The notes under the pieces: model-generated
What the model saw: only the letters and a program-made list of their open reading frames with translations
The model's database searches: none
Told to the model about the DNA's origin: nothing
NCBI GenBank assembly: GCA_014727915.1
Contig: WJMO01000006.1
Location: 130,137-194,136 of the forward strand
DNA from: Candidatus Altiarchaeales archaeon
GTDB taxonomy: Archaea; Altiarchaeota; Altiarchaeia; IMC4; SCGC-AAA252-I15
DNA length: 64,000 nucleotides
Reading direction: 5' to 3'
In this document: positions 1 through 64,000 of the stretch, one piece after another
How positions within the stretch are numbered: the stretch's first letter is position 1
Layout of the letters: each line of letters begins with the position of its first letter
Translations under genes and position numbers: made by a program

Positions 1-39
1 TTTCTGTTTTTTATTCGGTTTTTCGTATATCCTACAGCC

Positions 40-1104
40 ATGAGGATAGAGCGCAAGGACCTGCGACACGGACTGGTGAGAGTGCGAAGCGAGAACCTGG
101 ACGACCTATGGTACCTCAGCCAGGTGATCGCGGTCGGAGACGGGGCGAGGAGCAAGACCCAACGCAGGATCAAGGACAAGGAAGACAAAAGATCGTCGGG
201 GGGGGAGAGAAGGACCATAACCCTCTCTATCAAAGTCGATAGGAAGGAGTTCAAATCAGAGACCAAAGTCCTGCGCATAGGAGGAGAGATAACAGACGGT
301 CCGGAAGACCTGGTGAGCATCGGCAGCCACCACACCTTCAACATAGAACCGGGAGACACCATAAGCATAAGGAAGGAAAAATGGGGTAAGACAGACCTGG
401 ACAGGTTGGAAGACGCGGTGAAGAGCACCCACCGGCCGAAGATACTCGTGGTCTCACTGGACGAGGGCGACGCAGCCGTAGGGTTGGTGAGGGAATCCAG
501 GATAGACCACTACGAGCTGGGCGGAAACATAGGAGGAAAATACGACATCAAAGGCCGGGAAGCGAGGAAGCACGAGTTCTACAGGGAGCTGACCCAGATG
601 CTCAGGAACATTATGGAGAAGGAGAACGTCTCCCACATAATACTTTCAGGTCCAGGGTTCGAGAAGAACAACTACCAAAGATTCCTGAGGGAGAACTACG
701 GGGACATGCAGGGCAAATGCATCGTCGAAGACACCGGCAGCTCAGGAAGGAACGGAATACACGAGGTCCTGAAGAGAGAGGTCATACACAAGACATTGGA
801 GGAAGTGAATTCCGTCCAGGACCTCCGCCTTGTGGAAGACATACTGAAGAACATCGCCAAGGACACTGGACTGTCAGCCTACGGGTTCGGGGAAGTAGCC
901 GACGCGGTCAACGCGGGAGCCGTGGAAACACTGCTTGTCACGGACGGTCTCTTCTTCAGCAGAAGGGAGGAGACTGAGCCGCTGATGAGCTCCGTGAGAA
1001 AGGTGAGGGGGAGGGTGCACATAATAAACAGCGAAGGAGAAGCAGGGCAGAAGCTAGACTCTCTTGGCGGGGCAGCCGCCAAACTAAGATACGCTATCAG
1101 CTAG
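40..1104 (+). CDS. pelA: Pelota/Dom34-like mRNA surveillance factor (eRF1-fold)
   Basis: 354-aa ORF with eRF1-like three-domain composition typical of archaeal pelota; A/T-rich TATA-like box just upstream. Confidence 0.8.
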   Translation: MRIERKDLRHGLVRVRSENLDDLWYLSQVIAVGDGARSKTQRRIKDKEDKRSSGGERRTITLSIKVDRKEFKSETKVLRIGGEITDGPEDLVSIGSHHTFNIEPGDTISIRKEKWGKTDLDRLEDAVKSTHRPKILVVSLDEGDAAVGLVRESRIDHYELGGNIGGKYDIKGREARKHEFYRELTQMLRNIMEKENVSHIILSGPGFEKNNYQRFLRENYGDMQGKCIVEDTGSSGRNGIHEVLKREVIHKTLEEVNSVQDLRLVEDILKNIAKDTGLSAYGFGEVADAVNAGAVETLLVTDGLFFSRREETEPLMSSVRKVRGRVHIINSEGEAGQKLDSLGGAAAKLRYAIS

Positions 1105-1409
1105 CGCTTCCTGCGCTTGCCCTTTCCACTGTCGCTGTCCGCCCAGACCGCCGAGGCATCATGGCTGTCCACGTAATGCTGGCGCCTCATGCTCTCCCGC
1201 TGGTCCTCGTACTCGTCCTTTCCAGGCTGGGATATGTTCATGAACAACTCTTCCTCCTGGTCTTTGCGCCAGTTCATCCGGTCAGCGTGGCGGGACGCAT
1301 CCTTGGAGATGGTCCTCCTGCAACTGTCACATACCGACTGGCCAGGCTTGAAAACGGGCTTTCCGCATCTGCCACAGTTCATCTTAGACAAACAATAGTA
1401 AAGCAGCAA
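1101..1409 (-). CDS. Small zinc-ribbon protein (CxxC...CxxC), acidic/basic tail
   Basis: 102-aa ORF with CGRCG...CDSC motif; converges on pelota stop. Confidence 0.4.
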   Translation of the reverse strand: MLLYYCLSKMNCGRCGKPVFKPGQSVCDSCRRTISKDASRHADRMNWRKDQEEELFMNISQPGKDEYEDQRESMRRQHYVDSHDASAVWADSDSGKGKRRKR

Positions 1410-1424
1410 ATAAAAGACAGCCTC

Positions 1425-3365
1425 TCAGACTCCGGCCCCGGAGAAACCGCCAACCAACCTCCGGTAACGGCCTGAAACCGTTTCAAACAGGTCTTTTAGG
1501 AACGACTCGTGTATGAACCAGACTATCAAGGCGGCGAGGACCAGATTCCAGTAGGGCCCCTTACCGGGCGTCTGAAGGTTGAAGGTAGTGAACACCGTCA
1601 AAGCCAGGAAGAACGCTATCGGAACGCTGCTCCTCTTCCGGGTGAAGTAGTATATGAGTATGAAAGGCATGCACCAGGTCAGCTCCTGCTGGTAGATGGC
1701 AGGCATGACAAGCATGAAAGCGGAGAAGCTGAAGGCAAGGTAGGAGTACGCATCTGGGCGGAGAAAAAACCCGACAGCCAGGCAGGCTATCCCGAACAGC
1801 ACGAACATCAGGGGGACGATTACTTCGTGTTGCATTATTGAAAAGCCCAGAGTCTCTCGAATGCCATCCAGGTAAACATACCATGAGTGCTCGTAGAAAC
1901 GTATCCTAACATGGTTGACCACGGTGTTGCCAAAAAACCCGGAAGGGTTGGAGAGGATGAAGGGCGAAAGGACCAACGCGAGCAGGACCATAGATGCCAT
2001 TAGCTGCCTTGCCTTACGGTTCGTGAGCATCCAGGGAACGAGAACTAGCGGTGCGTGCTTGACACCCACCGAAATCACATAGTATAATGCGAATCGTTTC
2101 CTGCCGAGATTCCTCAAAGCGAGCAGCAAGAAGAAAAGGAACACGGAATCGAACTTGCCCACGACCGCCGAGTGCACTATTATGAACGGGTTAAAAACCC
2201 AGAGGCTTGAGGCCAATAGGGATTCCTTGCGGTTCCTAGTCATACTGTAAACCTGGTCCCATATGAGCAGCCCGACAAGCAGGTCAGCCACTATTGAGAC
2301 CATCTTGGACATGAAGACCGTTGCGAATTCCGTCTCGCCGAAGACCAGCAGGTTTATGATGAAGGGCACCACCAGAAGGGGGGGTTTGCCTATGTTATGC
2401 GTCTTCCAAGTGTGGAAGTTATACTTGTTACCTATGGTATCGCCGTTGAGGATGTTGCGGGCGAGGCCAACGTAGTCTCGTGTGTCGACGTCCAAGGACA
2501 TGTTAGCATGCTCGACCCGGACTAGCAGCCCCAACAACAACATTATTACTAGTATGCTGTTCTTCTGGAGGGAGATGTCCGACCATCCTATGAAGGACAT
2601 GACCTTCCTTCGGAACACCATTATGAAGGCGGAGAAAGCGAGGAATAGGAACAGGAGGGATAAAGGGGAAACCTGCAGGTTCGCCAACATTGAAGCGCCG
2701 ATAGTCTGGTGCCTGTTCAACCTGTCTGACAGTGACATGTAGGAGAGGAAGAGCAGGAAAACCATGAAGGCGAGCTCCAGCCTCCGGACGCCCGGGAGGA
2801 ACTCCAGCAGACCCAACACCAAAACCGTGACTATGGCGATGAAGACCAGGCTTTGAAGGTTCAAGACGCATCCGAGGGAGGAGGGGTTAACGCGCAATCC
2901 CATGGTGCCACCGCCGGAGTTGACCATCTTCAACGCCAGGAGGTAAGGTGGTTCCTCCTTTGAGGGGGGTATCTTTATCCTCAATCCCCCGCAGTGGGTG
3001 CATGATCCGCAGTTTTCCCTCCGGTATATGAGCTGCTCGTTGGAGTAAGCCGATGCTATGCAATCGTCCGCCCGGTCTATTATGAAGCTCATCTCAGGAA
3101 GCGAGTCAACCCACATCCTAATGTACCGTGTGTCGGTGCCCTCCCACTCGACAAGCCGGCACATCTCCTGGGGACTGTAGACCTCCCAGTCACGGTCGTC
3201 AAAGCCGAGCCTTTGCCAGCCGTCAGAGTATTCGGAGGATATCTTAACCGGGTAGTTGTTGCTGGATCCGGGAAGCAACACGTACATGTAAGCCAGAAGA
3301 CAGACTGCCGCGCCAAGGAAAACCAGCAAGTAAACGGAAGGCCTGCCCTTCTCAACCGAATCCAT
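1425..3365 (-). CDS. Large polytopic membrane protein, function unknown (possible GT-C-type glycosyltransferase)
   Basis: 646-aa ORF; N-terminal TM, soluble Cys-containing segment (CGSCTHCGG), then many hydrophobic helices. Confidence 0.55.
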   Translation of the reverse strand: MDSVEKGRPSVYLLVFLGAAVCLLAYMYVLLPGSSNNYPVKISSEYSDGWQRLGFDDRDWEVYSPQEMCRLVEWEGTDTRYIRMWVDSLPEMSFIIDRADDCIASAYSNEQLIYRRENCGSCTHCGGLRIKIPPSKEEPPYLLALKMVNSGGGTMGLRVNPSSLGCVLNLQSLVFIAIVTVLVLGLLEFLPGVRRLELAFMVFLLFLSYMSLSDRLNRHQTIGASMLANLQVSPLSLLFLFLAFSAFIMVFRRKVMSFIGWSDISLQKNSILVIMLLLGLLVRVEHANMSLDVDTRDYVGLARNILNGDTIGNKYNFHTWKTHNIGKPPLLVVPFIINLLVFGETEFATVFMSKMVSIVADLLVGLLIWDQVYSMTRNRKESLLASSLWVFNPFIIVHSAVVGKFDSVFLFFLLLALRNLGRKRFALYYVISVGVKHAPLVLVPWMLTNRKARQLMASMVLLALVLSPFILSNPSGFFGNTVVNHVRIRFYEHSWYVYLDGIRETLGFSIMQHEVIVPLMFVLFGIACLAVGFFLRPDAYSYLAFSFSAFMLVMPAIYQQELTWCMPFILIYYFTRKRSSVPIAFFLALTVFTTFNLQTPGKGPYWNLVLAALIVWFIHESFLKDLFETVSGRYRRLVGGFSGAGV

Positions 3366-3552
3366 CTTACACCCAAAAAAAACCTAGTCCCCCGTAAATT
3401 TCAAAGATATTACATAAAAACAGTTAAAAACACGGGAGGAGAATCTGGAGGCGCATGTAGGACTGGGAGAACTTGCGATAGTAGTTGCGTCTATTGCAAT
3501 AATATTTTCGGGGTAATCAGGAATAATTTAGGGCTGAGAGGAGTAGACCCCT

Positions 3553-3574
3553 GCGGTTTAGCCCCAGGCGAGAA
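3553..3574 (-). repeat. 22-bp near-duplicate of the tRNA-Thr 3' end (T-loop to acceptor plus 6 nt downstream)
   Basis: ATTCTCGCCTGgGGCTAAACcG versus ATTCTCGCCTGaGGCTAAACaG at 3640-3661; 2 mismatches, 87 bp apart. Confidence 0.5.
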
Positions 3575-3646
3575 TCCCGCTCGTCTACCGACTCGCTTAT
3601 CCTCGCTTGGCGGACGACCCACCAGCTTGTCGGACAGTGCCTGTTT

Positions 3647-3793
3647 AGCCTCAGGCGAGAATTGAACTCGCGACCTTTGCCTGTTTGGGACCTTACGGAT
3701 TTTATGCTTCTTTCTTTCCGTGGACGCTTTCTTTCTTCGCGAGAAAGAAAGGGCCCTACCAAGGCAACGCTCTACCGACTGAGCTACTGAGGC
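3647..3793 (-). tRNA. tRNA-Thr (anticodon GGU) with ~74-nt intron at canonical 37/38 position
   Basis: Minus strand reads GCCTCAG-TA-GCTC-AGTCGGTA-GAGC-G-TTGCC-TTGGTA[intron]A-GGCAA-AGGTC-GCGAG-TTCAATT-CTCGC-CTGAGGC-T; all four stems pair; intron contains perfect hairpin CTTTCTTTCTCGCGAAGAAAGAAAG. Confidence 0.65.
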
Positions 3794-3887
3794 ATGCGAC
3801 TTTTGTTTTTCATCCCATCTTTGCCAGATGTTCATTTTTGGTGGATTTTCCATATTTGTAGGGTTTTATCGTTTATATTTGGTTTTT

Positions 3888-4778
3888 TCAGGGGTGGGTG
3901 ATGAATTGTATGCTTATGCCCAGTAGGAAGGCCAATATGGAGAGTGTCATGGTGAACACTAGGATTCGCTGGTTCACGTTGGGTTCTGTCCGGAAGCTGG
4001 CGAGTATTATGAAGTCTGTTACGACTATGACTATCCCATACAACAGTTCGTTGAATCCTACTGTGGGCGATAGTATGGGGGTTAGGCTTAGTGCTACTGC
4101 CGTGGCGGCTGCCAGGAAGGCCGCTCCCTTAGCCTTTTTCACCCCGTATTTTATGGGAAGGGTGGTGCTGTATGCTTTTTTGTCGCCTTCCAGGTCTTCG
4201 ATGTCCTTCACCACTTCCCTGGAGAGAGTGAGTGCGAAAGCGCATGAAGCGAGTATGACCGCGAGTTTCACGCCGTCGGGGTTCACCCAAACCCCGGGGG
4301 TCTGGGCTGAGGCAGCACCGTATATGAAAACCGAAGCCACAAGATAGCTGATTATAAGGTTGGAGGCCAGCAGGAGTCTTTTGCTGTATACAGCGTAGAC
4401 TATCAAGACGGAAGTGTTGAAAAACGCTATTAGAAAGCATATTGTGTTTATGGACTTTGCAACGCCCAACCCGATTAGGAACATTGCGAACGCCAGCATT
4501 AGCGCGTCGCTCTTGCTTATCCTGTTGGAGGGTAGGGGACGCGAGGGTTTGTTAACCTTGTCTATATCATAGTCGAAGTAGTCGTTCAACGCGTTCCCAC
4601 CTCCCAGTATCAGGGCTGCGGACACCGCGGCTGCTAGGACGTTCCACTGAGGTATCGGAGCCCCCGAAGCGAATACCACCGCTCCCAGGTATACGCCCGA
4701 GAAAGCTATCACCGCGTTTCTGAGGCGTATGAGGTCTAAAAGAGTCTTCAGACGACCTAGGAATCCGTTCAGTTTCAC
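3888..4778 (-). CDS. UbiA-family prenyltransferase, probably digeranylgeranylglyceryl phosphate synthase
   Basis: 296 aa, multi-TM; NALNDYFDYDIDKVNKPSRPLP (NDxxDxxxD) motif. Confidence 0.7.
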   Translation of the reverse strand: MKLNGFLGRLKTLLDLIRLRNAVIAFSGVYLGAVVFASGAPIPQWNVLAAAVSAALILGGGNALNDYFDYDIDKVNKPSRPLPSNRISKSDALMLAFAMFLIGLGVAKSINTICFLIAFFNTSVLIVYAVYSKRLLLASNLIISYLVASVFIYGAASAQTPGVWVNPDGVKLAVILASCAFALTLSREVVKDIEDLEGDKKAYSTTLPIKYGVKKAKGAAFLAAATAVALSLTPILSPTVGFNELLYGIVIVVTDFIILASFRTEPNVNQRILVFTMTLSILAFLLGISIQFITHP

Positions 4779-4829
4779 AGCCGATCCTCCTCTTTATCTA
4801 TCTCATACGATAAATAAAAAAGGCCTTTT

Positions 4830-5420
4830 TCAGCGGTCTTCAGCCGCCTTTTTTATCTTTGCAGCAACCTCGGGTTTTATCCCTGGCACCTGGGCGAGTT
4901 CCTCCAAGTGCATCCTCCTTATCTCGTCCACGCCCCTGACGCCCGCATCCCATAGTGCCTTTGAATTCTTCTCGTCCAAGCCCATTTCACTGTACTGTCC
5001 TAAGACTTCCTCAAGGGTTTCGCCCTCTTTCCTGCCTGAGCGGTAGTTGGCTATGGCCTTGTGAAGGGCGTCCGCTGCCAGGTTGCTGCAGTGAACCTTG
5101 TTGGGTGGCAGGCCGTCCAATGCTTCCACAACAGAATCCCGGGATATTTTAAGCGCCTCGTCGAGGGTCTTTCCCTTGGCCAGTTCGGTTGTCATGCTGG
5201 AGGTGGCTATGGCGGCCGCACAACCCATGGTCTTGAACCCTATGTCAGATATGCGGTCTCCAGCCACCTTTAGGAATATCTCCATGACATCCCCGCAGAC
5301 GGGGTTCCCGACCCGGCCCACCGCGTCCGCGCCTTTCACAGCACCCATGTTCCGAGGGTTTGTGAAGTGGTCCATTACGGTTTCAGAATACATTTTAAGA
5401 GGGTGAAATATAGGGCACAT
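4830..5420 (-). CDS. iscU: IscU/NifU-like Fe-S scaffold with C-terminal helix-hairpin-helix extension
   Basis: IscU-type N-terminus (start may be the second ATG at 5393); C-terminal ~60 aa with HhH-like GIKPEVAAKI; TATA-like box ~30 nt upstream. Confidence 0.7.
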   Translation of the reverse strand: MCPIFHPLKMYSETVMDHFTNPRNMGAVKGADAVGRVGNPVCGDVMEIFLKVAGDRISDIGFKTMGCAAAIATSSMTTELAKGKTLDEALKISRDSVVEALDGLPPNKVHCSNLAADALHKAIANYRSGRKEGETLEEVLGQYSEMGLDEKNSKALWDAGVRGVDEIRRMHLEELAQVPGIKPEVAAKIKKAAEDR

Positions 5421-5488
5421 GTCATATATTAACTTAGCGGTCGTCGTGGGCGGCCAGTATAAAAACCGTGCGCGTCTAATATGGTAGT

Positions 5489-6349
5489 ATGAGGCGGGTG
5501 CCGTTCCTTGTGTTGTTGTTGGTTGCGGGTTCTGCTTCAGCCCAGCTTAACGGAAACTACAACATAGTCCTGGAGGAGAACGGCAACTCTCTCGTCACCC
5601 TTGTGATAAATGGGGTTGGCACCATAAACATCCCCCTGCCCTTGGATGTGCGAAGCCCCGCAGTCAGGGACGCTTTGTACGTGCGCGCGAGCAACGGAGT
5701 TGAGGTGAGCATAGACGCTGATGGCCAGTCCACTATCGTCTACAAGACCGCTCTGCTGACCTCAAGGGAGGGTGGCAGGTGGCGTTACATGATGGAACTG
5801 CCCCCATTGGAATCTGCCACGGTCGTTGTTTATGTGCCGGAGACCGCAGTCATAGCCGAGACCAGCCCGCCTGCGGCCATAAGCCATGTTGGGGAGTCCA
5901 AGAGCATGATCTGGAACCTCAAACCCGTTAATGACTCGGCCATAGTGGCCGAGTACTCGTTCTCCGGGTCCGCGGGACATATGACAGAAGAGGGTGGAGG
6001 CAGGGGGTTGGATCTGAAATATGTGCTGGCTGTGGTTTTAGCCCCCCTGGCCGCGACCGCTGTGATAATCTATCTTGTAAGGCGCAGGCAGAGGGGAGAG
6101 GGGTTGGTCCTAAGCGGTGGAAAGCAAAATGTGCTGAAGACGCTGACGGGGAACGAGATGAAGATAGTCAGCCTACTGCTCCAGAACATGGGGGGTATGC
6201 AGAGGAACAAGCTGGAGAAAACGTCGGGCATACCGAAGTCCAGCCTTGCCTCGTCCCTCTACAACCTCGAGCAGAGGAAGATCATAAGGGTCGACAAGAG
6301 TTATGCGGTCCACTATGTCGAGCTGACCGAGTGGTTCAAGAGCCTCTAA
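5489..6349 (+). CDS. Membrane-anchored winged-helix transcriptional regulator with extracytoplasmic domain
   Basis: Signal peptide, ~180-aa external domain, one TM, C-terminal wHTH (KSSLASSLYNLEQRKIIRVD); paralogs at 32398, 42876, 55295. Confidence 0.6.
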   Translation: MRRVPFLVLLLVAGSASAQLNGNYNIVLEENGNSLVTLVINGVGTINIPLPLDVRSPAVRDALYVRASNGVEVSIDADGQSTIVYKTALLTSREGGRWRYMMELPPLESATVVVYVPETAVIAETSPPAAISHVGESKSMIWNLKPVNDSAIVAEYSFSGSAGHMTEEGGGRGLDLKYVLAVVLAPLAATAVIIYLVRRRQRGEGLVLSGGKQNVLKTLTGNEMKIVSLLLQNMGGMQRNKLEKTSGIPKSSLASSLYNLEQRKIIRVDKSYAVHYVELTEWFKSL

Positions 6350-6842
6350 AAAAGGAAACGCCTGTTCCATACTGTTCGGTACTGTTCTATGCCGTCTTTA
6401 TAGCCTGTTCATGCGATTTAATCCTGTGCCAAACACCAGTCCATCACCAAAGGAGCCAACCACTCGGGGGGTGGTTGGGGACAGACTTTGGGGGGGTGAA
6501 GCAAAAAAGTCCGCACCTCCGATGAGAGGGGGTGCGGCAACCCTCAAAACCAAAAAAAAACTTGCGAGGTGAGGCAGATGAGCGCTTGCGTATCCAGCAT
6601 AGGACGCCAGTGGTATGTGGTGTCTGACGGGAGGGCGAAGGCCTTCAGGGACAGGTGGAATGCCATGTTCGAGGCTTGCATAATGAACAGGAGATGAAGG
6701 ACAGCATGAGATTGTGCGATTCCCTTTATAGGATGGGGGGCGGACGGGGAAGGCCGTGCAGGGGTGATAGGAATGCCGCGAGGATACAGGGGGAGATGCA
6801 CAGGATTATGTGCTCGATCATCTTCAAATCGTGATTTAATAG

Positions 6843-7919
6843 TTGAAGACGATTAGTGTTAAGATGCTTTACGGGATATCAACGGCGGTTAAGGCTTTGA
6901 AGTCTTCCTTTATCGTGTTGGCCGCGGCCGCGATCATGCTGGGTGTTCTGTGGGTGGCTTACCCAAACCTAAGGCCTGAGAGCCTGGATTTGAGGGTTAA
7001 CGAGGTTCTGACGGACCCTGGGAGCCTTGGGTGGGATGATGGTTTCATAGAGTTGCACAACACCGGAGATTCCAAGTTAAGCCTGGAGGGTTGGAGCGTG
7101 CGCACGGAGTCGGGTTCGATCAACCTCTTTGGGCATATCGAACCAGGAGGTTATAGGGCGGTCTATGGTGGTCTTTTCTCGGGGGATGTTGAGACTGTCT
7201 CTCTGGTGGACCCACGGGGCAGGGTGGCGGACAGGTACTCCCGTGTGGGGGGGTTGGAAGCTGTTTCAGTCGGCAGAAGCCCTGATGGTATGGGTTCGTG
7301 GACGGGTTTCGTCAACCCCACGCCAGGGGCTCCCAACACGGTGGTTGAGAAGACGCCGACCACGTTGGATACGCTTCCGAAGGTGGAGGTTCCCGATTGC
7401 ATGGAAGAGGAGTACGAGGCCGTCAGGGCTGACACGGCAGAGGAAGGTTTTGGGTCGGTTGATTTCTGCAGGGCATTCGAGGAGGAGATGAGTGATTTGA
7501 ACCCCTACGTCCTACGCAGGATAAACGAGATATCTGACGAGGAGATCAGGGAGGCTATTGCCTTAGGGGTGGCCGAACGGGCTGTCGCAAGAGAGCGGGA
7601 GGAAAGAATCGTGGGTTTGGTCGTGTCGGACGCCGAGCTCATGGACAGCATAAGAGGGCTGATAGGCGATGACCTCTACTCTCTGGGATTGGATGGGGAG
7701 CTCGCCAAGATGAACGGCAGGTTCAAGAGAATGCTGTTCGACATCATACTAAACGGTACCGGCGGCGAGAGAAGGGAGATGAGACTGCAGCTGAAGTACT
7801 ACCTTGAGTCCAGGGAGTCAGGAGGGAGAAAAACGCTGAAGTTCCGACCTGACGAGGTTAGGGTCATGTTATCCGATGGCAGGAGCCTGCAGGAGATTCT
7901 CGTCGAATTGGAGGTTTGA
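6843..7919 (+). CDS. Membrane-anchored lamin-tail-domain (LTD) protein
   Basis: N-terminal TM then LRVNEVLTDPG...GFIELHNTGDSKLSLEGWSV resembling the LTD signature; acidic C-terminal region. Confidence 0.5.
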   Translation: MKTISVKMLYGISTAVKALKSSFIVLAAAAIMLGVLWVAYPNLRPESLDLRVNEVLTDPGSLGWDDGFIELHNTGDSKLSLEGWSVRTESGSINLFGHIEPGGYRAVYGGLFSGDVETVSLVDPRGRVADRYSRVGGLEAVSVGRSPDGMGSWTGFVNPTPGAPNTVVEKTPTTLDTLPKVEVPDCMEEEYEAVRADTAEEGFGSVDFCRAFEEEMSDLNPYVLRRINEISDEEIREAIALGVAERAVAREREERIVGLVVSDAELMDSIRGLIGDDLYSLGLDGELAKMNGRFKRMLFDIILNGTGGERREMRLQLKYYLESRESGGRKTLKFRPDEVRVMLSDGRSLQEILVELEV

Positions 7920-7920
7920 T

Positions 7921-8172
7921 ATGAAGTCCGCTTTAGACTCTGCCGTTGTGACTGTCAAAGTGTTCGTTCTGTTATGCCTGTTCCCTGCGTTGTTGATGGT
8001 CAGGAAGGCATATCCTATGATTAGGTGGGATGTTGCGGTTCCCATGGTTTCGTACACACTACTCGTCTTCACAGTGATGGTCCTGTTCCTGCCGGCTGCG
8101 ATGCTGGCGTGCATGTACATTCTCTACGGTATCGGAAGGGAAAGCAAGCCCGTTAATAAAGTTGACGTGTAA
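7921..8172 (+). CDS. Small membrane protein (2 TM), hypothetical
   Basis: ATG at 7921 directly after upstream stop; hydrophobic helices; track ORF 7876 starts too early. Confidence 0.35.
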   Translation: MKSALDSAVVTVKVFVLLCLFPALLMVRKAYPMIRWDVAVPMVSYTLLVFTVMVLFLPAAMLACMYILYGIGRESKPVNKVDV

Positions 8173-8181
8173 TATTTCGCA

Positions 8182-8682
8182 ATGGAGATAAGCCAGGCCT
8201 CCGAGGAGGACAGGAGAGGAATCTACAGGCTGTATGAGCAGTTCAACCAGGACCGGGAGGAATCAGGGGCTGGGAGGCTTGGTTTCAAGTATTTGGACGG
8301 TGATTCGCCGTGGGCGGAGGAGCTCACAGACGACGAGTGCGTAACACTAGTGGCAAGGGAGAAGAACATCGTCTTAGGATTCATAACCATAAGGATACCC
8401 AGGTTCAACCCGTTCAGGAAGATAAAAAAGCTGGGGGAGGTCGACTTGATAGTGGTTGAGAGAAAGCTCAGGCGCAGGTCGATCGGGACCAACCTGTTCA
8501 AAAAGGCAGTCAAGTTACTGAAGGGAAAGCATGTCTCCCATGTGCTTTTGAACGTTAAGGTGGGGAACAAGGCCGCGCATTCTTTCTGGAAGAAGATGAA
8601 GTTCAAACCCATGACAGAGTCCATCTATGAGAGGAAGGACGGCGTCGAGGAGGGCCTGATATACATGATCAAGAAGATATAA
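8182..8682 (+). CDS. GNAT-family N-acetyltransferase
   Basis: 166 aa; acetyl-CoA-binding-like motif RRRSIGTNLFKKAV and GNAT-like layout. Confidence 0.65.
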   Translation: MEISQASEEDRRGIYRLYEQFNQDREESGAGRLGFKYLDGDSPWAEELTDDECVTLVAREKNIVLGFITIRIPRFNPFRKIKKLGEVDLIVVERKLRRRSIGTNLFKKAVKLLKGKHVSHVLLNVKVGNKAAHSFWKKMKFKPMTESIYERKDGVEEGLIYMIKKI

Positions 8683-8706
8683 AAAAAAGTGTTTTGGGGT
8701 GTTTTT

Positions 8707-8892
8707 TCAGGTTTCTTCCTTTTTTCGCGGCCTATGCAGTATTATCTTCCCGTTCACGGGTACTGCGTCGACTAGCACTGTTACGGTGCCGTTTCCGTCG
8801 AATGCCACCCCAATGTTCGTCCATCTGTCTTTTCCTGTTTCAGGGTCTGTCACAACCGTGCTAGCCCTCCAGTCAGGTGTCTGTCCTTTCAT
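8707..8892 (-). CDS. Hypothetical small protein
   Basis: 61-aa ORF with non-repetitive composition; could be co-transcribed with 8955..9254. Confidence 0.3.
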   Translation of the reverse strand: MKGQTPDWRASTVVTDPETGKDRWTNIGVAFDGNGTVTVLVDAVPVNGKIILHRPRKKEET

Positions 8893-8954
8893 TTTCTAAA
8901 AGACAATTCACTAGATGCGGAAAAAAAGAGGGGCCTAGAGCAGTGGAAAAGTTA

Positions 8955-9254
8955 TTAGTGGTGTTCTTCCCCTTGGTAGTCGGGATGGTGTTCTCCCCAG
9001 TATTCCTTCTCCCATTCCTCGTGTTCAGCCTCCCTTTGCTCCTTCTCCTCCACAGCCTTCTGAAAAGCCTCCGAGTCGGACAGGCCAGAAGTAAAGTCCA
9101 TGGCAGCACCGTGGAACACCAGCATCGCCACCAGCAAAACCAGGAATATCCCCGCGGCTATGGACAGTGATATCAAACCCAGCGCCAGCGCCAACATTAC
9201 CCCGACCGAAGTCGCCAAAACGGCCACGATAGAGACTCCAAGCTTGGATGCCAT
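8955..9254 (-). CDS. Small membrane protein with acidic His-rich tail
   Basis: 99 aa, two predicted TM helices, C-terminal EHEEWEKEYWGEHHPDYQGEEHH. Confidence 0.4.
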   Translation of the reverse strand: MASKLGVSIVAVLATSVGVMLALALGLISLSIAAGIFLVLLVAMLVFHGAAMDFTSGLSDSEAFQKAVEEKEQREAEHEEWEKEYWGEHHPDYQGEEHH

Positions 9255-9294
9255 GTAAGGATATTGTATTGAAGTAATAAGTAGGTTTTTAGTG

Positions 9295-10251
9295 TCATAT
9301 AAGGCCTAATAGCTTGCCCATGAAGAAAACATAGAAGAGGGTGAGCATCCACCCCTCCCACATCGTTACCTGCTTGTCCTGAACGATAAAGAAGGCGAGG
9401 ACTGTCGCTACCAGCATCAGGGGTATCCCCAACGCCAGCATCGACTCTGCAATAGCCAGGGTGCCGAACAAGCCGGACACCCCCATGACCAGGAACGAGT
9501 TGAATATGTTGCTCCCGAGTATGTTGCCCAAGGCCAGCTCTGCCTTTCCCTTCCGGGCCGCTGTGCAGGATACCGTAAGCTCGGGAAGACACGTGCCCAA
9601 TGCTATCGCACTCGCTGCCAGAACCCCCTTCCCTATGCCGAGGAACTCTGAGAGCACGACAACGGATTCGATTGTGTACTTCGCGCCCACGTAGATGAAC
9701 AACGCGCTCAACGCCAATGTCACCCACGTGAATTGCGTTATCCTGACCTTCTTGGCCTCCTTCTCCAGCTCCTTGACTTCGGGGCTCTTCTTCCTCTTCT
9801 CAACCGCGAAAGTATAGCCCACATATATCAAGGCACCTGCGAGGGACAGGAAAGCCTCCGGCCGGGTGAAGACCCCATCGTAGGACATCAACGCCAGGAG
9901 GAAGGCTGAGGCTGCGAATATTGGAAGGTCAACGTGTATCACCTCGAAGGTAACGTCCATCTTCTTCGCCAATATGGCGACTATGCCGAGTATTAGGAAT
10001 ATGTTCGCGATGTTGGAGCCGACCACCGTGCCGGAAACTATCTCCGAGCTGCCGTTTAGGACCGCTATCACGGATGATACCATCTCGGGCAGGGATGTGC
10101 CCACGCTGACTATCGTGACACCCACTATGAAGGCGGGAACACCGTAGAAAAGGCCTATCTTCTCGGCTGCGTCAGTGAAGTGCTCCGAAGATTTCACAAG
10201 AACGAAAAGGCTCGAAGCGAACACAACAACCCACAACAGCAGGTCTAGCAT
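9295..10251 (-). CDS. Na+/Ca2+ exchanger family (CaCA) antiporter
   Basis: 318 aa; two alpha-repeat signatures GTSLPEMVSSV and GTCLPELTVS. Confidence 0.8.
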   Translation of the reverse strand: MLDLLLWVVVFASSLFVLVKSSEHFTDAAEKIGLFYGVPAFIVGVTIVSVGTSLPEMVSSVIAVLNGSSEIVSGTVVGSNIANIFLILGIVAILAKKMDVTFEVIHVDLPIFAASAFLLALMSYDGVFTRPEAFLSLAGALIYVGYTFAVEKRKKSPEVKELEKEAKKVRITQFTWVTLALSALFIYVGAKYTIESVVVLSEFLGIGKGVLAASAIALGTCLPELTVSCTAARKGKAELALGNILGSNIFNSFLVMGVSGLFGTLAIAESMLALGIPLMLVATVLAFFIVQDKQVTMWEGWMLTLFYVFFMGKLLGLI

Positions 10252-10282
10252 GATTAATAATCGGGAGACAATAAAATATACG

Positions 10283-11380
10283 ATGGAAGAGGGCTCGGCA
10301 GCGGGTATTTTTCGCGTCTTCTATGATGTGATCCTGAGACCAGGGGAGACCTTGCGCCTGCAAAAGGGGCGTTCCACCTGGAAGAAGGGTTTAACCGCCC
10401 ACTTGGCCGCGGCTGCGGTGATGATATTCTTCCACCTGCACAGGCTGCTATATTTCGAGGATGGGCCCAGCGCATTGGTTGGGGTTTCAGCTTTCGCAAT
10501 GGCATATCTGGCATATTCCTTTTTGCAGCTTTCAGGGGTCTTGATAGCCCATCTTATCTCCAGATTGTTCGGGGGGCGGGGTAGACTTGTTGAGATGCTC
10601 TGGCTGACTGGAACCTATGCTGTGCCCTTGGCTTCCGCAGCCGTTGCCGTGGGAATGCTATCCAATATGTCACTATGGTTCATGGCCATAAACATACCTC
10701 TCCTGGCCTTCGCACTGTGCCTTGACATGATCGCCATAGAGGAAGCCCACGGTCTTTCAAGACCCAAGAGCGTTGGTGCTGTGTTATCTTCTTTCCTGAT
10801 GAAGTTCATAATATTCGCTATGGTAGCGTTCTCCGCGTACTCTGCCAGCCTTATGGCATTAAATTCGGGTTTCATGGGTTTGGACCGTGCGGTGAACGCC
10901 AACAACGTGGAGATATTGGATGTCGGTCAGGCATCGGATACGATAGAGTCTGGGGGATTGGCCTTCCACATGCCAGGGGGGTGGGTCGCGGATAGGGATT
11001 CCAAGGCCCTGAGACTGTTCGGTTACAGGTACTACGTGAAGGGCGATGCTGTTATTATGATTGCGGAGGGAGGCATCATCAGCGGGCTCCTTCCAAGTGA
11101 CGGTCAAGAGTACACTGGCGAATCCTGCAGGTCCATCGAGTTCGGCATGGCCTCGGAGCCGGGGGTGAAAGCAGCCGAGTACGTGGAATACGGGCTAGTT
11201 AGGGGTTGTGAGGCGAGGATGCCCGGGGGGGACGGCGGGGTGCAGATAATATTCCAGGGTGTTGTCTGCGAAGGCCATCCGATAACTTTGACAGTGGTAG
11301 CCCCGGACGACTCCAGCATTTCCAGCGAGGAGGCGGTGTCAGACTACCTGGATCTCATGGAGAGCATATCGTGCGTGTGA
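10283..11380 (+). CDS. Membrane protein with C-terminal soluble domain, hypothetical
   Basis: Track ORF starts at 10175 but overlaps the divergent CaCA start; ATG at 10283 or later is more plausible; several TM helices. Confidence 0.45.
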   Translation: MEEGSAAGIFRVFYDVILRPGETLRLQKGRSTWKKGLTAHLAAAAVMIFFHLHRLLYFEDGPSALVGVSAFAMAYLAYSFLQLSGVLIAHLISRLFGGRGRLVEMLWLTGTYAVPLASAAVAVGMLSNMSLWFMAINIPLLAFALCLDMIAIEEAHGLSRPKSVGAVLSSFLMKFIIFAMVAFSAYSASLMALNSGFMGLDRAVNANNVEILDVGQASDTIESGGLAFHMPGGWVADRDSKALRLFGYRYYVKGDAVIMIAEGGIISGLLPSDGQEYTGESCRSIEFGMASEPGVKAAEYVEYGLVRGCEARMPGGDGGVQIIFQGVVCEGHPITLTVVAPDDSSISSEEAVSDYLDLMESISCV

Positions 11381-11419
11381 AGGTCTGCTTTTAACCATTT
11401 CAACCAAATTATTACTAGG

Positions 11420-12214
11420 ATGGCAGTTGAAGGTCAAGGCCCCGGCGGAGGAGGCGGAGGTCAGGAGCCCATGGTAGAGAGATGCCCCACGGGGATAGAA
11501 GGGCTTGATGAGCTGATCGAAGGCGGACTGCCCAAAGGCAGGGTTGTGCTGTTAGCAGGGGACTGCGGGACGGGCAAGAGCATATTCTCCACACAATTCC
11601 TCTACAACGGGGCTGTGAATTACAACGAGCCGGGGATACTGTTGAGCCTTGAGCAGACTCCGGTAAACCTCAAAAAGGACGCCCTTAACATGGGCTTCGA
11701 CCTGGACGCGCTTGAGAGGCAGGGGAAGCTGGTAATAATCGATGCGAGCCTGTCGGGGCTTGCGTTCAGGAAGTTCAACCGAAAGTACACCATAAGCCCG
11801 CAGGAATTCAGCCTCGACAAGGTGATCGCCCTAATAAACGAGTCTGTCCAGCAGATAGGTGCCAAGAGGGCTGTGGTGGACAGCTTCAGCGCTTTGGAGA
11901 CCGTCTTGGAGGCCAGCTCCGCAAAGGGCGGTGACATACAGGAAGACCTGCGGAAGACCATCGTGGGCATAAACTACAAGCTCCAGAACATGAACCTCAC
12001 ATCATTGCTCATAGGGGATATGATAGGCGGCCAGATAAGCAGGTACAACATAGAGCAGTTCATGGTGGACGGTGTGATAACGCTCGACTATGTCACAGCC
12101 GGGGCTGACGCCGGCAGGCACCTTGTAATCCAGAAGATGCGGGGCACCAAACACAGCGAGAACATACACATGATAGACATAGAGCAGGGTAAGGGCGTCA
12201 TAGTCAAGGGCTGA
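11420..12214 (+). CDS. KaiC/RadA-like RecA-superfamily ATPase (single domain)
   Basis: PTGIEGLDELIEGGLPKGRVVLLAGDCGTGKS Walker A in KaiC-type context. Confidence 0.7.
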   Translation: MAVEGQGPGGGGGGQEPMVERCPTGIEGLDELIEGGLPKGRVVLLAGDCGTGKSIFSTQFLYNGAVNYNEPGILLSLEQTPVNLKKDALNMGFDLDALERQGKLVIIDASLSGLAFRKFNRKYTISPQEFSLDKVIALINESVQQIGAKRAVVDSFSALETVLEASSAKGGDIQEDLRKTIVGINYKLQNMNLTSLLIGDMIGGQISRYNIEQFMVDGVITLDYVTAGADAGRHLVIQKMRGTKHSENIHMIDIEQGKGVIVKG

Positions 12215-13391
12215 CGTCATCGGATAGTATCATGTTTACGTATGAAGCCCAGATGCCGTAGGCTACGAACAATACCGTGTAGTCGAACAGCCCCCCGAGA
12301 TATGATGCCAGGATTGACGGCGCCATCACCGTTGCTATGAGGAGGGGGACATAGTATCGGGTGTGCCTCATCTGCCGGAGGACATAGTAGGTGGGGGCTA
12401 TCAACAGTATGTAAGAGTAGTCTTTGAAACGTGGGACAGCAATCGCGTATACTAGGCATGACATTATTATGACCTGGAGCATTCGGTCTTCGCCGCCGCG
12501 TTCCATCAGGACCTCGCAGGCTCGGAAGGAGAAGCAGAGGACCGGGATTACCAGGAGGGAGTATATCGCCTCCGCAGGTATAGGCAGATGACCCAGTTTC
12601 GAGGAGACTTCTTTCGCGAAGGCATATGAGCTGGGGTTTATGGTGCCCCTCTCCCCGGGGGATGTGACGACAAACTCGGCGTTGTGCAGGTAGCCGCTGA
12701 AGGCCTGCGGAGCAATCACGTATGGTGCCAGTAAGTAGAGTGAGAAAGCAATGGCCGAAATCGCCAGGAGCTTCCAGTGGCGAGCGTCCCCCACGAAAAG
12801 TAGCAGAGCCAGGAATGCGAGTGGTGTGAGCTTGAAGGTGGACGCCAAAACCGTGAAAAACGAGAAGAGCGCGTATCTCTTCTGCAGGAGGAAGTAGAAT
12901 GCGGACCATAGAATCACCTGCTCGAACAATGATATGTTACCTGCGAAGACGTCCTTGAAGACCGCCTCATTGTAGGCCATCAGCCAGAACAGGTAGTAGA
13001 ATACGTCGACTTCACCGTGGAATATCCTCTTCCTCCATGAGAGGAACAGGAAGACCATTGCAGCGTATTTCAGAAGTAGATATAGTTCCTGTGCGAGACC
13101 CCAGTCTAAGACTGTGAATAGCCGGAAGAACATCAGGGTTGGAGGCGGGTAAACGTAGGGGTGGACCGTCTCCCCGGCCATTATCGCAAGCGTTTCTCCG
13201 TCATATGGGTCCAGGCCGTGGCTTTGGGCTTCCGCAGCCGCATAGTATCCTTTGAAGTCCCACTGGCTTATACCGCCCGAGAAGGAGAAGACAGTGAATG
13301 CGAGGAATACAAGGTAGAAGAGCAGGGCAGCCCTGGGCAGGTCCTTGTCGGATAATGGGTCATAAGAGTCCTCCAAAGCCAATGAAACCAC
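12204..13391 (-). CDS. Polytopic membrane protein, putative GT-C-like glycosyltransferase; paralog of 36641..37864
   Basis: 395 aa; shares long blocks with 36641..37864 (NISLFEQ, FKLTPLAFLALLLFVGD, PRFKDYSYILL). Confidence 0.55.
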   Translation of the reverse strand: MVSLALEDSYDPLSDKDLPRAALLFYLVFLAFTVFSFSGGISQWDFKGYYAAAEAQSHGLDPYDGETLAIMAGETVHPYVYPPPTLMFFRLFTVLDWGLAQELYLLLKYAAMVFLFLSWRKRIFHGEVDVFYYLFWLMAYNEAVFKDVFAGNISLFEQVILWSAFYFLLQKRYALFSFFTVLASTFKLTPLAFLALLLFVGDARHWKLLAISAIAFSLYLLAPYVIAPQAFSGYLHNAEFVVTSPGERGTINPSSYAFAKEVSSKLGHLPIPAEAIYSLLVIPVLCFSFRACEVLMERGGEDRMLQVIIMSCLVYAIAVPRFKDYSYILLIAPTYYVLRQMRHTRYYVPLLIATVMAPSILASYLGGLFDYTVLFVAYGIWASYVNMILSDDVSP

Positions 13392-13451
13392 CTTTGATGT
13401 GATGGTTCATCAATTGGGTCGGAATACTTAAATGCCATTAAAAAGGGCATA

Positions 13452-14576
13452 TTGCAATTATATACCATGCGGTGGTTGGTGGCGTCAGCTCTAGTTTTAT
13501 TCGTCTCGGGTTGCATATTCGAGGATCCGGTGATATCCGAGGCTGTTGAGAAGAAGGACCCGGGACTCTGCCTGACGCTCGAGGAATACAGGAGCAGGAG
13601 GGAGTGCTTCCACAAGGTCGCGGTGGCAGCCGGGGACCGGAGCATATGCGACGAATACAGCAAGGAACTCTACGGTGACGCCTGGCAGATGTGCCTTTCA
13701 TCGGTCGCAGTGGAAAATGACGACGTAAGCATCTGCGACAGCATCAACACAACCCTGCATAAGAGCGGGTGCAAGAGCGACATAGCGATAATGCGCAACT
13801 CGACAAGCCTCTGCGAACAAGCTGAGGAAGAACGTGATAGAGACGATTGCAGGTCGCAGATATCAATCAACACAAACAACGTAAGCCTATGCCATGAGGT
13901 AGAGAACGAGTTCACTAAAGACAATTGCATGGGAAAGCTGGCCAAGAAAAACAGCAATCCACAGTTATGCCAGCACATAGAAAGCCGGGTTATGCGGGAC
14001 GTATGCTATGATGAACTGGCGGTTGTTACAGACGATCCTGGGGTCTGCGATGGCATGAGCGAGGGCAATAGCATCGCATGCAAGGCAAAAGTCACCGGAG
14101 ACTCCGGCCTATGCGACAGCCTGGACCCCGGCAAGTTCAACGTCGACCAGTGCATATTGGACGCTGCCAGGAACTCCCTGAAGGAAAGCGACTGCGCTAG
14201 GATAGGGACCGAACACATGAGGCAGATATGCTACAATAACATCGGGGGGGCATCGGGCAGGCCTGAACTCTGCGACAAATCAGGAGACTTGAAGGGGTTC
14301 TGCCTGAAAGACGCCGCCATCTCAGCAGCTAATCCAGAGTACTGCAAGGGCATCAATGAGGTTGGACAGAGAGACAAGTGCATAACGGAAGCAACGGAAG
14401 CCTCCGACACCATGAAGGGATGCGACCTCATTGAAGACGACGAGCGTCGTGAGGACTGCATGAGCAACTGGGTGGAGGAACACCCGGAAGAGCAGGGGCC
14501 TATTTACCGGACGAAGGAAAGGATAAAGGAGAAGGTGGGGGAAGTGGTTGCCAACGCACTTTTGGGTGAGAACTAA
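13452..14576 (+). CDS. Lipoprotein built from ~28-aa cysteine-pair repeats
   Basis: Signal peptide with lipobox-like SGC; recurring spaced Cys pairs across ~300 aa; acidic. Confidence 0.55.
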   Translation: MQLYTMRWLVASALVLFVSGCIFEDPVISEAVEKKDPGLCLTLEEYRSRRECFHKVAVAAGDRSICDEYSKELYGDAWQMCLSSVAVENDDVSICDSINTTLHKSGCKSDIAIMRNSTSLCEQAEEERDRDDCRSQISINTNNVSLCHEVENEFTKDNCMGKLAKKNSNPQLCQHIESRVMRDVCYDELAVVTDDPGVCDGMSEGNSIACKAKVTGDSGLCDSLDPGKFNVDQCILDAARNSLKESDCARIGTEHMRQICYNNIGGASGRPELCDKSGDLKGFCLKDAAISAANPEYCKGINEVGQRDKCITEATEASDTMKGCDLIEDDERREDCMSNWVEEHPEEQGPIYRTKERIKEKVGEVVANALLGEN

Positions 14577-14869
14577 GCTTCGCCTTCGACTTTCTCTAGT
14601 GTCCCGTATTTTCCTGAAGAAATCTGCTTATCTCCCTTGTATTCCTTGCACCAGCCCTTGGTTATCTTTACAACGTCTCCCGGCTTGTAGCTGTCTATCT
14701 GGTCGTTCCACAGTGTCAAAACCGCGTTTCCCGTCTCGTCCTCGACCGTAACCTGCTGGACGAAGCCCACGCGGGTCTCATTAGGCTCCTTGACCTCCGT
14801 CACCTTGACTACGATCTCTTCCACTGGCGTCTTGTCTCTTAATTCCTGGATTTTCATTTTACTACACAT
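14573..14869 (-). CDS. OB-fold nucleic-acid-binding protein (SSB/RPA-like)
   Basis: 98 aa; beta-rich OB-like pattern (VTVEDETGNAVLTLWNDQ...GDVVKITKG). Confidence 0.55.
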   Translation of the reverse strand: MCSKMKIQELRDKTPVEEIVVKVTEVKEPNETRVGFVQQVTVEDETGNAVLTLWNDQIDSYKPGDVVKITKGWCKEYKGDKQISSGKYGTLEKVEGEA

Positions 14870-14923
14870 ATACTACTTCATCAAATAAAACCATTTATAT
14901 TGAACAATGACTAATTATGTTGC

Positions 14924-15109
14924 ATGGAAAGCTCTGAAAGCGGGAAAAAAGACAGATATAAGTGCAAAGTATGCGGTTACGTGTACGACCCAGAGAAGGG
15001 AGACCCTATTTCTAATATAAAGCCCGGAACAGCCTTCAAGGACATTCCAGAAGGGTGGACGTGCCCGGTTTGCGGCGTTGGAAAAGACCAGTTCGAGAAG
15101 ATAGAGTAG
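14924..15109 (+). CDS. rub: Rubredoxin
   Basis: [10 protein letters not shown]...W.CPVCG signature; TATA-like TTTATATT ~20 nt upstream. Confidence 0.85.
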
Positions 15110-15157
15110 GTTACTCAGGGCATACCAGCCAGTATTTATGCACAGACAACAATAGAT

Positions 15158-15176
15158 AGTTTACAAAAGTAACCAT
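15158..15176 (+). promoter_or_regulatory. Conserved promoter motif AGTTTACAAAAGTAACCAT (copy 1), upstream of Dx-like/FDP operon
   Basis: Identical 19-mer at 18123-18141; contains inverted repeat TTAC-N4-GTAA; 55 nt upstream of GTG 15231. Confidence 0.5.
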
Positions 15177-15230
15177 ATTTTGAGTGGGTGGTGTATTCAT
15201 CCAATTTCATAGCAGATGGAGGTGACCTAA

Positions 15231-15443
15231 GTGGCCAGACAAGGCGACAGACACAAGTGCGGAGTATGTGGCGTGGAGATCATATGCGTAGAAGGCTGCG
15301 GTTGCAGGAAACCCCGTCTGGTATGCTGCGGGAAGGCGATGAGGAAAAAGACAGGCCGGAAGACAGTGAAGAAGAAGGCCGAGAAAAGCGTTAAGAAGAC
15401 CGCTAAGGCCAAGATTAGGAAGGCGGACAATAAAAGGATATGA
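15231..15443 (+). CDS. Desulforedoxin-like (CxxCG...CC) protein with lysine-rich C-terminal tail
   Basis: GDRHKCGVCGVEI...LVCCGKAM matches desulforedoxin Fe(Cys)4 motif; ~30-aa K-rich tail; GGAGGTGA SD 7 nt upstream of GTG. Confidence 0.6.
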   Translation: MARQGDRHKCGVCGVEIICVEGCGCRKPRLVCCGKAMRKKTGRKTVKKKAEKSVKKTAKAKIRKADNKRI

Positions 15444-15449
15444 GGGCGT

Positions 15450-16640
15450 ATGATGGCATGGGAGATGAAAGACGGGATACATAATGTCGGAGCGGTGGAC
15501 TGGGACAGGAGATTGTTCGACGAGCTGATACCACTGCCCGACGGCACAAGCTACAACGCATACCTGGTGAGGGGAAGCGAGAAGACCGCGCTCATAGACA
15601 CGGTAGACCCAACAAAAGAGGATGAGCTGTTCGAGAACCTGGAGAGAACAGGAGTGGACCGGCTGGACTATGTTATACCCAACCACGCTGAACAGGACCA
15701 TTCGGGGACGATACCCAAGGTCCTGGAGAGATACCCAGAAGCAAAGGTAGTGACCAACGGAAAATGCAAGGAGTTCCTGATTGACCTGCTGCACATACAA
15801 GACGACAAGTTCCAGGTGGTGGAGGACGGCGAAACCCTCTCACTTGGGGACAGGACGCTTGAATTCATAATAGCACCGTGGGTCCACTGGCCCGAGACCA
15901 TGCTCACATACCTAAGAGAGGACAGGATACTCTTCTCATGCGACCTGTTCGGGTCCCACCTGGCAACCAGCGACAAGTATGTGAAAGACGAATCCAAGGT
16001 GTTGGAAGACGCCAAGAGATACTACGCGGAGATCATGATGCCCTTCAGAAAGCTGATCAACGGGCATCTGGAGAAGCTGAGGGGATACGACATCGAAGTC
16101 ATAGCAGCCAGCCACGGACCATTGTATGACAGGCCTGAATCCATAATGGAGGCATACAGGGATTGGACCTCAGACGACGTTAAAAACGAGGTGGTGATAG
16201 CGTACGTGTCGATGCACGGAAGCACCGAGAGGATGGTTGAACGCTTCGCCAACACCCTTATCGAGCGCGGCATCCGGGTAAGGCCGTTCAACCTGGCCGG
16301 GTCTGATGTGGGAGAGCTTGCTATGGCTCTTGTGGACGCTGCAACCCTGGTTGTCGGCACCCCAACGGTCCTGGCAGGACCGCACCCCGCAGCCGTTTAC
16401 GCGGCATATCTCGCGAACGCATTGAGGCCCAAGACACGGTATGCGACGGTCATAGGATCATACGGGTGGGGGGGAAGGACAGTGGACCAGGTCAAGAGCA
16501 TGCTGCAGAACCTTAGCGTCGAATTCCTCGAGCCGGTGATAGTCAAAGGGCTTCCGAGAGCGGATGACATGAGAGAACTCGACCGGCTGGCAGACAGCAT
16601 ACTTAAAAAGCACCAGGAACATAACATCATAGGTGAATAG
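15450..16640 (+). CDS. fprA: Flavodiiron protein (metallo-beta-lactamase + flavodoxin domains)
   Basis: 396 aa; diiron site HAEQDHSG; C-terminal flavodoxin-like domain. Confidence 0.85.
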   Translation: MMAWEMKDGIHNVGAVDWDRRLFDELIPLPDGTSYNAYLVRGSEKTALIDTVDPTKEDELFENLERTGVDRLDYVIPNHAEQDHSGTIPKVLERYPEAKVVTNGKCKEFLIDLLHIQDDKFQVVEDGETLSLGDRTLEFIIAPWVHWPETMLTYLREDRILFSCDLFGSHLATSDKYVKDESKVLEDAKRYYAEIMMPFRKLINGHLEKLRGYDIEVIAASHGPLYDRPESIMEAYRDWTSDDVKNEVVIAYVSMHGSTERMVERFANTLIERGIRVRPFNLAGSDVGELAMALVDAATLVVGTPTVLAGPHPAAVYAAYLANALRPKTRYATVIGSYGWGGRTVDQVKSMLQNLSVEFLEPVIVKGLPRADDMRELDRLADSILKKHQEHNIIGE

Positions 16641-17117
16641 GTGCCTGAAATGGAAGGGGAAGAACTGCGTAAGAGCATACAGGAGTACATCGAAGGGCAC
16701 AACGTCTGCACCATAGCGGTGACAGACGGCGAGAACCCCTCGGCCCATACCATGTACTACGTGAGCCACGGCATCCACATATACCTGGAATCAGACCCCA
16801 ACTCCCAGAAGATACACGTGCTAAATGCAAACCCCAGGATATCATTGACCATAGACGAGGACTACCAGGACTGGAGGCAGATAAAGGGCATACAGCTTTT
16901 CGGACGCGCCAACCTGACGGACGAAAGGCATGCCCCAAGGCTTCAGGAAGCCTTCTCGAGGAAGTTCCCCCACATAAACGACCTCGGAGGCATACCCAAT
17001 CATCACATCTTCATAGAGGTAATACCAGAGAAGATATACTACATGGACTTCACTGAAAAGTTCGGGCAGAGGAACATATACTACGTTGACGAGAAAAAAT
17101 CCGTTATAAACTGGTGA
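16641..17117 (+). CDS. Pyridoxamine 5'-phosphate oxidase-like FMN-binding split-barrel protein
   Basis: 158 aa; PNPOx-like pattern; ATG overlaps upstream stop. Confidence 0.6.
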   Translation: MPEMEGEELRKSIQEYIEGHNVCTIAVTDGENPSAHTMYYVSHGIHIYLESDPNSQKIHVLNANPRISLTIDEDYQDWRQIKGIQLFGRANLTDERHAPRLQEAFSRKFPHINDLGGIPNHHIFIEVIPEKIYYMDFTEKFGQRNIYYVDEKKSVINW

Positions 17118-17177
17118 CCCGTCAGTTACTTGACCGTAACCCTTGCATTTATACGCCTGTAAGACGGATAATGACCT

Positions 17178-17822
17178 GTGAAAGAGGGACTGCCGCTTCT
17201 CGCGTTGCTTGTCATATTCTCAGGGTGCCTTCAGACGCAGGTAATAGGGTTGGACGGGGTTGAAGTCCGGGACTACGAGGGCAAGGACCTGTCCTCCATA
17301 AACGACTTCAGGGAGAACTCCATCCGGGGGCCGCAGCAAATAAACGCAAGCACATACAGGTTGGAGGTCACTGGATTGGTCGACAACCCGGGGGAATACA
17401 CCTACGAGGACATCCTGAACCACCAGCGATACTCCAAGATAGTAACCCTATACTGTGTTGAAGGATGGGATGTCACCATACTATGGGAGGGAGTGCTCGT
17501 CAGGGACCTGTTGGAAGAAGCGGAAGTCATGCCGGAAGCCGACACCGTGATATTCCACGCCCAAGACGGTTACAGCACGTCACTGCCCCTCAGCTACTTC
17601 ACGGAAAACGACATAATACTCGCCTACAGCATGAACAACGTCACCCTCCCGGCGGAGCGGGGGTTCCCCTTCCAGCTTGTCGCAGAGGACAAGTGGGGAT
17701 ACAAGTGGGTGAAGTGGGTTACTGAAATCGAGGTTTCGGACGAGCCGGACTACAGAGGATACTGGGAGACCCGCGGATATAACCAGGACGGGTCCGTTGA
17801 CGGCCCCGTATTCGAGAGATGA
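17178..17822 (+). CDS. Molybdopterin-dependent oxidoreductase (sulfite oxidase/MsrP-YedY family), lipoprotein
   Basis: Signal peptide + SGC; Mo-ligand context LYCVEGWDV. Confidence 0.7.
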   Translation: MKEGLPLLALLVIFSGCLQTQVIGLDGVEVRDYEGKDLSSINDFRENSIRGPQQINASTYRLEVTGLVDNPGEYTYEDILNHQRYSKIVTLYCVEGWDVTILWEGVLVRDLLEEAEVMPEADTVIFHAQDGYSTSLPLSYFTENDIILAYSMNNVTLPAERGFPFQLVAEDKWGYKWVKWVTEIEVSDEPDYRGYWETRGYNQDGSVDGPVFER

Positions 17823-17852
17823 GCTTAAATAGACAGCATCACATTCAAGACT

Positions 17853-18062
17853 ATGGCAGTGGCTGAGATCGCATACGCGGAATTCGCGGGCGTTGCGTTG
17901 ATAGTCTGGTCCGGGATATCCTCGCTGGCCCTGGTGGTTCTGACCGCCCTAACGGGCAGGAACTTGCTGCCTGTGAAATACCACAGGAAGCTGGCTTTTG
18001 CTGCGATCTTCTTCGCATTTGGCCATGGCATCCTGGCTGCAGCCGCAAACCTTGGGCTCTGA
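17853..18062 (+). CDS. Small membrane protein (2 TM), hypothetical
   Basis: 69-aa hydrophobic ORF directly after the Mo-oxidoreductase gene. Confidence 0.35.
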   Translation: MAVAEIAYAEFAGVALIVWSGISSLALVVLTALTGRNLLPVKYHRKLAFAAIFFAFGHGILAAAANLGL

Positions 18063-18122
18063 ACAAGGTAACCAATAGGATACCCCAAGGTTTATATTGG
18101 ACAACAACCAAATAGAGAATGC

Positions 18123-18141
18123 AGTTTACAAAAGTAACCAT
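18123..18141 (+). promoter_or_regulatory. Conserved promoter motif AGTTTACAAAAGTAACCAT (copy 2), upstream of glutaredoxin/TrxB operon
   Basis: Identical to 15158-15176; extended similarity (acaacaa...tagag) on the 5' side; ~42 nt upstream of ATG 18183. Confidence 0.5.
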
Positions 18142-18182
18142 GTCTGGTTTTATATGTGTTAAAAGAAGTAGGTGATGCAAGT

Positions 18183-18419
18183 ATGGACAAGATAAAAGTG
18201 TACTCGACCCCGACATGCCCCTGGTGCAAGAAGCTGAAGGGATGGTTGGACGAGAAAGGAGTCAAATACGAGGACTTTGACGTCTCCTCAGACCACGAGG
18301 CAGCCCGTGAGATGATAGAGAAGAGCGGACAGATGGGAGTGCCCCAGACAGACATCGGAGGCAAGGTCATAGTGGGATTCGACCCGGACTCCATCGAGAA
18401 GGAATTAGAAGATGCATGA
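18183..18419 (+). CDS. Glutaredoxin/NrdH-like thiol-disulfide oxidoreductase
   Basis: CPWC active site; ATG 18183 preceded by GGTGA; track start 18156 is probably too early. Confidence 0.75.
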   Translation: MDKIKVYSTPTCPWCKKLKGWLDEKGVKYEDFDVSSDHEAAREMIEKSGQMGVPQTDIGGKVIVGFDPDSIEKELEDA

Positions 18420-19314
18420 TACAGTGATCGTGGGAGGGGGAATAGCAGGTTTGACCGCGGCACTGTACGCCTCAAGGAAGCGGATGGACTACCGCATAAT
18501 CTCCTCAGAGATGGGAGGCCAATTCTACGCCAGCGGGGAGATACTCAACTACCCCGGAGTCGTCGAAACCGACGGCGTTGAATTCCAGAAGACCATGGAA
18601 GAGCAGATGAGGAAAAACGACGTCGAAGTGGTCAGAGAGACAGTCGAGAAAGTGGAAAGGGCAGGAGAAGACTTCAACGTGATTACAGACAAGAGAGAAT
18701 ACGAGACGAAGACCGTAATATTAGCAACTGGAGCCCGCCCAAGGAAGCTTGGAGTCCCAGGGGAGGAGAAGCTCCTGAAGAAGGGCGTGACATACTGTAG
18801 CATATGCGACGGACCCCTCTTCAATGCCATGGACGTGGCAGTCATAGGCGGGGGAAACTCCGCACTGGAGGCGGTGGACTTCATAGGGGACATAGCATCC
18901 AAGATATACGTGCTGACGAACGAGGCGGAATTCAGAGCGCACGAATACCTCCAGGAAAAGGCAAAGGACAACCCAAAGGTGGAGGCAATGTTCAACGCAG
19001 ATATCAAGGAGATAGCAGGTGATGAGTTCGTCAATTCGTTGAAGTACGAGGCAGACGGCAGGGAGAGGACGATAGATGTGAAAGGCGTGATAATCGAGAT
19101 AGGCAGGACGCCGAACACTGAGAATTTCAAGGACCTGGTCGAAACAGACAATGAAGGCCACATAAAAGTTGACTGCCGCGCGCAGACCAGCACAGCCGGT
19201 GTGTTCGCAGCGGGAGACTGCACGGACGGGCACGAATACCAGTACGTGATAGCCGCAGGCCAGGGCTGCATGGCCCTTCTAAAGGCCGCACGCTACCTAG
19301 CGATGAACAGGTAA
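18412..19314 (+). CDS. trxB: Thioredoxin-disulfide reductase
   Basis: Two GxGxxG/A dinucleotide motifs and redox-active CSICDG. Confidence 0.85.
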   Translation: MHDTVIVGGGIAGLTAALYASRKRMDYRIISSEMGGQFYASGEILNYPGVVETDGVEFQKTMEEQMRKNDVEVVRETVEKVERAGEDFNVITDKREYETKTVILATGARPRKLGVPGEEKLLKKGVTYCSICDGPLFNAMDVAVIGGGNSALEAVDFIGDIASKIYVLTNEAEFRAHEYLQEKAKDNPKVEAMFNADIKEIAGDEFVNSLKYEADGRERTIDVKGVIIEIGRTPNTENFKDLVETDNEGHIKVDCRAQTSTAGVFAAGDCTDGHEYQYVIAAGQGCMALLKAARYLAMNR

Positions 19315-19335
19315 ATAACATATTAGGTGATGTAA

Positions 19336-19824
19336 ATGGGCACAAGAGGACGGGAAATCGTCGGTTTGGACGTTGAAAAGCTCATAGTAGAGCTGAACAG
19401 GGCATTGTCAGACGAATGGCTGGCATACTACCAGTACTGGATAGGGTCGAAAGTCGTTGTGGGCCCGATGAGGGACGCGGTCGTGGCGGAGCTGACAGAG
19501 CACGCTAACGACGAGCTAAGGCACGCCGGAATGCTCGCCGACAGGATAATGCAGTTGGAAGGCGCGCCAGTGCTGAAACCAGAGGAATGGTATGACATGT
19601 GCAACTGCGGATACGACAGCCCAGATGACCCAGCAGTCAGGAAGATACTAGACCAGAACATCAAAGGCGAGCAGTGCGCGATAGACGTGTACAACAAGAT
19701 CATGAAGATGACAGAGGGCAAAGACCCCATAACATACCAGATGGCCTTCGAAATCATGAGAGACGAGGTAGAGCACGAAGACGACCTGCAAGCCATCGCA
19801 GAGGATATCAAAGGAATCAAATGA
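19336..19824 (+). CDS. Ferritin-like/Dps-like diiron protein
   Basis: 162 aa; four-helix-bundle ferritin-like carboxylate/His pattern. Confidence 0.65.
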   Translation: MGTRGREIVGLDVEKLIVELNRALSDEWLAYYQYWIGSKVVVGPMRDAVVAELTEHANDELRHAGMLADRIMQLEGAPVLKPEEWYDMCNCGYDSPDDPAVRKILDQNIKGEQCAIDVYNKIMKMTEGKDPITYQMAFEIMRDEVEHEDDLQAIAEDIKGIK

Positions 19825-19835
19825 GGTGAAAAAGA

Positions 19836-20219
19836 ATGAGCACAAAAGAAAGGGGCGAAGTGTACAAGTGCAACGTCTGCGGCAACATCGTTGAGGTGCT
19901 GATCGTTGGCGGTGGAGAGCTAGTATGCTGCGAAAAGCCCATGGAACTTTTAGAGGAGAAGACAGAGGATGAGGGCAACGAAAAACACGTGCCAGTCATA
20001 GAGAAGACCGAGGACGGCGTTAAGGTGAAGGTCGGGAGCGTGCCACACCCCATGGAGGAAAAGCACCACATCCAATTTATCGAAGTGCACTCTGACGGGA
20101 TGATACACCGGAGATACCTGAAGGCAGGAGACAAGCCAGAAGCGGATTTCATACTGTCCTCGGAAGTGCAGAAGGCCCGGGAATACTGCAACATACACGG
20201 CCTCTGGGGTAGCGGATAA
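19836..20219 (+). CDS. dfx: Desulfoferrodoxin (2Fe superoxide reductase)
   Basis: N-terminal desulforedoxin motif CNVCGNIV...VCCEKPM; SOR domain KHVPVIE...HH...CNIHGLW. Confidence 0.85.
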
Positions 20220-20220
20220 G

Positions 20221-20367
20221 GTGACGGGAAAGAGGCACTGGCGTTGCAACGTCTGCAACGACATACACTACGGCAACGCAGGCCCCAAAGTCTGCCCTAC
20301 CTGCAACGTGGAGAACGCATACGTCGAGGTAGACACTGAAGAAGCCAGGAAAGTGATGGGACTATGA
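20221..20367 (+). CDS. Small rubredoxin-like zinc-ribbon protein (48 aa), not in ORF track
   Basis: GTG start 2 nt after dfx stop; WRCNVCNDIHYGNAGPKVCPTCN (CxxC-x16-CxxC); stop overlaps ATG of next gene (ATGA). Confidence 0.5.
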   Translation: MTGKRHWRCNVCNDIHYGNAGPKVCPTCNVENAYVEVDTEEARKVMGL

Positions 20368-20630
20368 ACAAGGAGGAACTGCTCGAGGCCTGGAAGAGGT
20401 TCACGGAAAAGAACGACTTCAGGCTGAACCCGGACAAGGAGCACGTGGACATGATACTGGACGGCGTTCTAGCTAACGAGAAGGAACACGGCCTGAAGCT
20501 CTGCCCCTGCAGGATCCGGGACGGCACCAGAGAAAGAGACCTTCAGCTCATCTGCCCCTGCAACTTCAAAACCCACGAAACATGGGCTGAGAAGGGACAA
20601 TGCTGGTGCGGGCTTTTCGTGAAAAGATGA
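20364..20630 (+). CDS. Ferredoxin:thioredoxin reductase catalytic-subunit-like protein
   Basis: CPC...CPC...CWC spacing characteristic of FTR catalytic subunit. Confidence 0.7.
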   Translation: MNKEELLEAWKRFTEKNDFRLNPDKEHVDMILDGVLANEKEHGLKLCPCRIRDGTRERDLQLICPCNFKTHETWAEKGQCWCGLFVKR

Positions 20631-20642
20631 GCCATGCACGCC

Positions 20643-21023
20643 CTAGGTTATGGCCATGTGGCATTGGGCCCTGACAGAAGGGTCCGATATCCTATCGCAT
20701 AGTTTACGGTTGCCAGTCGCCACCCCGACCCTGCCGATGCAAAGTTCCCTATGTTCCGGTACAGAGACCTTATCGCATATTTTAACGTCCATGAGCTCAG
20801 AGGCGGTGTTAATGTAACACAGGTCCTTGAGATTTCCCTCACGCCCCTCACACGCACCCGGGTCAGTGTACTCTGCAGTGGGCTCGCCCGCGTCATCTTC
20901 CGCCCGTGGGTCCTCTGGCATCATATTCGGCCTTGAAGGCACTGCAACGGCAGCCCCGCCAACACCCTCCCCTCCAATGCACCCGCATAAGAGCAGAATA
21001 GAGAGTACTGCGAAGAATCTCAT
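20643..21023 (-). CDS. Lipoprotein with cysteine-pair repeats (same family as 13452..14576)
   Basis: Signal peptide + CGC; DLCYINTAS...KICDKV...RELCIG...RKLCDRISDP...AQC. Confidence 0.5.
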   Translation of the reverse strand: MRFFAVLSILLLCGCIGGEGVGGAAVAVPSRPNMMPEDPRAEDDAGEPTAEYTDPGACEGREGNLKDLCYINTASELMDVKICDKVSVPEHRELCIGRVGVATGNRKLCDRISDPSVRAQCHMAIT

Positions 21024-21029
21024 AGCATA

Positions 21030-21587
21030 CTATTCGACATACCTGTTCTTATATGCGAACTCGCTGGCTTCCTTCCGGGGAGGCCTCTGCTTCTCCCCCA
21101 GTCTCTGCTTCTCGCTCAGATAGTCGGGGACGGACTCACTGTGCCTGCCCACAACCAACAAGGCTATGACCTCGTATTCGCCGGGTATGCCAAGAACCTC
21201 GCGCACCTTCTTGGGGCTGTAGCCCGCGATGGGATGGGCCACCAAACCTAGTTCGGTGGCTTGGAGGATCATGAAGGCCGTCGCCAAACCGACGTCGAAG
21301 TTGTTATAAACGCGATCCTTTATCACGCAGTCATCGTCTGGCTTGCTGAAGACAGCCACTATCAGCGAAGCCTCCCTAGCCCACCTATTGCCATCTGACA
21401 GGGCCCCATGAAGCTCGGACAACACCGCAGGATCGTATGCGAGCACGTAGCGCCAGGGCTGGTTGTTGTTGCAGGAGGGAGCGAGGCGGGCGGCAGACGC
21501 AAGATCATCGACCAACTCTTCCGTTACCTCGAACTTCTCCAGGGCACGGTAAGCCCTCCTCCCCTCAATGGCCTCGCGGACATCCAC
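21030..21587 (-). CDS. Nitroreductase-family protein
   Basis: 185 aa; nitroreductase-like FMN-binding pattern (RRAYRAL...PSCNNNQPW). Confidence 0.7.
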   Translation of the reverse strand: MDVREAIEGRRAYRALEKFEVTEELVDDLASAARLAPSCNNNQPWRYVLAYDPAVLSELHGALSDGNRWAREASLIVAVFSKPDDDCVIKDRVYNNFDVGLATAFMILQATELGLVAHPIAGYSPKKVREVLGIPGEYEVIALLVVGRHSESVPDYLSEKQRLGEKQRPPRKEASEFAYKNRYVE

Positions 21588-21588
21588 T

Positions 21589-22089
21589 TTACATCGTAAC
21601 GGTCTTGAAGTCGTGGAACTCCCCCGTTTCGGTCACGAACTCCGCCTCAGACTCGAGTATGGAACGGTGCTTCTCCTCCTCCTTGACCATCTTTTCGAAG
21701 AATATCTTGGACTCGTCGTCGGGGGCGTTCGCGGACATCCAATTGTAGAGGTCGATGCTGTTCTCCTCCGCCTTTATGGCGATGTTCAGCGCATCCAAGG
21801 CGTCAGCCATGTCGTCCAAGCTGCCGCCTGGAACTTTCTCCTCGAAGACGCCGCTAGGGTCGTATTCCTTCTTCGAATCCACGTACATGCAATACTGCTC
21901 GTCGTATAACCGCTTGTATACTTCAGCGATGTTGTTAAAATGCACCCGCTCCTCGGAGGCGAGATGCTCGAACATTGCACTACCGTCCTTGTTGTATGTC
22001 TTCTTCGCGCAGCCCAGGTAGAAAGCCTCACCCTCCAACTCCAGGTCCAACGCCCTGTTAAAACCCTCGCAAACGTCCTTCACATCCAT
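21589..22089 (-). CDS. Rubrerythrin-family ferritin-like diiron protein (no rubredoxin domain)
   Basis: E..E..H diiron pairs; ATG at 22089 preferred over TTG 22110; TATA-like box ~22 nt upstream. Confidence 0.65.
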   Translation of the reverse strand: MDVKDVCEGFNRALDLELEGEAFYLGCAKKTYNKDGSAMFEHLASEERVHFNNIAEVYKRLYDEQYCMYVDSKKEYDPSGVFEEKVPGGSLDDMADALDALNIAIKAEENSIDLYNWMSANAPDDESKIFFEKMVKEEEKHRSILESEAEFVTETGEFHDFKTVTM

Positions 22090-22244
22090 TTTGAAACCAC
22101 ATTTTTTCAAATTTTTTAAAATATTTCCGAATTATTTAGGAATTTCCCAAAACAATTTATAACCCGTAGGGTATATAAAAGACTTGGTATGCGCGGAGTT
22201 ACCTGGTTCTATTTTAAAAGAGAACCACATCTGATTAAAACACG

Positions 22245-22826
22245 ATGAAACAGGCCATGACCGTCCTTTTGATGTTTTCGCTGGTGTCCATGTCGTCCGC
22301 CCAGTGGAGCGACTGCCCCTTCGACATAGTGAACGACAGCTCGCCGGGACTCTGCGGCCGATACGTCGACACCGGAGGGGACAGCATATGCGACCGCAGC
22401 CAACCATACCCGGAAGAGACCACCCCCGACTCGGAGGATGGTGAAACCCGAGGAGACGAGGTTTTGAAGTCCCAGCTGATCCCTACGATAAGCAGGAACC
22501 AGAACGCCAGGAAAGTCTACAACATGATACCTTTGGTCATATTCCTAACAGTAGTATACCTGGTGACCCTGAGGGCGGCGGACAGGGGCACAATATCACT
22601 AAGAACCCACAGGAGGATATGGAACGTGATGCTGCTGATCTCGTTCCTAGTATCCGGCCTGCTGGGAGTCCTGCTGGTGCTCAGGATAAACTATGGGATA
22701 ATCATACAACCACCATTCAACATGCTATACTGGCATGTGGAAGCCGGGATAGCTATGGCTACCGTCTCCATCTTCCATATACTCTGGCACATCCAATACT
22801 TCAAGTCCATTCTGTCGAAACCCTAG
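22245..22826 (+). CDS. Membrane protein with N-terminal Cys-rich extracytoplasmic motif, hypothetical
   Basis: Signal peptide, CPFDIVNDSSPGLCGRYVDTGGDSICD, then TM helices. Confidence 0.45.
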   Translation: MKQAMTVLLMFSLVSMSSAQWSDCPFDIVNDSSPGLCGRYVDTGGDSICDRSQPYPEETTPDSEDGETRGDEVLKSQLIPTISRNQNARKVYNMIPLVIFLTVVYLVTLRAADRGTISLRTHRRIWNVMLLISFLVSGLLGVLLVLRINYGIIIQPPFNMLYWHVEAGIAMATVSIFHILWHIQYFKSILSKP

Positions 22827-22870
22827 CCATTTATAGTCTCGGCGCCAATGGGTTAAACGGGGTGTGAAGG

Positions 22871-23518
22871 TTGGGCGAAGTCATCGTTTTCACGAAGGTC
22901 CCCGAGAGGGGTTATGTGAAGACGAAACTGCAGAAGGAGCTACAATCCCATGTAGTCGAAGAGCTCTATACGGCATTGCTGAAAGACGCTTTGGAAAAGC
23001 TCGGGGATTACACCCCATATGTGGCCTACTATCCTGAGCGGAAGCAGCAGATGCTCTGGACCATACTAGGGGACAGGAACTACATAGTCCAAAGGGGTAA
23101 GGGCATGTGGGAGCGGATAGTCAACGTCTTCAACGACTTCTACAGGATGGGATTCGACTACGTGGCGGCTGTTAACTGCGACGCCCCGTCTCTGACGAAG
23201 GGGCATGTTGAAGAGGCTTTTGCCCTGATGAGGGACAACGACCTAGTGCTAGGACCCGCCTATGACGGAGGGTTCTATCTGATCGGCGGCAGGGGTTTGA
23301 AACAGGGTTTGTTCGAGGGAGCAGAGTGGAAATCGAGGAACGCATTGGAGACGATCGCAGAGAACGCCCGCAAACAGGGTTTGAATGTGGCCTACACCGA
23401 GAGATTGAGGGACATAGACACTCCGGAGGACGTTAAAGCCGTGTGGGAGAGCCAGAAACTTGACAAGAACGGGAAAACCTATGAGATACTTGCCAGGATA
23501 AACAAACAAATCGGTTGA
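22871..23518 (+). CDS. DUF2064-like nucleotidyltransferase-fold protein
   Basis: IVFTKVPERGYVKTKL N-terminus and DIDTPEDV near C-terminus. Confidence 0.5.
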   Translation: MGEVIVFTKVPERGYVKTKLQKELQSHVVEELYTALLKDALEKLGDYTPYVAYYPERKQQMLWTILGDRNYIVQRGKGMWERIVNVFNDFYRMGFDYVAAVNCDAPSLTKGHVEEAFALMRDNDLVLGPAYDGGFYLIGGRGLKQGLFEGAEWKSRNALETIAENARKQGLNVAYTERLRDIDTPEDVKAVWESQKLDKNGKTYEILARINKQIG

Positions 23519-23587
23519 ACACCCCCCCCCACGATAACCTCAAGGTTACTATCAAGTATTTTAAACGCTCCTGCCATATCTCAGTCT

Positions 23588-24067
23588 ATGGGCAGATTGC
23601 TGGCATTCCTCATCCTAGCTTCGCTCATTGCGAGCGGATGCCTTGATAGCACCAGCGAAAACAGAAGAGACGCGGTCGAGACGCCTGCAACCCACGGTAA
23701 AGAGCCCGCCACAAACACTGAAGTTATGATCCCTGAGATAGACGGTTCCAAACACTACACTGAAGTTGACGCCCGCCAGGCCAAGAGGATATACGATGAA
23801 GTCGAAGGCGTTGTTGTTGTTGACGTCAGGGGATGGCCGCTCTACGACGCGGGACACATACCAGGAGCCATAAACATTCCCGAGAAGGAGGTCGAAGGCC
23901 TGGGCTCACTGGACAAGGAAGCAACGTACCTGATATACTGCGGCGGGAACGGGCAGAGCATACGCGTAGGGGAGGAGATGGGCAGGAGAGGGTTCAAGAA
24001 CGTCTACAGGCTAGTGGACGGGTACGCCGCCTGGAGGAGGGAGGGATACCCGAAGGAGAAGACCTAA
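23588..24067 (+). CDS. Rhodanese-domain sulfurtransferase, lipoprotein
   Basis: Signal peptide + SGC; rhodanese fold with active-site loop YCGGNGQS. Confidence 0.65.
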   Translation: MGRLLAFLILASLIASGCLDSTSENRRDAVETPATHGKEPATNTEVMIPEIDGSKHYTEVDARQAKRIYDEVEGVVVVDVRGWPLYDAGHIPGAINIPEKEVEGLGSLDKEATYLIYCGGNGQSIRVGEEMGRRGFKNVYRLVDGYAAWRREGYPKEKT

Positions 24068-24079
24068 AAGACCGGTTGA

Positions 24080-25414
24080 TCACTTAGTATATCCCTTTCG
24101 TTTCTCTCTTGTTATCTGCTTGCTGCGTTCCACCTGCGGCTGGTCCACCGGGTTGACATCCCTAACTAGGGCGGGATACACACCGAAGGCATAGTGGCTG
24201 AAAGCTAGCAGGGAGCCAACCGTCTTCGCTGTCATCTCCTTGACCTCGACCGTCACATGAGATATACCACGTTCACCAGCCTCCTCTCGGGTGCCCTCGT
24301 ATTCGAACAGCAAGGCCTTCTCCAAGGGAACCCCATCACCTGCCTTCAAGCCGGTGGAGTCGGGCGCTTTAAGGGTGAAGAATAATACTGCCATGTCCTG
24401 CTTTCCGCCGAACAGCCTTTGGTTGGTGTGATGCTGGGACTCGGGAGCAGAAGCAGCCAGAATGGTCTGCCCAGCCCCGGACTTGCAGCTGCTCTCGTGC
24501 AATAGCTGAACGATAAGGTGGGCGAAGCCATCGAAACGGTGTGAGTACATGGGCGCGAACAACGTGTTCTTACCCTCCCCTTCAAGAGCGTACAATACAG
24601 CGGCAAGGAATAATGCGGGGTTATTGCCTGCAGCGACCTTCGGCCCGATTTTCTCGTATGCTTCGCAAGCGCCGGCGTCTATCTTCTCCAGATCCTCCAA
24701 GCCCAACCCCAGAAGGGCCAGGGGGAGCATCCCGGAGGGTGTTCGTCCACTGTACCGGCCGCCAATCGGCGGATGATCGAGCGAGACCCTGTCAGCCGCC
24801 CCGCCAGTGAAAGACTTTAGCATCTTATACAATGGCCTGCTCTCGTCTTTTGCCGTTACCGCAGCCAGGTTGTATGACTTGAACTGTGAGAACGCGTCCA
24901 ACACCCCCTGCGTAGACCCTGACTTGCTGACAGCCAATACTACGGTCTCGTCTTCGCTGCATGCCCCCTTCAGATATGATATGTAGTCGGGGTCCATTGT
25001 GTCCAGGATGTGAAGTCTGCCATAGCCCGTTGAGAACTTCATAAGCGCATCATATAGTGCATGGCATGTGCTGACGGAGCCGCCGTTACCCACTAGTATG
25101 AGATCGTGTACCGCGTCCATCGAGTAGGCGTCCTTTATGCGCTCGGAGGCTATGTATACGGCTTGCATGTCAGCCTCGTACCCGTGGAAGCGGAGAAGCC
25201 CATCCTCTATGAGGTGGTTGTCTATCACGTCCAGCCGCTCCTCCTGACCGGAGGATATGAGTTGTTTATCACTACGGAAAAGGTAGCCTGTCCTTAGCTG
25301 CTGGGGTATCCTGTCCAACTGCGGGGCTGCAATGTCAAGAGGGTCCCGACCCCCAAAATCCAAACCTTTGAAATCAAGCCTTAAGCCGTTCAAGACCCTG
25401 TTGCCTGCTGGCAT
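24080..25414 (-). CDS. pgi: Glucose-6-phosphate isomerase
   Basis: 444 aa; PGI signature-like IGGRYSGRTPSGMLPLA. Confidence 0.7.
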   Translation of the reverse strand: MPAGNRVLNGLRLDFKGLDFGGRDPLDIAAPQLDRIPQQLRTGYLFRSDKQLISSGQEERLDVIDNHLIEDGLLRFHGYEADMQAVYIASERIKDAYSMDAVHDLILVGNGGSVSTCHALYDALMKFSTGYGRLHILDTMDPDYISYLKGACSEDETVVLAVSKSGSTQGVLDAFSQFKSYNLAAVTAKDESRPLYKMLKSFTGGAADRVSLDHPPIGGRYSGRTPSGMLPLALLGLGLEDLEKIDAGACEAYEKIGPKVAAGNNPALFLAAVLYALEGEGKNTLFAPMYSHRFDGFAHLIVQLLHESSCKSGAGQTILAASAPESQHHTNQRLFGGKQDMAVLFFTLKAPDSTGLKAGDGVPLEKALLFEYEGTREEAGERGISHVTVEVKEMTAKTVGSLLAFSHYAFGVYPALVRDVNPVDQPQVERSKQITREKRKGYTK

Positions 25415-25470
25415 CGGGTTAGTAATGGTATGGGGTAGAAATAAATATCCGAAGGTGCTAGAGGTATGTT

Positions 25471-26097
25471 ATGAGAAAGCTGCTTAGGGAGATCGAATCC
25501 CTAAAGGCTTCGCCCGTCGGCGATAGCATACGTGAGAGGATGGGAGAGTTCGAATCCTGCGGCAGGGAAGACTGTTGCACCCTGTTCAAAGAGCTGTGCT
25601 TCTGCATACTCACGGCGAACTTCACGGCCGAACGGTCCATCAGGATACAAGAGGCAGTCGGCGACGGCTTCATCAATCTATCGGAGAAGAAGCTGGCCAA
25701 GAAGCTGAGGGAACTGGGTCACAGGTTCCCGAACGCCCGCGCAGGATACATCGTGTCGGCGAGGAAGCACAAGAAGCCACTAGAGAAGGCGTTGAAATCC
25801 TTCAAGGACGAAACTGACCTGAGGGATTGGCTGGCCGAGAACGTCAAAGGCCTGGGCTACAAGGAGGCTAGCCACTTCCTGAGGAACGTAGGGTTCAAGA
25901 ACGTGGCGATAATTGACTTCCACATAGTGGACCTGCTGGTTAAGCACGAGCTCATAGATAGGCCGAATACTATGACGAAGAGGAGATACCTTGAGGTGGA
26001 GGAGGTGTTGAAGAGGATAGCAGAGGAGGCAGGCGTGACCCTTGCCGAGCTGGACCTCTACCTATGGTACATGGAGACCGGCAGGATATTAAAGTGA
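25471..26097 (+). CDS. 8-oxoguanine DNA glycosylase/AP lyase, Ogg2-type (HhH-GPD)
   Basis: 208 aa; FCILTANFTAE block and HhH region. Confidence 0.65.
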   Translation: MRKLLREIESLKASPVGDSIRERMGEFESCGREDCCTLFKELCFCILTANFTAERSIRIQEAVGDGFINLSEKKLAKKLRELGHRFPNARAGYIVSARKHKKPLEKALKSFKDETDLRDWLAENVKGLGYKEASHFLRNVGFKNVAIIDFHIVDLLVKHELIDRPNTMTKRRYLEVEEVLKRIAEEAGVTLAELDLYLWYMETGRILK

Positions 26098-26115
26098 GAG
26101 AGGATAATCAATTAC

Positions 26116-26985
26116 ATGGTGGATGACAGTATCAGAGAAGACATCCTGAAAGCCCAGGAGAACGAGATAACGGAGTACCTCATCTACAGGAGACTTGCGG
26201 AAGCCACCAGCGACCGGAAAAACAGCGAATTGCTTAGGAGGATAGGCGAGGACGAGCTGGCCCACTATGAATTCTGGCGAGATCACAGCGGAGAGGACGT
26301 TAAACCCGACACGTTCAAGGTGTGGCGATACACCATGGCCGCTAAGCTGTTGGGTCTGACGTTCGCGGTGAAGCTGATGGAGCAGGGTGAGGAACGGGCG
26401 CAGATAGCATACGATGATATCTCAAAGCACATCCCAGAAGCTGCTAGGATAATCGAGGAGGAGGACGAGCATGAAGGGCAGCTGCTGGGCATGTTGGACG
26501 AGGAGAGGCTGAGGTACATGGGGTCTGTCGTGCTGGGACTGAACGACGCCCTCGTGGAGTTGACCGGCGCACTGGCAGGGTTCACACTCGCCTTCCAGGA
26601 CAGCAGACTAGTTGCTGTTACGGGTTTGATAATGGGTTTCGCGGCGTCGCTTTCCATGGCAGCCAGCGAGTACCTGGCAACCAAGTCGGAGGATGATGGC
26701 AAACACCCGGTTAAAGCCTCGGTGTACACCGGCTCCGCTTATGTGCTGACCGTGGCGCTTCTGATACTGCCCTACCTAGCATTAACCAACATCTACCTGA
26801 GCCTGGCGTTCACGTTGGTGAACGCAATCCTGGTGATCGCGTTCTTCACATTCTACATCTCAGTCGCGAAGGACCTAAGCTTCAGAGAGCGGTTCCTGGA
26901 GATGGCGGGCATCAGCATGGGAGTGGCCCTGCTCACCTTCATAATCGGGTACGCTGTAAGGTCCGTGTTCGGAGTCGACTTCTAA
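26116..26985 (+). CDS. VIT1/CCC1-family Fe/Mn transporter with N-terminal ferritin-like domain
   Basis: Ferritin-like (E...EDEHEGQ) N-terminus fused to VIT1-type TM domain. Confidence 0.7.
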
Positions 26986-29426
26986 AACTTTTTGATCTTC
27001 GCCCTCCGCAGCATGTTCGCGTTGGTCACCACCGTTATGGAGCTGGTCGCCATGGCAATCTCGGCTATCACCGGATGGGCCAAACCAAGCACCGCCGCCG
27101 GCAGGGCTATAAGGTTGTAGAAGAACGCCCAGAAGAGGTTCTGCTTGATCTTGGAGAACGTAGCCCGCGAAAGTTTAACTGCCGTGACAACCGACGACAG
27201 TTCCCCGCGTACGAGAGTCACGTCCGCTGCTTCGATCGCTATGTCCGTGCCGGTCCCGATGGCTATGCCGACGTCAGCTTGGGTAAGTGCTGGGGCGTCG
27301 TTTATGCCGTCGCCGACCATCGCTACAACACCGCTCTCCCTCTGCAACCTCTTTATCTCATCTACCTTGCCGTCTGGCAGGACCTCCGCCAGAACACGTT
27401 CTATGCCCGCCCTCTCAGCTATGGCCTCAGCGGTCCTCTGGTTGTCGCCGGTTATCATTGCAGGCTCCAGTCCGAGAGCCTTCAGCTCGGCTATGGCCTC
27501 CACCGAGTCCTCCTTCAATGTGTCGGCAACCGCGATAACACCAGCCAGTTCACCGTCCACCGCGACGAACATGGCGGTTTTAGCCTCTCCCTCGAGCCTC
27601 TGGACCTCTTCGACCGCAGGATAAACGTCAACGCCCGCATCGGACATGAGACGCCGGCTGCCAACGTGAACCACCTTCCCGCTGACCTCTGCCCGGACTC
27701 CCTTGCCGGACACGGACTCGAAGCCGGTGATGTCCCTGAGTTCCGCCGAATCCGCCCGGGCCTTCTCTACTATCGCCTCGCCCAGAGGATGCTCCGAGCC
27801 GGACTCGACACTGGCCGCAAGAGAAATCAAACCACCAGCCCCGCCGTTAAATGGTATCACATCGGTCACCTCGGGCTTTCCCTTGGTTATGGTGCCGGTC
27901 TTGTCGAATACTATGGATCTAACGTCCTTCAACGCCTGCATGGCAGCGCCATTCCTTATTAGTACTCCGTTCTCAGCCCCCATCCCACTGCCGACCATCA
28001 GCGCCGTGGGGGTCGCGAGGCCGAGCGCGCAAGGGCATGCGATCACAAAGACCGCCACAGTGGCGAATACCGCGAGAGAAACCGAATCGTGAGTCAAGTC
28101 AACCCAAGGAAGATAATCCTGGAGGAGGCCTGCGCCGACCTTCATTGTGCCGGGAAACAGCATCCAGGAGGAGAAAGTCAGCAACGCCACAACCACCACT
28201 ACCGGCACGAACACGCCAGTGACCCTGTCTGCGAACTCCTGTATCGGCACCTTCGTTCCCTGAGCCTCCTCGACCATGCGGATGACATTAGCAAGGAACG
28301 TGTCCTTACCCACCCTGGTGGCTCGGACCTTCAAAAGGCCGTTCTGGTTCACCGTCGAACCAATGACCTCATCGCCTGCGTTCTTGGCGACCGGCATGGA
28401 CTCTCCCGTGGCCATGCTCTCGTCCACGGAACTCGAACCGTCGAAGACCACCCCGTCAGTTGGTATCTTCTCCCCCGGGCGGACGACCATGACATCACCC
28501 ACAGCAACATCCTTCAGCTGAACCTCTTTTTCAACCCCGTCAACGATTACACGGGCCGTCTTAGCCTCCAGTTTCAATAGCTTCTTGATCGCCTGGGACG
28601 CCCTGCCCTTCGCCCTCGCCTCAATGTACCTGCCGGTGAGGTGGAAGCTCATTATCATCGCCGAAACACCAGCGTAGTTCAATATGGGAGTGAAAAGAAC
28701 CGCGACACCCGTGAGATACGAAGACAATGTCCCCATGGCTATGAGAACGTCCATGTTGCCGCTACCATGCCGGACCGAGTTCAAGGCGCTCTTGTAGGTG
28801 GAGGAGCCGGCCCACGCGAGGACGGGAGCCGCCAACACGACCATTCCAATGTTGAACACCCGCATGTTGGGCCATGCTACCCCAATGAACATCTCGGGGA
28901 TCATCCACACCATTATCGGGACCGTGAACGCCCATGCGATGAACGCCCTCCTCCGCGCCTCGGAGTATTCGCCATCCTCGTCCTCTTCGACTTCCTCGTC
29001 TTCCACTACCTCGAAGCCAGCCGCTTCAACAGCCGATTTAAGCTCATCATAGCCGACCTTGACAGGGTCATAGTTGACGGTCGCCCTTTCGCTCGCGAAG
29101 TTCACGACCGCATCCACACCATCCAGTTTTTTCAGAGCATCCTCGGTGTTCTTGGCGCAGCTAGCACAGTGCATCCCCTTGACCTTGAAGGTTAATTTTC
29201 GATTGTCAGCTTCCTCCACGTCGTAGCCCGCGTCTTCAACGCGCTTCCTGATATCTTCCCCTCCGACCTTGTCAGGGTCGAATTCGACATATGCCTTCTC
29301 AGAGGCGTAGTTGACATTGGCGGATGAGATGCCATCCAGCTTCTTCAACGCCTTCTCTATGTTAGCGGCGCAACCCGCACAGTGCATTCCCTTAACCTTG
29401 AACGACTTCTTCATCATCTTATCCAA
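26982..29426 (-). CDS. copA: Heavy-metal (copper-type) P1B-type ATPase with two N-terminal HMA domains
   Basis: GMHCAGCA and GMHCASCA metal-binding motifs, [22 protein letters not shown]. Confidence 0.9.
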
Positions 29427-29430
29427 CCCC

Positions 29431-30054
29431 TTAATAGAATCTGACCCCCTCTTTTAAATCGTCTTTCTCGATGGTCACGAAACCATCCTCCACAGCATGC
29501 GGAAGATATGCAGGCCAGCAACCTCCTCCACGGTTCATCCCGCCCAAATCGTCTATCCTGAAGTGCCTTCCGCAGTTCACGCATTTCACGTCGGAACCAA
29601 CTTGTGCGTATCCCTTGGATCCTCCGCAGACTTCGCAGGCGTCGAATGCGGTCCTAACCTCTCCGTCACTTCCCAAGACCACGAGATACCTTATCGTCTC
29701 GCCTCCGAAGTCAAAGCTGTATTTGCCGATCTGAGAGGATATCTCAGACAAGGGTATCCTGACCACACTATCATCAGAGCCGATAGCAGACTGGGAGTCA
29801 GACCCGGATACAACACTCCCAACAACATCAGAGACTGCATTTGACTCTTCCGCTCTAGGAGCGTCATTTCCCGACCCACCGGACAAAACCGCGAACGCGG
29901 CCGCCAGGACGACCAAGCCTAACAGCAGGTGTGCGCTGCCAAAACCTCCACCTCCATCAACCGATGCCTGCCCGCCGGATTCTTCTGACACTCTCACGCT
30001 ACCGCTCTTAGATGCTCGCCCTCTATTTTTCTCCCTTTTTCCCTTTCTTGCCAT
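29431..30054 (-). CDS. Membrane-anchored protein with CxxCG...CxxCG zinc-ribbon-like motif (DUF2318-like?)
   Basis: TM helix then DACEVCGG...CVNCGRHF; start probably ATG 30054. Confidence 0.45.
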
Positions 30055-30058
30055 TTTA

Positions 30059-30421
30059 TCATTCACCAGTAAACCCGGCACCTGGACCTATGCCACAGCT
30101 GCCCTCTTCGATGTCTCCCTTGCACTGGGGGCAGACTTCATCGAATCTTCTCTGGGCTATCATCTCATCGCACCTGCATATGCCGTCATCCCAAAGCCAA
30201 TGCCCCATGAAGCACATGTCACACACCGGGCTGATACAGCACTTGTACTCCCCGGACTCAACCTTCTCGGCTATCAGAGAGTTCACCTCATCCAAGGCAT
30301 TAGCCCGCCTAACCTGGTAGCTGTCAGGATAGGGCGGGTTCCCGCCTGAAGAGTATGCCAGAATGGATGATATGCCTATCACCGCCGCCAACGCGACAAG
30401 TCTCTTATCCACCGGCACCAC
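30059..30421 (-). CDS. Secreted/anchored Cys-rich putative metal-binding protein
   Basis: Signal/TM then CCISPVCDMC...CRCDE...CPQCKG...SCG (11 Cys in ~60 aa). Confidence 0.45.
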   Translation of the reverse strand: MVPVDKRLVALAAVIGISSILAYSSGGNPPYPDSYQVRRANALDEVNSLIAEKVESGEYKCCISPVCDMCFMGHWLWDDGICRCDEMIAQRRFDEVCPQCKGDIEEGSCGIGPGAGFTGE

Positions 30422-31073
30422 CCAGCTCTGAGCCTATCACTTCCCGGAATGCGCTCATCGGCTGGGCGCCGACTACCTTCTGCCCGCCTATGAAGAACGT
30501 CGGGGTCCCGGACACCCCCCGGCTCCTTCCTTCTGAGATATGGCTTTCCACCAGCGACTCCTTCGAGCTGGAGTCCAGGCACCTGTTGAACTGCAACCTA
30601 GCTAACCCAAGGTCAGAGGCTATGGACTTCAGGACATCCGAGTCTCCGACATCATAGCCTGAACCGTGCCTTTCGAAGAGCATGTCATGGTATTCCCAGA
30701 ACATGCCCTGGTCCCTGGCGCACTCAGCGGCCTCGGCAGCCTTGTCAGCGCCCCTGTGAAAGGAGAGGGGAAACTGCCTGAAAACAACCTCAATCCGGCC
30801 CTCATACTCTTCACGTATCTGGTTGACAGTGGTCGCAGCCCTCGCGCAGTAGGGGCATTTGAAGTCGCTGTAGACGACAACCTGCAAAAGACCCCCACCG
30901 CCTGAATCAGATGCAACCACGGCATTAGGGGGCGACTGAACGCCCTCAGCCGGGGGTGTTTCTGATGGCTGCAATAGCGCGTATGCAGCCACCGCGAACA
31001 ACACGGCGATGACGACGCTCAACGCCAGTATGTTATTCCCACCGCAGCAACCGTCTGATCCTTCCCGTTTCAT
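30405..31073 (-). CDS. DsbA-like thioredoxin-fold thiol:disulfide oxidoreductase, membrane-anchored
   Basis: CPYC active site; start probably ATG 31073 overlapping upstream stop. Confidence 0.7.
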   Translation of the reverse strand: MKREGSDGCCGGNNILALSVVIAVLFAVAAYALLQPSETPPAEGVQSPPNAVVASDSGGGGLLQVVVYSDFKCPYCARAATTVNQIREEYEGRIEVVFRQFPLSFHRGADKAAEAAECARDQGMFWEYHDMLFERHGSGYDVGDSDVLKSIASDLGLARLQFNRCLDSSSKESLVESHISEGRSRGVSGTPTFFIGGQKVVGAQPMSAFREVIGSELGGAGG

Positions 31074-32356
31074 CTTCCACCTCCGCATCCGCAACCGCAT
31101 CCGCCGCCACCGCATGAACCGCCACATGAGCCCCCACCTGGGACCTCGATGGTCTCAACCGCCTCTGCAACAGCAGCAGGGTCCTCGATGTTTATGTCTT
31201 CTTTTACCACGAAAACCCCGGGTATCATCCCCATCCAGCAGCTCCAGGGTATAGTACCAGAATCGTCTGGCGTGAACTCGATCGTCTGCAAACCGGGTTC
31301 TATGTCGAATTCCAAACCTAGCTTGGGCACCTGTATGGCGTTGTTACATCCGTTTATCTCCTTGCCGTCTATTACCCACTTGACTGGAACCCCCCTTTTC
31401 AGAACGAACTTGTCCGGCTTCCAACCGTACCGGTTCACCTCCATCTCTATTACCTGGTAGCCGCCTTCAAGCTCCAATGAGAGGTTGCCTGGGTCGTCTT
31501 CCATCGCCTGAGCCGACACAAGGATGGTGTTGAAGTCCGCTCCCGTGCCAGTCAACGCCAACCCCCGGTTCACCATAACCAGGCCCAACAGTATAACTAC
31601 TACCCCAGAGTAGCGAACTATCTTATGGGTCATCCTGGAGCTAACCACCGATGTCAAAACCCCGAAGCCGAGCAGGACAGGTAGTGTGCCCAACCCGAAC
31701 ACTGCAAGGTATAGAGCGCCGTGGACTGGACTGCCAGATGATGCTGCCAGTATGTACACCGCCTGCAGTGGGCCGCAGGCTATCATCAGCCCGTTCAACA
31801 ATCCGATAACCGCGGGGCTCCTGCTCTCATTCTCCTTTTCAGACCGCCACCTGTCTATGAACGAGGGCATTGTAAGCCTGAAGCGACGGAACCATTTCAT
31901 CATTCCCAGCATGTTGAACCCGAACAAAACCAGGAACAAACCCGCGAGTATGGCCGCCGCACCCCGCATGAACGGGGTGAAAGTGAAGAAAGACCCTATG
32001 AAACCGAATACGGCACCGAAGAACGCGTAGGACACTGTCTTGGACAATCCATACGTTAGGTGGGAGCCGTAGTTGATACGCCCGTCCGCGGCCTCCTTGG
32101 CAGAGTAGCTTACCACAAAACCCCCACACATGGCAACACAGTGGAAGCCGGTCAGCAGGCCTATTATGAACAGCAACATTATTGAAGTGTCACTGTCCAA
32201 TGAGGGCATGTACACGCCAAAGCTCTCATGAAGCATATAGTATCCCCCGGCGAGGATGGCCAACACACCCAAAACCACGGAGACGTTCTTCAAGTCCGCA
32301 GTTGAAAACGCTATCCTTCTGTTGATATTAGAATTTTTCATGTTTATCCAGAGCAA
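31070..32356 (-). CDS. DsbD_2/CcdA-like transmembrane domain fused to cupredoxin-like domain with Gly/Cys-rich tail
   Basis: TM Cys pair GFHCVAMCGGF; C-terminal beta-rich domain; tail GGGSCGGSCGGGGCGCGCGGGR. Confidence 0.55.
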   Translation of the reverse strand: MLWINMKNSNINRRIAFSTADLKNVSVVLGVLAILAGGYYMLHESFGVYMPSLDSDTSIMLLFIIGLLTGFHCVAMCGGFVVSYSAKEAADGRINYGSHLTYGLSKTVSYAFFGAVFGFIGSFFTFTPFMRGAAAILAGLFLVLFGFNMLGMMKWFRRFRLTMPSFIDRWRSEKENESRSPAVIGLLNGLMIACGPLQAVYILAASSGSPVHGALYLAVFGLGTLPVLLGFGVLTSVVSSRMTHKIVRYSGVVVILLGLVMVNRGLALTGTGADFNTILVSAQAMEDDPGNLSLELEGGYQVIEMEVNRYGWKPDKFVLKRGVPVKWVIDGKEINGCNNAIQVPKLGLEFDIEPGLQTIEFTPDDSGTIPWSCWMGMIPGVFVVKEDINIEDPAAVAEAVETIEVPGGGSCGGSCGGGGCGCGCGGGR

Positions 32357-32397
32357 CTAGGATGAAACAATATAAGCCAACATAGGTGAAACTGGTT

Positions 32398-32871
32398 TCA
32401 TTTAAGGACCACTATGTTTGTCAGGCCTCTCCTACGCCTCTCTAGCAGGTTCTTGGACTCCAGCCGGTCCAGGTTCCGGGTTACCTTAACCTTTGACAGC
32501 CCGGTCTTCTCGGATATCTCACTCTGGAAGATTGTGCCTCCAGAGTCTGAGATCAGCTGGTAGACTGTCTTCTCATCCCCATCCAGGCTTCCGAGGTTCT
32601 CCAGCCACTTCTCCCTGCCTGAAGGCTCCTGATCCAATCTGCCGCCCTTCAAAGCCAGGTATATGCCGATGAAGAACAGTATCACGACACCAGCCAATCC
32701 GCCATAGAAGACGGGAGGGACCTTGAAATGGATCATCTCGCAGCTTTCCCCGCAGGTGCAGGACTGGGTGCTCATATCGGCGAGAGTGTCTAGGAGAACT
32801 GACAATAACGCCACCAGAAAGACCGCCAATAGTATCAGCACAATCCCTACTTCCCGCAATCCGGCCCTCAT
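32398..32871 (-). CDS. Membrane-anchored wHTH regulator with CxCxxxC motif
   Basis: TM - STQSCTCGESCEM - TM - C-terminal wHTH (KTGLSKVKVTRNLDRLESKNLLERRR). Confidence 0.55.
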   Translation of the reverse strand: MRAGLREVGIVLILLAVFLVALLSVLLDTLADMSTQSCTCGESCEMIHFKVPPVFYGGLAGVVILFFIGIYLALKGGRLDQEPSGREKWLENLGSLDGDEKTVYQLISDSGGTIFQSEISEKTGLSKVKVTRNLDRLESKNLLERRRRGLTNIVVLK

Positions 32872-32877
32872 CTTAAG

Positions 32878-33726
32878 CTAAACCCATTCCTCCCTTAGCT
32901 TTTCTCCTTTTATGCTTATTACCGCCGATTTCACAGGCACCTTCCGCTGAGCCCTTTCAACAGCCTCTTTCGCCATCTGCAGCAGCCCAGTGCAGCATGG
33001 GACTTCCATTGTCACCACCGTGAGCGTGTTTATCCCGGCGTCATCAATGAGTGAAACGAGCTTCTCCACGTACGTCTGCTGTTCGCTGTCCAGTTTCGGG
33101 CAGGCTATCGCCAGCCGCCTTCCCTTCAAGTACTCACCGTGGAAGCGCCCGTAAGAGTATGCCGCACAATCAGCCGACAACAGCACGTCAGCGCCCTTGA
33201 AGTAAGGTGCCAAAGGCGATACCAGGTGCATTTGGACAGGCCACTGCCTCAGCTGCGAGGAAACCTCACCAACCACTTTACCCACTACCTCCGGGTCATG
33301 GGAGAAGTCCATAGTCCTGGCTCCCGGGCAGCCCCCCGCAGACCCTGAGCAAGGCGTCTCAGGTGCTGCGGTTTCCGGGACCTCCAAACCCTTATCCTTC
33401 AGGAATCCGACAGCCTCGTTGTAGTATCCCATCTCCCCATGATCTCTCAGATGTTCAAGGTGGGCTTTTATCGTGTTATAGCCCTGCTTGACGATGTTCT
33501 CCATGACCCTGCGCTCATCGTAGGGTTCCGCCTCCCGCTCGACTATGTCTATCGCGCCTTCGGGACAGTGTCCCATGCAGGCTCCGAGCCCGTCGCAGAA
33601 GAGGTCGCTGACCAGCCGGGCCTTGCCGTCTATCATCTGCAACGCTCCCTCGGGGCAGTTGGGTATGCACAAGCCGCACCCTGTGCACTTGTCCTCGTCT
33701 ATCTCGATTATGCTACGCTTTACCAT
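32878..33726 (-). CDS. 4Fe-4S dicluster-domain protein with additional Cys-rich C-terminal domain
   Basis: CTGCGLCIPNCP and CDGLGACMGHCP ferredoxin motifs; C-terminal CAAY...CPKL...PCCTG. Confidence 0.65.
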   Translation of the reverse strand: MVKRSIIEIDEDKCTGCGLCIPNCPEGALQMIDGKARLVSDLFCDGLGACMGHCPEGAIDIVEREAEPYDERRVMENIVKQGYNTIKAHLEHLRDHGEMGYYNEAVGFLKDKGLEVPETAAPETPCSGSAGGCPGARTMDFSHDPEVVGKVVGEVSSQLRQWPVQMHLVSPLAPYFKGADVLLSADCAAYSYGRFHGEYLKGRRLAIACPKLDSEQQTYVEKLVSLIDDAGINTLTVVTMEVPCCTGLLQMAKEAVERAQRKVPVKSAVISIKGEKLREEWV

Positions 33727-33737
33727 GTTGTATCCTC

Positions 33738-34085
33738 TCAGCCGAACACGAAGGCTGATAGTGTGGGCAGCAGCAGGTACAAGACCATCAACGTCAGAGA
33801 GACATAGGTGACTATGCTAACAGCCACCATCGTCCTATGGGCTTTGACGTCGTTCAAGGTGCATGTGCCGCCGCACTGCCTTTTGATCTTGAAGTAGAGG
33901 GACAAGAGCATGAAAACCGTGCCCGCCGCTATGAAGAAGAGCTTATACCTTGGAAGCTTCAATGCTGCGGTCATGCTCCCAGCCCCCAATGTCCCGAATA
34001 TCATGACCAGTATCAGGGGCAGCGTGCAGCAGCTCGACGCTATGATCGTGGCCTTCACCCCCGTCCAGAATCCCTTCAATCCCAT
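33738..34085 (-). CDS. MerT-like heavy-metal transport membrane protein
   Basis: 115 aa, 3 TM; vicinal Cys pair in TM1 (ASSCCTLPL) and loop Cys pair (CGGTC). Confidence 0.5.
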   Translation of the reverse strand: MGLKGFWTGVKATIIASSCCTLPLILVMIFGTLGAGSMTAALKLPRYKLFFIAAGTVFMLLSLYFKIKRQCGGTCTLNDVKAHRTMVAVSIVTYVSLTLMVLYLLLPTLSAFVFG

Positions 34086-34309
34086 CCTATCCTATCAACC
34101 TCGCCTTTGAAATCCTCTCCAACAGCCTCTGCTGCCGGTGGTTCTCTCGTGTTCGGTGATTTGGCCGGCCTGCGCCGAGCCTCCTTAACGCTCTCCAAAC
34201 CGTAGAATATTAGGGCAGCCAGCAAGACCACCACTAATATTATTATGAATATCCTGTTCTCGCTGACTCCCCCGCCGCCTTCCTTTTTGTTAAGCGTCTT
34301 CAGGCTCAT
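34076..34309 (-). CDS. Small single-TM membrane protein, hypothetical
   Basis: 77 aa; stop overlaps the MerT-like start. Confidence 0.4.
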   Translation of the reverse strand: MSLKTLNKKEGGGGVSENRIFIIILVVVLLAALIFYGLESVKEARRRPAKSPNTREPPAAEAVGEDFKGEVDRIGWD

Positions 34310-34348
34310 CTTTTGAAAGTAAAAAAAAATGATGTTATAGATACTGTC

Positions 34349-34375
34349 CTAGCAGCAACCGCATCCTGGACCCAT
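34349..34375 (-). other. Candidate 8-codon Cys-rich mini-ORF (MGPGCGCC) with strong Shine-Dalgarno
   Basis: GGAGGTGA 5 nt upstream of ATG; followed by a T9 run and then the ATG of 34076..34309. Confidence 0.3.
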
Positions 34376-34458
34376 AAAGCTCACCTCCAAAGATTATAGT
34401 TACTTTTTAACACTATATGTTGTGTTCTTTGAATAAATAGGTGTTGGTAACCGGATTG

Positions 34459-34998
34459 TTACCCTACGCCAAGGTCCAACTCCACCATTATCTTATGGGA
34501 TTGGTCAAGTGGCAGTATCAGGTTGGGGTATTCCCCGAAGAAGTCCCGCGCCTCAGAGGTTGTTAGCTGCTCCCGGAGCCTTTCCGCGTGTTCGAGTATC
34601 TCCTCCTTAGTCCTCTTCTCCAGGCTGGGACAGTACTCCAGGGAATCAAGTGTAAGGTAGGCCTTACCATCCTTTTTCATGACGAAGAAGGGCCATAGAC
34701 GACACCAGAAGGGCCCGACCTCGTATACCCTGCACTTCACTCCGTCTGTGAAGGGGCAGATATAGTGGCCGTTCTCCATGATCTTGAACGTGACCCTGTG
34801 GGTGTTCTCAGACTCCCTCTTGAACAGGCCCTCGGAGAAGCCCAACGCCAAGGCAGCCTCGTATTCCTCGTCTGTGAAGACCGGAAAGAACGAGGGGTAG
34901 TGGGGGCTGAACCTGCAACAGGGATCAGTGCAGGCGAAACAATCCTCGGAGGAAGTCAGCATATCAAGGTCTGGTATTTTCATCTTTTCAAACCTCAC
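34459..34998 (-). CDS. YkgJ-family CxxCxxCC putative Fe-S/zinc-binding protein
   Basis: CFACTDPCC motif near N-terminus; additional conserved Cys. Confidence 0.6.
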   Translation of the reverse strand: MRFEKMKIPDLDMLTSSEDCFACTDPCCRFSPHYPSFFPVFTDEEYEAALALGFSEGLFKRESENTHRVTFKIMENGHYICPFTDGVKCRVYEVGPFWCRLWPFFVMKKDGKAYLTLDSLEYCPSLEKRTKEEILEHAERLREQLTTSEARDFFGEYPNLILPLDQSHKIMVELDLGVG

Positions 34999-35989
34999 CG
35001 ATCAGATGGTCTATTATGAGCTCGCAGATGTTAGCGGAGTATTCGCCGGTCCGCCTTATGCTCTCGGCTATATGGTCGACAGAGTGAATCTTCTGGGGTT
35101 CGATGCCATAGGCTTCGGCGGATATCGAATTGCAGAGGGGGTCCAGGTCTGGCAGGGATTCGATTGTCCGGTTAGCATTGAGAACATCGTTGTTGAACCA
35201 TGAGTTCATGCTCTCATTGAATATACCCATGGCCGTGTCGTTGGCTGCCCTGATAGATTCCCGCACAGGCTTGTATTTTTTACTGGTCAGGGACGGTGCG
35301 TTCTTTGCGATGGTGACCGTGTGATCGGATATCCGTTCCATTATCATGCTCGCCAGATAATGGAATCTCGCTTCCTGAGGGAGAACGCCCATGTTCTTGG
35401 AGAGCAACGGGTTGTTGACTAACAGGTTATACTGGTGCGCTATAAGCCAGTGAAGTCGGTTAACCTCAACGTCCCTGGAAACCACGTCTTCTGCCAGCTT
35501 GATGCCTTTCTTGGAGAGGGTTGAAATGGCATCCTTTCGCATCGTGGTTATCAAGACGTGCATCCTATTGAGAGTATTGGCGAATGGCATCTCAACAGGG
35601 TTGAGTAAATCCCTTATCTGTATGAAGTTATCCGTCTCCTCCACAATCTCCGGGCCCACCGCCACCTGTATGAACTCTGTCACAGCCTCCCTCTTGTCGG
35701 TGCCCATGTGAGACTCCGACTCGACATCGATCAGAGTGTATCCCATAACATAGGCGCCGACGAGAAGCCTGAATAGGTATCTTGGGCTGAAGCTGTCCCC
35801 CACAGAGATCACCTTCTTACGCACTACGCTCTCGCCGGTCAGTTTTGGGACTATTGTCAGCGTGCCGTCTGGCTGCTGGAGAACGCCAACAGGCCTGTTC
35901 TTCGTAAGATTGTTATTGTCGACCCAATCCTTAGGCAGGGTTATCATGTAGGACGACCCACCCGTAACCTGTATTTTTCTCAGATCCAC
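34988..35989 (-). CDS. PhoU-like regulator with N-terminal AbrB/SpoVT DNA-binding domain
   Basis: VDLRKIQVTGGSSYMITLPKDWV swapped-hairpin motif then PhoU-like helical repeats; GTG 35989 preferred over track start 36139; A/T-rich promoter at 36000-36060. Confidence 0.65.
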   Translation of the reverse strand: MDLRKIQVTGGSSYMITLPKDWVDNNNLTKNRPVGVLQQPDGTLTIVPKLTGESVVRKKVISVGDSFSPRYLFRLLVGAYVMGYTLIDVESESHMGTDKREAVTEFIQVAVGPEIVEETDNFIQIRDLLNPVEMPFANTLNRMHVLITTMRKDAISTLSKKGIKLAEDVVSRDVEVNRLHWLIAHQYNLLVNNPLLSKNMGVLPQEARFHYLASMIMERISDHTVTIAKNAPSLTSKKYKPVRESIRAANDTAMGIFNESMNSWFNNDVLNANRTIESLPDLDPLCNSISAEAYGIEPQKIHSVDHIAESIRRTGEYSANICELIIDHLIGEV

Positions 35990-36080
35990 CAAAACAACCC
36001 CAAATACATAATATATATATTTTATGTCGGAAAGATATATAAATGATTCAACATATATATAATCGCTCCTGTGCATTAAA

Positions 36081-36266
36081 TTGGGAAGTCTAAAAGTGGG
36101 ACCGGAAAAAATTGTTGAAAACGCAAACGTGGGTGGCAATATGAATGGATACTGTTACATACCATACCAGTGCAAACATTTCGAAAAAAAGGACGGAAAA
36201 CGATGCGAGTGCAGACACTCCATATACGGAGACTGCTTCAACCCCCAGATGATGAAGGAGGACTGA
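36081..36266 (+). CDS. Small Cys-rich protein, hypothetical
   Basis: Likely real start at internal Met (MNGYCYIPYQC...CEC...C). Confidence 0.3.
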   Translation: MGSLKVGPEKIVENANVGGNMNGYCYIPYQCKHFEKKDGKRCECRHSIYGDCFNPQMMKED

Positions 36267-36270
36267 CAGC

Positions 36271-36579
36271 ATGGACGCCATAGTGCTATACGACCAGGAC
36301 GGAAAAAGAGCATCAGAAATCTCAACATACCTGGCAGAAAAAGACAAAAAACACACTATAGCGGAGACGATAGTCGAGTGCAAGGAAAGGATAAAAGGTC
36401 ATGGTAGGGGATTCCTGATGATCGGCGAATTCGACGGAGCAGAGGACATAAAAGGTCTTGCCGAGATCATACGGGAGGAGAACATCACGCCAGTGTTCTT
36501 CGACCTCTTCGACCCCGAAGAGAAAGACTACATGAACAGACTTCAAGAATATATCAACGTCAAGACACCCCAAGGGTAG
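36271..36579 (+). CDS. Hypothetical protein, weak receiver-domain-like pattern
   Basis: 102 aa, alternating beta/alpha pattern with acidic pocket-like residues; not a canonical response regulator. Confidence 0.35.
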   Translation: MDAIVLYDQDGKRASEISTYLAEKDKKHTIAETIVECKERIKGHGRGFLMIGEFDGAEDIKGLAEIIREENITPVFFDLFDPEEKDYMNRLQEYINVKTPQG

Positions 36580-36640
36580 GGAACCGATGTGGCTGCCCTG
36601 TTTTGAGGGTGGTCAGGCTTTTAGGGCAGCCACATCAAAA

Positions 36641-37864
36641 TCACCGATCACTGAATACGTCCTTCAGGTACATCACCCAGACGGCATATGCCATGAAGAG
36701 AGGATAGTATTCGAGTAAGGTGAAGGGATACTTCAGCCCGGAGCTGAAGATGGGTATGACGAAATACGTCGCCATCACCAGGAAGTTGTAGTGCCTAACA
36801 TACTTGGGTCGGCGGAGTATGAAATAAGTAGCCGGCAACAGGAGTATGTATGAGTAGTCCTTGAACCTTGGCATAACCAGCGCGAACGCAACCGTCGACA
36901 GGAAGAGAATCATTCTGCGCCAGTCAGAGGCAGAAGAAGACCTAAGCACCATAAAAGCCTTCAAGGTCAGCAAGAGCACCGTCAGAGAAGTGAGAAGATA
37001 GATGATCTGCCATAGGATGCCCGGAGTAAATATGCCATACTCGTATCTGAGGATGTCTGACAAGTCCCCCAGGAGCTCTGGCATGCAGGGGTTCAAAACC
37101 CCCCGCTCATTGGGTATCGACACAGACAGATTAGCGCTGTTGACGTATGAATCGAACTGGGAAGGGCTTGCAAGATAGGAAAAAACGAGATAGAGCGAGA
37201 AAACAAAGGCTGAACGCAGGAAGACACGGTATCTTGCATTATCGCCAACCAACAGAACCAAGCCCAAGAAGACTATCAGGTTCAGCTTGAAAGACGAAGC
37301 AGCCAGCACGAACAGAGAGAAAAGACTGTGCCTGCCCCTAAGGAGGAAGTAGAAGCCAGACCACAGGAAAGCCTGCTCAAAAACAGAGATATTGCCCCCT
37401 ATAAGGTCCCTTATGAGAGTCATGTTATAGGCAAGCAGGCAGGCCCCATAGTAGAAAACGTCCACATCCCGTTTAAGGAAGAAATCACGCCATGAAGAGA
37501 GGAGGACCCCGACGAGCAGCAGCTTAACACCTAGGAAGACATGCTGTGCCAAGCCATATTCAAAGAATGAGAATGGCTTGAAAAAATATACGGTCAGCGG
37601 AGGATAAACGTATGTGTTGATCGGATAAGGCGCGATTTCAAGTAGAGTCTCAGAATCGTAAAGCCCAACGCCCATCGAGTGCATCTTGGCTGTGTAGTAG
37701 TAGACAGGAAAATCCCACTGTAGGTCTGCAAGGCCCGAATACATAAAAAAAGACCATAGCAAGACCAGAAGTACGGGTATGAGGGCCACAGACTCCAAAC
37801 GACCATAGGGCAGATCCTGCCTTCGATTTTCCATGTTATAGCAGTTGGAACACGGGCCAGACAC
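36641..37864 (-). CDS. Polytopic membrane protein, putative GT-C-like glycosyltransferase; paralog of 12204..13391
   Basis: 407 aa; conserved blocks shared with 12204..13391. Confidence 0.55.
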   Translation of the reverse strand: MSGPCSNCYNMENRRQDLPYGRLESVALIPVLLVLLWSFFMYSGLADLQWDFPVYYYTAKMHSMGVGLYDSETLLEIAPYPINTYVYPPLTVYFFKPFSFFEYGLAQHVFLGVKLLLVGVLLSSWRDFFLKRDVDVFYYGACLLAYNMTLIRDLIGGNISVFEQAFLWSGFYFLLRGRHSLFSLFVLAASSFKLNLIVFLGLVLLVGDNARYRVFLRSAFVFSLYLVFSYLASPSQFDSYVNSANLSVSIPNERGVLNPCMPELLGDLSDILRYEYGIFTPGILWQIIYLLTSLTVLLLTLKAFMVLRSSSASDWRRMILFLSTVAFALVMPRFKDYSYILLLPATYFILRRPKYVRHYNFLVMATYFVIPIFSSGLKYPFTLLEYYPLFMAYAVWVMYLKDVFSDR

Positions 37865-37953
37865 CCATGAAAACCCGCTGTTAAGTATTTAAATACCATG
37901 ATAAAAAAAAATCAGGGTTTTTGAAGGTTCAGAGGGGTATCTAAAAGGTTACC

Positions 37954-38856
37954 ATGAGGCTTATATTGGTTACCTGCTTATTGTCTTCGATGGTGGATAG
38001 AATAGTATTGGCCGCGGGTCTACTGTTGCTGATAGTGTTCGCAGGCCTGGTCTTGGTGAACCTTAAGGACGAGCCCCGAACCATGTTCCCAACGACCACC
38101 ACTACCGTGCCGACCACTTCAACAACAGCGACTACTTCGACGACACAGACGTCAACAACCCTCCCAAAGCCCGATTCCACTACAACCACCTCGACCACCA
38201 CCTCGACGACTTTGAGGTATGTTGAAGTGAGGTGGAGCGACCTCAGCAAATGCCGGAGCACCTCCCTGGGCAGCATGAACACGCTGCTGGCGTGGGTGGG
38301 CGACGAGCTGGAGGGGAGTTGGGGGGAGAAGCCTGAGCCCAGGGCATATGTCACATGCGACAGCCCAGAGCTAATACCCGTGGACATAGTCACACTACGC
38401 GGCGGCAGGAGCATCGAACCCGTCAACGACGTCAACGGCACCTACAGGTTCATGGTGAAATGCGGACGCAACCAGCTGGCCGAAGACCTTAACGACTGCA
38501 GGGAGCTTAAAGCCTATTTCGACAGGAACACCATAACCGGCGAAGGTTCAGACTATACGGTAGTTGCCACGTCATCCTCAACCACCACAACCTTGAAGCG
38601 TAACCCTTACCTCGACAAGTTCCGGGGTAAGGGCTATCGCAAGGTTGACATGCACATATACTGGCTGTGCCCCAGCTGCGTGCCGGCAGTGAACAACCTG
38701 GTCATCGGCGAGCCGGGGGTGAAGAGCCGCAGCCTGGCCTACAAGCAGAACGTCAGCTACGTCATATACGACCCCACAGTCGTGGACCTGGAGAGGGTGC
38801 TGGAACTATCAGGCGCGGGGGGAGACGTAGAGGTATACCAGGACCTGGAAATCTGA
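37954..38856 (+). CDS. Membrane-anchored secreted protein with poly-Thr linker
   Basis: N-terminal TM; ~45-aa Thr/Ser-rich linker; Cys-containing globular domain. Confidence 0.5.
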   Translation: MRLILVTCLLSSMVDRIVLAAGLLLLIVFAGLVLVNLKDEPRTMFPTTTTTVPTTSTTATTSTTQTSTTLPKPDSTTTTSTTTSTTLRYVEVRWSDLSKCRSTSLGSMNTLLAWVGDELEGSWGEKPEPRAYVTCDSPELIPVDIVTLRGGRSIEPVNDVNGTYRFMVKCGRNQLAEDLNDCRELKAYFDRNTITGEGSDYTVVATSSSTTTTLKRNPYLDKFRGKGYRKVDMHIYWLCPSCVPAVNNLVIGEPGVKSRSLAYKQNVSYVIYDPTVVDLERVLELSGAGGDVEVYQDLEI

Positions 38857-38862
38857 ACATAG

Positions 38863-39627
38863 TCATCTGCTGTGCTTTCTCTTAAGTTGGCCTACCGTGT
38901 ATTCCGCGAGTTTCTCCAGGTTCACCGTGTCATCGCGGTTGTACTTCACCAGAAGGTCGAGTGCTTTCTCGCCCTTCACTTTTTTGCCTGCGACTTCCAC
39001 CGTTCGATCGTTCTCGTAGGCCTTCCACAGCCGCACAGCATCGTATCCCGTCACGCCGTCCGTGTCCCTTGACATGCCCAGCCGGGATTCGATCCTCTTA
39101 AGGCCGCCGCTGAAGCCGAGGGACCTCAGGGGATACATGAGATCAAGGTGAATCTGCTTGAAACTTATGTCCAATGCGTGGGTGAGGAATGGAAGGTCAA
39201 ACCTCATTCCGTTGAATGAGACTATGTATTTGAAATCCTGCAAGTCCTTCTTCAGCTCCCCCAGGTTATCCCCTGACACATAGCTTTTGGTCTCCCTGCC
39301 GCTGTGCACGCAGACGGTTGTCACCTCGTCATAGACAGGTGACAGTCCGGTTGTCTCGATGTCGATGTAGCAGGCGTGGTCCCTGAACGCGTTATACGCC
39401 CTCCACGTCAGAGGCTTGGGCAGGCGTTCCCTGAAGTAGTGGTGGTCGAGGGCGTCGAGGCGTGCGATGCTCTCCAGACAGGCTGCCCTGAGACGCTTGC
39501 AGATGGGCGCCGGCAGTTCAACCTCTTTTTTCGCCAGATGCCTCCAGCTTTTGACACCCCTCTCCCAGAGCATCCTCTCCGTCTTCTCCCCGACCCCGGG
39601 GATATGCTGGAATGTGGACTCGATCAT
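38863..39627 (-). CDS. RNase H-like (DEDD-type) predicted exonuclease
   Basis: N-terminal HhH-like region; YIDIETTGL exonuclease motif. Confidence 0.6.
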   Translation of the reverse strand: MIESTFQHIPGVGEKTERMLWERGVKSWRHLAKKEVELPAPICKRLRAACLESIARLDALDHHYFRERLPKPLTWRAYNAFRDHACYIDIETTGLSPVYDEVTTVCVHSGRETKSYVSGDNLGELKKDLQDFKYIVSFNGMRFDLPFLTHALDISFKQIHLDLMYPLRSLGFSGGLKRIESRLGMSRDTDGVTGYDAVRLWKAYENDRTVEVAGKKVKGEKALDLLVKYNRDDTVNLEKLAEYTVGQLKRKHSR

Positions 39628-39819
39628 TCAAGACAATTAGAATTGGCAATTATTAATTGGACCCTGGACGATGAGCGTGGTGGATCCGGGAGGAGTTTCG
39701 CATCATCCGGAGTCACGATAGGGATATCGGCGGTTTTGGCTCCGGCAGCCATCACCCCGCTCATGTAGTTACCAGATGGTTACCTCAACATTATAATCCA
39801 GGGGAATAATAGTATTAAT

Positions 39820-40182
39820 ATGAAGGACCTTAGGTATCTTACGGGCGTTTTAGCCATTCTGCTCTTGTCTGCCGCGTTCTTTGCGTTGAACACCGGAGCG
39901 GACGAGACACCGCAATTACCCCAGCAGGTGGATGAAAAAGCCCACGACTGCCTTGATTTCATCGACTCTGACGGCGACGGCGTATGCGACAAGGAAGGAA
40001 CGTGCCTGAAGCACAACAGTGAAGGGGGATGCGGCAACTGCGATAGGCACAAGTACGAAGGTTCTGAAGTTGGGTGCAGTTTCGGACGCAAAGAAGGCAA
40101 GGTCGGAGGATGCACTGGAGTATGCGGGAAGCACGCCGGCAAAGACCATCTGCCCTGCGGGCGAAAAAGCGTTTTCAGTTGA
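39820..40182 (+). CDS. Secreted Cys/Gly-rich small protein, hypothetical
   Basis: Signal peptide; DxDGDGVCD and many Cys/Gly/Lys. Confidence 0.4.
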   Translation: MKDLRYLTGVLAILLLSAAFFALNTGADETPQLPQQVDEKAHDCLDFIDSDGDGVCDKEGTCLKHNSEGGCGNCDRHKYEGSEVGCSFGRKEGKVGGCTGVCGKHAGKDHLPCGRKSVFS

Positions 40183-40332
40183 AGATGGGATTGTTCTGCG
40201 GTGAATGCGGTCTGACGGAGGCGATAACGCCCCTGCTGCTTACACTGTCCGTCATACTGCCAGTGGAACTGAAGTCCAGAGTTGAACGTTACCTCGCAAG
40301 CCGCAGATGCGAAGTCAAAGAGGAAGAGCCGG

Positions 40333-41496
40333 TTAAGTGAACATGCTCAGGCTCGTCTGTACGTTATGAAGGTTCTCCCTCAGGAGAAGAGACTCTCTCT
40401 CATAGGTCTCAATAGGCAGGGTCAGCTTTCCCAAAGCCTGGTCAAGCGCCTCTATGAGGGTGTTATGCTCTGTTGGCTTGCCTTTCACCGCCGCCCGGAC
40501 GTTCTCGCGCACATTGAAAACTCCCAGAGGGACGTAGCCGGGGTAGGCTTCCCTGAGTATTATCGCTCCTGCCTGGATCTTCTCTCTGTGCAGCTGCTCC
40601 AACACAGCCATCTTGCAGCTGTAGTAGCATCCGCCCACGCAACTGTATCCTCTCTTGCCGAGGTTGGTCTCATGGTCTCCGAAGGTGTGGGTCCTGCCGC
40701 CCAAGACTTTGATGAAGGACTCAGTCCACTCGTACTGCCATGCCGTAGGCAGCAGAATCACCTGGTAGCTGTTGTTGAGGCTCTGGTGCCCGTAGACCCG
40801 GTAGCAGTCTAGGATGTCATTTTGCCTGACCTCCTCAAGGAGGTGGTTTCCGATCGTCGAATCACATGCTGTTATCGACCACCTGGTGGGCACCATCCTC
40901 CGGTTCCTCTTCAACCCGAACGCGCCTACAGACAGCGCCTTCTGCATCTTGGAGAAATGCGTCTCACGCCTGTGAAGGTCCAGTATGGCTTCTTTCGCCT
41001 TCAAGTCCGTGTCATAGTATGCTTTCTCAAGGTCCCTGTCCCAGCTGCCCTCCTCTACCCTGTATTCTTCGAGGAACGCGCTGGGTCCGTGAGGTGTGTG
41101 CTCGTCGCTCAACCTCAATCCCCTGGGCTGGTTCCTGAACTTCACCTCTCCCATGCTTGAACGCTTTGAGAGTGCGGTCTCCTGGAGTTTCACCGCGAGC
41201 CTGTCCTCAACGTCCGTGACATCCAGCTCCCGCTTGCCCCTGACCAGGTTAACCCTGTAGTTTATTATCTCATCCTGCTCGTATCCGCCTGGCACCCACT
41301 CTTCCGGGCTGTCATATATTTCCGTCGCCTCATGTTCAGCTGCCATCATGGGACCGGCGTAGACTTTGGGATAGTTCCAGGAGCCGATGAACACCGAAGG
41401 GGGAGTGCTGCCCTCCATCTCCCTGCCGACGTCAACGCTCCTGATCCTGGTCTGAGCCGTAAGCTGCTTCAGAAAATAGCCCTTACCCTTCAGCAT
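40333..41496 (-). CDS. Hypothetical protein (possibly Nre-like DNA-repair-associated family)
   Basis: 387 aa; PSVFIGSWNYPKVYAGP block and later Cys cluster SCVGGCYYSC; family assignment is from memory only. Confidence 0.45.
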   Translation of the reverse strand: MLKGKGYFLKQLTAQTRIRSVDVGREMEGSTPPSVFIGSWNYPKVYAGPMMAAEHEATEIYDSPEEWVPGGYEQDEIINYRVNLVRGKRELDVTDVEDRLAVKLQETALSKRSSMGEVKFRNQPRGLRLSDEHTPHGPSAFLEEYRVEEGSWDRDLEKAYYDTDLKAKEAILDLHRRETHFSKMQKALSVGAFGLKRNRRMVPTRWSITACDSTIGNHLLEEVRQNDILDCYRVYGHQSLNNSYQVILLPTAWQYEWTESFIKVLGGRTHTFGDHETNLGKRGYSCVGGCYYSCKMAVLEQLHREKIQAGAIILREAYPGYVPLGVFNVRENVRAAVKGKPTEHNTLIEALDQALGKLTLPIETYERESLLLRENLHNVQTSLSMFT

Positions 41497-41569
41497 ATGA
41501 AGAACTTCGACACCCTAATAAAAACAATAGGGGTTAGAGCAGCGGAAAAATAAATGTTTGGGGGGATGT

Positions 41570-41797
41570 CTATAGCATCTCCCCTATCTCTATTGTGTCG
41601 TCTTCAGGTATGAACGGGGGCATAACCTCGTCCACGTCCACATCGTCCAATGACGTGTTATCTGCGACGGTGCCGGGCTGCACTCTCGTATCCCCCTGGG
41701 GGCTGGAGTCCTCCGACATGCCGGCGTCCGTATGCGTGGACTGCATGCATCCTATGGCAAACACCACCAGCACTGCGAGGGCGACTAATGCTCTCAT
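41570..41797 (-). CDS. Small acidic lipoprotein, hypothetical
   Basis: Signal peptide with GC lipobox; stop overlaps upstream gene start. Confidence 0.35.
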   Translation of the reverse strand: MRALVALAVLVVFAIGCMQSTHTDAGMSEDSSPQGDTRVQPGTVADNTSLDDVDVDEVMPPFIPEDDTIEIGEML

Positions 41798-42783
41798 TTT
41801 CCATTGCCTCCGCCGCCGTTATTGCCCTGTGCTCCTAAACCGTTATTGCCCGGTCCTCCACCGGCGGGGTTTTCCTGGCCTGGGCCTTTCTTATCCTGTT
41901 GTTTCTGGATTATCTCCTGGCGCTTTTCCATGCGGTCCTGGAGCTTGCCCATCTGGCGGTCGAGGTTCTCCACCCTCTTCTGCAGCCGCTCCTGCGCGCC
42001 ATCCGACAGGTTCATGGCCTGGGCCTTCTCCAACCTCTTCTCAAGCCTGGCGTTAGCTCTTTCCATCTGGTTCAACGCAACCCTGTCGGCCACAGCCTTC
42101 TTGAAGACGCTCCCCTTGACATGCTCTTCCTTCATCGCAGACCATGCGTTCCTCTTCTGGGTATTGTTCATTGCCTTAAATGCGTTCTTCAATGACTTTT
42201 GTACCTGGCTCTTGTTCGCTTCGCCGTTCTCCACATCCTCGATAAGGCCAGGGTCGTCTATGCCGGCCGCGTCCATCATGTTCTGCAGCTGCTCCGCATT
42301 ATACGCGTTCCGGGCATTCCGGAACCTCTGCTTCCACTCCTGCCCGGTGCCGTTCAACTCAGCCCTAAATGACTTCCTCAAAGCCGCCGCCTCAGGACCG
42401 GAGATCAAAGTCCTCGCGGATTCCCGGAACTCCTTGGTCAAAGCCACAGACTCCTGTTTCATGTCAACAAAAGCCTTAGCCGCCGCCTCCCCGACCGCGG
42501 GCTCCGTGGACCCGACCTCGTCCAATAGCACGTTCATCTCGGCCAGAATCGCCTCCAGGCCGGACGAGTCACTCCCGTTCGCCTCAACATACCCTATTAT
42601 CTCCTCACCCCATGCGATGTTCTTCTCAAGCGCCCGCTCAAGCTGGAGCAGACGCACCTCAGAACCCCAGGTGGACCTGAAAGCCAGTGTCTCATTCTCC
42701 ACCTCTCCACCAGCATCCTCTGCGAATACAGGGTTCGCGTAAGCCAACACCACCAACAAGCTCAAAATCAATGCTTTTTTCAT
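41794..42783 (-). CDS. Secreted coiled-coil protein with Gly/Asn-rich tail
   Basis: Signal peptide; long helical K/E/Q-rich region; C-terminal GPGNNGLGAQGNNGGGGNGK. Confidence 0.5.
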   Translation of the reverse strand: MKKALILSLLVVLAYANPVFAEDAGGEVENETLAFRSTWGSEVRLLQLERALEKNIAWGEEIIGYVEANGSDSSGLEAILAEMNVLLDEVGSTEPAVGEAAAKAFVDMKQESVALTKEFRESARTLISGPEAAALRKSFRAELNGTGQEWKQRFRNARNAYNAEQLQNMMDAAGIDDPGLIEDVENGEANKSQVQKSLKNAFKAMNNTQKRNAWSAMKEEHVKGSVFKKAVADRVALNQMERANARLEKRLEKAQAMNLSDGAQERLQKRVENLDRQMGKLQDRMEKRQEIIQKQQDKKGPGQENPAGGGPGNNGLGAQGNNGGGGNGK

Positions 42784-42875
42784 ATTCCATTCACCTCACA
42801 ACATTTGTTGGTTGCTTACATCTAAGGTGGAACAGCATAAGAGCCTACGCCGGAAAACGGCGGAAAACCGCGGAA

Positions 42876-43559
42876 CTAGTTCAACTTCACCATGGCGCTC
42901 ATCCCGACCCGCCTCTTCTCGACAACGCCCATGCCCTCGAGTGTGTCTATGTTCCGTGACACGCTGGACTTGGGCAGGTTCAGCTGCTCACATATCTCCG
43001 CCTGGTTCACGGGAGCATTCCTCTCCCTGAGGAACTCGACTATCATCCTCTGCCTGTCGGTGAGCATACGATCGTCAAAGCCAGCACCTGCCTTGGAAGG
43101 CCTCCACCATAGATACATCACCGCAGAGGCGGCAGCCAACAAGGCTATGACGGCAGCATACAGTGTGCTGTTGTCAGGTGAACTTTCACGGCCGATGGTG
43201 TACTGGACCAGGACATTGAAGGGCTCATCCTCCCCAACCCCCGACACCTTAACCCTCCCATCCTCGGAGGATATCCTGAAGCCCCGGGGGGACATGGCAT
43301 AGTTGACTTCCGCCCCTTCGGGCAGCTTGACAGAGTACACGTACTCGGTGAAATCACCGTCCAAGCTGATGTTAAGCAGCCAGTAGCCGCCGCGCTTGAA
43401 CGTGTACTGGTCGTAGACCCCGTCAGCCAGCAGGGGGTGGTTGCTGGTGCCAGATATTGTAGCGGCTCCAGACCCGCTGACATCAAATGATACGTCAGCG
43501 TAGTAGGCCTCGGCCGAGGCGAAACCAACCAATAAGATGAAAAGCAAAACCCGCTTCAT
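42876..43559 (-). CDS. Membrane-anchored wHTH regulator with extracytoplasmic domain (paralog family)
   Basis: Signal peptide (start probably MKRVLLF at 43559), external beta-rich domain, TM, C-terminal wHTH. Confidence 0.55.
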   Translation of the reverse strand: MKRVLLFILLVGFASAEAYYADVSFDVSGSGAATISGTSNHPLLADGVYDQYTFKRGGYWLLNISLDGDFTEYVYSVKLPEGAEVNYAMSPRGFRISSEDGRVKVSGVGEDEPFNVLVQYTIGRESSPDNSTLYAAVIALLAAASAVMYLWWRPSKAGAGFDDRMLTDRQRMIVEFLRERNAPVNQAEICEQLNLPKSSVSRNIDTLEGMGVVEKRRVGMSAMVKLN

Positions 43560-43719
43560 CGTGGAGAATATATATGCCAGACATCCTCTTAAAGGCATAA
43601 GCCACAACCGACAGTTAAAATTATTTATAATATTTTCAAAATAATTTAAAATTTTACATTAATACTTTGTCTTCCATGTTGGGCTGGCCGGTATTTTTAT
43701 TCCCTGTTCCCATGAGTTC

Positions 43720-46314
43720 ATGTTCAATATGCGGTGGTTGGTTTTATTCATAGTGTTGGCGCTATTATCAGGCTTCACGACTGGCAGGCAGGATCAGGGC
43801 ATGATGCCCGACCTGGGAAAGCAGAAGCCCGGCGCTGGCATCCCTGAGGTAGAGACCGGCCCCGGCAGCCAGCCGGCAGACCTGCCGGAGGTGCCCGGGG
43901 AGCGGGCGCTCATCTCCGGCGTGCCACACTATTATCAGGCGACCATGGAGGGGGAGATGTGCCCCAACCTCCTGCCCCTGCTCCTGGGAAGCCCCGTGCC
44001 CGCAGGCTACAAGGACTATAAGACCGGGTGCGGGCCGGTTGCTGCAGTGGCTGTTATGGGGTGGTGGGAGCGCCGGGGGGTAGACGGCCTGCTGCTGCAT
44101 ACGGTGGAGGGGGACGGCCTGCCCCAGGACACGATAATAGAGATAGGCCAGTACGAGTACTTGAGGAGGCTGCCGGACTGTGACAGCGGCCAGGCGGCGG
44201 TGACACCCTCAAGGTTCGAGACAGGATTCCAGAACTACCTGGACGACCACGGCAGCGTGGAATTCACGGTCACAAAATACAAGATAACCAAGGACAGCGA
44301 CTTCGACCAGATATGGGATATGGTCAAGGAGGAGATAGACAACGGCCGGCCCCTCGTATACCTGCTCAGGCATGACGGTCTGCGGCAGGACGCAGCCAAC
44401 GACCAGGACAACCACAAGCTCGCAGACCACTACATCGTCATAGTAGGATATGATACGGTGGACAACCAGCGTGTTCTGGTGGGCCAGTACAACTTCGGCT
44501 ACGTCGGCTACTACGACCACTACTTCACCCACTGGCTACCCCTCGAGGTCGGAGACTACACAACAGCCTATCCAAAGTACCACCTGTTCGCCATCCGGCC
44601 TGTCTCAGAGCCGGACTACATGGGAGAGTGCAGCGGGTGGCTGCTGAACACCACCAGGTTCCACGAGGCAGACCCCTACGACGGCGTCCAGTCGGAGTAC
44701 TTCAGGCCCTACCAGGCGGAGTTCACCAACGGCAGCACATGGAAGAAGACCAACGTGTTGGAGAAGCAGGACGGCATCTGCTTCGTGGCCAGGTGGATAG
44801 ACTCCGACGAGGACGGCATCTATGACGGGGAGGACAACTGCCCCGACATCTACAACCCAGGCCAGGAGAACGGCGACGGCGACGATTACGGGGACATATG
44901 CGACTACCCGGACATCGTGTTAGAATACGGTTACAGGGACTATTCCGAGGTGGAGTTGGGTGACGGGCGGGCGAGGATATCATTCACCATCGACACGAAC
45001 CTCACCAACCAGGGAACAGACCCCATTGTAGCCGGGACTTCACTGGTTGTGAAGTGGGTGCAGGAGGCAGTGACAACAGGGGGTGAGAAGGTAACAGCCG
45101 ATGAAGATGGCGAGATTGTGCCTTTGAAGATAACCCAGGCCAAAGGAAGTAAGAAGCTGATGATCATGGAGAACATCCCGGACGAGGATGAAGGCGGCAG
45201 CGGGCCTGAACTCATTTTGAACGTGGACGGCATGTTGGACATGCCGTTGGAACGCAGCCAGCAGGTGACTTTGTCTGCCGGGCTGTTGGAAGGCGGGTCT
45301 TATAGCCTGGACTCCCAGACGTTCTCGTTGATATTGGACGAGGGCGAATGCGCCACTGTCACCCACACGATATACACCATCGATTCGGTGGATGAGATGG
45401 ACGGCCATGAGGACAATGAAGTGGTTGAAGTCCCCTACAACAAGCTCAGCGACTGCTTCGGAGTCGCTGGAATAGACCCTGACGATGTTATAGACAGCAT
45501 ACTCGGGCCTCAAGCTTCCGTGGACGGCGCGGACACCCCTGAGTTGGACAAGGACATCGCCGAAGCCGGCATAGACCAGATAATAGGGATCCTGCAGACC
45601 ATAGGACCGGAGGGCGGTACGAACCTCTACCACGACCATTTGACCGTTGACTTCCCCGCGGGCGCTGTTGACAGGCAGCTGCCGTTGAAGGTGAAGATAT
45701 TCAGGGGTAGTATGGCGGGGTTCGATCCCGTGGGGGAAGTATATGACATCCAGTTCCCGCCGGGGCAGAGGCTTAACAAGCCCGTGACATTGTCCATAGG
45801 CTATGGGGGTGAAGACCTCGCCGGGGTTGAGGAGGGTTCCCTGGCTGTTCACACTTTCTCCCAGGGCAGGTGGACTGCCCTGCCATCCGAGGTTGACACG
45901 GCATATGATGTTGTGTCAACCCAGCTGAACCATTTCACCCTATACGCACTCGCACCATTAGGTCAGGGTTCTAAGACGCCGCCGAAGCCGTTCAACAAGT
46001 CGACGGCTAAGCCATTCGACAAGCCGGATCTTGGGAAGCCAAATAGATCAGAGATGCGCGGTTTCAAAGGCCCGGAGGGTAAAACGGGCGGAGAGAAGGC
46101 TTTGCTGTTCAAGCACATGAAATCCGGCGAGCAGCTTGTGAAGGTGAAGAACGTGACAAAGGACGGCCGCCCCGCCTACCAGGTGCAGAAAAAACGCAGA
46201 GCCAGGATACTAGGCATAGTTCCTGTTGATGTGAACGTGGAGACGACAGTCGACGCCAACAGCGGGGAGAAACTGGGGGAGAATAAGCCCTGGTGGAACT
46301 TCCTGGCATTCTAA
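43720..46314 (+). CDS. Large secreted protein: N-terminal C39-like papain-fold peptidase domain, thrombospondin type-3-like Ca-binding repeats, extended beta-rich region
   Basis: Signal peptide; catalytic-type Cys (YKTGCGPVAAVAVMGWW) and His (ADHYIVIVGYD); DSDEDGIYDGEDNCPDIYNPGQENGDGDDYGDICD. Confidence 0.65.
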   Translation: MFNMRWLVLFIVLALLSGFTTGRQDQGMMPDLGKQKPGAGIPEVETGPGSQPADLPEVPGERALISGVPHYYQATMEGEMCPNLLPLLLGSPVPAGYKDYKTGCGPVAAVAVMGWWERRGVDGLLLHTVEGDGLPQDTIIEIGQYEYLRRLPDCDSGQAAVTPSRFETGFQNYLDDHGSVEFTVTKYKITKDSDFDQIWDMVKEEIDNGRPLVYLLRHDGLRQDAANDQDNHKLADHYIVIVGYDTVDNQRVLVGQYNFGYVGYYDHYFTHWLPLEVGDYTTAYPKYHLFAIRPVSEPDYMGECSGWLLNTTRFHEADPYDGVQSEYFRPYQAEFTNGSTWKKTNVLEKQDGICFVARWIDSDEDGIYDGEDNCPDIYNPGQENGDGDDYGDICDYPDIVLEYGYRDYSEVELGDGRARISFTIDTNLTNQGTDPIVAGTSLVVKWVQEAVTTGGEKVTADEDGEIVPLKITQAKGSKKLMIMENIPDEDEGGSGPELILNVDGMLDMPLERSQQVTLSAGLLEGGSYSLDSQTFSLILDEGECATVTHTIYTIDSVDEMDGHEDNEVVEVPYNKLSDCFGVAGIDPDDVIDSILGPQASVDGADTPELDKDIAEAGIDQIIGILQTIGPEGGTNLYHDHLTVDFPAGAVDRQLPLKVKIFRGSMAGFDPVGEVYDIQFPPGQRLNKPVTLSIGYGGEDLAGVEEGSLAVHTFSQGRWTALPSEVDTAYDVVSTQLNHFTLYALAPLGQGSKTPPKPFNKSTAKPFDKPDLGKPNRSEMRGFKGPEGKTGGEKALLFKHMKSGEQLVKVKNVTKDGRPAYQVQKKRRARILGIVPVDVNVETTVDANSGEKLGENKPWWNFLAF

Positions 46315-46321
46315 AAAAAAT

Positions 46322-46759
46322 TTGAAGCTTTATTTGCATACTACCAAATATGGCATAATGGTCACTGGAACAGTCCCCAAGGAGGAGGTTCCCCGGCGTA
46401 TTGGCACTGACGGAGCTATTTTGAGGAAGGACGGTGTTCTGGTGGGGCCGCGGGAGTTCGTGCGACTAAGCAGGAGTGAACGGCAGCTGTTGGACAAGCT
46501 GCTAGTGGAGTGCTATGGGGACGTGAAAGACCCGTTGGACACCTGGGCCGAGACCCCGGTTGGCAGGATCTTCTCCCTACAAGAGCGTGACTCCATAATA
46601 AAAGGTGTGAAAGACGACCTGGACCCTGAGGACGCGGGTCTGTTGTTCGACCGGCTTGAGAAGCTCAAGCACGAGAAGGAAGTCCCCCACCCCCAGGAGC
46701 ACTTCCACACGCAACTAACGCACGCTGCCAAGTACGCAAGCCAACGGCAGAGAATCTGA
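46322..46759 (+). CDS. Hypothetical protein
   Basis: 145-aa ORF, no recognisable motif. Confidence 0.35.
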   Translation: MKLYLHTTKYGIMVTGTVPKEEVPRRIGTDGAILRKDGVLVGPREFVRLSRSERQLLDKLLVECYGDVKDPLDTWAETPVGRIFSLQERDSIIKGVKDDLDPEDAGLLFDRLEKLKHEKEVPHPQEHFHTQLTHAAKYASQRQRI

Positions 46760-47118
46760 AAAAGCAGGATATATTTTTCCATATCCTACCTAGTATTCTA
46801 CCATGGGCAAGTTTAGGATGGTCTTCGGCCATAGCATCCAGGGTATTGAGGCCCGTGAGGAGCTGCGGCACAGAATACAAGTCGGGATTGAAGTGCACCG
46901 ACACAGACCTCGGACAGCACTTCTACTTCCCAGGCACCACAACAGGAAAACGATACTCCGCCTCGACCTCTGTGGACACTGAGACCGACAGCTGCGAAGG
47001 CGAGTTCATACTCAACGAATACTACTACGTCGGCGACACCCGGTACATCACACAGTACAGGTGCCCCAACGGCTGCGAAGACGGAGCCTGCAAGAGCGGT
47101 TTGTAACGTCAAGCCCTT

Positions 47119-48516
47119 CTATTTCCGGCCGTTCCAGCAGTATAGGCAGAGTTTCTCCCTGGGCAGGCCGATCGCCTCTATCATGTCTTCGAGGCGCTGG
47201 TACATTAGGGACGTGGAGCCGAGGTCATTGTTTATCCACTCTACCATCTTGGCGTATTCGTCGGAGTCGGAATCCAGGTATTTGTCCACGTTCTTTTTTA
47301 TGTCTCCTTCCAGGCTTTTTATCGCCTTCCGGGCGGCCAGCTCCTCCAGGGTCTTCGTGGAAAGGTTGTACTTGCAGGGGAACATAAGCGGGGGACAGGC
47401 CACTCTGATGTGGATCTCCCTGGCTCCGCTGTTGTATAGTTTGTTGAGGGTGTAGTTCTTCAGCTGTGTGCCGCGGACGATGCTGTCCTCGCATATCACG
47501 ATGCTCTTGCCCTTTATGATCTTCTCGTTGGGTATGAGCTTCATCAAGGCTATCTGGTCCCTTGTCTCCTGGGAAGGGGGAGTGTAGCTGCGTCCATATC
47601 CGGGTGTGTACTTGACCATGGGGCGCCTGAAGGGAACTCCAGCGCCGATCGCGTAACCGATGGCATGCGCCACCCCGGAATCGGGTATGCCCGCGGCCAT
47701 ATCAGCCTTCACACTATCGCGTGCTGCCAGGGCCTTCCCGCACCGTTCCCTGACCTCCTCCGCGTTTATTCCCTCGTAGTCAGATGCCGGGAAGCCCGTG
47801 TATATCCACATGAAAGAGCATATCCGATTGTCTTCCCCCTCTTTTTTAACCGTCTTAACGCCCTTTTCAGTGAGCAGGACTATCTCGTCCGGTCCGACGT
47901 GCTTCTTCGCCTTCAAACCCAGGTTGGAGAAGGCGCATGACTCGGATGTGACCGCGTGGAATCCATCGCCTTCGCCGACTACGAGGGGAAACCTGCCTTT
48001 CCGGTCGCGGGCAGCGTATACTCCGTCCTTGTTCAGTAGCAGCAGTGTTATAGAGCCTTGGATCTGGTCGTACATCTTGCCTATGCCGTCGACGATGTCA
48101 TCGCCTTTGCTTATCATTGTTGCCACCAGCTCGGCCGGGTTCACTCCGTCCTTGGAGTACTCTGAGAATGTCTCCCCGTTCTCGATCAGCTCGCTGGCTA
48201 TTTCAGACTTGTTCTCTATGAGCCCGTTTGTGCAGAGGGCGTAGGTGCCGAACTTCGACTCGAATACGAGGGGCTGCTCGTTGCTGTCGCTTATGACGCC
48301 GATGCCCGCTTTGCCCTCTATGTCCTGGAGGTCCTGGTAGAACTTCCCCTTGAACTGGCTCTGCTGTATGTCGTGTATCTTCTTCGTTATCCTGTTCTCG
48401 CCGTTGAGGACTGCGAGGCCCCCGTACTGTGTTCCAAGGTGGCTGTGGTAGTCCACGCCCACGAATAGTTTGCTCGTGCAATCCGCCCCGCCTATGACTC
48501 CGAACAATCCACTCAT
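47119..48516 (-). CDS. Amidophosphoribosyltransferase-like protein (PurF family) with Ser in place of the N-terminal nucleophile Cys
   Basis: Ntn-amidotransferase + PRTase layout; PRPP motif SIVICEDSIVRGTQ; N-terminus MSGLFGVIG where PurF has MCG. Confidence 0.75.
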   Translation of the reverse strand: MSGLFGVIGGADCTSKLFVGVDYHSHLGTQYGGLAVLNGENRITKKIHDIQQSQFKGKFYQDLQDIEGKAGIGVISDSNEQPLVFESKFGTYALCTNGLIENKSEIASELIENGETFSEYSKDGVNPAELVATMISKGDDIVDGIGKMYDQIQGSITLLLLNKDGVYAARDRKGRFPLVVGEGDGFHAVTSESCAFSNLGLKAKKHVGPDEIVLLTEKGVKTVKKEGEDNRICSFMWIYTGFPASDYEGINAEEVRERCGKALAARDSVKADMAAGIPDSGVAHAIGYAIGAGVPFRRPMVKYTPGYGRSYTPPSQETRDQIALMKLIPNEKIIKGKSIVICEDSIVRGTQLKNYTLNKLYNSGAREIHIRVACPPLMFPCKYNLSTKTLEELAARKAIKSLEGDIKKNVDKYLDSDSDEYAKMVEWINNDLGSTSLMYQRLEDMIEAIGLPREKLCLYCWNGRK

Positions 48517-48590
48517 CCTAAAGGAGAAGCTATTGGACAGATAGTTTAAAAAGTAATGTAATAAACCCTGACGCATAATCTCTTCCCAAT

Positions 48591-49163
48591 ATGAGAATGT
48601 CCATTGTTTTGCTGGTTATTATGTCGGGTTGCCTCGGAGGCGGGCCCGACGTGGAGGCCGAGCCGACGACGACTACCATCACCCTGCCCGAGGACTGCGG
48701 TTTAGACGTTCCAGTCAGGCTGCAGATGGATGGGGACTGGTGCGGGGTGGCGGTATCCCAGATGATCCTGGAATACTATGGGTTATACGCGGACCAGAAG
48801 ACGCTCTCGGAGGAGATAGTCGGGGACCGTGGAGGCTCCTTAACGCATATGAAGGACGTGCTTGCAGGCTATGGGCTGGAGGTCGAGGAGAAGAACTATG
48901 GTTTGGAGGGTGTCAGCGAATTGGAGAAGGCAGTCTGCGGGGAGAGGTCGCCCGTAATCGTCTTGCAGAGGATGGGCTTCGAAAACCCGAACAGCCACTA
49001 CAGGATCGTCGCAGGCTTCGACAGGAGATACGCTTATGTAATCGACCCATACTATGGGCGGGTGAGATTCACCAGGAACGAGTTCAGGGAGCTGTGGGAG
49101 TTCAACGACCCGAACAGGGTGGACAACACCGCCTTGATAGTCAGGGGAGGGGTGAGGGTTTGA
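48591..49163 (+). CDS. C39-like papain-fold peptidase-domain lipoprotein (catalytic residues present)
   Basis: Lipobox SGC; Q-x5-C (LQMDGDWCGVAV) and His (SHYRIVAGFD). Confidence 0.6.
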   Translation: MRMSIVLLVIMSGCLGGGPDVEAEPTTTTITLPEDCGLDVPVRLQMDGDWCGVAVSQMILEYYGLYADQKTLSEEIVGDRGGSLTHMKDVLAGYGLEVEEKNYGLEGVSELEKAVCGERSPVIVLQRMGFENPNSHYRIVAGFDRRYAYVIDPYYGRVRFTRNEFRELWEFNDPNRVDNTALIVRGGVRV

Positions 49164-49672
49164 TGGAGTGTAGGGGGGCTCTGGTGTTGTTGATGGTTTT
49201 CAGCGGTTGCATCGGCGTAGAGGATGGGTTGCCGGAGGAATGCGGGTTGAAGATCGAATTCCATGGCGTGGGTGATGCCGCCTTCGCCCGGGCAGTGTTG
49301 GAATACTACGGGATAAACAGGAGCTTGGAGGTGTTGGAAGGAGACCTAGCCATGGAAGCTGGAACAGGCCGGTTAGACCGGATGAAGTCTCTGCTGAGGA
49401 TGCACGGACTCCACGTTGAAGAGGGTAAGGCCATGGACTGGGAGGAGTTGGGCGTTCACGTCTGCGAAGAGGGCAATACAGCCATATTATTTCACAGAGA
49501 GGGAGAGACTTTCATGGCTGTCCTGGGTTTCGAAGGCGGCAGAGTATACGCCGAAGACCAGAGGGAGGGTCTGGTCAGGTTCACCAGGGATGAGTTCATG
49601 CTTTCAACATTGCAGGATGGTAAGTTGGTCGTTCATGGTAGGCTCTTGGAGGGTAAGCCACTCTGCATCTGA
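49163..49672 (+). CDS. C39-like domain lipoprotein paralog lacking catalytic Cys and His (predicted inactive)
   Basis: ATG overlaps upstream stop (TGATG); lipobox SGC; Gly/Asp at Cys position, Thr at His position; conserved LVRFTRDEF tail. Confidence 0.5.
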   Translation: MECRGALVLLMVFSGCIGVEDGLPEECGLKIEFHGVGDAAFARAVLEYYGINRSLEVLEGDLAMEAGTGRLDRMKSLLRMHGLHVEEGKAMDWEELGVHVCEEGNTAILFHREGETFMAVLGFEGGRVYAEDQREGLVRFTRDEFMLSTLQDGKLVVHGRLLEGKPLCI

Positions 49673-49705
49673 TCAGCGCCCCTCAACCAAAATGGCCTTT
49701 CAGAT

Positions 49706-50971
49706 TCACATTTCAGCTAGATGTCGGTGGGGGTGAACGCCCTCCTTCAACGTATCGTCTACCAGCGGCCCTAGCCTATTCATGTTCTCTGCAACCTGCC
49801 TCTTGAAGAAATGGAGTGAGGTGAAGGTGGTTAACAACGCGACAGAGACTATGAGGGAGAACACGGACTCCCCCATCAGCCCCTGTTTCAACGCCACTAC
49901 CGCGATTATCAGCTCTATGCCCCCGCGACTGTTCATCCCGTAGCCGACTGCCCGGATGGTCCCCTCCTTCAGCTTCACCATCTTCCCAGCCAGGTAGACG
50001 CCAGCGTATTTGCCGACTGCACCCAAGACCGTCAATCCAATAAGCAAGGGCATGTTCCTGAAGATGTTCGCCAAGTCGAACCTCAACCCGACGGAGATGA
50101 AGAAGAAGGGTATTATGAAACCGAAGGTTATGGCGTCCAGGTTCCGTATTATCTCCCTGCCTTCCCTCCGCTTCTTCACGGTCTGGTTTATTATGAGACC
50201 TGCTATGAACGCGCCTATCAGCGAGCTCAACCCGAACACCTGGCTGAGGAAGGTGACGAGCAATCCGAATATGAGGGATAAGGTAAGCATCTGGTTCTCG
50301 CCCCGGCGCCGCCACACAAGGCTGGCAATGTATGGGTAAACCCACAAGCCCACTACAACAGCTATCAGGAAGAACGCTAGGTATTCTGCTGCGAGCTTCC
50401 CCGCGGCAGCGACCAGTGAGTCCACCGTCAGGTCGTCAACCTTCACAGCCACAAGTATAAGCGACAACGCTACCACACCGAGTATGTCGTCGACCATGCC
50501 CGCGCCCACAATGACAGCCCCGTCCCTGGACTGTAGGAGGCCGTATTCCATCAGGATCTCCACAGCGATGGCCGCGGCTGTGACTGACATGCACAATGCA
50601 ACGATCAGCGAGGTTGAAAAGCCCAGGCCGAACAGTGAGAGGAAAGTGAACGTCAGCGTCAGAGGGCATATGAAGGCTGAAAACCCCACTGCAAGGGAGG
50701 CGGTCGACATCTCCCTCAAACGCTCAAGGTCTATTTCGGTCCCGGCCAGCAGTATGAAGAACACTATGCCCACCTCTGATAGGAACTCGAGCAAGGGCAT
50801 GAAACCCTCAGGCAGCAGGAATGCGTTAACATATGGCAGGCCGATGAAGACTCCAGCGAGTATGTATCCGAGAACCCTGGGATACCTGAGCTTGTTGAAG
50901 AACTCGGAGAACAGGAATGATACCATCAGGCAGCCGGTGAAACCCACCAGCATCGGGCTCAAAGACTCCAC
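49706..50971 (-). CDS. Cation:proton antiporter (CPA/Kef-type Na+/H+ exchanger family)
   Basis: 421 aa, ~12 TM, CPA-like Gly/Asp-containing helices. Confidence 0.75.
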   Translation of the reverse strand: MESLSPMLVGFTGCLMVSFLFSEFFNKLRYPRVLGYILAGVFIGLPYVNAFLLPEGFMPLLEFLSEVGIVFFILLAGTEIDLERLREMSTASLAVGFSAFICPLTLTFTFLSLFGLGFSTSLIVALCMSVTAAAIAVEILMEYGLLQSRDGAVIVGAGMVDDILGVVALSLILVAVKVDDLTVDSLVAAAGKLAAEYLAFFLIAVVVGLWVYPYIASLVWRRRGENQMLTLSLIFGLLVTFLSQVFGLSSLIGAFIAGLIINQTVKKRREGREIIRNLDAITFGFIIPFFFISVGLRFDLANIFRNMPLLIGLTVLGAVGKYAGVYLAGKMVKLKEGTIRAVGYGMNSRGGIELIIAVVALKQGLMGESVFSLIVSVALLTTFTSLHFFKRQVAENMNRLGPLVDDTLKEGVHPHRHLAEM

Positions 50972-51007
50972 CTAAGAAAATCACAGGAGAAGAATAAAAG
51001 AGGAAGG

Positions 51008-51685
51008 TCAGACTATCTTCCCGTCGACTATCTGTATCTTCTGCCTGGCGTTCTTGGCTATCTTCGAGTCGTGGGTGACTATCACCAAGGTCTTGCCCTC
51101 TTCCTCGTTCAACCTCTTCAGCAGGCCCATGATTGTCTTCCCGGTATTCTGGTCCAGGTTCCCGGTGGGCTCGTCGGCGAGTATAATCTGGGGATCGTTA
51201 GCCAGGCTTCTAGCTACCGCGACCCTCTGCTGCTGTCCGCCGCTCAGCTCCGACGGCCTGTTGCCCGCCTTGTCGGAGAGGCCGACCAGCTCGATTATCT
51301 CCTCTACTTTACTATTCCGCACGGGTTTTGGTGTGCCCTTGAATCTCATGGGGAGTTCGATGTTCTCGGCTGCGCTCATCGTCGGGATGAGGTTGAACTG
51401 CTGGAAAACGAACCCCAGCTTCTCCCTCCTCAACCTGGCCTTCTGAACTCCGTTCAACCCGCTTATGCCAACGTCCTCGATGTAGACCTCCCCCCGTGTG
51501 GGGGTGTCCAGGCAGCTTATCAGATTCAGCAAGGTGGATTTGCCAGAGCCTGAAGGTCCGATTATGCTAGCGAACTCCCCCAACTCAATCGTCAAGTCCA
51601 CTCCGTTCAATGCCCTGCATTCGTTAGGCTCGCCCTCGTTGTATATCTTGAACAAACCCACACAGCGTATTTCCCCGTTACTCAT
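51008..51685 (-). CDS. ABC transporter ATP-binding protein (MacB/LolD-like)
   Basis: Walker A GPSGSGKST, signature LSGGQQQR, Walker B ILADEPTGNLD. Confidence 0.9.
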   Translation of the reverse strand: MSNGEIRCVGLFKIYNEGEPNECRALNGVDLTIELGEFASIIGPSGSGKSTLLNLISCLDTPTRGEVYIEDVGISGLNGVQKARLRREKLGFVFQQFNLIPTMSAAENIELPMRFKGTPKPVRNSKVEEIIELVGLSDKAGNRPSELSGGQQQRVAVARSLANDPQIILADEPTGNLDQNTGKTIMGLLKRLNEEEGKTLVIVTHDSKIAKNARQKIQIVDGKIV

Positions 51686-52847
51686 AGCGCAACACCTCTA
51701 TAGGATCGAGCCTCGAAGCAGCCCATGCAGGATATAAGCCTGCCCCCATCCCTAGTATGAGGGAGAATGCGAATCCTATGGCGATGAGCTCAGGGCTTAA
51801 TATGGGGGTGAATGACGTGTGGGATTTCACCAGTTCACTGGCTCCATATCCGAGCATGAACCCGATGAACCCGCCTATGAGGCTCAACACCGCGGACTCC
51901 TCCAATACCTGCATGAGTATGTTGGTTGTGGTGGCGCCGATGGCCTTCATCACCCCAATCTCCCGCCTGCGTTCCATGACGCTCATGATCATCGTGTTCA
52001 TTATGCCAATGCCACCCACGATAATGGACACAGCGCCGATGCCGTAGACTGCCATCGTTATGGTGCCCAACGTGCTCTCCAAGCTCCGGACCAACGTAAT
52101 AGCAGAGAAAGCCCGGACCGTGTCGAACATGTCGCTTATCTCCTGTTGGATAGGTTCTACATTCTCGACCTCGTCCACCTTCACCTTTAACTGGGTTATC
52201 TTGTCGTCGTCTTCCAAATCCTGCATGGTTGAAAGGGGGACGAAAGCCGCCTCGTCAATTGTTGAGTCCCCGGTCTCCTCCAGGATGCCCACGACTTCGA
52301 AGTGGAAGCTATCGGTGGTGTCGTTCTCGACCCGCTGGTACTCTATCTCGTCGCCGACGTTGTACAGTTGGTTGTAGGCGGTCGTGGATCCCAGGAGCAC
52401 CACATACTGGAAGTCGTCTGATACATCAAGTTTACGACCGTCATCTGCGACTATGTTCTCGCCTATCAGGTAGTCCTGGTCTTCAGGGTTCAAGGCCGTG
52501 AACTCCAGGGTGCTGGATGAGCCGCCCATCATCCGACCCATCATCCCCCCAAAGCCTCTGTGGCCCCCGCGGCTTATCCGGTATTCGCCGATTGCCACAA
52601 CGTCCGTTACGCCTGTTATGTCCCGTATGTCCTGTATCATGTCCTCGGTTATACCGTCCTCGCTCTCGAAGTCGCGGACGTCGATGACGGCCGCCATGTC
52701 ACCGAAGGAATCCTGTATCTGCTTGTTCAACCCCTCACCTATGGCTCCGAGGGTGAGTATCAAACCTATGCCCATGGCTATGCCCAGCATGGTCAATATG
52801 CTGCGGGACTTCTGCCTGAAGACGTTCTTAAACGCGATGTCAAGCAT
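51678..52847 (-). CDS. ABC transporter permease, FtsX/MacB-type
   Basis: N-terminal TM, large extracytoplasmic domain, C-terminal 3-TM FtsX-like bundle; start probably ATG 52847. Confidence 0.8.
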   Translation of the reverse strand: MLDIAFKNVFRQKSRSILTMLGIAMGIGLILTLGAIGEGLNKQIQDSFGDMAAVIDVRDFESEDGITEDMIQDIRDITGVTDVVAIGEYRISRGGHRGFGGMMGRMMGGSSSTLEFTALNPEDQDYLIGENIVADDGRKLDVSDDFQYVVLLGSTTAYNQLYNVGDEIEYQRVENDTTDSFHFEVVGILEETGDSTIDEAAFVPLSTMQDLEDDDKITQLKVKVDEVENVEPIQQEISDMFDTVRAFSAITLVRSLESTLGTITMAVYGIGAVSIIVGGIGIMNTMIMSVMERRREIGVMKAIGATTTNILMQVLEESAVLSLIGGFIGFMLGYGASELVKSHTSFTPILSPELIAIGFAFSLILGMGAGLYPAWAASRLDPIEVLRYE

Positions 52848-52848
52848 C

Positions 52849-54531
52849 TTACTTCTTCTTACGCCTCTTGTAGAGCTTGTAACCGCCAACAACCACAACC
52901 AAGACTATAACTGCCTTCATTAACAGGGCTGCCAGCCCAGAACCAGAATTCCTATTTGAAGAGCCCGTGAAAGAGGACATCGCAGTTGAAGAACCACCCC
53001 CAAGGTTGAAGGTTTCCACCTGGGTGACTCTCTCACCGTTCAATCCAGCATACTCCAACGTCAAAGTGAACGGGCCGGACACGGTAGTGTCGAAGGTGAA
53101 GGTCGTCTGCTTCGTAGGCTTGATGTCCGACTTGTAGGAGACAATCTCCTGGCTTCCGGTTTGAGCGTATGCGGAAGTCCCACTATCAGACGTTGATTGC
53201 CTGGCACCTCCGCTGGGCCGGACCATACCCCTGCCAGACAACATGGACACCGGATTAGACTGCCTCTGGCTCGCCCTGTTTTCCCAGGCCTCATCCGTGG
53301 ACTGGGTGCTACGGTCAAACGTCCGGTTACCCAGGTCCGACGTCTTTACAGTGGCCTTGACTCCCTCCGCAGCCCGGGTGCCAATGTTAGCGACTTCTAT
53401 GCGGAGCGAACCACGCTCCTGATCGACGTTTATCACCTCCAATATGACCTGCCCCGACACATCCAATCCGATGCTCTTCTCATCCGTGTACGAAGTGCCC
53501 CCGACCGTATAGTCTATCGTCAAGGGTATCGCATAGGTTTGAATCTCAGCATCCCATGAGATGGATATCTCAAACTCTGTCTGCACATCCTCGCCGGACT
53601 CGACCGTGCCTATGTGCTTCTCCGCAGTGTCAACTGGGACGAAAGGCTCGGACAGTGTCAGGCTTGCCGTGACATCATCAGCGGCCGCAGCCCCATAGTT
53701 CTTCAAACCCATCTTCAATTCTACCGTCTCTCCCGGACCTGTCGGCTCGTAGCTGACGTTCAAAACCTTGAAGTCAATGCCCGCACTCTCAACGTTCAAG
53801 CCGAAGGACATGTTTCTGGAGGCTGAAGTGCCGGACTCGTCCGTGTAGTCTATCTTCAAAGAGACCATGCACGCCCCCTCAGCAGAAGGCTTTATCTGGT
53901 AGCCCAATGTGAAATCATCGCCTTCCTCAATGTCTCCTATGTACTTTCTGGATGAGCCTATAACGGTGAGGCAGTCAGACGATAGCGTGGCTTCCAGGTC
54001 CTCCACCGAGGAGCGCAACGTACCTTCCAGGACCAGGTCTCCGAGCGTGTCCTTATAGTATGTGGTCTTCTCCGGGTTCAACTGGAAGAGTGGGTTACCG
54101 TATATCCGCAGGGGCACGTCCCATGTGGTGAGCAGGTTGTTCACCGAAGTCCCATCGTATTTGAAACCGTCATATGATATGCGAACGTTAATCGCTGTCA
54201 AACCCGTCTTCGCTCCCTCCTTTACCCTCACAACTACGGGCACGGTCTTGGACTGCTCCGGGTCGACCCTGCCTATGTAGAATTTCTTGTCGACACTCAC
54301 GACACCAGTGCTTGGAATGTATACTTCAACGTCGTCAGCGCGAAACCCGCCAGTGTTCTCAATGGCAAGGTTGAGTATGCCACTGTCACCAGGCCTGAGA
54401 TTAGAGTCATAGTATGTCGAGTCGAAGTCAACGACCACGTTAGTTGGTGAGGTCGTGCCTGCAGTAGCAGCCAAGACACCATCTGAAAAAATGCAAAGGA
54501 ACACCATCAACAACAAAATCCTTTTCACCAT
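52849..54531 (-). CDS. Secreted surface-layer-like beta-repeat protein with C-terminal TM anchor (partner of FtsX/ABC pair)
   Basis: Signal peptide; repeated beta-rich modules; C-terminal TM + KKRRKK stop-transfer. Confidence 0.65.
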   Translation of the reverse strand: MVKRILLLMVFLCIFSDGVLAATAGTTSPTNVVVDFDSTYYDSNLRPGDSGILNLAIENTGGFRADDVEVYIPSTGVVSVDKKFYIGRVDPEQSKTVPVVVRVKEGAKTGLTAINVRISYDGFKYDGTSVNNLLTTWDVPLRIYGNPLFQLNPEKTTYYKDTLGDLVLEGTLRSSVEDLEATLSSDCLTVIGSSRKYIGDIEEGDDFTLGYQIKPSAEGACMVSLKIDYTDESGTSASRNMSFGLNVESAGIDFKVLNVSYEPTGPGETVELKMGLKNYGAAAADDVTASLTLSEPFVPVDTAEKHIGTVESGEDVQTEFEISISWDAEIQTYAIPLTIDYTVGGTSYTDEKSIGLDVSGQVILEVINVDQERGSLRIEVANIGTRAAEGVKATVKTSDLGNRTFDRSTQSTDEAWENRASQRQSNPVSMLSGRGMVRPSGGARQSTSDSGTSAYAQTGSQEIVSYKSDIKPTKQTTFTFDTTVSGPFTLTLEYAGLNGERVTQVETFNLGGGSSTAMSSFTGSSNRNSGSGLAALLMKAVIVLVVVVGGYKLYKRRKKK

Positions 54532-54586
54532 ATTTTTTCACCTTATTATCCTGAATATCAAGAATACACATCCTTAAATATAATAC

Positions 54587-54636
54587 TGAAACAGGGGATA
54601 TCCCAGCGTGAAACACCTGTAGCAGAATGTGAAACA
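54587..54636 (+). promoter_or_regulatory. Triple TGAAACA direct-repeat array (R1), upstream of surface-protein/ABC operon
   Basis: TGAAACA at 54587, 54609, 54630 (spacing 22, 21); TATA-like ttaaatataat adjacent. Confidence 0.55.
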
Positions 54637-54701
54637 TGGGTTTGGGAGGCTTCCCGGGTCGGATTAGAGTGGGAAGCCTCCGTTGTGGTGGCTGCAGTGA
54701 G

Positions 54702-55211
54702 CTATTGTTTAGTTCCTGCCGGTTGGCCTTCTGCAAAAGGGCATCCACCGCCCCGCATACCCCTACCAGGAAATCCACCCCCCATCTTCCCGGGGCATTT
54801 ATCCGGGTTCTCCTGGCAGTAGGCATGGTGGGCCTCCATTATCTCCTCGTGTGTGGCGTCCTCGCCGAGGCCGAGCTTGGATAGCATCTCACTGTGCCTT
54901 TCCTCCATCTCCTGGTGGCGTTCCTCCATACGGGCCTTCACTGCAATATGGAACTCCCCTATCGTATCGTCCTCGGTCAGGCCGAGGTCGGATAGTCTCT
55001 TCTCCCACATGGCTTCTCTTATCTCTTCTCTCGTAGCATCTTCCGTAAGCCCGAGCTCCTCCAGGTTCACAGGCTCATGTCCTTTCATAAACCCGTGTCT
55101 GGAGAATCCCTTGCTTCCCCCTGCCGCTTCCGTTGCGTTGACGGCCACCACCAGTCCTAGGACCAGCAGTGCTGCCAAGCCAGCGGCAAACAGTTTGGTT
55201 TTACCATCCAC
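54702..55211 (-). CDS. Secreted protein with three LGLTED(A/D)T..EEI repeats and Gly-rich tail
   Basis: Signal peptide; GTG start preceded by GAGGTGA. Confidence 0.5.
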   Translation of the reverse strand: MDGKTKLFAAGLAALLVLGLVVAVNATEAAGGSKGFSRHGFMKGHEPVNLEELGLTEDATREEIREAMWEKRLSDLGLTEDDTIGEFHIAVKARMEERHQEMEERHSEMLSKLGLGEDATHEEIMEAHHAYCQENPDKCPGKMGGGFPGRGMRGGGCPFAEGQPAGTKQ

Positions 55212-55239
55212 TTTGGTTCACCTCGAAGGATTCATTGGA

Positions 55240-55289
55240 TGAAACAGGGCATAAGTTTGGATGAAACAGTTGTGGCAGAAGATGAAACA
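55240..55289 (+). promoter_or_regulatory. Triple TGAAACA direct-repeat array (R2)
   Basis: TGAAACA at 55240, 55262, 55283 (spacing 22, 21), 30-80 nt upstream of GTG 55211. Confidence 0.55.
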
Positions 55290-55294
55290 TGACT

Positions 55295-55705
55295 TTAAAG
55301 CTTCAGCTTGACGAGGTTGGTGTTTCCCAGGGGCTTCTTCTCAACGACACCCCGTTGCTCCAGCTTGGACAGGACCCTTGAGACCTTCACCTTGGATATT
55401 CCGGTCTCTGCAACGAGGTACATCTGCTCCATCTTGCCCTCCTTCAACAGCACCTCTATTATCTTCCGCTCCTCAGCGGGCAATACCTTCAGCATCGAGT
55501 AGGCCTGCCTCTGGGTCACCTTCCACTGGAACATTAGTATTATCAGAGCTCCAACACCCATGGAGACAGCTGTCACCCCGTAGACCACCACAGGCATGGA
55601 CGAGCCGGTGTCTTCAATGTAGGACCCGTTAAGTATGGACAGTAGTATCCCCAAGCCGAACACTGACGTTAATGCTATCGCTAACCGCTTCTCCGAGACT
55701 TCCAT
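55295..55705 (-). CDS. Two-TM membrane-anchored wHTH regulator (paralog family)
   Basis: Two TM helices then wHTH (ETGISKVKVSRVLSKLEQRGVVEKK). Confidence 0.55.
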   Translation of the reverse strand: MEVSEKRLAIALTSVFGLGILLSILNGSYIEDTGSSMPVVVYGVTAVSMGVGALIILMFQWKVTQRQAYSMLKVLPAEERKIIEVLLKEGKMEQMYLVAETGISKVKVSRVLSKLEQRGVVEKKPLGNTNLVKLKL

Positions 55706-55708
55706 CTT

Positions 55709-55987
55709 CTATCCGCCTATGTCCTCCTTCATCTCAAGGTATGTTTTCTTGTCTATCTCCCCTGACACATACCGTTTCTTCAGCACGTCCAATGGTGTTT
55801 CAACCCTGCGGGAGCCGCGTACAAGCCACCAGAATATGAGGGCAACGACCACCACTATGACGAGATTCCACACCATGAAGGTCGGAACCAATCCGAATAT
55901 GGGCTCACGACCCAGGAAAGGATGCGGCGCCCTGCATGTGGAGAACATTGCGGCCCTGCCGCCGAACTCGGCAAAAGTCTGGTTCAT
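55709..55987 (-). CDS. SHOCT-domain small membrane protein
   Basis: TM helix followed by LKKRYVSGEIDKKTYLEMKEDI; real start may be an internal Met. Confidence 0.45.
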   Translation of the reverse strand: MNQTFAEFGGRAAMFSTCRAPHPFLGREPIFGLVPTFMVWNLVIVVVVALIFWWLVRGSRRVETPLDVLKKRYVSGEIDKKTYLEMKEDIGG

Positions 55988-56023
55988 AAGAATATCACCT
56001 CAGTACTATACAACTAATAAGAA

Positions 56024-56073
56024 TAAAAAAGGGTGAAACAGGCGATATCCAGGGTTGAAACAGCCGTATCAAA
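56024..56073 (+). promoter_or_regulatory. Triple TGAAACA direct-repeat array (R3), divergent intergenic region
   Basis: TGAAACA at 56024, 56046, 56067 (spacing 22, 21); first unit plus GATATCC flank near-identical to R1. Confidence 0.55.
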
Positions 56074-56135
56074 AAATGAAACACTGATAGGTTTTTATAG
56101 ATTTGCAGTCAAATAAGAAGGCGTGGAGGTCACAT

Positions 56136-56924
56136 ATGGACTTCATAGTATTATCGGTTTCGGGTTTTTTGATAGGGGCTTTAGGCACGATAATAGGCTC
56201 GGGAGGGGGTTTTCTTGTAGTCCCACTGCTTCTCCTGCTAACCGACCTCTCACCCCAGGTTATCGCGGGGACCTCCTTGACAGTGGCTTTGTTCACATCC
56301 CTGTCGGGTTTTGTCGCATATCACAGGCAGAGGAAGATCGACTACCTTGTCGCGGGAGTATTTGTCCTAGCTCTGATACCGGCGACTTTCATCGGCGTGG
56401 AAGTAAACCAGAGGATAGAAGCGGACCAGTTCAGGATGATACTGGGGGTCCTGCTGGTGATGATCTCAACCCTGCTATTCAAGAGGGTCAACATCCGGAT
56501 ACCGCATTATATCCCCTACCCCATCCACTATGACCGGGAGAAGACGGACAGCCAGGGAGTCACATACAAGTATCACGTGAGCATGAGGAGGGGGGCGCTC
56601 ATGAGCTTCGTTATCGGGGTGGTCTCGCCGGTTGTGGGCATCGGCGGAGGAGTCCTCAGGACGCCTGCGATGGTCGTTTTGGAAGGCATGCCAGCCCGTA
56701 TCGCAGCGCCAACAAGCCAGGTAACGACGATATTCGGGGGTGCGATTGCAGTGGCGTTGTTCGCCATGAAATCCCAGATCAACATATCATATGCCATACC
56801 GCTTATAGTGGGGGTGATAGTGGGGGCGCAGGTTGGAGCCCTATTCTCAGAGAGATACGGGCTTATGGTCCGGAAGATTACCTCAGCCGCCCTTTTCATA
56901 ACTGGGCTCTGGCTGCTGCTGTAG
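56136..56924 (+). CDS. TauE/SafE-family (DUF81) anion exporter
   Basis: Two repeated halves each with Gly-rich motif; start probably ATG 56136. Confidence 0.7.
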   Translation: MDFIVLSVSGFLIGALGTIIGSGGGFLVVPLLLLLTDLSPQVIAGTSLTVALFTSLSGFVAYHRQRKIDYLVAGVFVLALIPATFIGVEVNQRIEADQFRMILGVLLVMISTLLFKRVNIRIPHYIPYPIHYDREKTDSQGVTYKYHVSMRRGALMSFVIGVVSPVVGIGGGVLRTPAMVVLEGMPARIAAPTSQVTTIFGGAIAVALFAMKSQINISYAIPLIVGVIVGAQVGALFSERYGLMVRKITSAALFITGLWLLL

Positions 56925-56966
56925 GCTAGTGCTTTTTTTCGTGGGGTTGCATAATTATCCTCCAAG

Positions 56967-57659
56967 ATGAAAGCCTATAGGATTTTTTATCTCTCGGTTT
57001 TGGCTGTGGTGTTAGCTGCTGCCCTGCCGTCAATATTTAACCATGCCCTGTGGCTCATGGGAGGGGAGGGCCTGCCGAACATAATAGCCGGCAGGTGGGA
57101 TCTGGTGGCTTTGAACGTGGCCTTCTTCACCTTCTTCCTCCTGCTCACAACCTACAAGAGGCATGTCAACTGGCGTTCCCGTAACATCTACACCGCCTTC
57201 ATAGTCGCGTTGTTCGCGGAGATGTACGGGTTCCCGTTGACCGCGTATTTCATCGCAAACCGGTTCGGGGTCGTGGACGTGGACTACCGACCCGCATACA
57301 ATCTGACCTTCGATTTCCTGGGCGTCTGGTTCACCTTGCCCACGATGATGATCGCCGGCGCTGCGGTCACCGTATTCGGCCTCGCATTGATAGCGGCGGG
57401 GTGGTATCAGGTGTACAAGAGCGGGGGCGGGGTAGTCACCACCGGCTTGTACAGGTACTCCCGGCACCCCCAGTATGTGGGCATACTATTGGTCACCTTC
57501 GGGTGGATAATACACTGGCCCACGATCCCGACACTTGCCATGTGGCCGGTGCTGGCGGTTGTCTACTACCGGCTGGCGAGGGAGGAGGAGGCGTGGGTCG
57601 AGAAACAAAACCCCAGAGAATTCAAGGAATACCGAGAAAAAACGCCCATGTTCATCTAG
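56967..57659 (+). CDS. ICMT/PEMT-family membrane methyltransferase
   Basis: Multi-TM with C-terminal GLYRYSRHPQYVG and EE..L motif. Confidence 0.7.
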   Translation: MKAYRIFYLSVLAVVLAAALPSIFNHALWLMGGEGLPNIIAGRWDLVALNVAFFTFFLLLTTYKRHVNWRSRNIYTAFIVALFAEMYGFPLTAYFIANRFGVVDVDYRPAYNLTFDFLGVWFTLPTMMIAGAAVTVFGLALIAAGWYQVYKSGGGVVTTGLYRYSRHPQYVGILLVTFGWIIHWPTIPTLAMWPVLAVVYYRLAREEEAWVEKQNPREFKEYREKTPMFI

Positions 57660-57920
57660 GCTATTTGATTTTGTGGATGCTGTTGTCGAGGGTGTATAGC
57701 TGGGCGAACCCGGGCTTCACATCCAACAACGCGATGCACGCGTTCTTCTGCTTTATGCCCTCCGCCCCCTCCAAGGGACAACCCTCCTAAAAGAGAAATA
57801 CACCGGATTCAGACTCTTCGCAGCAGCACTGATCACAACCGGAACAATCCTGATATCCATAGCCAACTAAAAAAAAAACAGAATAATTTGAACAAAAATA
57901 CAAACAATTTATAAAATTTA

Positions 57921-58007
57921 GCCCCCGGAGCAGCCACCAACCACAACCAACAATAAGAGCCAAATAGCATATGTGCTGGTTTTAGGCTAAAAAAGGCGTT
58001 AGGGACC
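57921..58007 (+). repeat. Direct repeat A flanking hicBA cassette
   Basis: gcccccggagcagccaccaaccacaaccaa...gagccaaatagca...gttagggacc; imperfect copy at 58749-58877. Confidence 0.6.
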
Positions 58008-58069
58008 AATAAATCAAAGGTTTAACATTCTTAAATAGTATTTAATTATCTTACATTCTTATATCTTTT

Positions 58070-58303
58070 ATGATGAAAAAAACTCAATTTCCCCTTGTTA
58101 TTGAAAAAGATGAGGATGGGTTCTATGTTGTAGAATGCCCAGTGTTGGAGGGGTGTTATTCTCAGGGTAAAACCTTGGATGAGGCGATGAAGAATATTCG
58201 GGAAGTCATTGAGATCTGTCTTGAGGAATCGTCCACTAAAGATTTTCTGAAAAACTATCACCCAGTAGAGTTTAGCTTCCATACTATTACTGTTGGTTCA
58301 TGA
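58070..58303 (+). CDS. hicB: HicB-family antitoxin (UPF0150-like)
   Basis: FPLVIEKDEDGFYVVECPVLEGCYSQGKTLDEAMKNIREVIE typical of HicB N-domain. Confidence 0.7.
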   Translation: MMKKTQFPLVIEKDEDGFYVVECPVLEGCYSQGKTLDEAMKNIREVIEICLEESSTKDFLKNYHPVEFSFHTITVGS

Positions 58304-58527
58304 TGGCATCGAAGCTGCCCATCGTTTCTGGCAAACAAGCAGTCAAAGCGTTCAACAAACTTGGTTATGCTGTTATTAGAAGGAGGAGTAGCCATATTCG
58401 CCTGGAACATGAAAGTAAGAAAAAGATAACAATCCCAGACCACAAAACACTAGGAAAAGGAATACTAAGAAAACTAATCCGCGATGCTGAGATAACAATA
58501 GAAGAATTCAACAAATTACTAAAGTAA
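58300..58527 (+). CDS. hicA: HicA-family toxin (YcfA-like)
   Basis: 75 aa; SGKQAVKAFNKLGYAVIRRRSSHIRLEH pattern; start overlaps hicB stop. Confidence 0.7.
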   Translation: MMASKLPIVSGKQAVKAFNKLGYAVIRRRSSHIRLEHESKKKITIPDHKTLGKGILRKLIRDAEITIEEFNKLLK

Positions 58528-58748
58528 AATTTTCACCCCAATTCTTTAAAGGAGTTCAACACCCCCCAAATCAACGAATCCTCATCCGACTCAATGAAGC
58601 TCTCGAAGCGATCGAAAAGGAAGCCAACAAATTCTTCGTGCAATTGTCCAAGAACAAGCAGTTCAGAACTTGGCTGGAGAAGACGTTCACAGCCCCGAAG
58701 ATCGAGGCGGGGTTGAGTTTGCCCTTTTTTTCGGTTGCCGGTTTCGAA

Positions 58749-58877
58749 GCCCCAGGAGCAACCACCAACCCACAACCAAGAAAAAGAGCCAAATAGCAAA
58801 TCAGCTAGAATTAAGCTAAACCCGTCGAAACTACCAACACACAACCAAGAACAGAAGCCAACAGCGTGTTAGGGTCC
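58749..58877 (+). repeat. Direct repeat B flanking hicBA cassette (with internal partial duplication)
   Basis: gccccaggagcaaccaccaacccacaaccaag...gagccaaatagca...gttagggtcc. Confidence 0.6.
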
Positions 58878-58885
58878 TTTTTCTG

Positions 58886-59722
58886 CTATGTTTTTTTGAA
58901 TTTAAGGTGTATTATCTCTGGTTGGGCGAAGAATCTTATAGGTAGTCCTGTCACTCCTACTCCATTTGTTATTATGACTTTTGTGTGTTCTGTTTCCACG
59001 ATGCCACTTATGTATTTTTCACCGTAGTCGCTTGTCTTGTAGGGGGTCCATAAACCGAAGAAAGTGACCTGTCCACCGTGTGTGTGCCCTGCTAACATAA
59101 GGTCTATTTTGTCTGTTTTAATCTCTTCTGCGTAGTCTGGATTGTGTGAGATAAGGATTACAAAGTCCTCTTCTGAAACATTCTCTATTGTTGGTTGTAT
59201 GTCCTGTGTGTCTTCCCATATGTCTCCGACGCCACCTACCCTAATCTTGTTCCCATTATCTGTAATCCATTCACCCTGGTTGTCGACGAGCGTTATATCG
59301 GCCTCCTCTAGGGCTTTCCTTGCTTGTTCTGCATCAGCCCAATGTTCATGATTGCCTAACACACCATAGACTCCCAGAGGTGCATGGAGGTCTTTTAATT
59401 CTCCTATGCAGGGGTCAATGTATTTTATGTCATCGTAGATGTAGTCGCCACCCAACAAAATAATATCTGGTTCGAGGTCGTTAATCATCCCTATTATGTC
59501 TCTTGTCCTCTCAACTGACAACAGGGGACCGCAGTGTATGTCAGCCACGAAAACAGCAGTCTTACCATTAAACGAACTGGGAACATCCTCGTCAACAATA
59601 TCTATCTCATTAACTCGAATAAGATATGCCTCAATGAACGAATAGGCAAAACATAAAAGAAACACCATTCCCATACCGACTAGTATCCTTTTCCACCGCA
59701 TCTCAAACCATATAACCCCCAA
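58886..59722 (-). CDS. Calcineurin-like metallophosphoesterase
   Basis: N-terminal TM; motifs GDYIYDD, GNHEHW, GHTHGGQ. Confidence 0.75.
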   Translation of the reverse strand: MGVIWFEMRWKRILVGMGMVFLLCFAYSFIEAYLIRVNEIDIVDEDVPSSFNGKTAVFVADIHCGPLLSVERTRDIIGMINDLEPDIILLGGDYIYDDIKYIDPCIGELKDLHAPLGVYGVLGNHEHWADAEQARKALEEADITLVDNQGEWITDNGNKIRVGGVGDIWEDTQDIQPTIENVSEEDFVILISHNPDYAEEIKTDKIDLMLAGHTHGGQVTFFGLWTPYKTSDYGEKYISGIVETEHTKVIITNGVGVTGLPIRFFAQPEIIHLKFKKT

Positions 59723-59953
59723 TCAATAAATATTTCTGGATTTCACTCTAACAACAAACAGATATATGGCTCTAAAGGTCCATCTCCCCATCAAAAGGCT
59801 ATATTGCACCAGAACAAACAGGTGAGCTACAAGAACAAACAGGGTAGGGTGTTGTCTTGTCTTGTGAAGTCTCCTTGGCCTGTTTGGGCTGAATATTGGT
59901 TTTTATCCTGTCTTGTATGCTAGGATGATGGTTCCTTGATCCTTGCCTGTATT

Positions 59954-60415
59954 TTAAGGAATAATCTCGTTGTGGATGTAACTATGAGCAGCTAAGGAAT
60001 ATGCCCCACTAATGGCATGGACCATTACACAAGCTATCAGTGAGACTAATGAAAAGATAAAATTGAAAATAAAAACTGGGATTATTATTCGGTTACGTCT
60101 TGAATTAACTTTTTTCTCTAGATAGACATGTATGCTGGAAAAACCAATCCCATAACAGATCGGGTTAATTATCAGAAAAATTTGTTCAATCATTCCCTGC
60201 ATTAAATTCATGTTCTGTGCATCTGAGAGTAGATTGAATACTGGTTTGGTAAATGTAAGGATGATATTTCCAGCTGAGAATATGCTCTGTCCTGCAATAA
60301 TAAAAATTAGTAGATAGAACATAATCTGCAAGACAATAATAAAAAAAGCAATTAGGGCCGACTTTATCCATTTGTTTTCTTGTGAAAAAATCTTGCGCCT
60401 TAAGTTACCTAGCAT
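59954..60415 (-). CDS. Membrane protein, hypothetical (AT-rich gene)
   Basis: 153 aa, 4 predicted TM helices; low GC. Confidence 0.4.
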   Translation of the reverse strand: MLGNLRRKIFSQENKWIKSALIAFFIIVLQIMFYLLIFIIAGQSIFSAGNIILTFTKPVFNLLSDAQNMNLMQGMIEQIFLIINPICYGIGFSSIHVYLEKKVNSRRNRIIIPVFIFNFIFSLVSLIACVMVHAISGAYSLAAHSYIHNEIIP

Positions 60416-60439
60416 TTTAGCCTATATCGAGTTCCTTTT

Positions 60440-63400
60440 TTATTCGAAGTTTAGTACTCCGTCCCGCAATTTGAATGTTCCGTTGTCTAGTTCTATTTTG
60501 GAGTCTGCGATTGATACTGTCAGTTCCCTTGCAGTGAATGTTGATTCTATCACTCTCATTGTGCCGTTGACGTAGATGTCGTCTACTGTACAAGTGTTGT
60601 CTGAGGTAACATTCCAGTCTCCGTATTCGGGGCATGATTCTCCACTGCATCCTGCTTCGAGTTGGATGGTTATGTTGATTGCTTCGCTGGTTGAGTATAT
60701 GCCCTCTGTTGTCTCTATTTCTATAGTGAATTCGTAGCTGTTGCCGGATGTCCCTGTTGCGTTGACACTCCAGCTGGGACTGCATGATTGCCCGTATGTC
60801 AGTGGTCCACAGTCGTAGGGGTTTTGGCTGGTTGTGTAGAATGGTGTTCCACTATTCATCGGGATTGCTCCTTTTCCTATGGTGACCGCTGTGCTGTTTA
60901 CTGCGGTCCCGTTCATGTATTCGTCTCCTGGCGTGATTTCGCATATTATGCCATCTCCTATTGTGTAGTTGGAGTATTCCAGCGTATTGCTTGTTTCATC
61001 GCTTATCACTTCACCGTTTTTGAACCAGCGGTAATGGGCAGTTGGCGTGTCATCGTCATCCCCTAGTCCCAGGTGGTTGCATTCCAGGTTCTCGCTGTAC
61101 GGTGGCGAGGAGGGCAGTATGTATGCAAGAGTGACATAGGGTTTGCATCCTCCTCCGCTAACGCAAGATGATGTGCAGGTCACTTCTGTGTCGTTCCATG
61201 TTCCATCCCCTCCCCCTATGCATGTCCTGTAGCTTTGTCCGTCGCAGTAACGGTAGTTTTGGCTGTACTGGCTGCCGTCGTGTACGCACCCGTCTGATAG
61301 GCTTGAGCAGAATTCCCCGCTGTCGTCATAGTCGTCCGGGTAGCAGTAACCTCCACTACAGACATCATCTGGGTCGCTGCCTTCCTGTTCCTTGTCTTCA
61401 CAGTCTCCGCCATCAGATACTTGTGTTAGGCAGTCTCCGTCTTTGTTGCAGTATTCTCCTGCTGAACAGTTACTGTGCATTACACACCCGATCGTGTATT
61501 CAAGATAAATGTCTTCTGGAAGCCATTGCACTTCGTTCAGTTTAGGATCTGGCTCCCCTGGTGGTCCATCACAGTCTGTTTCTGATTCGACGTCTAGATG
61601 CAGCTTAAATCCTATTATACTCTTGTTTTCGTTTAAGTAACTGTCTTGCACTTCTGTTAGTATGTCTTCGTCAAGGCTGCAGTCACAATCATGCCATGAT
61701 CCGTCATCCCAGCTCATATCACAGATGGTCGCTATTTCAGTTGAGCCTATGCCTTTATCGTCGCATGATAGGCCTCCAAAATCTTCATCTAGAATGTTTA
61801 TTGTTAGTTCGTCTCCACTATTGCCTGAACCTATTGCAGAGCAGTCTCCACTGGAACTTCCTTTTAGCCTCATTGTTTTGACGTCTAAGGTGGCGTTTTC
61901 GATGATCTCTGAGATGTTGTATGTCCACCATCCCATGGAAAAATCCCCGTATTCCAGTGCGCTGCCTGTTGCTCTTATAAGATTGTCTCTTAAGTCGCTT
62001 CCACTGCAGTTGTTTTTATCGCAGCTTTGGAAATCTAGTTCTTCTACATCGTTGTATTCTTGAAGGGGTTTAATAGTCGGGTCTATGATGATGGGATATT
62101 CTGCTTCCAATAGCCATTTTTTCGGGAGATTCAATCGTAGGATCGTATCTCCCAACTCTTTGTAGATTGTATATGATGTGTCGAGTTTTTCACTGTGGTT
62201 GTCTGTGATGAACGGCCTCTGTATTGTGAAATACGATAATTCCACTGGTATTCTGCCTTGTTGTTTCTTTAGTTTGAATGGAATATCTTCTTCAACGAGT
62301 TTTTCACTGCCATCCCAGTTTATACCATTGACAATCGGGGTTAAGTGCTCTGGATAATCAAGGATATATGTTATTTCAAAGTCCTGTGTTGAAGATGCAA
62401 AGAGATTTGAAGAGTCTACAATGATGGATTCCTTTAGCAAATCGTCTGTTAGTTCATACTTGATGTCAACACCTTCACCAAGAATATTCGCATAAAATGG
62501 TTCGTCGTTAAACATGGATAAGCTGTTTGAATCATAGAATAATTTTTGATTAGTGGTTGGCTTTATTTTAAAGGATAGTGTTGTGTCTAATGCTGTGAAA
62601 TCAACGGTCTTATCCATGTGGAATACTGCACTATAGTGTTTTTTCTCGTATTTAATGTCCTCTTCGGCTGAAACCAGGGTGGTTGTGGTTGTTGAGGTGT
62701 CCATTGTTGTAGTGGTTAGTTCAATTAGGGTGGTGGTTGTAGTTTCAATTGTCGTGGTTGTGGTCTCTGCTGGGAGGGTTGTAGTGGTTGAGGATGGTTG
62801 GAGTGTGATAGTTGTTGTGGTATCTAATAATGGAATGGTGGTGGTTGTCTCACTCGTGGAGGTAGTTGAGGATGTGCTTGTTGTGCTTACCAGGATTTTG
62901 CTTTCATCCTGTGTTGATGAGGCCAGATCTGGATCCAGGATTACGGTAACATTACCACAGTCGTCTACCAGGCATGTCACGTTCACGGTAAAATCAAAGA
63001 ACTGATTTTGGTAAACTATTTCAGAAGATACCAAAGGATCAAGAATAGATATATCTACTTTTGGAAGTGCAAGGACCGTGTAATTGAATACTGCTACGTT
63101 GTTGGTTTCGTCCAGTTCTTCGACAGAGTCTTTGCTGTCTGCTATCACGTATACATGGTTGGTTCCTGTGTTGTTTGTGACGTTCCATGTTAAATCAACA
63201 AGATAATCTTCTCCAACGTCAAGCAGGCCCATTGATGAATTATATATTTCTTCTGCTCCGGTGGGTGTTGCTACTATAATGCTTATTTCCGCGCTTGAGG
63301 TAGTTGATGCTAGTGTCCCGTCATTTGTGACCGATGCGTTTATAGTGATGATCTGGTTTTCATAGAGGTTCTGTGGCGTGACATTCAAGGTTGAGTTGAA

Positions 63401-64000
63401 GTCGGGCATATCCGCACCGATTGCCGTGAAAATTGTGTTATGATCAATGAGCGCCCATACGTATTTATTGATGGTATCGACTCCAGTTATTGCTTCTTCA
63501 AGCCATTCTGAAGCGGTTTCATTCCACCAGTGAATTTTTAGAGTTTCTTCTGGAACGGTTAATGCACTGGAATTATAGGGGATTTTCAACAAGAAATAAT
63601 TGAATGATCCACTGATCTCAACATTCACATATTTACCTATGCTACTGTTATCACCGCCAGTTGGAGCAGAGATTATATCAAATCCTGAGAAATATGCAAG
63701 GGAATCCAAACTGTTTAGGATTCCAAGTATGCCCTCTGTTTCGTTAGTTGGTGGTTCTGGTTTTACTAGTATTGTTGCATAAGCCTGGTTATTTGCTTCA
63801 TCAGTTTCTTCAATATCATCTTGGGAGTCTATTTCTACAAATATTGTATGGTTATTTGCATCGGGGATATTCCATGATACGCCAACTTGTTTACTTCCTC
63901 CTGCTTCGACAACATCCGCAATGCTTGAACCTATGTATACTCCTCCATCACTTATGTTACCATCATAAAAACTAACATTAACGTCATATGCATTGCTACT
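60440..64000 (-). CDS. Giant surface protein (partial, N-terminus beyond window): CARDB-like repeats, ~90-aa poly-Thr linker, Cys-rich C-terminal domains
   Basis: Reading frame stays open upstream of track start (TTG 63709) to the window edge; DETNN-type motifs (ELDETNNVAVFNYTV; ETDEANNQAYATILV). Confidence 0.65.
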   Translation of the reverse strand, partial: SSNAYDVNVSFYDGNISDGGVYIGSSIADVVEAGGSKQVGVSWNIPDANNHTIFVEIDSQDDIEETDEANNQAYATILVKPEPPTNETEGILGILNSLDSLAYFSGFDIISAPTGGDNSSIGKYVNVEISGSFNYFLLKIPYNSSALTVPEETLKIHWWNETASEWLEEAITGVDTINKYVWALIDHNTIFTAIGADMPDFNSTLNVTPQNLYENQIITINASVTNDGTLASTTSSAEISIIVATPTGAEEIYNSSMGLLDVGEDYLVDLTWNVTNNTGTNHVYVIADSKDSVEELDETNNVAVFNYTVLALPKVDISILDPLVSSEIVYQNQFFDFTVNVTCLVDDCGNVTVILDPDLASSTQDESKILVSTTSTSSTTSTSETTTTIPLLDTTTTITLQPSSTTTTLPAETTTTTIETTTTTLIELTTTTMDTSTTTTTLVSAEEDIKYEKKHYSAVFHMDKTVDFTALDTTLSFKIKPTTNQKLFYDSNSLSMFNDEPFYANILGEGVDIKYELTDDLLKESIIVDSSNLFASSTQDFEITYILDYPEHLTPIVNGINWDGSEKLVEEDIPFKLKKQQGRIPVELSYFTIQRPFITDNHSEKLDTSYTIYKELGDTILRLNLPKKWLLEAEYPIIIDPTIKPLQEYNDVEELDFQSCDKNNCSGSDLRDNLIRATGSALEYGDFSMGWWTYNISEIIENATLDVKTMRLKGSSSGDCSAIGSGNSGDELTINILDEDFGGLSCDDKGIGSTEIATICDMSWDDGSWHDCDCSLDEDILTEVQDSYLNENKSIIGFKLHLDVESETDCDGPPGEPDPKLNEVQWLPEDIYLEYTIGCVMHSNCSAGEYCNKDGDCLTQVSDGGDCEDKEQEGSDPDDVCSGGYCYPDDYDDSGEFCSSLSDGCVHDGSQYSQNYRYCDGQSYRTCIGGGDGTWNDTEVTCTSSCVSGGGCKPYVTLAYILPSSPPYSENLECNHLGLGDDDDTPTAHYRWFKNGEVISDETSNTLEYSNYTIGDGIICEITPGDEYMNGTAVNSTAVTIGKGAIPMNSGTPFYTTSQNPYDCGPLTYGQSCSPSWSVNATGTSGNSYEFTIEIETTEGIYSTSEAINITIQLEAGCSGESCPEYGDWNVTSDNTCTVDDIYVNGTMRVIESTFTARELTVSIADSKIELDNGTFKLRDGVLNFE

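What the first reader, a model, noticed from the sequence alone, without database searches (positions are those of the whole stretch)
48591..49672. Tandem C39-like lipoprotein pair: one catalytically intact, one with both catalytic residues replaced
The first paralog keeps the Cys (DWCGVAV) and His (SHYRIVAGFD). The overlapping downstream paralog has Gly/Asp and Thr at those positions but keeps the fold-defining blocks (LEYYG, LVRFTRDEF). A third C39-like domain heads the 864-aa TSP3-repeat protein at 43720. This looks like an enzyme/pseudo-enzyme pair, perhaps a protease with an inhibitor or adaptor.
Basis: seen in the sequence. Interest (0 to 1): 0.6.

Follow-up and report, generated by a model that had tools for sequence, protein, structure and literature searches.

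The report
Active and dead C39 peptidase lipoprotein pair
Two back-to-back genes in an uncultured Altiarchaeales archaeon encode membrane-tethered copies of a C39-type cysteine protease; one copy is intact and the other has lost its whole active site, and this pairing is seen only in this lineage, so its role is untested.

Summary
P1 (48591-49163, 190 aa) and P2 (49163-49672, 169 aa) are paralogs with 34% identity (E=3e-18). They overlap by one base (TGATG), and both start with a short signal peptide ending in SGC.

P1 is a bona fide C39 peptidase. It passes the Pfam cut-off, carries Gln45/Cys51/His136/Asp152, and its AlphaFold model matches LahT150 (6MPZ) with a TM-score of 0.82. P2 keeps the C39 fold but has Gly37 and Thr116 at the Cys and His positions. 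It also lacks the oxyanion Gln and most other family-invariant residues, keeping 11 of 28 conserved columns against 27 for P1. MAFFT places P2 Cys27 under the catalytic Cys, but P1 has the same LPE[DE]CGL motif upstream of its own Cys51, so this is an artefact.

The pairing is not conserved. P2 has no credible homolog other than P1 among 1.84 billion representative proteins, and 21 related loci each carry a single C39 gene. The pair is therefore a lineage-specific tandem duplication in a Candidatus Altiarchaeales MAG, followed by fast divergence of P2.

An adaptor, regulator or inhibitor role for P2 is plausible by analogy with HlyB's C39-like domain, but it is untested. The 864-aa protein's domain is only a distant clan relative. 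This is a new variant of a known kind, of modest interest.

The parts
48545..48552 (+). TTTAAAAA, an archaeal TATA-box-like element 39-46 nt upstream of the P1 start. It is the likely promoter of the two-gene operon.
   Evidence: Read directly from the sequence. This is a consensus resemblance only and was not tested.
48591..49163 (+). P1: a 190-aa free-standing C39 cysteine peptidase with an N-terminal signal peptide and lipobox (GenBank MBD3388370.1 / GF416_04775).
   Evidence: Pfam Peptidase_C39 E=2e-12 (47.5 bits, cut-off 22) and C39_2 E=2e-10. PDB sequence hit 6MPZ at E=6e-7. AlphaFold pLDDT 86.7. Foldseek 6MPZ TM-score 0.82.
48591..48632 (+). P1 signal peptide MRMSIVLLVIMSGC, with lipobox-like MSGC. 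Cys14 (48630-48632) is the predicted lipidated residue. It is followed by a Thr/Pro-rich tether, residues 15-33.
   Evidence: The same SGC ending occurs in ORFs at 13452, 17178 and 23588.
48723..48725 (+). P1 Gln45, the oxyanion-hole residue.
   Evidence: Invariant column in 23/23 homologs. Aligned to the Gln of LahT150.
48741..48743 (+). P1 Cys51, the catalytic nucleophile and first residue of helix 51-62.
48996..48998 (+). P1 His136, the catalytic base.
   Evidence: Invariant in 26/26 homologs. Aligned to the His of 6MPZ.
49044..49046 (+). P1 Asp152, the third member of the catalytic triad.
   Evidence: Invariant column.
49144..49158 (+). GGGGAGGGGTGAGGG, a Shine-Dalgarno-like purine run inside the end of P1, 5-19 nt upstream of the P2 ATG.
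   Evidence: It supports 49163 as the P2 start and translational coupling.
49163..49672 (+). P2: a 169-aa catalytically dead paralog of P1 with its own signal peptide and lipobox (GenBank MBD3388371.1 / GF416_04780).
   Evidence: BLASTP against P1 E=3e-18. Pfam C39 scores only 14.7 bits, below the cut-off of 22. AlphaFold pLDDT 77.8, with the core at about 85-94. Foldseek top hits are C39 peptidase domains and the HlyB C39-like domain.
49163..49210 (+). P2 signal peptide MECRGALVLLMVFSGC. Cys16 (49208-49210) is the predicted lipidated residue.
49271..49276 (+). P2 Gly37-Asp38, which occupy the position of the catalytic Cys-Gly.
   Evidence: Alignment to a profile built without P2. The helix 38-48 starts at residue 38.
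49508..49510 (+). P2 Thr116, in place of the catalytic His.
   Evidence: Every alignment agrees on this position.
49556..49558 (+). P2 Asp132, the only invariant family residue that P2 retains (equivalent to P1 Asp152).

Best explanation
This is a two-gene operon made by a lineage-specific tandem duplication of a free-standing, extracytoplasmic C39 cysteine peptidase in an Altiarchaeales archaeon.

Shown:
- P1 keeps the complete catalytic apparatus (Gln45, Cys51, His136, Asp152) and the C39 fold.
- P2 keeps the fold but has lost the Gln, Cys and His, and most of the conserved active-site face.
- The two genes are translationally coupled: the stop and start overlap in TGATG, and a Shine-Dalgarno-like run precedes the P2 ATG.
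- Both proteins carry the same kind of short signal peptide ending in SGC.

Inferred:
- Both proteins are exported and tethered by a lipid on the Cys to the outer face of the cytoplasmic membrane, on short flexible linkers.
- P1 cuts exported surface or envelope proteins there. This would resemble periplasmic FapD, rather than the cytoplasmic cleavage of Gly-Gly leader peptides by transporter-fused C39 domains.
- P2 is a pseudo-peptidase kept for a non-catalytic job next to P1. The most likely job is binding a polypeptide, or P1 itself, to recruit, hold or gate substrates, as the degenerate C39-like domain of HlyB does for HlyA.
For: - Paralogy. In a neighbour-joining tree P1 and P2 are sisters, and P2 has the longer branch. 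They share motifs absent from other relatives: the SGC lipobox, LPE[DE]CGL and VRFTR[ND]EF.
- P1 looks active: Pfam scores are above the cut-off. The catalytic residues align to LahT150 6MPZ. P1 matches 27 of 28 family-conserved columns. The model has pLDDT 86.7 and TM-score 0.82 to 6MPZ.
- P2 is folded but dead: the model core has pLDDT 85-94. Foldseek hits C39 peptidase domains and the HlyB C39-like domain at probability 1.00. P2 has Gly37, Thr116 and no Gln, and matches 11 of 28 conserved columns.
- Co-expression and shared location: the TGATG overlap and the Shine-Dalgarno run, and the recurrent SGC signal in five ORFs of the window.
- The P2 ORF is intact after divergence down to 34% identity, which argues it has been kept under selection.
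- The pair is adjacent in two GenBank MAG records.
- Precedents: non-catalytic C39-like domains that bind and chaperone substrate (PMC8277102); a periplasmic free-standing C39 peptidase, FapD (PMC5557850); archaeal lipobox proteins lipidated with archaeol (PMC12462473).
Against: - No physical or computational evidence for a P1-P2 interaction exists.
- P2 has no ortholog anywhere, so purifying selection cannot be measured.
- None of the 21 related loci has a second copy, so the pairing is not a conserved system.
- P2 lost the residues that line the substrate groove in active C39 domains (PV..LQ, GHYR, LW). If it binds a peptide, it probably does so differently.
- P2 has lower GC3 than P1 and its neighbours (0.67 against 0.73-0.77), a weak hint of relaxed constraint.
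- The -3 lipobox positions (Met in P1, Phe in P2) deviate from the canonical [LVI]. Lipidation is unproven in this lineage.
- No substrate has been identified.
Confidence: 0.5

Rival explanations
1. P2 is a functionless remnant. After the duplication one copy lost activity and is drifting, and it has simply not yet been broken by a stop codon or frameshift.
For: P2 is a singleton with no ortholog among 1.84e9 representative proteins or in the JGI metagenomes. The pairing is absent from all related loci. P2 keeps only 11 of 28 family-conserved columns and has the longer branch. Its GC3 is slightly lower than that of its neighbours.
Against: The 169-codon ORF is intact despite divergence to 34% identity. 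The start codon, the Shine-Dalgarno run, the signal peptide and the lipobox Cys are all retained. The losses are concentrated on the active-site face, while core and fold positions are kept. AlphaFold gives a confident core from a shallow alignment.
Confidence: 0.2
2. P2 is a dedicated inhibitor or 'immunity-like' partner. It would bind P1's active site or an exosite and keep the protease silent until it is released, as in co-transcribed protease-inhibitor pairs (staphopain-staphostatin) or papain-like toxin-immunity pairs.
For: The downstream gene overlaps the protease gene and goes to the same compartment. Foldseek lists papain-like toxin-immunity entries (9L5U, 8SSM) and staphopain-staphostatin (1PXV) among remote matches.
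Against: In those matches it is the protease or toxin chains that resemble P1 and P2. From general knowledge, not tested here, known inhibitors and immunity proteins have unrelated folds, such as the beta-barrel of staphostatin, whereas P2 has the protease fold itself. P1 is not attached to any toxin-delivery domain. No interface prediction was possible.
Confidence: 0.15
3. P2 has acquired an independent function unrelated to P1. This could be a lipid-anchored binding protein, or an enzyme using other residues. Co-transcription would then be only a leftover of the duplication.
For: The active-site surface is thoroughly remodelled. A C39-like archaeal protein has been reported to have non-peptidase activity (PMC13642728), and HlyB's C39-like domain binds its ligand on the face opposite the ancestral groove (PMC8277102). 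P2 has extra His residues (34, 81, 84, 99, 111, 158) and Cys168 that P1 lacks.
Against: There is no conserved family in which to identify new functional residues. His111 aligns to a non-catalytic His that LahT150 also has. Cys27 and Cys101 correspond to P1 Cys36 and Cys116, and look like a structural pair rather than a catalytic one. The tight translational coupling argues for joint use.
Confidence: 0.15

Closest known systems
Peptidase domains of PCAT/AMS ABC transporters (LahT150, PDB 6MPZ; PCAT1, 4RY2/7N87; ComA, 3K8U/5XE8), MEROPS family C39
   Same: P1 shares the fold (TM-score 0.75-0.83 normalised to the target), the Gln/Cys/His/Asp catalytic set and the sequence motifs. P2 shares the fold only.
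   Different: Those domains are cytoplasmic and fused to an ABC exporter, and they cleave Gly-Gly leader peptides before export. P1 and P2 are free-standing, carry signal peptides with a lipobox, and sit in no transporter or bacteriocin gene context.
C39-like domain (CLD) of RTX type 1 secretion ABC transporters (HlyB, PDB 3ZUA/7SGR)
   Same: It is a catalytically dead C39 fold retained for a non-catalytic, substrate-binding and chaperone-like role (PMC8277102). It is a structural match to P2.
   Different: The HlyB domain loses only the Cys (to Tyr) and keeps the His stacked on a conserved Trp. P2 has lost Cys, His, Gln and the conserved Trp. The HlyB domain is fused to the transporter and is cytoplasmic. 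P2 is a separate exported lipoprotein encoded next to an active paralog.
Free-standing periplasmic C39 peptidases (FapD of the Pseudomonas Fap amyloid system; FilB; PA2778 family)
   Same: These are exported, stand-alone C39 enzymes that act outside the cytoplasm on surface-fibre or envelope components (PMC5557850). P1 gives weak NCBIfam hits to these models.
   Different: All scores are far below the family cut-offs (16-26 bits against 150-475), so P1 is not a member. There are no fap or fil genes nearby, and no dead paralog is described in those systems.
Small family of secreted archaeal/CPR C39 proteins (P0002, P0004-P0009, L013)
   Same: These are the closest sequence relatives of P1, at 32-37% identity. 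All have signal peptides or membrane anchors and intact NWCG...GHYRIV motifs.
   Different: They are single-copy genes. One clade sits downstream of a CW_binding_2 protein and a small PEF-CTERM-like protein. None uses a lipobox and none has a dead partner.

Membership tests
Peptidase family C39 (Pfam PF03412 / PF13529): P1 | Profile score above the curated gathering threshold | tested here: met
   PF03412 47.5 bits (cut-off 22) and PF13529 41.7 bits (cut-off 24).
Peptidase family C39: P1 | Catalytic Cys at the N-terminus of a helix, plus His and Asp, with an oxyanion Gln about 6 residues before the Cys | tested here: met
   Gln45, Cys51, His136 and Asp152 align to LahT150. The helix 51-62 begins at Cys51. 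These columns are invariant across homologs.
Peptidase family C39: P1 | Papain-like alpha+beta fold of the ComA/PCAT1/LahT peptidase domains | tested here: met
   Foldseek: 6MPZ E=1.2e-9 with TM-score 0.82; PCAT1 and ComA at 0.75-0.83.
Peptidase family C39: P1 | Endopeptidase activity, classically after a Gly-Gly motif | not testable with these tools
   This needs an enzyme assay. No candidate substrate was identified in the window.
Peptidase family C39: P2 | Profile score above the gathering threshold | tested here: not met
   PF03412 14.7 bits against a cut-off of 22, E=0.028. There are no NCBIfam hits.
Peptidase family C39: P2 | Catalytic Cys/His (and Gln) | tested here: not met
   Gly37 and Thr116 occupy the Cys and His positions, and the Gln is absent. 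MAFFT's placement of Cys27 is an artefact (against 4 and 66).
Peptidase family C39: P2 | C39 fold | tested here: met
   The AlphaFold core has pLDDT 85-94. Foldseek hits 7N87, 6MPZ, 5XE8 and 3ZUA at probability 1.00, with TM-scores of 0.61-0.71 normalised to the target.
C39-like domain (CLD) of RTX-type ABC exporters: P2 | N-terminal domain of an ABC transporter | tested here: not met
   P2 is a 169-aa stand-alone ORF with its own signal peptide. The nearby ABC genes (51008-52898) are MacB/FtsX-type, lie on the other strand, and are separated from the pair by a Na+/H+ exchanger gene.
C39-like domain (CLD) of RTX-type ABC exporters: P2 | Cys replaced, but His retained and stacked on a conserved Trp | tested here: not met
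   The Cys is replaced (Gly37), but the His is also replaced (Thr116). The defining feature is taken from PMC8277102.
Lipobox lipoproteins (archaeal, AliA-type pathway): P1 and P2 | Signal peptide followed by the lipobox [L/V/I]-3 [A/S/T/V/I]-2 [G/A/S]-1 C+1 | tested here: inconclusive
   P1 has M-S-G-C and P2 has F-S-G-C, so positions -2, -1 and +1 fit and position -3 deviates. The same SGC ending follows hydrophobic N-termini in three more ORFs of the window. The motif definition is from PMC12462473 (abstract; paper text).
Lipobox lipoproteins: P1 and P2 | Thioether lipidation of the Cys and cleavage of the signal peptide | not testable with these tools
   This needs biochemistry. The presence of AliA in this genome was not examined, because only 64 kb is available.
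Protease-inhibitor or toxin-immunity operons (staphopain/staphostatin; papain-like toxins such as 9L5U and CdiA-CT) | The partner is a dedicated inhibitor with a fold unrelated to the protease; for toxins, the protease is fused to a delivery domain | tested here: not met
   P2 has the protease fold itself. P1 has only a signal peptide and a linker in front of the C39 domain.

The most novel reading that the evidence does not exclude
P1 and P2 form an obligate, lipid-anchored enzyme/pseudo-enzyme heterodimer. It would work in the space outside the cytoplasmic membrane; the one well-studied Altiarchaeales species has a double membrane (paper title), though this is not shown for this MAG. The dead subunit would supply substrate recognition or gating for the maturation of a cell-surface structure, for example fibre or S-layer-like subunits. 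That would be the first stand-alone C39 pseudo-peptidase with a defined partner and the first functional assignment for archaeal secreted C39 proteins.
Probability: 0.12. Interest if true: 0.6.

Novelty: new variant of a known kind. Interest (0 to 1): 0.3.

Why it matters
Dead C39 domains are so far known mainly as cytoplasmic modules fused to RTX-toxin exporters, where they hold the substrate. Here the same kind of decay has produced a separate, exported, probably lipid-anchored protein that is co-translated with its active sister.

If the two work together, they would be a compact natural example of how a protease gains a non-catalytic helper by duplication. They would also give an entry point to the unknown function of secreted C39 peptidases in archaea.

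The case rests on one lineage, with identical copies in two MAG records. There is no conserved pairing and no substrate, so it is a modest lead rather than a system-level discovery.

Tried and rejected
1. Complex prediction.
2. Orthologs of P2. A word-index search, an exhaustive phmmer search of 1.84e9 representatives and a JGI metagenome DNA scan found only P2 itself and P1. The one other hit, P0029, is a 1099-aa internally repeated protein whose score is summed over four repeats. I judged it spurious from its repeat structure.
3. Conserved pairing. Sixteen loci around P1 relatives and five around more distant C39 proteins were scanned in six frames with the family HMM. Each has exactly one hit.
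4. The genome-contig scan did not even recover the source genome, so no other Altiarchaeales genome could be examined. The first attempt failed because the alignment was too divergent.
5. MAFFT's placement of P2 Cys27-Gly28 under the catalytic Cys-Gly was considered as a possible refutation and rejected. It requires a 10-residue insertion in the catalytic helix, P1 has the same LPE[DE]CGL motif upstream of its true Cys51, and a profile built without P2 aligns Gly37-Asp38 to Cys-Gly.
6. The 864-aa protein as a close third paralog was rejected. It gives no hit with the family HMM or by BLASTP.
7. A bacteriocin/PCAT context was rejected. There is no C39-ABC fusion, and no Gly-Gly leader-peptide gene was found beside the pair.
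The proposed Cys36-Cys116 and Cys27-Cys101 disulfides and the residues near the P2 cleft could therefore not be measured.
Full report
**What is there**

The interval 48591-49672 holds two same-strand ORFs. P1 runs 48591-49163 (190 aa). P2 starts at the ATG at 49163 and ends at 49672 (169 aa). The P1 stop and the P2 start share one base (TGATG), and a purine-rich Shine-Dalgarno-like run (GGGGAGGGGTGAGGG, 49144-49158) lies just upstream of the P2 ATG.

An archaeal TATA-like TTTAAAAA lies 39-46 nt upstream of P1. The flanking genes are on the opposite strand. They are a PurF homolog on one side and a Na+/H+ exchanger on the other. The pair is therefore its own two-gene unit.

Identical proteins are deposited as hypothetical proteins GF416_04775 and GF416_04780 of a Candidatus Altiarchaeales MAG. 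Each has consecutive accession numbers in two records.

**Checking the observation**

- P1 and P2 are clearly paralogs. BLASTP gives 34% identity and E=3e-18. P1 is the only credible hit of P2 in an exhaustive phmmer search of 1.84 billion representative proteins, at E=1.2e-7.
- P1 passes both Pfam C39 models: PF03412 at 47.5 bits and PF13529 at 41.7 bits. P2 reaches only 14.7 bits against a cut-off of 22.
- P1 aligns to LahT150 (6MPZ), with its Gln45, Cys51, His136 and Asp152 on the catalytic residues.
- In P2 the His position is Thr116 in every alignment made.

The Cys position needed more care. MAFFT twice aligned P2's Cys27-Gly28 under the catalytic Cys-Gly, which requires a 10-residue insertion. 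I reject it for three reasons:

1. P1 carries the same LPE[DE]CGL motif (Cys36) 15 residues upstream of its real Cys51, so Cys27 is the counterpart of Cys36.
2. A profile built from the family without P2 aligns P2 Ala39 to the residue after Cys-Gly, which places Gly37-Asp38 on Cys-Gly.
3. In the AlphaFold models the catalytic helix is 51-62 in P1, starting at Cys51, and 38-48 in P2, starting right after Gly37.

The loss goes further than the two catalytic residues. Of 28 columns conserved in at least 75% of 26 other homologs, P1 matches 27 and P2 matches 11. P2 lacks Gln45, Cys51, Gly52, Pro121, Val122, Leu125, Gln126, His136, Tyr137, Arg138, Pro153 and Trp169. Of the invariant positions it keeps only Asp152, as its own Asp132.

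**Fold**

| Protein | Mean pLDDT | Best Foldseek matches |
|---|---|---|
| P1 | 86.7 | LahT150 6MPZ, E=1e-9, TM-score 0.82; then PCAT1 and ComA peptidase domains |
| P2 | 77.8; about 85-94 over residues 40-150 | PCAT1 peptidase domain, LahT150, ComA, and the degenerate C39-like domains of HlyB (3ZUA, 7SGR) and a Vibrio exporter (3B79), all at probability 1.00 |

P2 is thus a folded C39-type domain without a catalytic centre, that is, a pseudo-peptidase.

**Export and anchoring**

Both proteins begin with a short hydrophobic segment ending in SGC: MRMSIVLLVIMSGC in P1 and MECRGALVLLMVFSGC in P2. Three further ORFs of the window (starts at 13452, 17178 and 23588) have the same ending, so this looks like the lineage's lipobox.

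The published lipobox is [L/V/I][A/S/T/V/I][G/A/S]C, and archaeal lipoproteins carry thioether-linked archaeol added by AliA/AliB (PMC12462473). The -3 residues here (Met and Phe) deviate from that motif, so the lipoprotein call is likely but not proven.

P1 has a roughly 20-residue Thr/Pro-rich tether after the Cys, and P2 has a shorter one. Two further Cys residues are conserved between the paralogs (P1 36/116, P2 27/101). They recur in a related metagenomic protein (L013) and partly in P0009. A structural disulfide is my inference; I could not measure it.

**Is the pairing conserved?**

No. P2 has no relative other than P1 in any search:

- the 5.8-billion-cluster word search;
- the exhaustive representative search, whose one extra hit, P0029, is a repeat protein that I regard as spurious;
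- the JGI metagenome DNA scan.

P1's nearest relatives are 32-37% identical secreted C39 proteins from metagenomes and MAGs. I fetched 21 loci around these and around more distant family members, and scanned all six frames with the family HMM. Each locus has exactly one C39 ORF.

One clade of relatives has a conserved neighbourhood of a CW_binding_2 protein, then a small protein with a PEF-CTERM-like tail, then the C39 gene. This hints at cell-surface protein processing, but that context is absent from the window.

In a neighbour-joining tree of the core region, P1 and P2 are sisters and P2 has the longer branch. They alone share the SGC lipobox, LPE[DE]CGL and VRFTR[ND]EF. The simplest history is a tandem duplication within this lineage, followed by accelerated change in P2.

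**The 'third domain'**

The 864-aa protein (43720-46314) hits Peptidase_C39_2 at 28.8 bits, over the His-containing half only. It also hits Peptidase_C10 below cut-off and a TSP3 repeat weakly, with thrombospondin-type repeat hits in NCBIfam.

It is not found by the P1/P2 family HMM or by BLASTP against P1. It is a distant member of the same clan, not a close paralog, and nothing ties it functionally to the pair.

**How it most likely works**

Shown: an intact and a dead C39 paralog, translationally coupled, with matching export signals.

Inferred: both are tethered on the outer face of the cytoplasmic membrane. P1 cleaves exported proteins there, as the periplasmic stand-alone C39 peptidase FapD does in Pseudomonas (PMC5557850). 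P2 is retained for a non-catalytic role beside P1. The best precedent for that role is the C39-like domain of HlyB, which has lost proteolysis but binds and chaperones its substrate (PMC8277102).

I put about 0.5 on this package. The enzyme/pseudo-enzyme part alone is near-certain. The partner role is perhaps 0.4.

The rivals are:

- a drifting relic (0.2): favoured by the singleton status, the heavy loss of conserved residues and a slightly low GC3; disfavoured by the intact ORF, start signals, lipobox and confident fold;
- a dedicated inhibitor (0.15): the gene order fits, but known inhibitors and immunity proteins have unrelated folds (this is from general knowledge and was not tested here);
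- an independent new function (0.15).

**Comparison with known systems**

- P1 is a member of family C39 by score, catalytic residues and fold. It is not a PCAT domain, and it falls far below the cut-offs of the FapD, FilB and PA2778 models.
- P2 fails the C39 sequence threshold and the catalytic criteria.
- P2 works like a HlyB-type C39-like domain only in the broad sense of being a dead C39 fold. It is not fused to a transporter, and it has also lost the His and Trp that characterise those domains.

**Verdict**

This is a new variant of a known theme, confined as far as can be seen to one uncultured lineage. Interest is modest at 0.3. The decisive step is a complex prediction or pull-down, plus orthologs for a test of selection.

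Noticed in passing
window 47119-48516 (-): The divergently transcribed neighbour is a PurF (amidophosphoribosyltransferase) homolog. Its likely N-terminus reads M-S-G-L-F-G, so Ser aligns with the N-terminal nucleophile Cys1 of B. subtilis PurF (1AO0). It scores 208 bits against TIGR01134, below the cut-off of 350. It may be a variant or glutaminase-dead PurF. The ORF start listed at 48576 is probably too far upstream.
   Followed up: partly
window 43720-46314 (+): An 864-aa secreted protein with an N-terminal papain-like domain of the C39_2/C10 type (GCGP...DHYIVIVGYD). It also has a thrombospondin type-3 repeat region and a weak PepSY-like C-terminus. It is only distantly related to P1 and P2.
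   Followed up: partly
window 13452-14576, 17178-17822, 23588-24067 (+): Three more ORFs start with a short hydrophobic segment ending in SGC (LFVSGC, VIFSGC, LIASGC). The same ending occurs in P1 and P2, which suggests a lineage-typical lipobox with a relaxed -3 position.
   Followed up: partly
L002 3134-5519; L003-L008, equivalent positions: One clade of P1 relatives has conserved synteny. A Pur_ac_phosph_N protein is followed by a CW_binding_2 protein, a roughly 170-190-aa secreted protein with a PEF-CTERM-like tail (IPEFP + TM + basic residues), and then the C39 peptidase. The deposited gene call for the C39 gene (P0006, 136 aa) starts downstream of the catalytic NWCG, so the true start is further upstream.
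   Followed up: partly
window 3647-3793 (-): Rfam finds a tRNA spanning 147 nt (58.4 bits), so it presumably contains an intron. ARAGORN reports no tRNA in the window.
   Followed up: no
window 58001-64000: GC content drops to 0.40-0.44, against about 0.55 elsewhere. The stretch includes a 1089-aa CARDB-domain surface protein (60440-63709, -), so it may be foreign or fast-evolving surface-protein DNA. A smaller dip to 0.465 at 36-38 kb covers a GT87-like glycosyltransferase.
   Followed up: no
window 42876-43607 (-): A 243-aa protein with an N-terminal signal or TM segment, an extracytoplasmic-looking domain, a second TM segment and a C-terminal winged-helix DNA-binding domain (DUF7343/MarR). 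It may be a membrane-tethered transcription regulator, and it is divergent from the 864-aa protease-like gene.
   Followed up: no
window 46846-47106 (+): An 86-aa Cys-rich ORF (…CPNGCEDGAC…) with no Pfam hit, lying between the 145-aa ORF and the PurF homolog. Its coding status is unclear.
   Followed up: no
window 41794-42783 (-): A 329-aa secreted coiled-coil protein with a Gly/Asn-rich C-terminal tail (…GGGPGNNGLGAQGNNGGGGNGK). Its only hit is a weak one to DUF7260.
   Followed up: no
L009 1475-1666 (+): Downstream of the P1 relative P0004 lies a gene for a lipobox protein (…LLLSGCLGG…), cut off by the contig end after 64 residues. It cannot be told whether this is a C39-like partner.
   Followed up: no

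What the first reader, a model, noticed from the sequence alone, without database searches (positions are those of the whole stretch)
51008..55987. Candidate envelope module: SHOCT protein - membrane wHTH - secreted repeat protein - surface-layer-like protein - FtsX permease - ABC ATPase
All six genes are on the minus strand and each transcription unit is preceded by one of the TGAAACA arrays. This suggests a self-contained, locally regulated cell-surface remodelling or export system.
Basis: inference. Interest (0 to 1): 0.65.

Follow-up and report, generated by a model that had tools for sequence, protein, structure and literature searches.

The report
Membrane-anchored regulator and its envelope regulon
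In an uncultured Altiarchaeota genome, three neighbouring promoters share a 50-base element of three evenly spaced TGTTTCA repeats. They drive a membrane-anchored DNA-binding protein with its small partner, a secreted protein, and a surface-protein/ABC-pump trio, and the same arrangement recurs in dozens of related archaea, so it is a well-defined but uncharacterised membrane-to-gene signalling unit.

Summary
Six minus-strand genes form three transcription units: SHOCT plus a 2-TM DUF7343 winged-helix protein; a secreted helical-repeat protein; and a CARDB surface protein with a MacB-type FtsX permease and an ABC ATPase. Each unit is preceded by one copy of a 50-nt element (3xTGTTTCA, spacing 21/22 nt, conserved spacers). 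None is expected by chance, and there are only three in 64 kb. The window is from a Candidatus Altiarchaeales MAG. In 39 related genome loci the SHOCT-wHTH pair is practically invariant. 49 arrays (38-71 bits; shuffle maximum 3.7) all lie on the gene strand, upstream of the same gene classes, even where gene order is shuffled. Distant DPANN relatives keep 2-4 nGTTTCA repeats, then a secreted protein, SHOCT and wHTH, without the transporter. Leaderless-type starts 14-15 nt after repeat 3 put the conserved ATAT of spacer 2 at the TATA position, so repeats 2 and 3 bracket the TATA box. Best explanation (0.7): an autoregulated, membrane-tethered one-component regulon, an archaeal analogue of ToxR-ToxS or BcrR. 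DNA binding, the signal and the sign of regulation are inferred. This family, its operator and its SHOCT partner are undescribed, so it is a new variant of a known kind.

The parts
56034..56083 (-). Array C: 50-nt promoter/operator element upstream of the SHOCT-wHTH operon. R1 56077-56083, degenerate R1' 56065-56071, R2 56056-56062, ATAT box 56045-56048, R3 56034-56040.
   Evidence: PWM 65.4 bits. ATG of SHOCT 46 nt after R3, SD at +32.
55709..55987 (-). SHOCT partner protein (92 aa): short external N-tail with a GRExLFGxIP-type motif, one TM helix, cytoplasmic SHOCT domain.
   Evidence: Pfam SHOCT 22.5 bits. Orthologue in L161 annotated PF09851. 42 orthologues aligned, TM 28-60. 3-nt gap to the wHTH gene.
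55295..55705 (-). Membrane-anchored winged-helix regulator (136 aa, DUF7343): TM hairpin about residues 6-61, invariant outer loop NGxYIEDTG, cytoplasmic wHTH residues ~77-134.
   Evidence: Pfam DUF7343 56.9 bits, MarR_2, TrmB. Alignment A1. AF2 TM hairpin pLDDT ~90. KD hydropathy.
55240..55289 (-). Array B: same element, starting 5 nt after the wHTH stop codon. It is the promoter/operator of the secreted-protein gene. R1 55283-55289, R2 55262-55268, TTAT box 55251-55254, R3 55240-55246.
   Evidence: PWM 59.9 bits. SD at +15/16, GTG at +28.
54702..55211 (-). Small secreted protein (169 aa): signal peptide, three LGLxEDATxEEIxEA helical units, Gly/Arg/Met/Cys-rich disordered ends.
   Evidence: AF2 helices 61-75, 84-113, 121-134 at pLDDT ~85. 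No Pfam family. No structural match.
54645..54681 (-). Stable hairpin (11-bp perfect stem) directly after the secreted-protein stop. Probable transcript-end or stabilising structure separating units 2 and 3.
   Evidence: -24 kcal/mol, z = -4.9, 0 of 200 shuffles as stable.
54587..54636 (-). Array A: same element upstream of the CARDB-FtsX-ABC operon. R1 54630-54636, R2 54609-54615, ATAT box 54598-54601, R3 54587-54593.
   Evidence: PWM 63.2 bits. SD at +42, ATG at +55.
52849..54531 (-). CARDB/NEW3 multi-domain surface protein (560 aa): signal peptide, beta-sandwich ectodomain, S/T/N/Q/G-rich linker with N-x-S/T sequons, C-terminal TM anchor plus KRRKKK tail. Probable extracytoplasmic subunit of the transporter.
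   Evidence: Pfam. TM 1-26 and 528-554. Homologues named 'COG1361 S-layer family protein'. Sits between the ABC and FtsX genes in L160.
51678..52898 (-). MacB-type (type VII ABC) permease: MacB_PCD outer domain between TM1 and TM2, FtsX C-terminal TM bundle, conserved Gly-rich insert in the outer domain. Likely true start ATG 52847.
   Evidence: Pfam MacB_PCD 93 bits, FtsX 83 bits. NCBIfam MacB/LolCE-like, below cutoffs. Orthologue alignment.
51008..51685 (-). ABC ATPase of the LolD/MacB/FtsE type. Its start overlaps the FtsX stop by 8 nt.
   Evidence: Pfam ABC_tran 123.7 bits. NCBIfam LolD 227 bits, MacB 214 bits, FtsE 213 bits, all below equivalog cutoffs.

Best explanation
This is an autoregulated regulon run by a membrane-tethered one-component regulator.

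Proposed mechanism.
- The 136-aa DUF7343 protein sits in the membrane through an N-terminal two-helix hairpin and exposes a MarR/TrmB-like winged helix to the cytoplasm.
- It is co-translated with a single-pass SHOCT protein, which most likely forms the sensing or anchoring complex with it.
- The winged helix binds the TGTTTCA heptamers of a 50-nt element present at three promoters. With the TSS at the A of an ATG 14 nt after R3, the layout is R1 (-64..-58), a degenerate R1' 12 nt further on, R2 (-43..-37, abutting the BRE), a weak TATA box (ATAT, -29..-26) and R3 (-21..-15).
- The 21/22-nt spacing (two helical turns) puts all sites on one DNA face, as expected for a protein that can reach DNA only from the membrane side.

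Targets. Its own operon, a small secreted helical protein, and a CARDB surface protein with a MacB-type ABC mechanotransducer.

Signal and sign of regulation. A change in the membrane or envelope, sensed by the invariant outer loop (NGxYIEDTG) and/or the SHOCT protein's external tail, alters DNA occupancy and switches the three units together. My committed guess for the sign is that full occupancy represses and the signal relieves it, because R3 lies between the TATA box and the TSS (about 50%). Activation is about 35%, and dual behaviour makes up the rest.

Shown versus inferred. Shown: the genes, domains, the element, its conservation, its strand and position, and its exclusive association with these genes. 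Inferred: that this wHTH is the binder, the TSS position, the role of SHOCT, the signal, the sign, and the physiological function (an envelope-stress-like response).
For: Element is non-random and unique to the locus: (3 arrays, 0 expected).

Spacer positions that were not used for selection are conserved (T9-11, T13G14, A17C18, G20, A33, A36-T39), while both flanks are not.

49 PWM hits of 38-71 bits in the window plus 39 related loci, against a shuffle maximum of 3.7. All are on the gene strand and directly upstream of SHOCT, secreted/lipoprotein or CARDB genes.

Arrays follow the genes through at least five different gene orders.

The recognition helix (SKVKVSR) and wing (GNTNL) are near-invariant and are kept in orthologues of 46-53% identity. 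A de novo phased-6-mer search finds the same nGTTTCA arrays in those loci.

An unbiased scan of the metagenome collection found conserved-spacer arrays only with module genes.

The regulator's own operon carries an array, or lies downstream of an array-driven gene.

Nine to ten ATG starts with no SD lie at +14/+15 (one at +17) after R3, and each begins a signal peptide. An SD never starts closer than about +12.

TM hairpin model has pLDDT ~90.

The arrays have no RNA structure and match no Rfam family.

Precedent: transmembrane transcription regulators with small co-encoded membrane partners (ToxR-ToxS, TcpP-TcpH, VtrA-VtrC), and BcrR controlling an ABC transporter (PMC10269533). SHOCT domains are predicted to act at the inner membrane leaflet in membrane-stress signalling (PMC11237479).
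Against: There are no expression, TSS or binding data, so the assignment of this wHTH to the heptamers rests on co-occurrence and autoregulatory placement.

The wHTH part of the AF2 model has low confidence (pLDDT ~42), and there is no close solved homologue.

The triad is not within +-8 kb of the pair in L003, L006, L009, L014 and L025 (L002 has only about 3.9 kb of sequence downstream). It has no detectable array in L012 and L021.

Four short distant loci (L028, L030, L033, L039) show no array in the little upstream sequence available.

L161 has four repeats, all upstream of a TATA-like box, with none downstream. The TATA boxes inside the arrays are weak (GATATC, CTTATG). Both observations fit activation better than repression.

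Confidence: 0.7

Rival explanations
1. Same regulon and same binder, but the membrane wHTH is an activator. R1/R1'/R2 upstream of the BRE act as an upstream activating sequence that recruits TBP/TFB to a weak TATA box. R3, one helical turn past the TATA centre, helps to clamp the TBP-bent DNA.
For: All characterised TTRs listed in PMC10269533 Table 1 that I know of act as activators, and ArnR is described as a membrane-bound activator. The TATA boxes inside the arrays are weak (GGATATCG, ACTTATGC, GGATATCC). L161 has four repeats upstream of a better TATA box and none downstream. DPANN variants add repeats further upstream. R2, the TATA centre and R3 are each about one helical turn apart, so a protein on the heptamer face would sit opposite TBP's minor-groove face (geometric inference).
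Against: R3 at about -21..-15 is present in 49 of 50 arrays. Sites downstream of the TATA box usually repress in archaea (established for TrmBL1, MDR1, LrpA; recalled from my own knowledge, not tested). MarR/ArsR/PadR-like wHTH families are mostly ligand-released repressors. In L034, L035 and L038 an inverted GAAACA follows R3 and forms a palindrome over the TSS-proximal region.
Confidence: 0.25
2. The arrays are operators of a different transcription factor encoded elsewhere. SHOCT and the membrane wHTH are merely members of that factor's regulon.
For: No binding test was possible. Only +-8-10 kb around each locus could be inspected.
Against: Arrays and the DUF7343 gene co-occur from Altiarchaeota to DPANN lineages with only ~50% protein identity, and the DNA-reading residues are conserved in parallel. 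No other DNA-binding gene is conserved in the loci. Where the triad is paired with a different regulator (PadR, L160), the array is absent.
Confidence: 0.12
3. The repeats are a structural promoter feature (phased bending or UP-like elements) or the remnant of a duplicated promoter cassette, with no dedicated regulator.
For: The element contains the core promoter, and its three copies in the window are 72-74% identical.
Against: The heptamers are far better conserved than the surrounding promoter across phylum-level distances, while the spacers diverge. Ordinary archaeal promoters in the same window lack the element. Conservation of exact 21/22-nt phasing with sequence-specific heptamers is the signature of protein recognition.
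Confidence: 0.05
4. The arrays function at the RNA level (leader or terminator element), or they are miniature mobile repeats.
For: Array B lies 5 nt after the wHTH stop codon and could be part of that transcript's 3' end.
Against: Folding z-scores are -0.5, +2.1 and -0.1. No Rfam match at E<=1. Leaderless-type starts put the arrays upstream of the TSS. There are no terminal inverted repeats or target duplications, and the element always has the same orientation relative to the downstream gene.
Confidence: 0.02

Closest known systems
ToxR-ToxS / TcpP-TcpH type transmembrane transcription regulators (bacteria)
   Same: A winged-helix DNA-binding domain tethered to the cytoplasmic membrane. A small membrane partner encoded next to it (PMC10269533 Table 1). 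Binding to directly repeated short sites near the promoter (ToxR direct repeats; recalled from my own knowledge, not tested).
   Different: The topology is inverted: here an N-terminal TM hairpin and a C-terminal MarR/TrmB-like wHTH, with a 12-residue outer loop and no periplasmic sensor domain. The partner's conserved domain (SHOCT) is cytoplasmic. The promoter is archaeal (BRE/TATA) with sites bracketing the TATA box. No sequence homology was detected.
BcrR of Enterococcus faecalis (membrane-bound one-component sensor controlling the bcrABD ABC transporter)
   Same: A membrane-bound regulator that directly controls an adjacent ABC transporter operon, with no kinase (PMC10269533).
   Different: BcrR has an N-terminal XRE-type HTH and four C-terminal TM helices, and it binds inverted repeats (recalled). 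The transporter here is MacB type with a CARDB partner. The regulon here also includes a secreted protein and the regulator's own operon.
ArnR/ArnR1 of Sulfolobus acidocaldarius
   Same: The only experimentally characterised archaeal membrane-bound transcription factors, and they control cell-surface structures (PMC6396743).
   Different: Domain order and family differ (N-terminal HTH, C-terminal TM helices). The targets are archaellum and pilus genes. There is no SHOCT partner and no phased heptamer array.
HAAS-PadR-like wHTH two-gene signalling systems (predicted; PMC11237479)
   Same: A wHTH regulator paired with a small helical membrane-associated partner, found with membrane-stress genes and ABC transporters. 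In L160 the same ABC-CARDB-FtsX triad is flanked by a PadR gene and a Yip1-family gene.
   Different: PadR is soluble and its partner is HAAS/Yip1-like. Here the regulator itself is membrane-embedded and its partner carries SHOCT. L160 lacks the heptamer array.
MacB / LolCDE / FtsEX type VII ABC mechanotransducers
   Same: An FtsX four-helix bundle with a MacB_PCD outer domain, plus a LolD/FtsE-like ATPase.
   Different: No membrane-fusion or EnvC-like partner. Instead there is a translationally coupled CARDB multi-domain type I membrane protein and a conserved Gly-rich insert in the outer domain. All NCBIfam equivalog cutoffs are missed. The substrate is unknown.
Ss-LrpB autoregulation through three regularly spaced sites (Sulfolobus solfataricus)
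   Same: Three in-phase operator sites in an archaeal regulator's own control region, with occupancy-dependent outcome (recalled from my own knowledge, not tested here).
   Different: Those are 15-bp palindromic boxes bound by a soluble Lrp dimer about four turns apart and upstream of the TATA box. Here the sites are 7-bp direct repeats two turns apart that bracket the TATA box, and the regulator is membrane-bound.

Membership tests
Transmembrane transcription regulators (TTR; one-component, membrane-bound) | Recognisable DNA-binding domain | tested here: met
   DUF7343 56.9 bits (cutoff 27.6), MarR_2 27.3 (cutoff 27), TrmB 26.5 (cutoff 25.6), residues 78-134.
Transmembrane transcription regulators (TTR; one-component, membrane-bound) | At least one transmembrane segment in the same polypeptide | tested here: met
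   Two hydrophobic segments, 6-28 and 37-61. AF2 helices 5-33 and 39-72 at pLDDT ~90. No positive charges in the 27-38 loop, and K/R-rich after TM2.
Transmembrane transcription regulators (TTR; one-component, membrane-bound) | Binds promoter DNA and regulates transcription while in the membrane | not testable with these tools
   Only indirect evidence: conserved co-occurrence with the phased heptamer arrays, and autoregulatory placement.
SHOCT domain proteins (PF09851) | Match to the 28-residue bi-helical SHOCT profile at the C-terminus | tested here: inconclusive
   22.5 bits, E = 9e-5, below the gathering cutoff of 27, but covering profile positions 2-27 of 28. The orthologue in L161 carries a precomputed PF09851 hit. 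The LKKRYxxGEIxxxxY/F motif is invariant in 42 orthologues.
MacB-type (type VII) ABC transporter | FtsX four-TM permease with a MacB_PCD extracytoplasmic domain between TM1 and TM2 | tested here: met
   MacB_PCD 93.4 bits (residues 33-255) and FtsX 82.6 bits (residues 287-399). TM segments.
MacB-type (type VII) ABC transporter | Cognate LolD/MacB/FtsE-class ATPase | tested here: met
   ABC_tran 123.7 bits. Best NCBIfam families are LolD, MacB and FtsE. Walker A GPSGSGKS, signature LSGGQQQR and Walker B ILADEPT are visible in the translation.
MacB-type (type VII) ABC transporter | Membership of a named orthologous system (MacAB-TolC, LolCDE, FtsEX, BceAB, DevCA) | tested here: not met
   All equivalog models score far below their cutoffs (for example LolCE 65 vs 362, MacB 96 vs 966, FtsX 42 vs 255). 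There is no MFP, EnvC-like or 10-TM BceB-like gene in the locus.
S-layer protein | Forms the paracrystalline surface lattice and is the main envelope protein | not testable with these tools
   Only a CARDB/NEW3 domain match and the database name 'COG1361 S-layer family protein' for a homologue. The TM anchor, tight coupling to FtsX, and its position between the ABC and FtsX genes in L160 point to a transporter subunit instead.
Spy/CpxP/ZraP periplasmic stress proteins (considered for the secreted protein) | Sequence or fold similarity to the Spy/CpxP helical cradle (LTxxQ family) | tested here: not met
   NCBIfam Spy 16.8 bits vs cutoff 174, over the signal-peptide region. No Pfam LTXXQ or Metal_resist hit. 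Foldseek vs PDB: no hit with E <= 0.001 and none to Spy/CpxP. The model is only moderately confident (pLDDT 66.6).
Known anti-phage defence systems (PADLOC) | Any component matching a defence-system model beyond generic domains | tested here: not met
   Only generic wHTH (Csa3/CasR C-terminal part), LolE-TM and ABC-fold matches.

The most novel reading that the evidence does not exclude
This is a conserved archaeal envelope- or membrane-stress signalling pathway of a new type. A SHOCT protein and a two-helix-anchored winged-helix regulator form a membrane complex that holds three promoters at the membrane through in-phase heptamers bracketing the TATA box, and switches a dedicated set of exported proteins and a MacB-type mechanotransducer. 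If so, it would give SHOCT domains their first concrete function (partner or modulator of a membrane-bound transcription factor). It would also give the first defined operator and regulon for a transmembrane regulator in Altiarchaeota/DPANN archaea.
Probability: 0.35. Interest if true: 0.75.

Novelty: new variant of a known kind. Interest (0 to 1): 0.55.

Why it matters
Membrane-bound transcription factors are known from a census to be common in archaea, but only ArnR/ArnR1 of Sulfolobus have been studied. No operator logic is known for any other, and none is known in Altiarchaeota or DPANN, which cannot be cultured.

This locus gives a complete, testable wiring diagram from sequence alone:
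- the regulator and a candidate co-sensor;
- a 50-nt operator whose heptamers lie on one DNA face and bracket the TATA box;
- a small, closed set of targets.

It also places the SHOCT domain, which is widespread but whose function has been unknown since 2013, in a defined regulatory context. It links a widespread archaeal CARDB/MacB-type ABC cassette to envelope signalling. Altiarchaeota have an unusual double-membrane envelope, so a dedicated envelope-responsive regulon is of biological interest.

The element is short and the DNA-binding domain is small and soluble when truncated, so binding and in vitro transcription tests are feasible without culturing the organism.

Tried and rejected
1. 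Spy/CpxP/ZraP-like chaperone identity for the secreted protein. A faint NCBIfam hit was not confirmed by Pfam or by Foldseek on the AF2 model.

2. Metal-sponge idea (SilE/PcoE-like HxxM/MxxH pattern and Cys/Met/Gly-rich tails). The His pattern is not conserved in homologues, so it stays a remark only.

3. RNA element. No structure and no Rfam family.

4. Defence system. PADLOC gave generic domain hits only.

5. Exact-sequence lookup of the window's wHTH protein found no record, so the rest of the 537-kb contig could not be scanned for further arrays.

6. Raw metagenome matches to the bare 3xTGTTTCA pattern. 110 of the 120 stretches scored below 30 bits on the PWM and 3 more have negative spacer scores, so 113 are unrelated. 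Only about 9 loci (12 arrays, of which 11 were carried into later analyses) have conserved spacers.

7. The wHTH part of the AF2 model was too poor (pLDDT ~42) for a fold search. The PDB sequence search gave only generic wHTH hits.

8. Pfam on nine further array-driven exported proteins gave nothing above cutoff.

9. The sigma-70 promoter and terminator scanner was not used, because the organism is an archaeon.

10. The script's 'leaderless' label for the window's CARDB array is a frame artefact. The real arrangement is SD at +42 and ATG at +55.

Full report
OBSERVATION. The six minus-strand ORFs are present at the stated coordinates, and their labels hold:
- 55709-55987: SHOCT, 22.5 bits, just below Pfam's cutoff.
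- 55295-55705: DUF7343/MarR_2/TrmB winged helix preceded by two TM helices.
- 54702-55211: a signal-peptide protein with internal repeats and no family.
- 52849-54531: CARDB/NEW3 with a signal peptide and a C-terminal anchor.
- 51678-52898: MacB_PCD+FtsX.
- 51008-51685: ABC_tran.

TGAAACA (+ strand) occurs 19 times in the window against 7.9 +- 2.5 expected. Nine of these form three triplets with identical 22/21-nt spacing, at 54587-54636, 55240-55289 and 56034-56083. Adjacent pairs number 6 against 0.00 expected. The triple pattern with up to three mismatches occurs 3 times against 0.00 expected, and nowhere else in the 64 kb.

Gene spacing defines three units. SHOCT and wHTH are 3 nt apart. 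CARDB, FtsX and ABC abut or overlap. The likely FtsX start is the ATG at 52847, 1 nt after the CARDB stop, and ABC overlaps FtsX by 8 nt. The secreted-protein gene stands alone and is followed by a strong hairpin (54645-54681, -24 kcal/mol, z = -4.9). The first array lies just outside the finding's coordinates.

THE ELEMENT. On the gene strand each array reads TGTTTCA-N14-TGTTTCA-N15-TGTTTCA, and the three copies are 72-74% identical over 57 nt. I built a position matrix from 41 arrays in related loci. Spacer positions that played no part in selecting the arrays are conserved (T9-T11, T13-G14, A17-C18, G20, A33, A36-T37-A38-T39), while both flanks carry no information. Positions 13-19 (TGywACr) form a fourth, degenerate heptamer. 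It averages 2.2 mismatches to the inverted copy and 2.7 to the direct copy, against 3.4-6.4 at any other offset. So R1 plus this site resembles an imperfect 7-5-7 palindrome.

ORIGIN AND COMPARATIVE EVIDENCE. The wHTH protein is 100% identical to a protein of a Candidatus Altiarchaeales MAG (537-kb contig). It has more than 100 homologues of 65-81% identity and nearly fixed length. The recognition helix (SKVKVSR), the wing (KKPLGNTNL) and the 12-residue loop between the TM helices (NGxYIEDTG) are almost invariant.

A scan of one genome per species returned 39 loci: 26 Altiarchaeota and 13 labelled Woesearchaeota, Nanohalarchaeota or other, at 46-53% identity.
- A SHOCT gene lies directly upstream of the wHTH gene in essentially every locus with upstream sequence.
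- The CARDB-FtsX-ABC triad is in the same locus in 16-17 of 26 Altiarchaeota loci.
- The PWM finds 49 arrays of 38-71 bits, against a shuffle maximum of 3.7 bits. All are on the gene strand. All are directly upstream of a SHOCT gene, a secreted or lipoprotein gene, or the CARDB gene.
- The arrays stay with their genes although the order varies. The secreted-protein gene lies before SHOCT in L005/6/7/9/14/15. The triad lies before the pair in L012/L021. L161 has CARDB-FtsX-ABC-SHOCT-wHTH in one row.

In the distant relatives, a de novo search for any phased 6-mer recovered nGTTTCA arrays of three or four repeats in L025, L027, L029, L031 and L032. A relaxed search found two-repeat forms (heptamer, A/T-rich box, heptamer, 22 nt apart) in L034, L035, L037 and L038. 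Each is followed by a small secreted protein, then SHOCT, then wHTH, with no transporter nearby. The conserved core is therefore array + secreted protein + SHOCT + wHTH, and the transporter triad is a frequent Altiarchaeota addition.

SPECIFICITY. I scanned the metagenome collection for the bare 3xTGTTTCA pattern, which is independent of any protein. Only about 9 loci (12 arrays) have the conserved spacers, and every one of those is followed by, or sits on a contig with, module genes. The other matches have random spacers and no related genes. A more distant CARDB relative (L160) has the ABC-CARDB-FtsX triad flanked by a PadR regulator and a Yip1-family gene, and it has no array. So the triad is a portable cassette that takes lineage-specific, membrane-linked wHTH regulators.

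PROMOTER GEOMETRY (inferred). In nine promoters an ATG that begins a signal peptide lies 14-15 nt after R3 with no Shine-Dalgarno (a tenth lies at +17). When an SD is present it never starts closer than about +12. This is the signature of leaderless or short-leader mRNAs with a TSS about 14 nt after R3. Taking the A of an ATG 14 nt after R3 as +1:
- the conserved ATAT of spacer 2 spans -29..-26, the archaeal TATA position;
- the purine-rich stretch before it is at the BRE position;
- R2 spans -43..-37;
- R3 spans -21..-15;
- R1 spans -64..-58.

The 21/22-nt spacing equals two helical turns, so all heptamers face one side of the helix. This fits a regulator that can approach DNA only from the membrane.

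L161 is an exception. It has four repeats followed by AAATATAC and an ATG at +37, so its last repeat takes the R2-like, BRE-abutting position and no repeat follows the TATA box.

PROTEINS.
- Regulator. TM hairpin modelled at pLDDT ~90, wHTH part poorly modelled. Charge distribution puts the wHTH in the cytoplasm. The orthologous family is small: 11 clusters at E <= 1e-30 and 95 at E <= 1e-10 among 1.84 billion representatives, with a few fused duplicates.
- SHOCT partner. A variable external tail ending in GRExLFGxIP, one TM helix with an invariant ALIF(W/Y)WL(R/K)xS boundary, and a cytoplasmic SHOCT domain.
- Secreted protein. A fast-evolving family (8 homologues) with 3-4 LGLxEDATxEEIxEAL units and Gly/Arg/Met/Cys-rich ends. 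Three helices modelled at pLDDT ~85. No structural match.
- Other array-driven proteins in relatives share these units, or SGDYDAW...ITxENFxxY units, or are Cys-rich lipoproteins. None has a Pfam family.
- Permease and ATPase. MacB/LolCDE/FtsEX class, but below every equivalog cutoff. The permease has a conserved Gly-rich insert in its outer domain.

MECHANISM. Best explanation (0.7): a membrane-tethered one-component regulator, probably working with its SHOCT partner, binds the heptamers. It co-regulates its own operon, the secreted protein and the surface-protein/MacB-type transporter in response to a membrane or envelope cue.
- Shown: the anatomy, conservation, strand and position of the element, and its exclusive association with these genes.
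- Inferred: who binds, the TSS, the role of SHOCT, the signal and the function.
- The sign is unresolved. R3 between the TATA box and the TSS, and the MarR/ArsR/PadR-like fold, favour a signal-relieved repressor (my commitment, about 50%). Weak TATA boxes, the L161 layout and the behaviour of known transmembrane regulators favour activation (about 35%).

RIVALS.
- An unlinked factor binds the arrays (0.12). This is disfavoured by co-occurrence across phyla and by the absence of the array where PadR replaces the pair.
- A purely structural promoter feature (0.05).
- An RNA or mobile element (0.02). Folding z-scores are -0.5, +2.1 and -0.1, and there is no Rfam hit.
- PADLOC gives generic hits only.

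COMPARISON WITH WHAT IS KNOWN. Transmembrane transcription regulators are widespread, and in bacteria they often have small co-encoded membrane partners (ToxR-ToxS, TcpP-TcpH, VtrA-VtrC). BcrR controls an ABC transporter. In archaea only ArnR/ArnR1 have been characterised (PMC10269533, PMC6396743).

The function of SHOCT is unknown. An oligomerisation hypothesis was tested and not supported, and nucleic-acid binding has been suggested (PMC3581485). A later comparative study predicts inner-leaflet anchoring in membrane-stress systems. It also describes HAAS-PadR-like wHTH pairs as alternatives to two-component signalling (PMC11237479).

The present system works like these but is not a member of any of them. 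It differs in its DNA-binding family (DUF7343, with no papers found), its inverted topology, its SHOCT partner, and its operator built into an archaeal core promoter. I therefore rate it a new variant of a known kind.

LIMITS. There are no expression or binding data. Only +-8-10 kb around each relative could be read. The triad is not linked to the pair in six Altiarchaeota loci, and it has no array in L012 and L021. Four short distant contigs show no array.

Noticed in passing
window 54645-54681 (-): A perfect 11-bp-stem hairpin (GGAGGCTTCCC...GGGAAGCCTCC) lies directly after the secreted-protein stop codon and just before array A. Energy -24 kcal/mol, z = -4.9.
   Followed up: partly
window ~52506-52565 (-), FtsX residues ~112-131: A Gly-rich insert (RGGHRGFGGMMGRMMGGSSS) in the extracytoplasmic MacB_PCD domain is conserved as a Gly/Phe/Met/Arg-rich loop in all 17 orthologues. 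Similar GRGM/RGFGG-type stretches occur in the tails of the array-driven secreted proteins.
   Followed up: partly
window ~54882-54929 (-), secreted protein residues ~95-110: MEERHQEMEERHSEM carries HxxM/MxxxH spacing reminiscent of Ag/Cu-binding SilE/PcoE motifs, and the C-terminus has CxxxxxC and GGGCP. The His pattern is not conserved in homologues, so a metal role is unsupported.
   Followed up: partly
window 56103-56924 (+): A TauE/SafE-family permease gene starts 20 nt from R1 of array C, on the opposite strand, so the array could also affect a divergent promoter. The gene is not found next to the module in any related locus.
   Followed up: partly
window 48591-49163 and ~49170-49672 (+): Two tandem paralogous C39-like (papain-fold) peptidase genes with lipoprotein-type signal sequences (shared ...VRFTR(N/D)EF... 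motif) lie upstream of the Na+/H+ exchanger gene.
   Followed up: no
window 58000-64000: A low-GC island (0.40-0.44 against ~0.54 elsewhere) begins with a HicB/HicA-like toxin-antitoxin pair (58070-58303, 58300-58527) and contains a 1089-aa ORF (60440-63709, -). It may be an integrated element.
   Followed up: no
L160 4659-9456: In a distant organism the triad appears as PadR, ABC ATPase, CARDB, MacB_PCD/FtsX, Yip1. This resembles the HAAS-PadR-like wHTH pairs of PMC11237479 and suggests the CARDB/MacB cassette is generally governed by membrane-linked wHTH pairs.
   Followed up: partly
L012 7673-10271; L016 832-3294: Some Altiarchaeia-type loci carry two or three SHOCT paralogues and extra array-driven genes, including a 176-179-aa protein without a signal peptide (L012 9372, L021 8437).
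   Followed up: no
L034 ~2331, L035 ~7054, L038 ~7146, L027 ~7307: In distant relatives an inverted GAAACA follows R3 after about 6 nt (TGTTTCA-N6-GAAACA). This forms a palindrome over the TSS-proximal region and mirrors the R1/R1' arrangement of the Altiarchaeota arrays.
   Followed up: partly
P0231, P0233, P0238 (representative library): Proteins of about 290 aa match the regulator profile in two stretches, so they are fused tandem duplicates of the TM-hairpin/wHTH unit. This would be consistent with the protein acting as a dimer.
   Followed up: no

What the first reader, a model, noticed from the sequence alone, without database searches (positions are those of the whole stretch)
54587..56073. 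Three intergenic regions each carry a triple TGAAACA direct-repeat array with identical 22/21-bp spacing
R1 (54587/54609/54630), R2 (55240/55262/55283) and R3 (56024/56046/56067) have the same architecture. R1 and R3 also share the flank TGAAACAGG(G/C)GATATCC. A two-helical-turn spacing is typical of cooperative transcription-factor binding, and the arrays bracket the gene for a membrane wHTH regulator (55295..55705). I did not see the motif in other intergenic regions I inspected.
Basis: seen in the sequence. Interest (0 to 1): 0.8.

Follow-up and report, generated by a model that had tools for sequence, protein, structure and literature searches.

The report
Conserved operator arrays for membrane-anchored regulator
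Three 50-bp promoter elements, each with three phased TGTTTCA repeats, mark a small conserved gene cluster in an Altiarchaeota genome and are most likely the docking sites of the cluster's own membrane-anchored DNA-binding protein, an uncharacterised regulator family that sits next to the same repeat in two other archaeal phyla.

Summary
A weight matrix built only from other genomes scores them 54-65 bits, against -8.5 for the next best site in 64 kb.

Each array is a 50-52-bp conserved block. It sits in fixed orientation directly upstream of one of three transcription units:
- a SHOCT membrane protein plus the 2-TM winged-helix regulator (Pfam DUF7343);
- a small secreted repeat protein;
- a CARDB protein plus a MacB-type permease and ABC ATPase.

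The same arrays, with invariant spacing, precede the same units across Altiarchaeota (about 30 distinct versions). In a 1.56-Mb contig the strict pattern occurs only at this locus.

Distant DUF7343 regulators in Nitrososphaerota and Bathyarchaeota also sit next to GTTTCA repeat clusters spaced at whole helical turns. Their recognition helix and GNTN wing are conserved.

Best reading: these are operator/promoter arrays of a locally acting, autoregulated, membrane-tethered one-component regulator. Binding, the direction of control and the signal are inferred, not shown. It is a new variant of a known kind, of moderate-to-good interest.

The parts
56034..56083 (-). Array R3: TGTTTCA x3 at offsets 0, 21 and 43 in gene sense. 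It lies upstream of the SHOCT-regulator operon, so it is the autoregulatory site. It sits in a divergent region shared with a TauE gene.
   Evidence: weight-matrix score 65.2 bits. An array occupies the same position in L001, L005, L081, L140 and L146; in L155 it lies about 150 nt upstream of the SHOCT gene.
55240..55289 (-). Array R2: starts 5 nt after the regulator's stop codon and ends 28 nt before the GTG start of the 169-aa secreted repeat protein.
   Evidence: 58.7 bits. The same placement is seen in L001, L128, L132, L139, L141, L143 and L146.
54587..54636 (-). Array R1: lies 55 nt upstream of the ATG of the CARDB - MacB permease - ABC ATPase operon.
   Evidence: 54.0 bits. The same unit is preceded by arrays in L070, L126, L130, L132, L134, L135, L137 and L138.
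54618..54624 (-). Degenerate fourth heptamer (TGnnACA; TGCTACA here), 12 bp after repeat 1. The equivalents in R2 and R3 are at 55271-55277 and 56065-56071.
   Evidence: In the logo, T12, G13, A16, C17 and G19 are conserved in 27-30 of 30 arrays; A16, C17 and G19 were not part of any search pattern, whereas T12-G13 were fixed in the metagenome scan. Coordinates.
54596..54603 (-). Internal purine-run + WTWW element (GGATATCC) between repeats 2 and 3. It is either a weak BRE/TATA or a degenerate half-site at +12. The equivalents are at 55250-55257 (AACTTATG) and 56043-56050 (GGATATCG).
   Evidence: Logo positions 32-38. T36 is present in 30/30 arrays and positions 35, 37 and 38 are A/T only. Coordinates.
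54574..54584 (-). Consensus-like TATA box (ATTATATTTAA), 2 nt after the last heptamer of R1. R3 has TTTTTTATT at 56022-56030, 3 nt after its last heptamer.
   Evidence: Other TATA-like boxes in the window for comparison.
55295..55705 (-). Regulator, 136 aa: an N-terminal two-helix membrane hairpin with a short conserved outer loop (NGxYIEDTG), then a C-terminal winged helix (DUF7343).
   Evidence: Pfam PF24034, E 1.8e-15, 56.9 bits against a cut-off of 27.6. Hydropathy segments 6-28 and 37-61. AF2 model with pLDDT 76: helices 2-33 and 39-59, then a wHTH. Homologues are 64-81% identical across Altiarchaeota.
55709..55987 (-). 92-aa single-pass membrane protein with a C-terminal SHOCT domain. 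Its stop lies 3 nt before the regulator's ATG, so the two are presumably co-transcribed.
   Evidence: PF09851, E 9.1e-5. TM segment 28-60. It is always adjacent to the regulator in Altiarchaeota loci.
54702..55211 (-). 169-aa secreted or anchored protein with three LGLTED..EEI repeats and a Cys/Gly/Met-rich tail.
   Evidence: Only sub-threshold hits: Spy E 0.006 and DnaJ E 0.005. Orthologues are preceded by arrays in most loci.
52849..54531 (-). 560-aa CARDB/NEW3-domain surface protein with a signal peptide and a C-terminal anchor.
   Evidence: PF07705 and PF10633. TM segments 1-26 and 528-554.
51678..52847 (-). MacB/FtsX-type ABC permease.
   Evidence: PF12704 and PF02687. Start position.
51008..51685 (-). 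ABC transporter ATPase.
   Evidence: PF00005, E 1.1e-35.
54645..54681 (-). Hairpin with an 11-bp stem, between the stop of the 169-aa gene and R1. It is a likely terminator or insulator that would make R1 an independent promoter.
   Evidence: RNA fold -24 kcal/mol, z = -5.2, 0 of 200 shuffles as stable. Coordinates.

Best explanation
The three arrays are the cis-regulatory operators of a small, self-contained regulon in an Altiarchaeota genome. Each is a 50-52-bp block with the consensus nGTTTCA-nTTTyTGnnACAGn-TGTTTCA-nnnnARgWTATnGCC-TGTTTCA-nC. It amounts to three tandem units of about 21.5 bp. Each unit has a strong heptamer and a weaker half-site 12 bp downstream. All strong sites therefore lie on one face of the helix.

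The arrays are bound (inferred) by several copies of the 136-aa DUF7343 protein encoded between them. This protein has a two-helix membrane hairpin joined by a short linker to a winged helix. Because it is tethered to the membrane, it can approach DNA from one side only. That would explain the strict whole-turn phasing and the invariant spacing.

The arrays sit at the core promoters. A heptamer ends 2-3 bp before a consensus TATA box at the regulator's own operon (R3) and at the CARDB-MacB-ABC operon (R1). At the secreted-protein gene (R2), two heptamers flank a weak BRE/TATA-like element. Its distance to the start codon (about 41 nt) matches an SD-led promoter in this window.

Occupancy would thus control TFB/TBP recruitment at three promoters at once: the regulator's own operon (autoregulation), a secreted repeat protein, and an envelope ABC exporter.

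The direction of control is unresolved. I lean slightly (about 55:45) towards signal-dependent activation. The signal is probably sensed in or at the membrane, through the conserved outer loop, the SHOCT partner or the transporter. In distant relatives a Met/Gly-rich outer loop and copper-gene neighbours point to metal sensing.

Shown here: the anatomy, the conservation, the restriction to this locus, and the co-occurrence with the regulator family. Inferred: binding, stoichiometry, TSS positions, direction of control and the signal.
For: Non-random and unique in the window.

Conserved element:
- 30 distinct arrays from Altiarchaeota all have 21/22-bp spacing, although +/-1 bp was allowed in the search.
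- Positions never used in any search pattern are conserved (T8, A16, C17, G19, T36, W35/37/38, C51), while the flanks carry 0-0.3 bits.

Fixed orientation and targets:
- Wherever the contig extends far enough to identify it, the downstream gene belongs to the SHOCT-regulator operon, the LTED-type secreted protein, or the CARDB-MacB-ABC unit.
- 17 of 21 metagenome pattern hits lie next to recognisable cluster genes. Two are too close to a contig end to tell, and two are doubtful.

Prediction test: in six loci fetched by the regulator protein alone (window, L001, L003, L005, L154, L155), an array precedes the regulator's operon in every case. This includes two loci where the transporter is elsewhere.

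Local regulon: the 1.56-Mb contig Ga0315273_10000001 has only two strict matches, both at this locus.

The protein is a DNA binder in the membrane.

Co-conservation: the recognition helix SKVKVSR and the wing PLGNTNL are nearly invariant where the heptamer is invariant.

Cross-phylum link:
- DUF7343 homologues with 2 TM helices (hhalign probability 97%; E79, Q94, R110, R118 and G127-N128-x-N130 invariant) in Nitrososphaerota and Bathyarchaeota have GTTTCA clusters at 11-12 or 22-23-bp spacing in the adjacent intergenic region in 6 of 8 loci.
- All 6 clusters of at least 3 GTTTC/GAAAC pentamers in those 59 kb lie at the regulator or at its neighbour's promoter. The background rate in the window is about 1 per 30 kb.

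Not RNA: no Rfam hit, and the arrays do not fold better than shuffles (z = -0.75, +1.84, -0.26).

Promoter geometry.
Against: - No binding, expression or TSS data exist, so everything about function is inferred from position and conservation.
- Winged-helix proteins of the ArsR/MarR type usually bind palindromes as dimers, not direct repeats 21-22 bp apart.
- The heptamer and the recognition helix are both invariant, so no covariation test is possible within Altiarchaeota.
- The putative internal TATA has only four A/T positions. That is far weaker than other TATA boxes in the window. It may simply be a degenerate half-site.
- R2-type arrays begin 5-17 nt after the regulator's stop codon, so read-through transcription and a roadblock role cannot be excluded.
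- Two remote loci (L147, L151) show no GTTTCA cluster.
- The genome-wide scan was strict (about 75% sensitive on independently found arrays) and covered one near-complete contig only.
- The genome-contig scan was truncated.
Confidence: 0.75

Rival explanations
1. The arrays are genuine transcription-factor sites, but for a different, unlinked regulator. The adjacent DUF7343 protein is only one of the regulated genes.
For: No binding data exist. Archaeal genomes encode many wHTH proteins. L001 carries a PadR gene at the end of the cluster.
Against: - An array precedes the regulator's operon in 6 of 6 protein-fetched loci, even when the transporter is elsewhere.
- The same GTTTCA core recurs next to distant DUF7343 homologues in two other phyla, where the neighbouring genes are otherwise different.
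- The DNA-contacting residues are conserved across those phyla.
- The PadR neighbour is not conserved.
Confidence: 0.1
2. The arrays act at RNA level, as UGUUUCA repeats in 5' leaders or intercistronic spacers of a long SHOCT-regulator-secreted-protein transcript. They would be bound by an RNA-binding protein, or would control processing or translation.
For: - R2-type arrays start 5-17 nt after the regulator's stop codon and end 27-31 nt before the next start codon. They may therefore be transcribed by read-through.
- Their orientation is strictly that of the downstream gene.
Against: - There is no Rfam match.
- There is no stable or conserved fold (z between -0.75 and +1.84; R2 folds at 0 kcal/mol).
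- Spacing is fixed at whole DNA helical turns: 21/22 bp here and 11-12 bp in remote loci.
- The linked protein has a DNA-binding winged helix.
- R1 is separated from the upstream gene by a strong hairpin and has its own consensus TATA.
- In L148, L152 and L153 the core also occurs as an inverted repeat, GAAAC-N-GTTTC, which is typical of DNA operators.
Confidence: 0.06
3. Same protein and same sites, but opposite logic to my lean. The regulator is a classical ArsR/MarR-like repressor that coats the promoter from about -63 to -14 and is released when it senses its signal.
For: - The fold is closest to ArsR/MarR-type repressors: AntR, MarR, CadC(pI258) and SqrR.
- The best NCBIfam hit is the ArsR/SmtB metalloregulator model, though sub-threshold.
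- At R1 and R3 the last heptamer ends 2-3 bp before a consensus TATA box, so it overlaps the BRE position.
- At R2-type promoters a heptamer would lie at about -20 to -14, between TATA and TSS.
- From background knowledge: MDR1 of Archaeoglobus represses its own ABC-transporter operon through three operators.
Against: - A heptamer just upstream of BRE/TATA is also the position used by the archaeal activators EarA and TFB-RF1 (PMC5512572, PMC5937170).
- The R2-type core promoter looks too weak to fire unaided.
- The known membrane-bound one-component regulators ArnR/ArnR1 (PMC6396743) and, from background knowledge, ToxR and CadC are activators.
Confidence: 0.35
4. The arrays are copies of a dispersed or mobile repeat, or a chance tandem duplication without function.
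For: TRF reports R3 as a two-copy 22-bp tandem repeat. A loose version of the pattern hits many unrelated repeats in Bacteroidales genomes and in CRISPR-like arrays.
Against: - There are only three copies in 64 kb, and all are at this cluster.
- The 1.56-Mb contig has only two strict matches, both at the locus.
- Position, orientation and spacing are conserved across regulators that are 64-81% identical, while the flanks are not conserved.
- The Bacteroidales hits have a different architecture and different taxa.
Confidence: 0.02

Closest known systems
ArnR / ArnR1 of Sulfolobus acidocaldarius (membrane-bound archaeal one-component regulators; PMC6396743)
   Same: They are archaeal, membrane-anchored HTH transcription factors that oligomerise. 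They act directly at promoters of genes for cell-surface structures.
   Different: The domain order is reversed: N-terminal HTH and (from background knowledge) a HAMP domain, with C-terminal TM helices. They are controlled by phosphorylation and are unrelated in sequence. No DUF7343 domain is present. Neither a phased heptamer array nor an adjacent ABC exporter has been described for them.
ToxR / TcpP / CadC (bacterial membrane-bound one-component wHTH regulators; background knowledge)
   Same: A winged helix is tethered to the membrane and binds direct repeats on one DNA face at target promoters. The signal is sensed outside or within the membrane, with no phosphorelay.
   Different: They are bacterial and work with sigma-70 RNA polymerase. 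They have an OmpR-type wHTH at the N-terminus, a single TM helix and a large periplasmic sensor domain. Here the order is a 2-TM hairpin followed by a C-terminal ArsR/MarR-like wHTH, and the outer loop is only about 10 residues long.
EarA (Methanococcus maripaludis) and TFB-RF1 (Pyrococcus furiosus), archaeal activators (PMC5512572, PMC5937170)
   Same: Short recognition sites lie immediately upstream of the BRE/TATA of weak promoters: four 6-bp sites for EarA. TFB-RF1 regulates its own region plus an ABC exporter operon.
   Different: Both are soluble proteins. The TFB-RF1 site is a palindrome (TCTG-N5-CAGA). Neither has 21/22-bp phased repeats, and neither has a site between TATA and TSS.
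BceRS-BceAB-type modules of Firmicutes (background knowledge)
   Same: A dedicated regulator is genetically coupled to a MacB/FtsX-type ABC transporter. The sensor has two TM helices and a minimal outer loop (intramembrane sensing), and it induces the transporter.
   Different: That is a two-component phosphorelay with a soluble response regulator. Here a single polypeptide would both sense and bind DNA. Any functional coupling to the transporter is pure speculation.
ArsR/SmtB and MarR families
   Same: The fold of the DNA-binding domain is closest to these (Foldseek: AntR, MarR, HpaR, CadC-pI258, SqrR). They include metal and stress sensors that control efflux genes and themselves.
   Different: Scores fall below the ArsR family cut-off (28.2 against 55 bits). 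The dimerisation helices of MarR and the metal sites of ArsR are absent. The protein is membrane-anchored, and its operators are direct repeats.

Membership tests
DUF7343 (Pfam PF24034) winged-helix family | Match to the Pfam model above the gathering score | tested here: met
   E 1.8e-15, 56.9 bits against a cut-off of 27.6, residues 78-134. The remote homologue in L010 also matches (E 1.8e-10).
DUF7343 2-TM subfamily (defined here) | N-terminal two-helix membrane hairpin, then a C-terminal wHTH with a conserved recognition helix (S-K/R-x-K-x-x-R) and a GNTN wing | tested here: met
   Hydropathy and AF2 model. Alignment A3 has E79, Q94, R110, R118, G127, N128 and N130 invariant. The profile search finds 620 50%-identity clusters at E <= 1e-10.
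MarR family | Pfam MarR/MarR_2 match above cut-off, and flanking N- and C-terminal dimerisation helices around the wHTH | tested here: not met
   MarR_2 is borderline (27.3 against 27 bits) and MarR scores 16.8 against 24.6. Residues 1-61 are membrane helices, and there is no C-terminal helix after the wing.
ArsR/SmtB metalloregulators | Family model above cut-off; a metal-binding alpha3N/alpha5 site | tested here: not met
   NF033788 scores 28.2 bits against a cut-off of 55; HTH_5 scores 18.9 against 22. No Cys/His site is visible in the wHTH.
ToxR-like membrane-bound regulators | N-terminal OmpR-type wHTH (Trans_reg_C), a single TM helix and a C-terminal periplasmic domain | tested here: not met
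   There is no Trans_reg_C hit. The topology is a 2-TM hairpin followed by a C-terminal wHTH.
Archaeal promoter-proximal operator / upstream activating site | Lies within about 100 bp upstream of the start codon, in fixed orientation and distance, and is conserved among orthologous loci while the flanks diverge | tested here: met
   The distance from repeat 3 to the start codon is 27-31 nt for most secreted-protein and CARDB-type promoters, and 40-55 nt where a TATA box follows the array.
Archaeal promoter-proximal operator / upstream activating site | Specific binding by the cognate regulator, and an effect on transcription | not testable with these tools
   This needs EMSA, footprinting, DAP-seq, in vitro transcription or expression data.
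Dispersed repeat / MITE / CRISPR array | Many copies at unrelated loci, or a long regular array with variable spacers | tested here: not met
   Three copies in 64 kb, all at the cluster. Two in a 1.56-Mb contig. Three units only; positions are conserved between genomes.
Structured cis-regulatory RNA (riboswitch, leader) | Match to a known RNA family, or a fold more stable than shuffled sequence | tested here: not met
   No Rfam match at E <= 1. z-scores are -0.75, +1.84 and -0.26.

The most novel reading that the evidence does not exclude
DUF7343 2-TM proteins form a pan-archaeal family of membrane-tethered one-component transcription factors, found in Altiarchaeota, Nitrososphaerota and Bathyarchaeota, with hundreds of sequence clusters. 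They would recognise a common GTTTCA core arranged at whole helical turns, so that a row of protomers anchored in the membrane plane binds one face of the promoter and physically docks target promoters of envelope genes to the membrane. The outer loop would be the sensor. It is Met/Gly-rich, and so probably binds Cu(I), in the thaumarchaeal and bathyarchaeal branch next to CopA, YHS and plastocyanin genes. In Altiarchaeota it is replaced by a short acidic loop that works with a SHOCT partner and/or the MacB-type exporter.
Probability: 0.4. Interest if true: 0.75.

Novelty: new variant of a known kind. Interest (0 to 1): 0.58.

Why it matters
Very few archaeal transcription factors have known operators, and membrane-bound ones are almost unstudied. 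ArnR/ArnR1 were the only examples I found in the searchable literature.

This work links an uncharacterised Pfam DUF family to a specific DNA word, a defined promoter architecture and a defined local regulon. That gives ready-made probes for EMSA or DAP-seq, and a testable rule: whole-turn phasing imposed by membrane tethering.

In Altiarchaeota, which are uncultivated and reported (from background knowledge) to have a double membrane, it identifies a regulated envelope module comprising a secreted repeat protein, a CARDB surface protein and a MacB-type exporter. In ammonia-oxidising and bathyarchaeal relatives it suggests a candidate extracytoplasmic copper sensor. I found no such sensor described.

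Tried and rejected
It was swamped by unrelated repeats in Bacteroides, Prevotella and Tannerella and by tandem or CRISPR-like repeats. It cannot be used for taxonomic distribution. It still yielded three Altiarchaeota loci (L069, L070, L081) and, by luck, the Nitrososphaerota locus L010.

2. L129 and L136 from the metagenome scan have no cluster genes and atypical sequence. I treated them as doubtful.

3. RNA-element hypothesis: there is no Rfam hit and no significant fold.

4. Literature: there is no paper on DUF7343. The promoter motifs reported for Cu-limited Nitrososphaera viennensis (TTCSGSMTTTGWACYANT and an A/T-rich motif) differ from GTTTCA. A search for TGTTTCA with archaea returned only unrelated papers.

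5. A PDB sequence search gave only weak MarR-like hits with E > 0.1.

6. I tried to derive a genome-wide promoter consensus from crude ORF calls in the window. It was too noisy, so only a few clear promoters (TauE and some leaderless genes) served as geometric references.

7. I looked for a fixed TATA box upstream of the arrays. There is none at a constant distance. The A/T-rich word before R2-type arrays is simply the regulator's last codons...CTGAAAATATAA.

8. I did not use the sigma-70 promoter scanner, because the organism is an archaeon.
Full report
OBSERVATION. TGAAACA occurs on the + strand at 54587/54609/54630, 55240/55262/55283 and 56034/56056/56077.
- R1 and R2 are as reported. R3 is real but lies 10 bp to the right of the reported coordinates, so the feature ends at 56083.
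- Spacing is 22 then 21 bp in each array.
- The heptamer is over-represented: 19 copies against 7.9 +/- 2.5 expected. The paired pattern with a 13-17-nt gap occurs six times, only in these arrays, and never in 100 shuffles.

ORGANISM AND GENES. The regulator protein is 100% identical to a hypothetical protein of a Candidatus Altiarchaeales MAG, on a 536,761-bp contig. All genes served by the arrays are on the minus strand, so in gene sense the motif is TGTTTCA. The units are listed below (Pfam, hydropathy).
- 55709-55987: a 92-aa single-pass membrane protein with a SHOCT domain.
- 55295-55705: a 136-aa protein with two N-terminal TM helices and a C-terminal winged helix (DUF7343, 56.9 bits against a cut-off of 27.6). 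It starts 3 nt after the SHOCT gene's stop.
- 54702-55211: a 169-aa secreted or anchored protein with three LGLTED..EEI repeats and a Cys/Gly/Met-rich tail.
- 52849-54531: a CARDB/NEW3 surface protein.
- 51678-52847: a MacB/FtsX permease.
- 51008-51685: an ABC ATPase.

R3 precedes the SHOCT-regulator operon, with 46 nt from the array to the ATG. R2 starts 5 nt after the regulator's stop and ends 28 nt before the GTG of the 169-aa gene. R1 ends 55 nt before the CARDB ATG. R1 is separated from the upstream gene by a strong hairpin (z = -5.2).

ANATOMY OF THE ELEMENT. Aligning the three arrays shows that they share far more than the heptamer. I built a logo from 30 distinct arrays, taken from the window plus related loci. 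It gives nGTTTCA-nTTTyTGnnACAGn-TGTTTCA-nnnnARgWTATnGCC-TGTTTCA-nC.
- Several positions were never part of any search pattern yet are strongly conserved: T8, A16, C17, G19, T36 (30/30), A/T-only at 35, 37 and 38, and C51.
- The 25 bp upstream and the sequence beyond +52 carry about 0-0.3 bits.
- The block is best described as three tandem units of 21-22 bp. Each has a strong heptamer and a progressively weaker half-site 12 bp downstream: TGTTACA-like in unit 1 and rGwTAT in unit 2.

CONSERVATION AND RESTRICTION.
- Loci fetched by the regulator protein alone (L001, L003, L005, L154, L155) all carry arrays. In all six such loci, counting the window, one array precedes the operon that encodes the regulator. 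This holds even in L154 and L155, where the transporter lies elsewhere. Those two arrays were predicted beforehand and score 67.7 and 61.7 bits.
- A strict 23-base pattern scan of JGI metagenomes returned 21 loci. Seventeen lie beside recognisable cluster genes, two are too close to a contig end to tell, and two are doubtful.
- Spacing was 21/22 in every array, although +/-1 bp was allowed.
- Orientation always matches the downstream gene. Wherever the contig extends far enough to identify it, that gene belongs to the SHOCT-regulator operon (sometimes led by the secreted repeat protein), the secreted repeat protein alone, or the CARDB-MacB-ABC unit.
- In the 1.56-Mb contig Ga0315273_10000001 the strict pattern occurs twice, both times at this locus.
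- In the window, a matrix trained only on foreign arrays scores R3/R2/R1 at 65/59/54 bits, with -8.5 for the next best site.

THE REGULATOR.
- Forty-one Altiarchaeota homologues are 64-81% identical and 136-138 aa long.
- Nearly invariant features are the N-terminus, the outer loop NGxYIEDTGxxxP, the LFQW end of TM2, the recognition helix (SKVKVSR) and the wing (KKPLGNTNL).
- The AF2 model (pLDDT 76) shows helices 2-33 and 39-59, followed by a canonical wHTH.
- Foldseek places the wHTH nearest to ArsR/MarR-type regulators: AntR, HpaR, MarR, CadC-pI258 and SqrR.
- It fails the family cut-offs for ArsR and MarR.
- No paper mentions DUF7343.

CROSS-PHYLUM LINK. The truncated genome scan happened to return a Nitrososphaerota contig, L010.
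- In L010, cGTTTCA-N4-TGTTTCA-N4-TGTTTCA-N16-TGTTTCA lies 27 nt upstream of a Met-rich plastocyanin gene (PF00127).
- That gene sits next to a 190-aa protein with two TM helices, a Met/Gly-rich outer loop and a DUF7343 wHTH.
- Profile comparison with the Altiarchaeota family gives 97% probability and 37% identity over the wHTH.

I then fetched seven further homologues of that protein. Five of them have GTTTCA clusters in the intergenic DNA flanking the regulator.
- L149 has four direct copies at 12/11/11 bp.
- L150, a Bathyarchaeota (MCG) genome, has TGTTTCA-N4-TGTTACA-N5-GTTTCA.
- L148, L152 and L153 have GAAAC-N-GTTTCA plus GTTTC-GTTTCA.

All six clusters of at least 3 GTTTC/GAAAC pentamers in these 59 kb are at the regulator or at its neighbour's promoter. 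The window background is about one per 30 kb.

The targets there are small secreted Gly/Met-rich proteins or cupredoxins. The neighbours include CopA-type ATPases, YHS, HMA and CDF genes.

Across both branches E79, Q94, R110, R118 and the G-N-x-N wing are invariant. The profile finds 620 50%-identity clusters at E <= 1e-10.

This recurrence of one DNA word beside one protein family, in otherwise different gene contexts, is the strongest argument that the adjacent regulator is the binding protein.

HOW IT PROBABLY WORKS (inferred). A wHTH held about 15 residues from a membrane hairpin can approach DNA from the membrane side only. Sites for several protomers must then lie on one helical face. 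That fits the observed spacing of 11-12 bp or 21-22 bp, and its invariance.

The promoter geometry differs by class.
- At R1, R3 and many CARDB or SHOCT-type arrays, a consensus-like TATA box begins 2-5 bp after the last heptamer. The whole array is then upstream, and the last heptamer overlaps or abuts the BRE position.
- At R2-type arrays there is no such box. The array-to-start distance is tightly fixed at 27-31 nt, with the SD starting 14-16 nt after repeat 3. The conserved internal purine-run + WTWW lies about 41 nt from the start codon. The clear SD-led TauE promoter in this window has its TATA centre at -40. Under this reading, two heptamers flank a weak TATA, at about -42..-36 and about -20..-14.

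In both classes a heptamer occupies the position just upstream of BRE/TATA. This is the position used by the archaeal activators EarA (four 6-bp sites; PMC5512572) and TFB-RF1 (PMC5937170). Overlap with the BRE and a site downstream of TATA are equally compatible with repression. I lean slightly towards signal-dependent activation, but I treat the direction of control as open.

The signal is unknown. The Altiarchaeota loop is short and acidic, so sensing may involve the SHOCT partner or the transporter. The Met-rich loops and copper-gene neighbours of the remote branch suggest metal sensing there.

RIVALS.
- Another regulator binding the arrays (about 0.1). This is disfavoured by the autoregulatory position and by the cross-phylum co-occurrence.
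- An RNA-level element (about 0.06). This is disfavoured by the lack of structure, by DNA-turn phasing, and by the inverted-repeat variants.
- A dispersed or mobile repeat (about 0.02). This is disfavoured by its restriction to this locus.

COMPARISON AND NOVELTY. The system works like membrane-bound one-component regulators (ToxR/CadC in bacteria, ArnR/ArnR1 in Sulfolobus; PMC6396743) and like archaeal promoter-proximal activators or repressors. It is a member of none of those families (see the membership table). The protein family is annotated only as a DUF, and I found no description of its operator. I class it as a new variant of a known kind: a transcription factor plus operator array, with an unusual membrane-tethered architecture and a conserved, phased direct-repeat operator that reaches across phyla.

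LIMITS. There are no experimental data. Only one near-complete genome was scanned, and with a strict pattern. TSS positions, stoichiometry, the direction of control and the signal are all inferred. The remote-branch sample is small (8 loci), and its first member was found through the motif itself. The other seven were fetched by protein alone.

Noticed in passing
window 54645-54681 (minus sense): A strong hairpin with an 11-bp stem (GGAGGCTTCCC-N15-GGGAAGCCTCC; -24 kcal/mol, z = -5.2) lies between the stop of the 169-aa secreted-protein gene and array R1. L001 has an analogous inverted repeat (GGACTTCCCACC...GGTGGGAAGTCC) after its orthologue. It is possibly a conserved terminator or insulator.
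   Followed up: partly
window 56090-56101 and 56136-56924 (+): R3 shares a divergent intergenic region with a TauE/SafE gene. The TauE TATA box (GGTTTTTATAGA) lies 6 bp from the outermost heptamer, so occupancy of R3 could also affect TauE. The TauE neighbour is not conserved in other Altiarchaeota loci.
   Followed up: partly
window 54702-55211 (-); L150 2910-3287 (-): The 169-aa array-controlled protein has three LGLTED(A/D)T..E(E/F)I repeats with sub-threshold similarity to the periplasmic chaperone Spy and to a J-domain helix, plus a Cys/Gly/Met-rich tail. The array-controlled 125-aa protein in a Bathyarchaeota locus has EEWYDEM repeats and a GYGRGCWGW tail. This may be a recurring class of small secreted acidic-repeat proteins.
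   Followed up: no
L010 2278-2850, L148 4001-4570, L149 4001-4561, L150 3427-3966, L152 3001-3597, L153 3001-3774: Remote DUF7343 regulators carry Met/Gly-rich outer loops (for example MMRNMMGGMEGM and MWGGMGSMMGG). They sit beside Met-rich cupredoxins, GGMMGG-rich secreted proteins, and CopA/YHS/HMA/CDF genes. This suggests an extracytoplasmic copper-sensing branch of the family.
   Followed up: partly
L148 4640-4680, L152 3660-3700, L149 3840-3880, L150 3290-3330: Downstream of the last GTTTCA in the remote loci there is a second conserved word: GAACTAcCATAACCCC in one set, and CTTAAGAC(y)CCATAACAC in another. Its role (core promoter or a second operator) is unknown.
   Followed up: no
L006-L125 (genome-contig scan): Many Bacteroides, Prevotella, Tannerella and Mediterranea genomes carry numerous dispersed copies of a GTTTC...TGTTTCA...TGTTTCA pattern, up to 20 loci per genome. 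This is evidently an unrelated dispersed repeat family.
   Followed up: no
L005 6420-7969: In one Altiarchaeota genome an extra ABC2-type transporter (ABC_tran + ABC2_membrane) directly follows the regulator in the same operon. The secreted protein and the CARDB-MacB units, each with its own array, lie 2-3 kb further on.
   Followed up: no
L069 and L070 (same MAG); L154; L155: In several Altiarchaeota genomes the regulator operon and the CARDB-MacB-ABC operon are unlinked. In the one MAG where both were seen (L069 and L070), each carries an array, so the regulon is held together by the motif rather than by gene adjacency. In L154 and L155 only the regulator operon and its array were examined.
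   Followed up: partly
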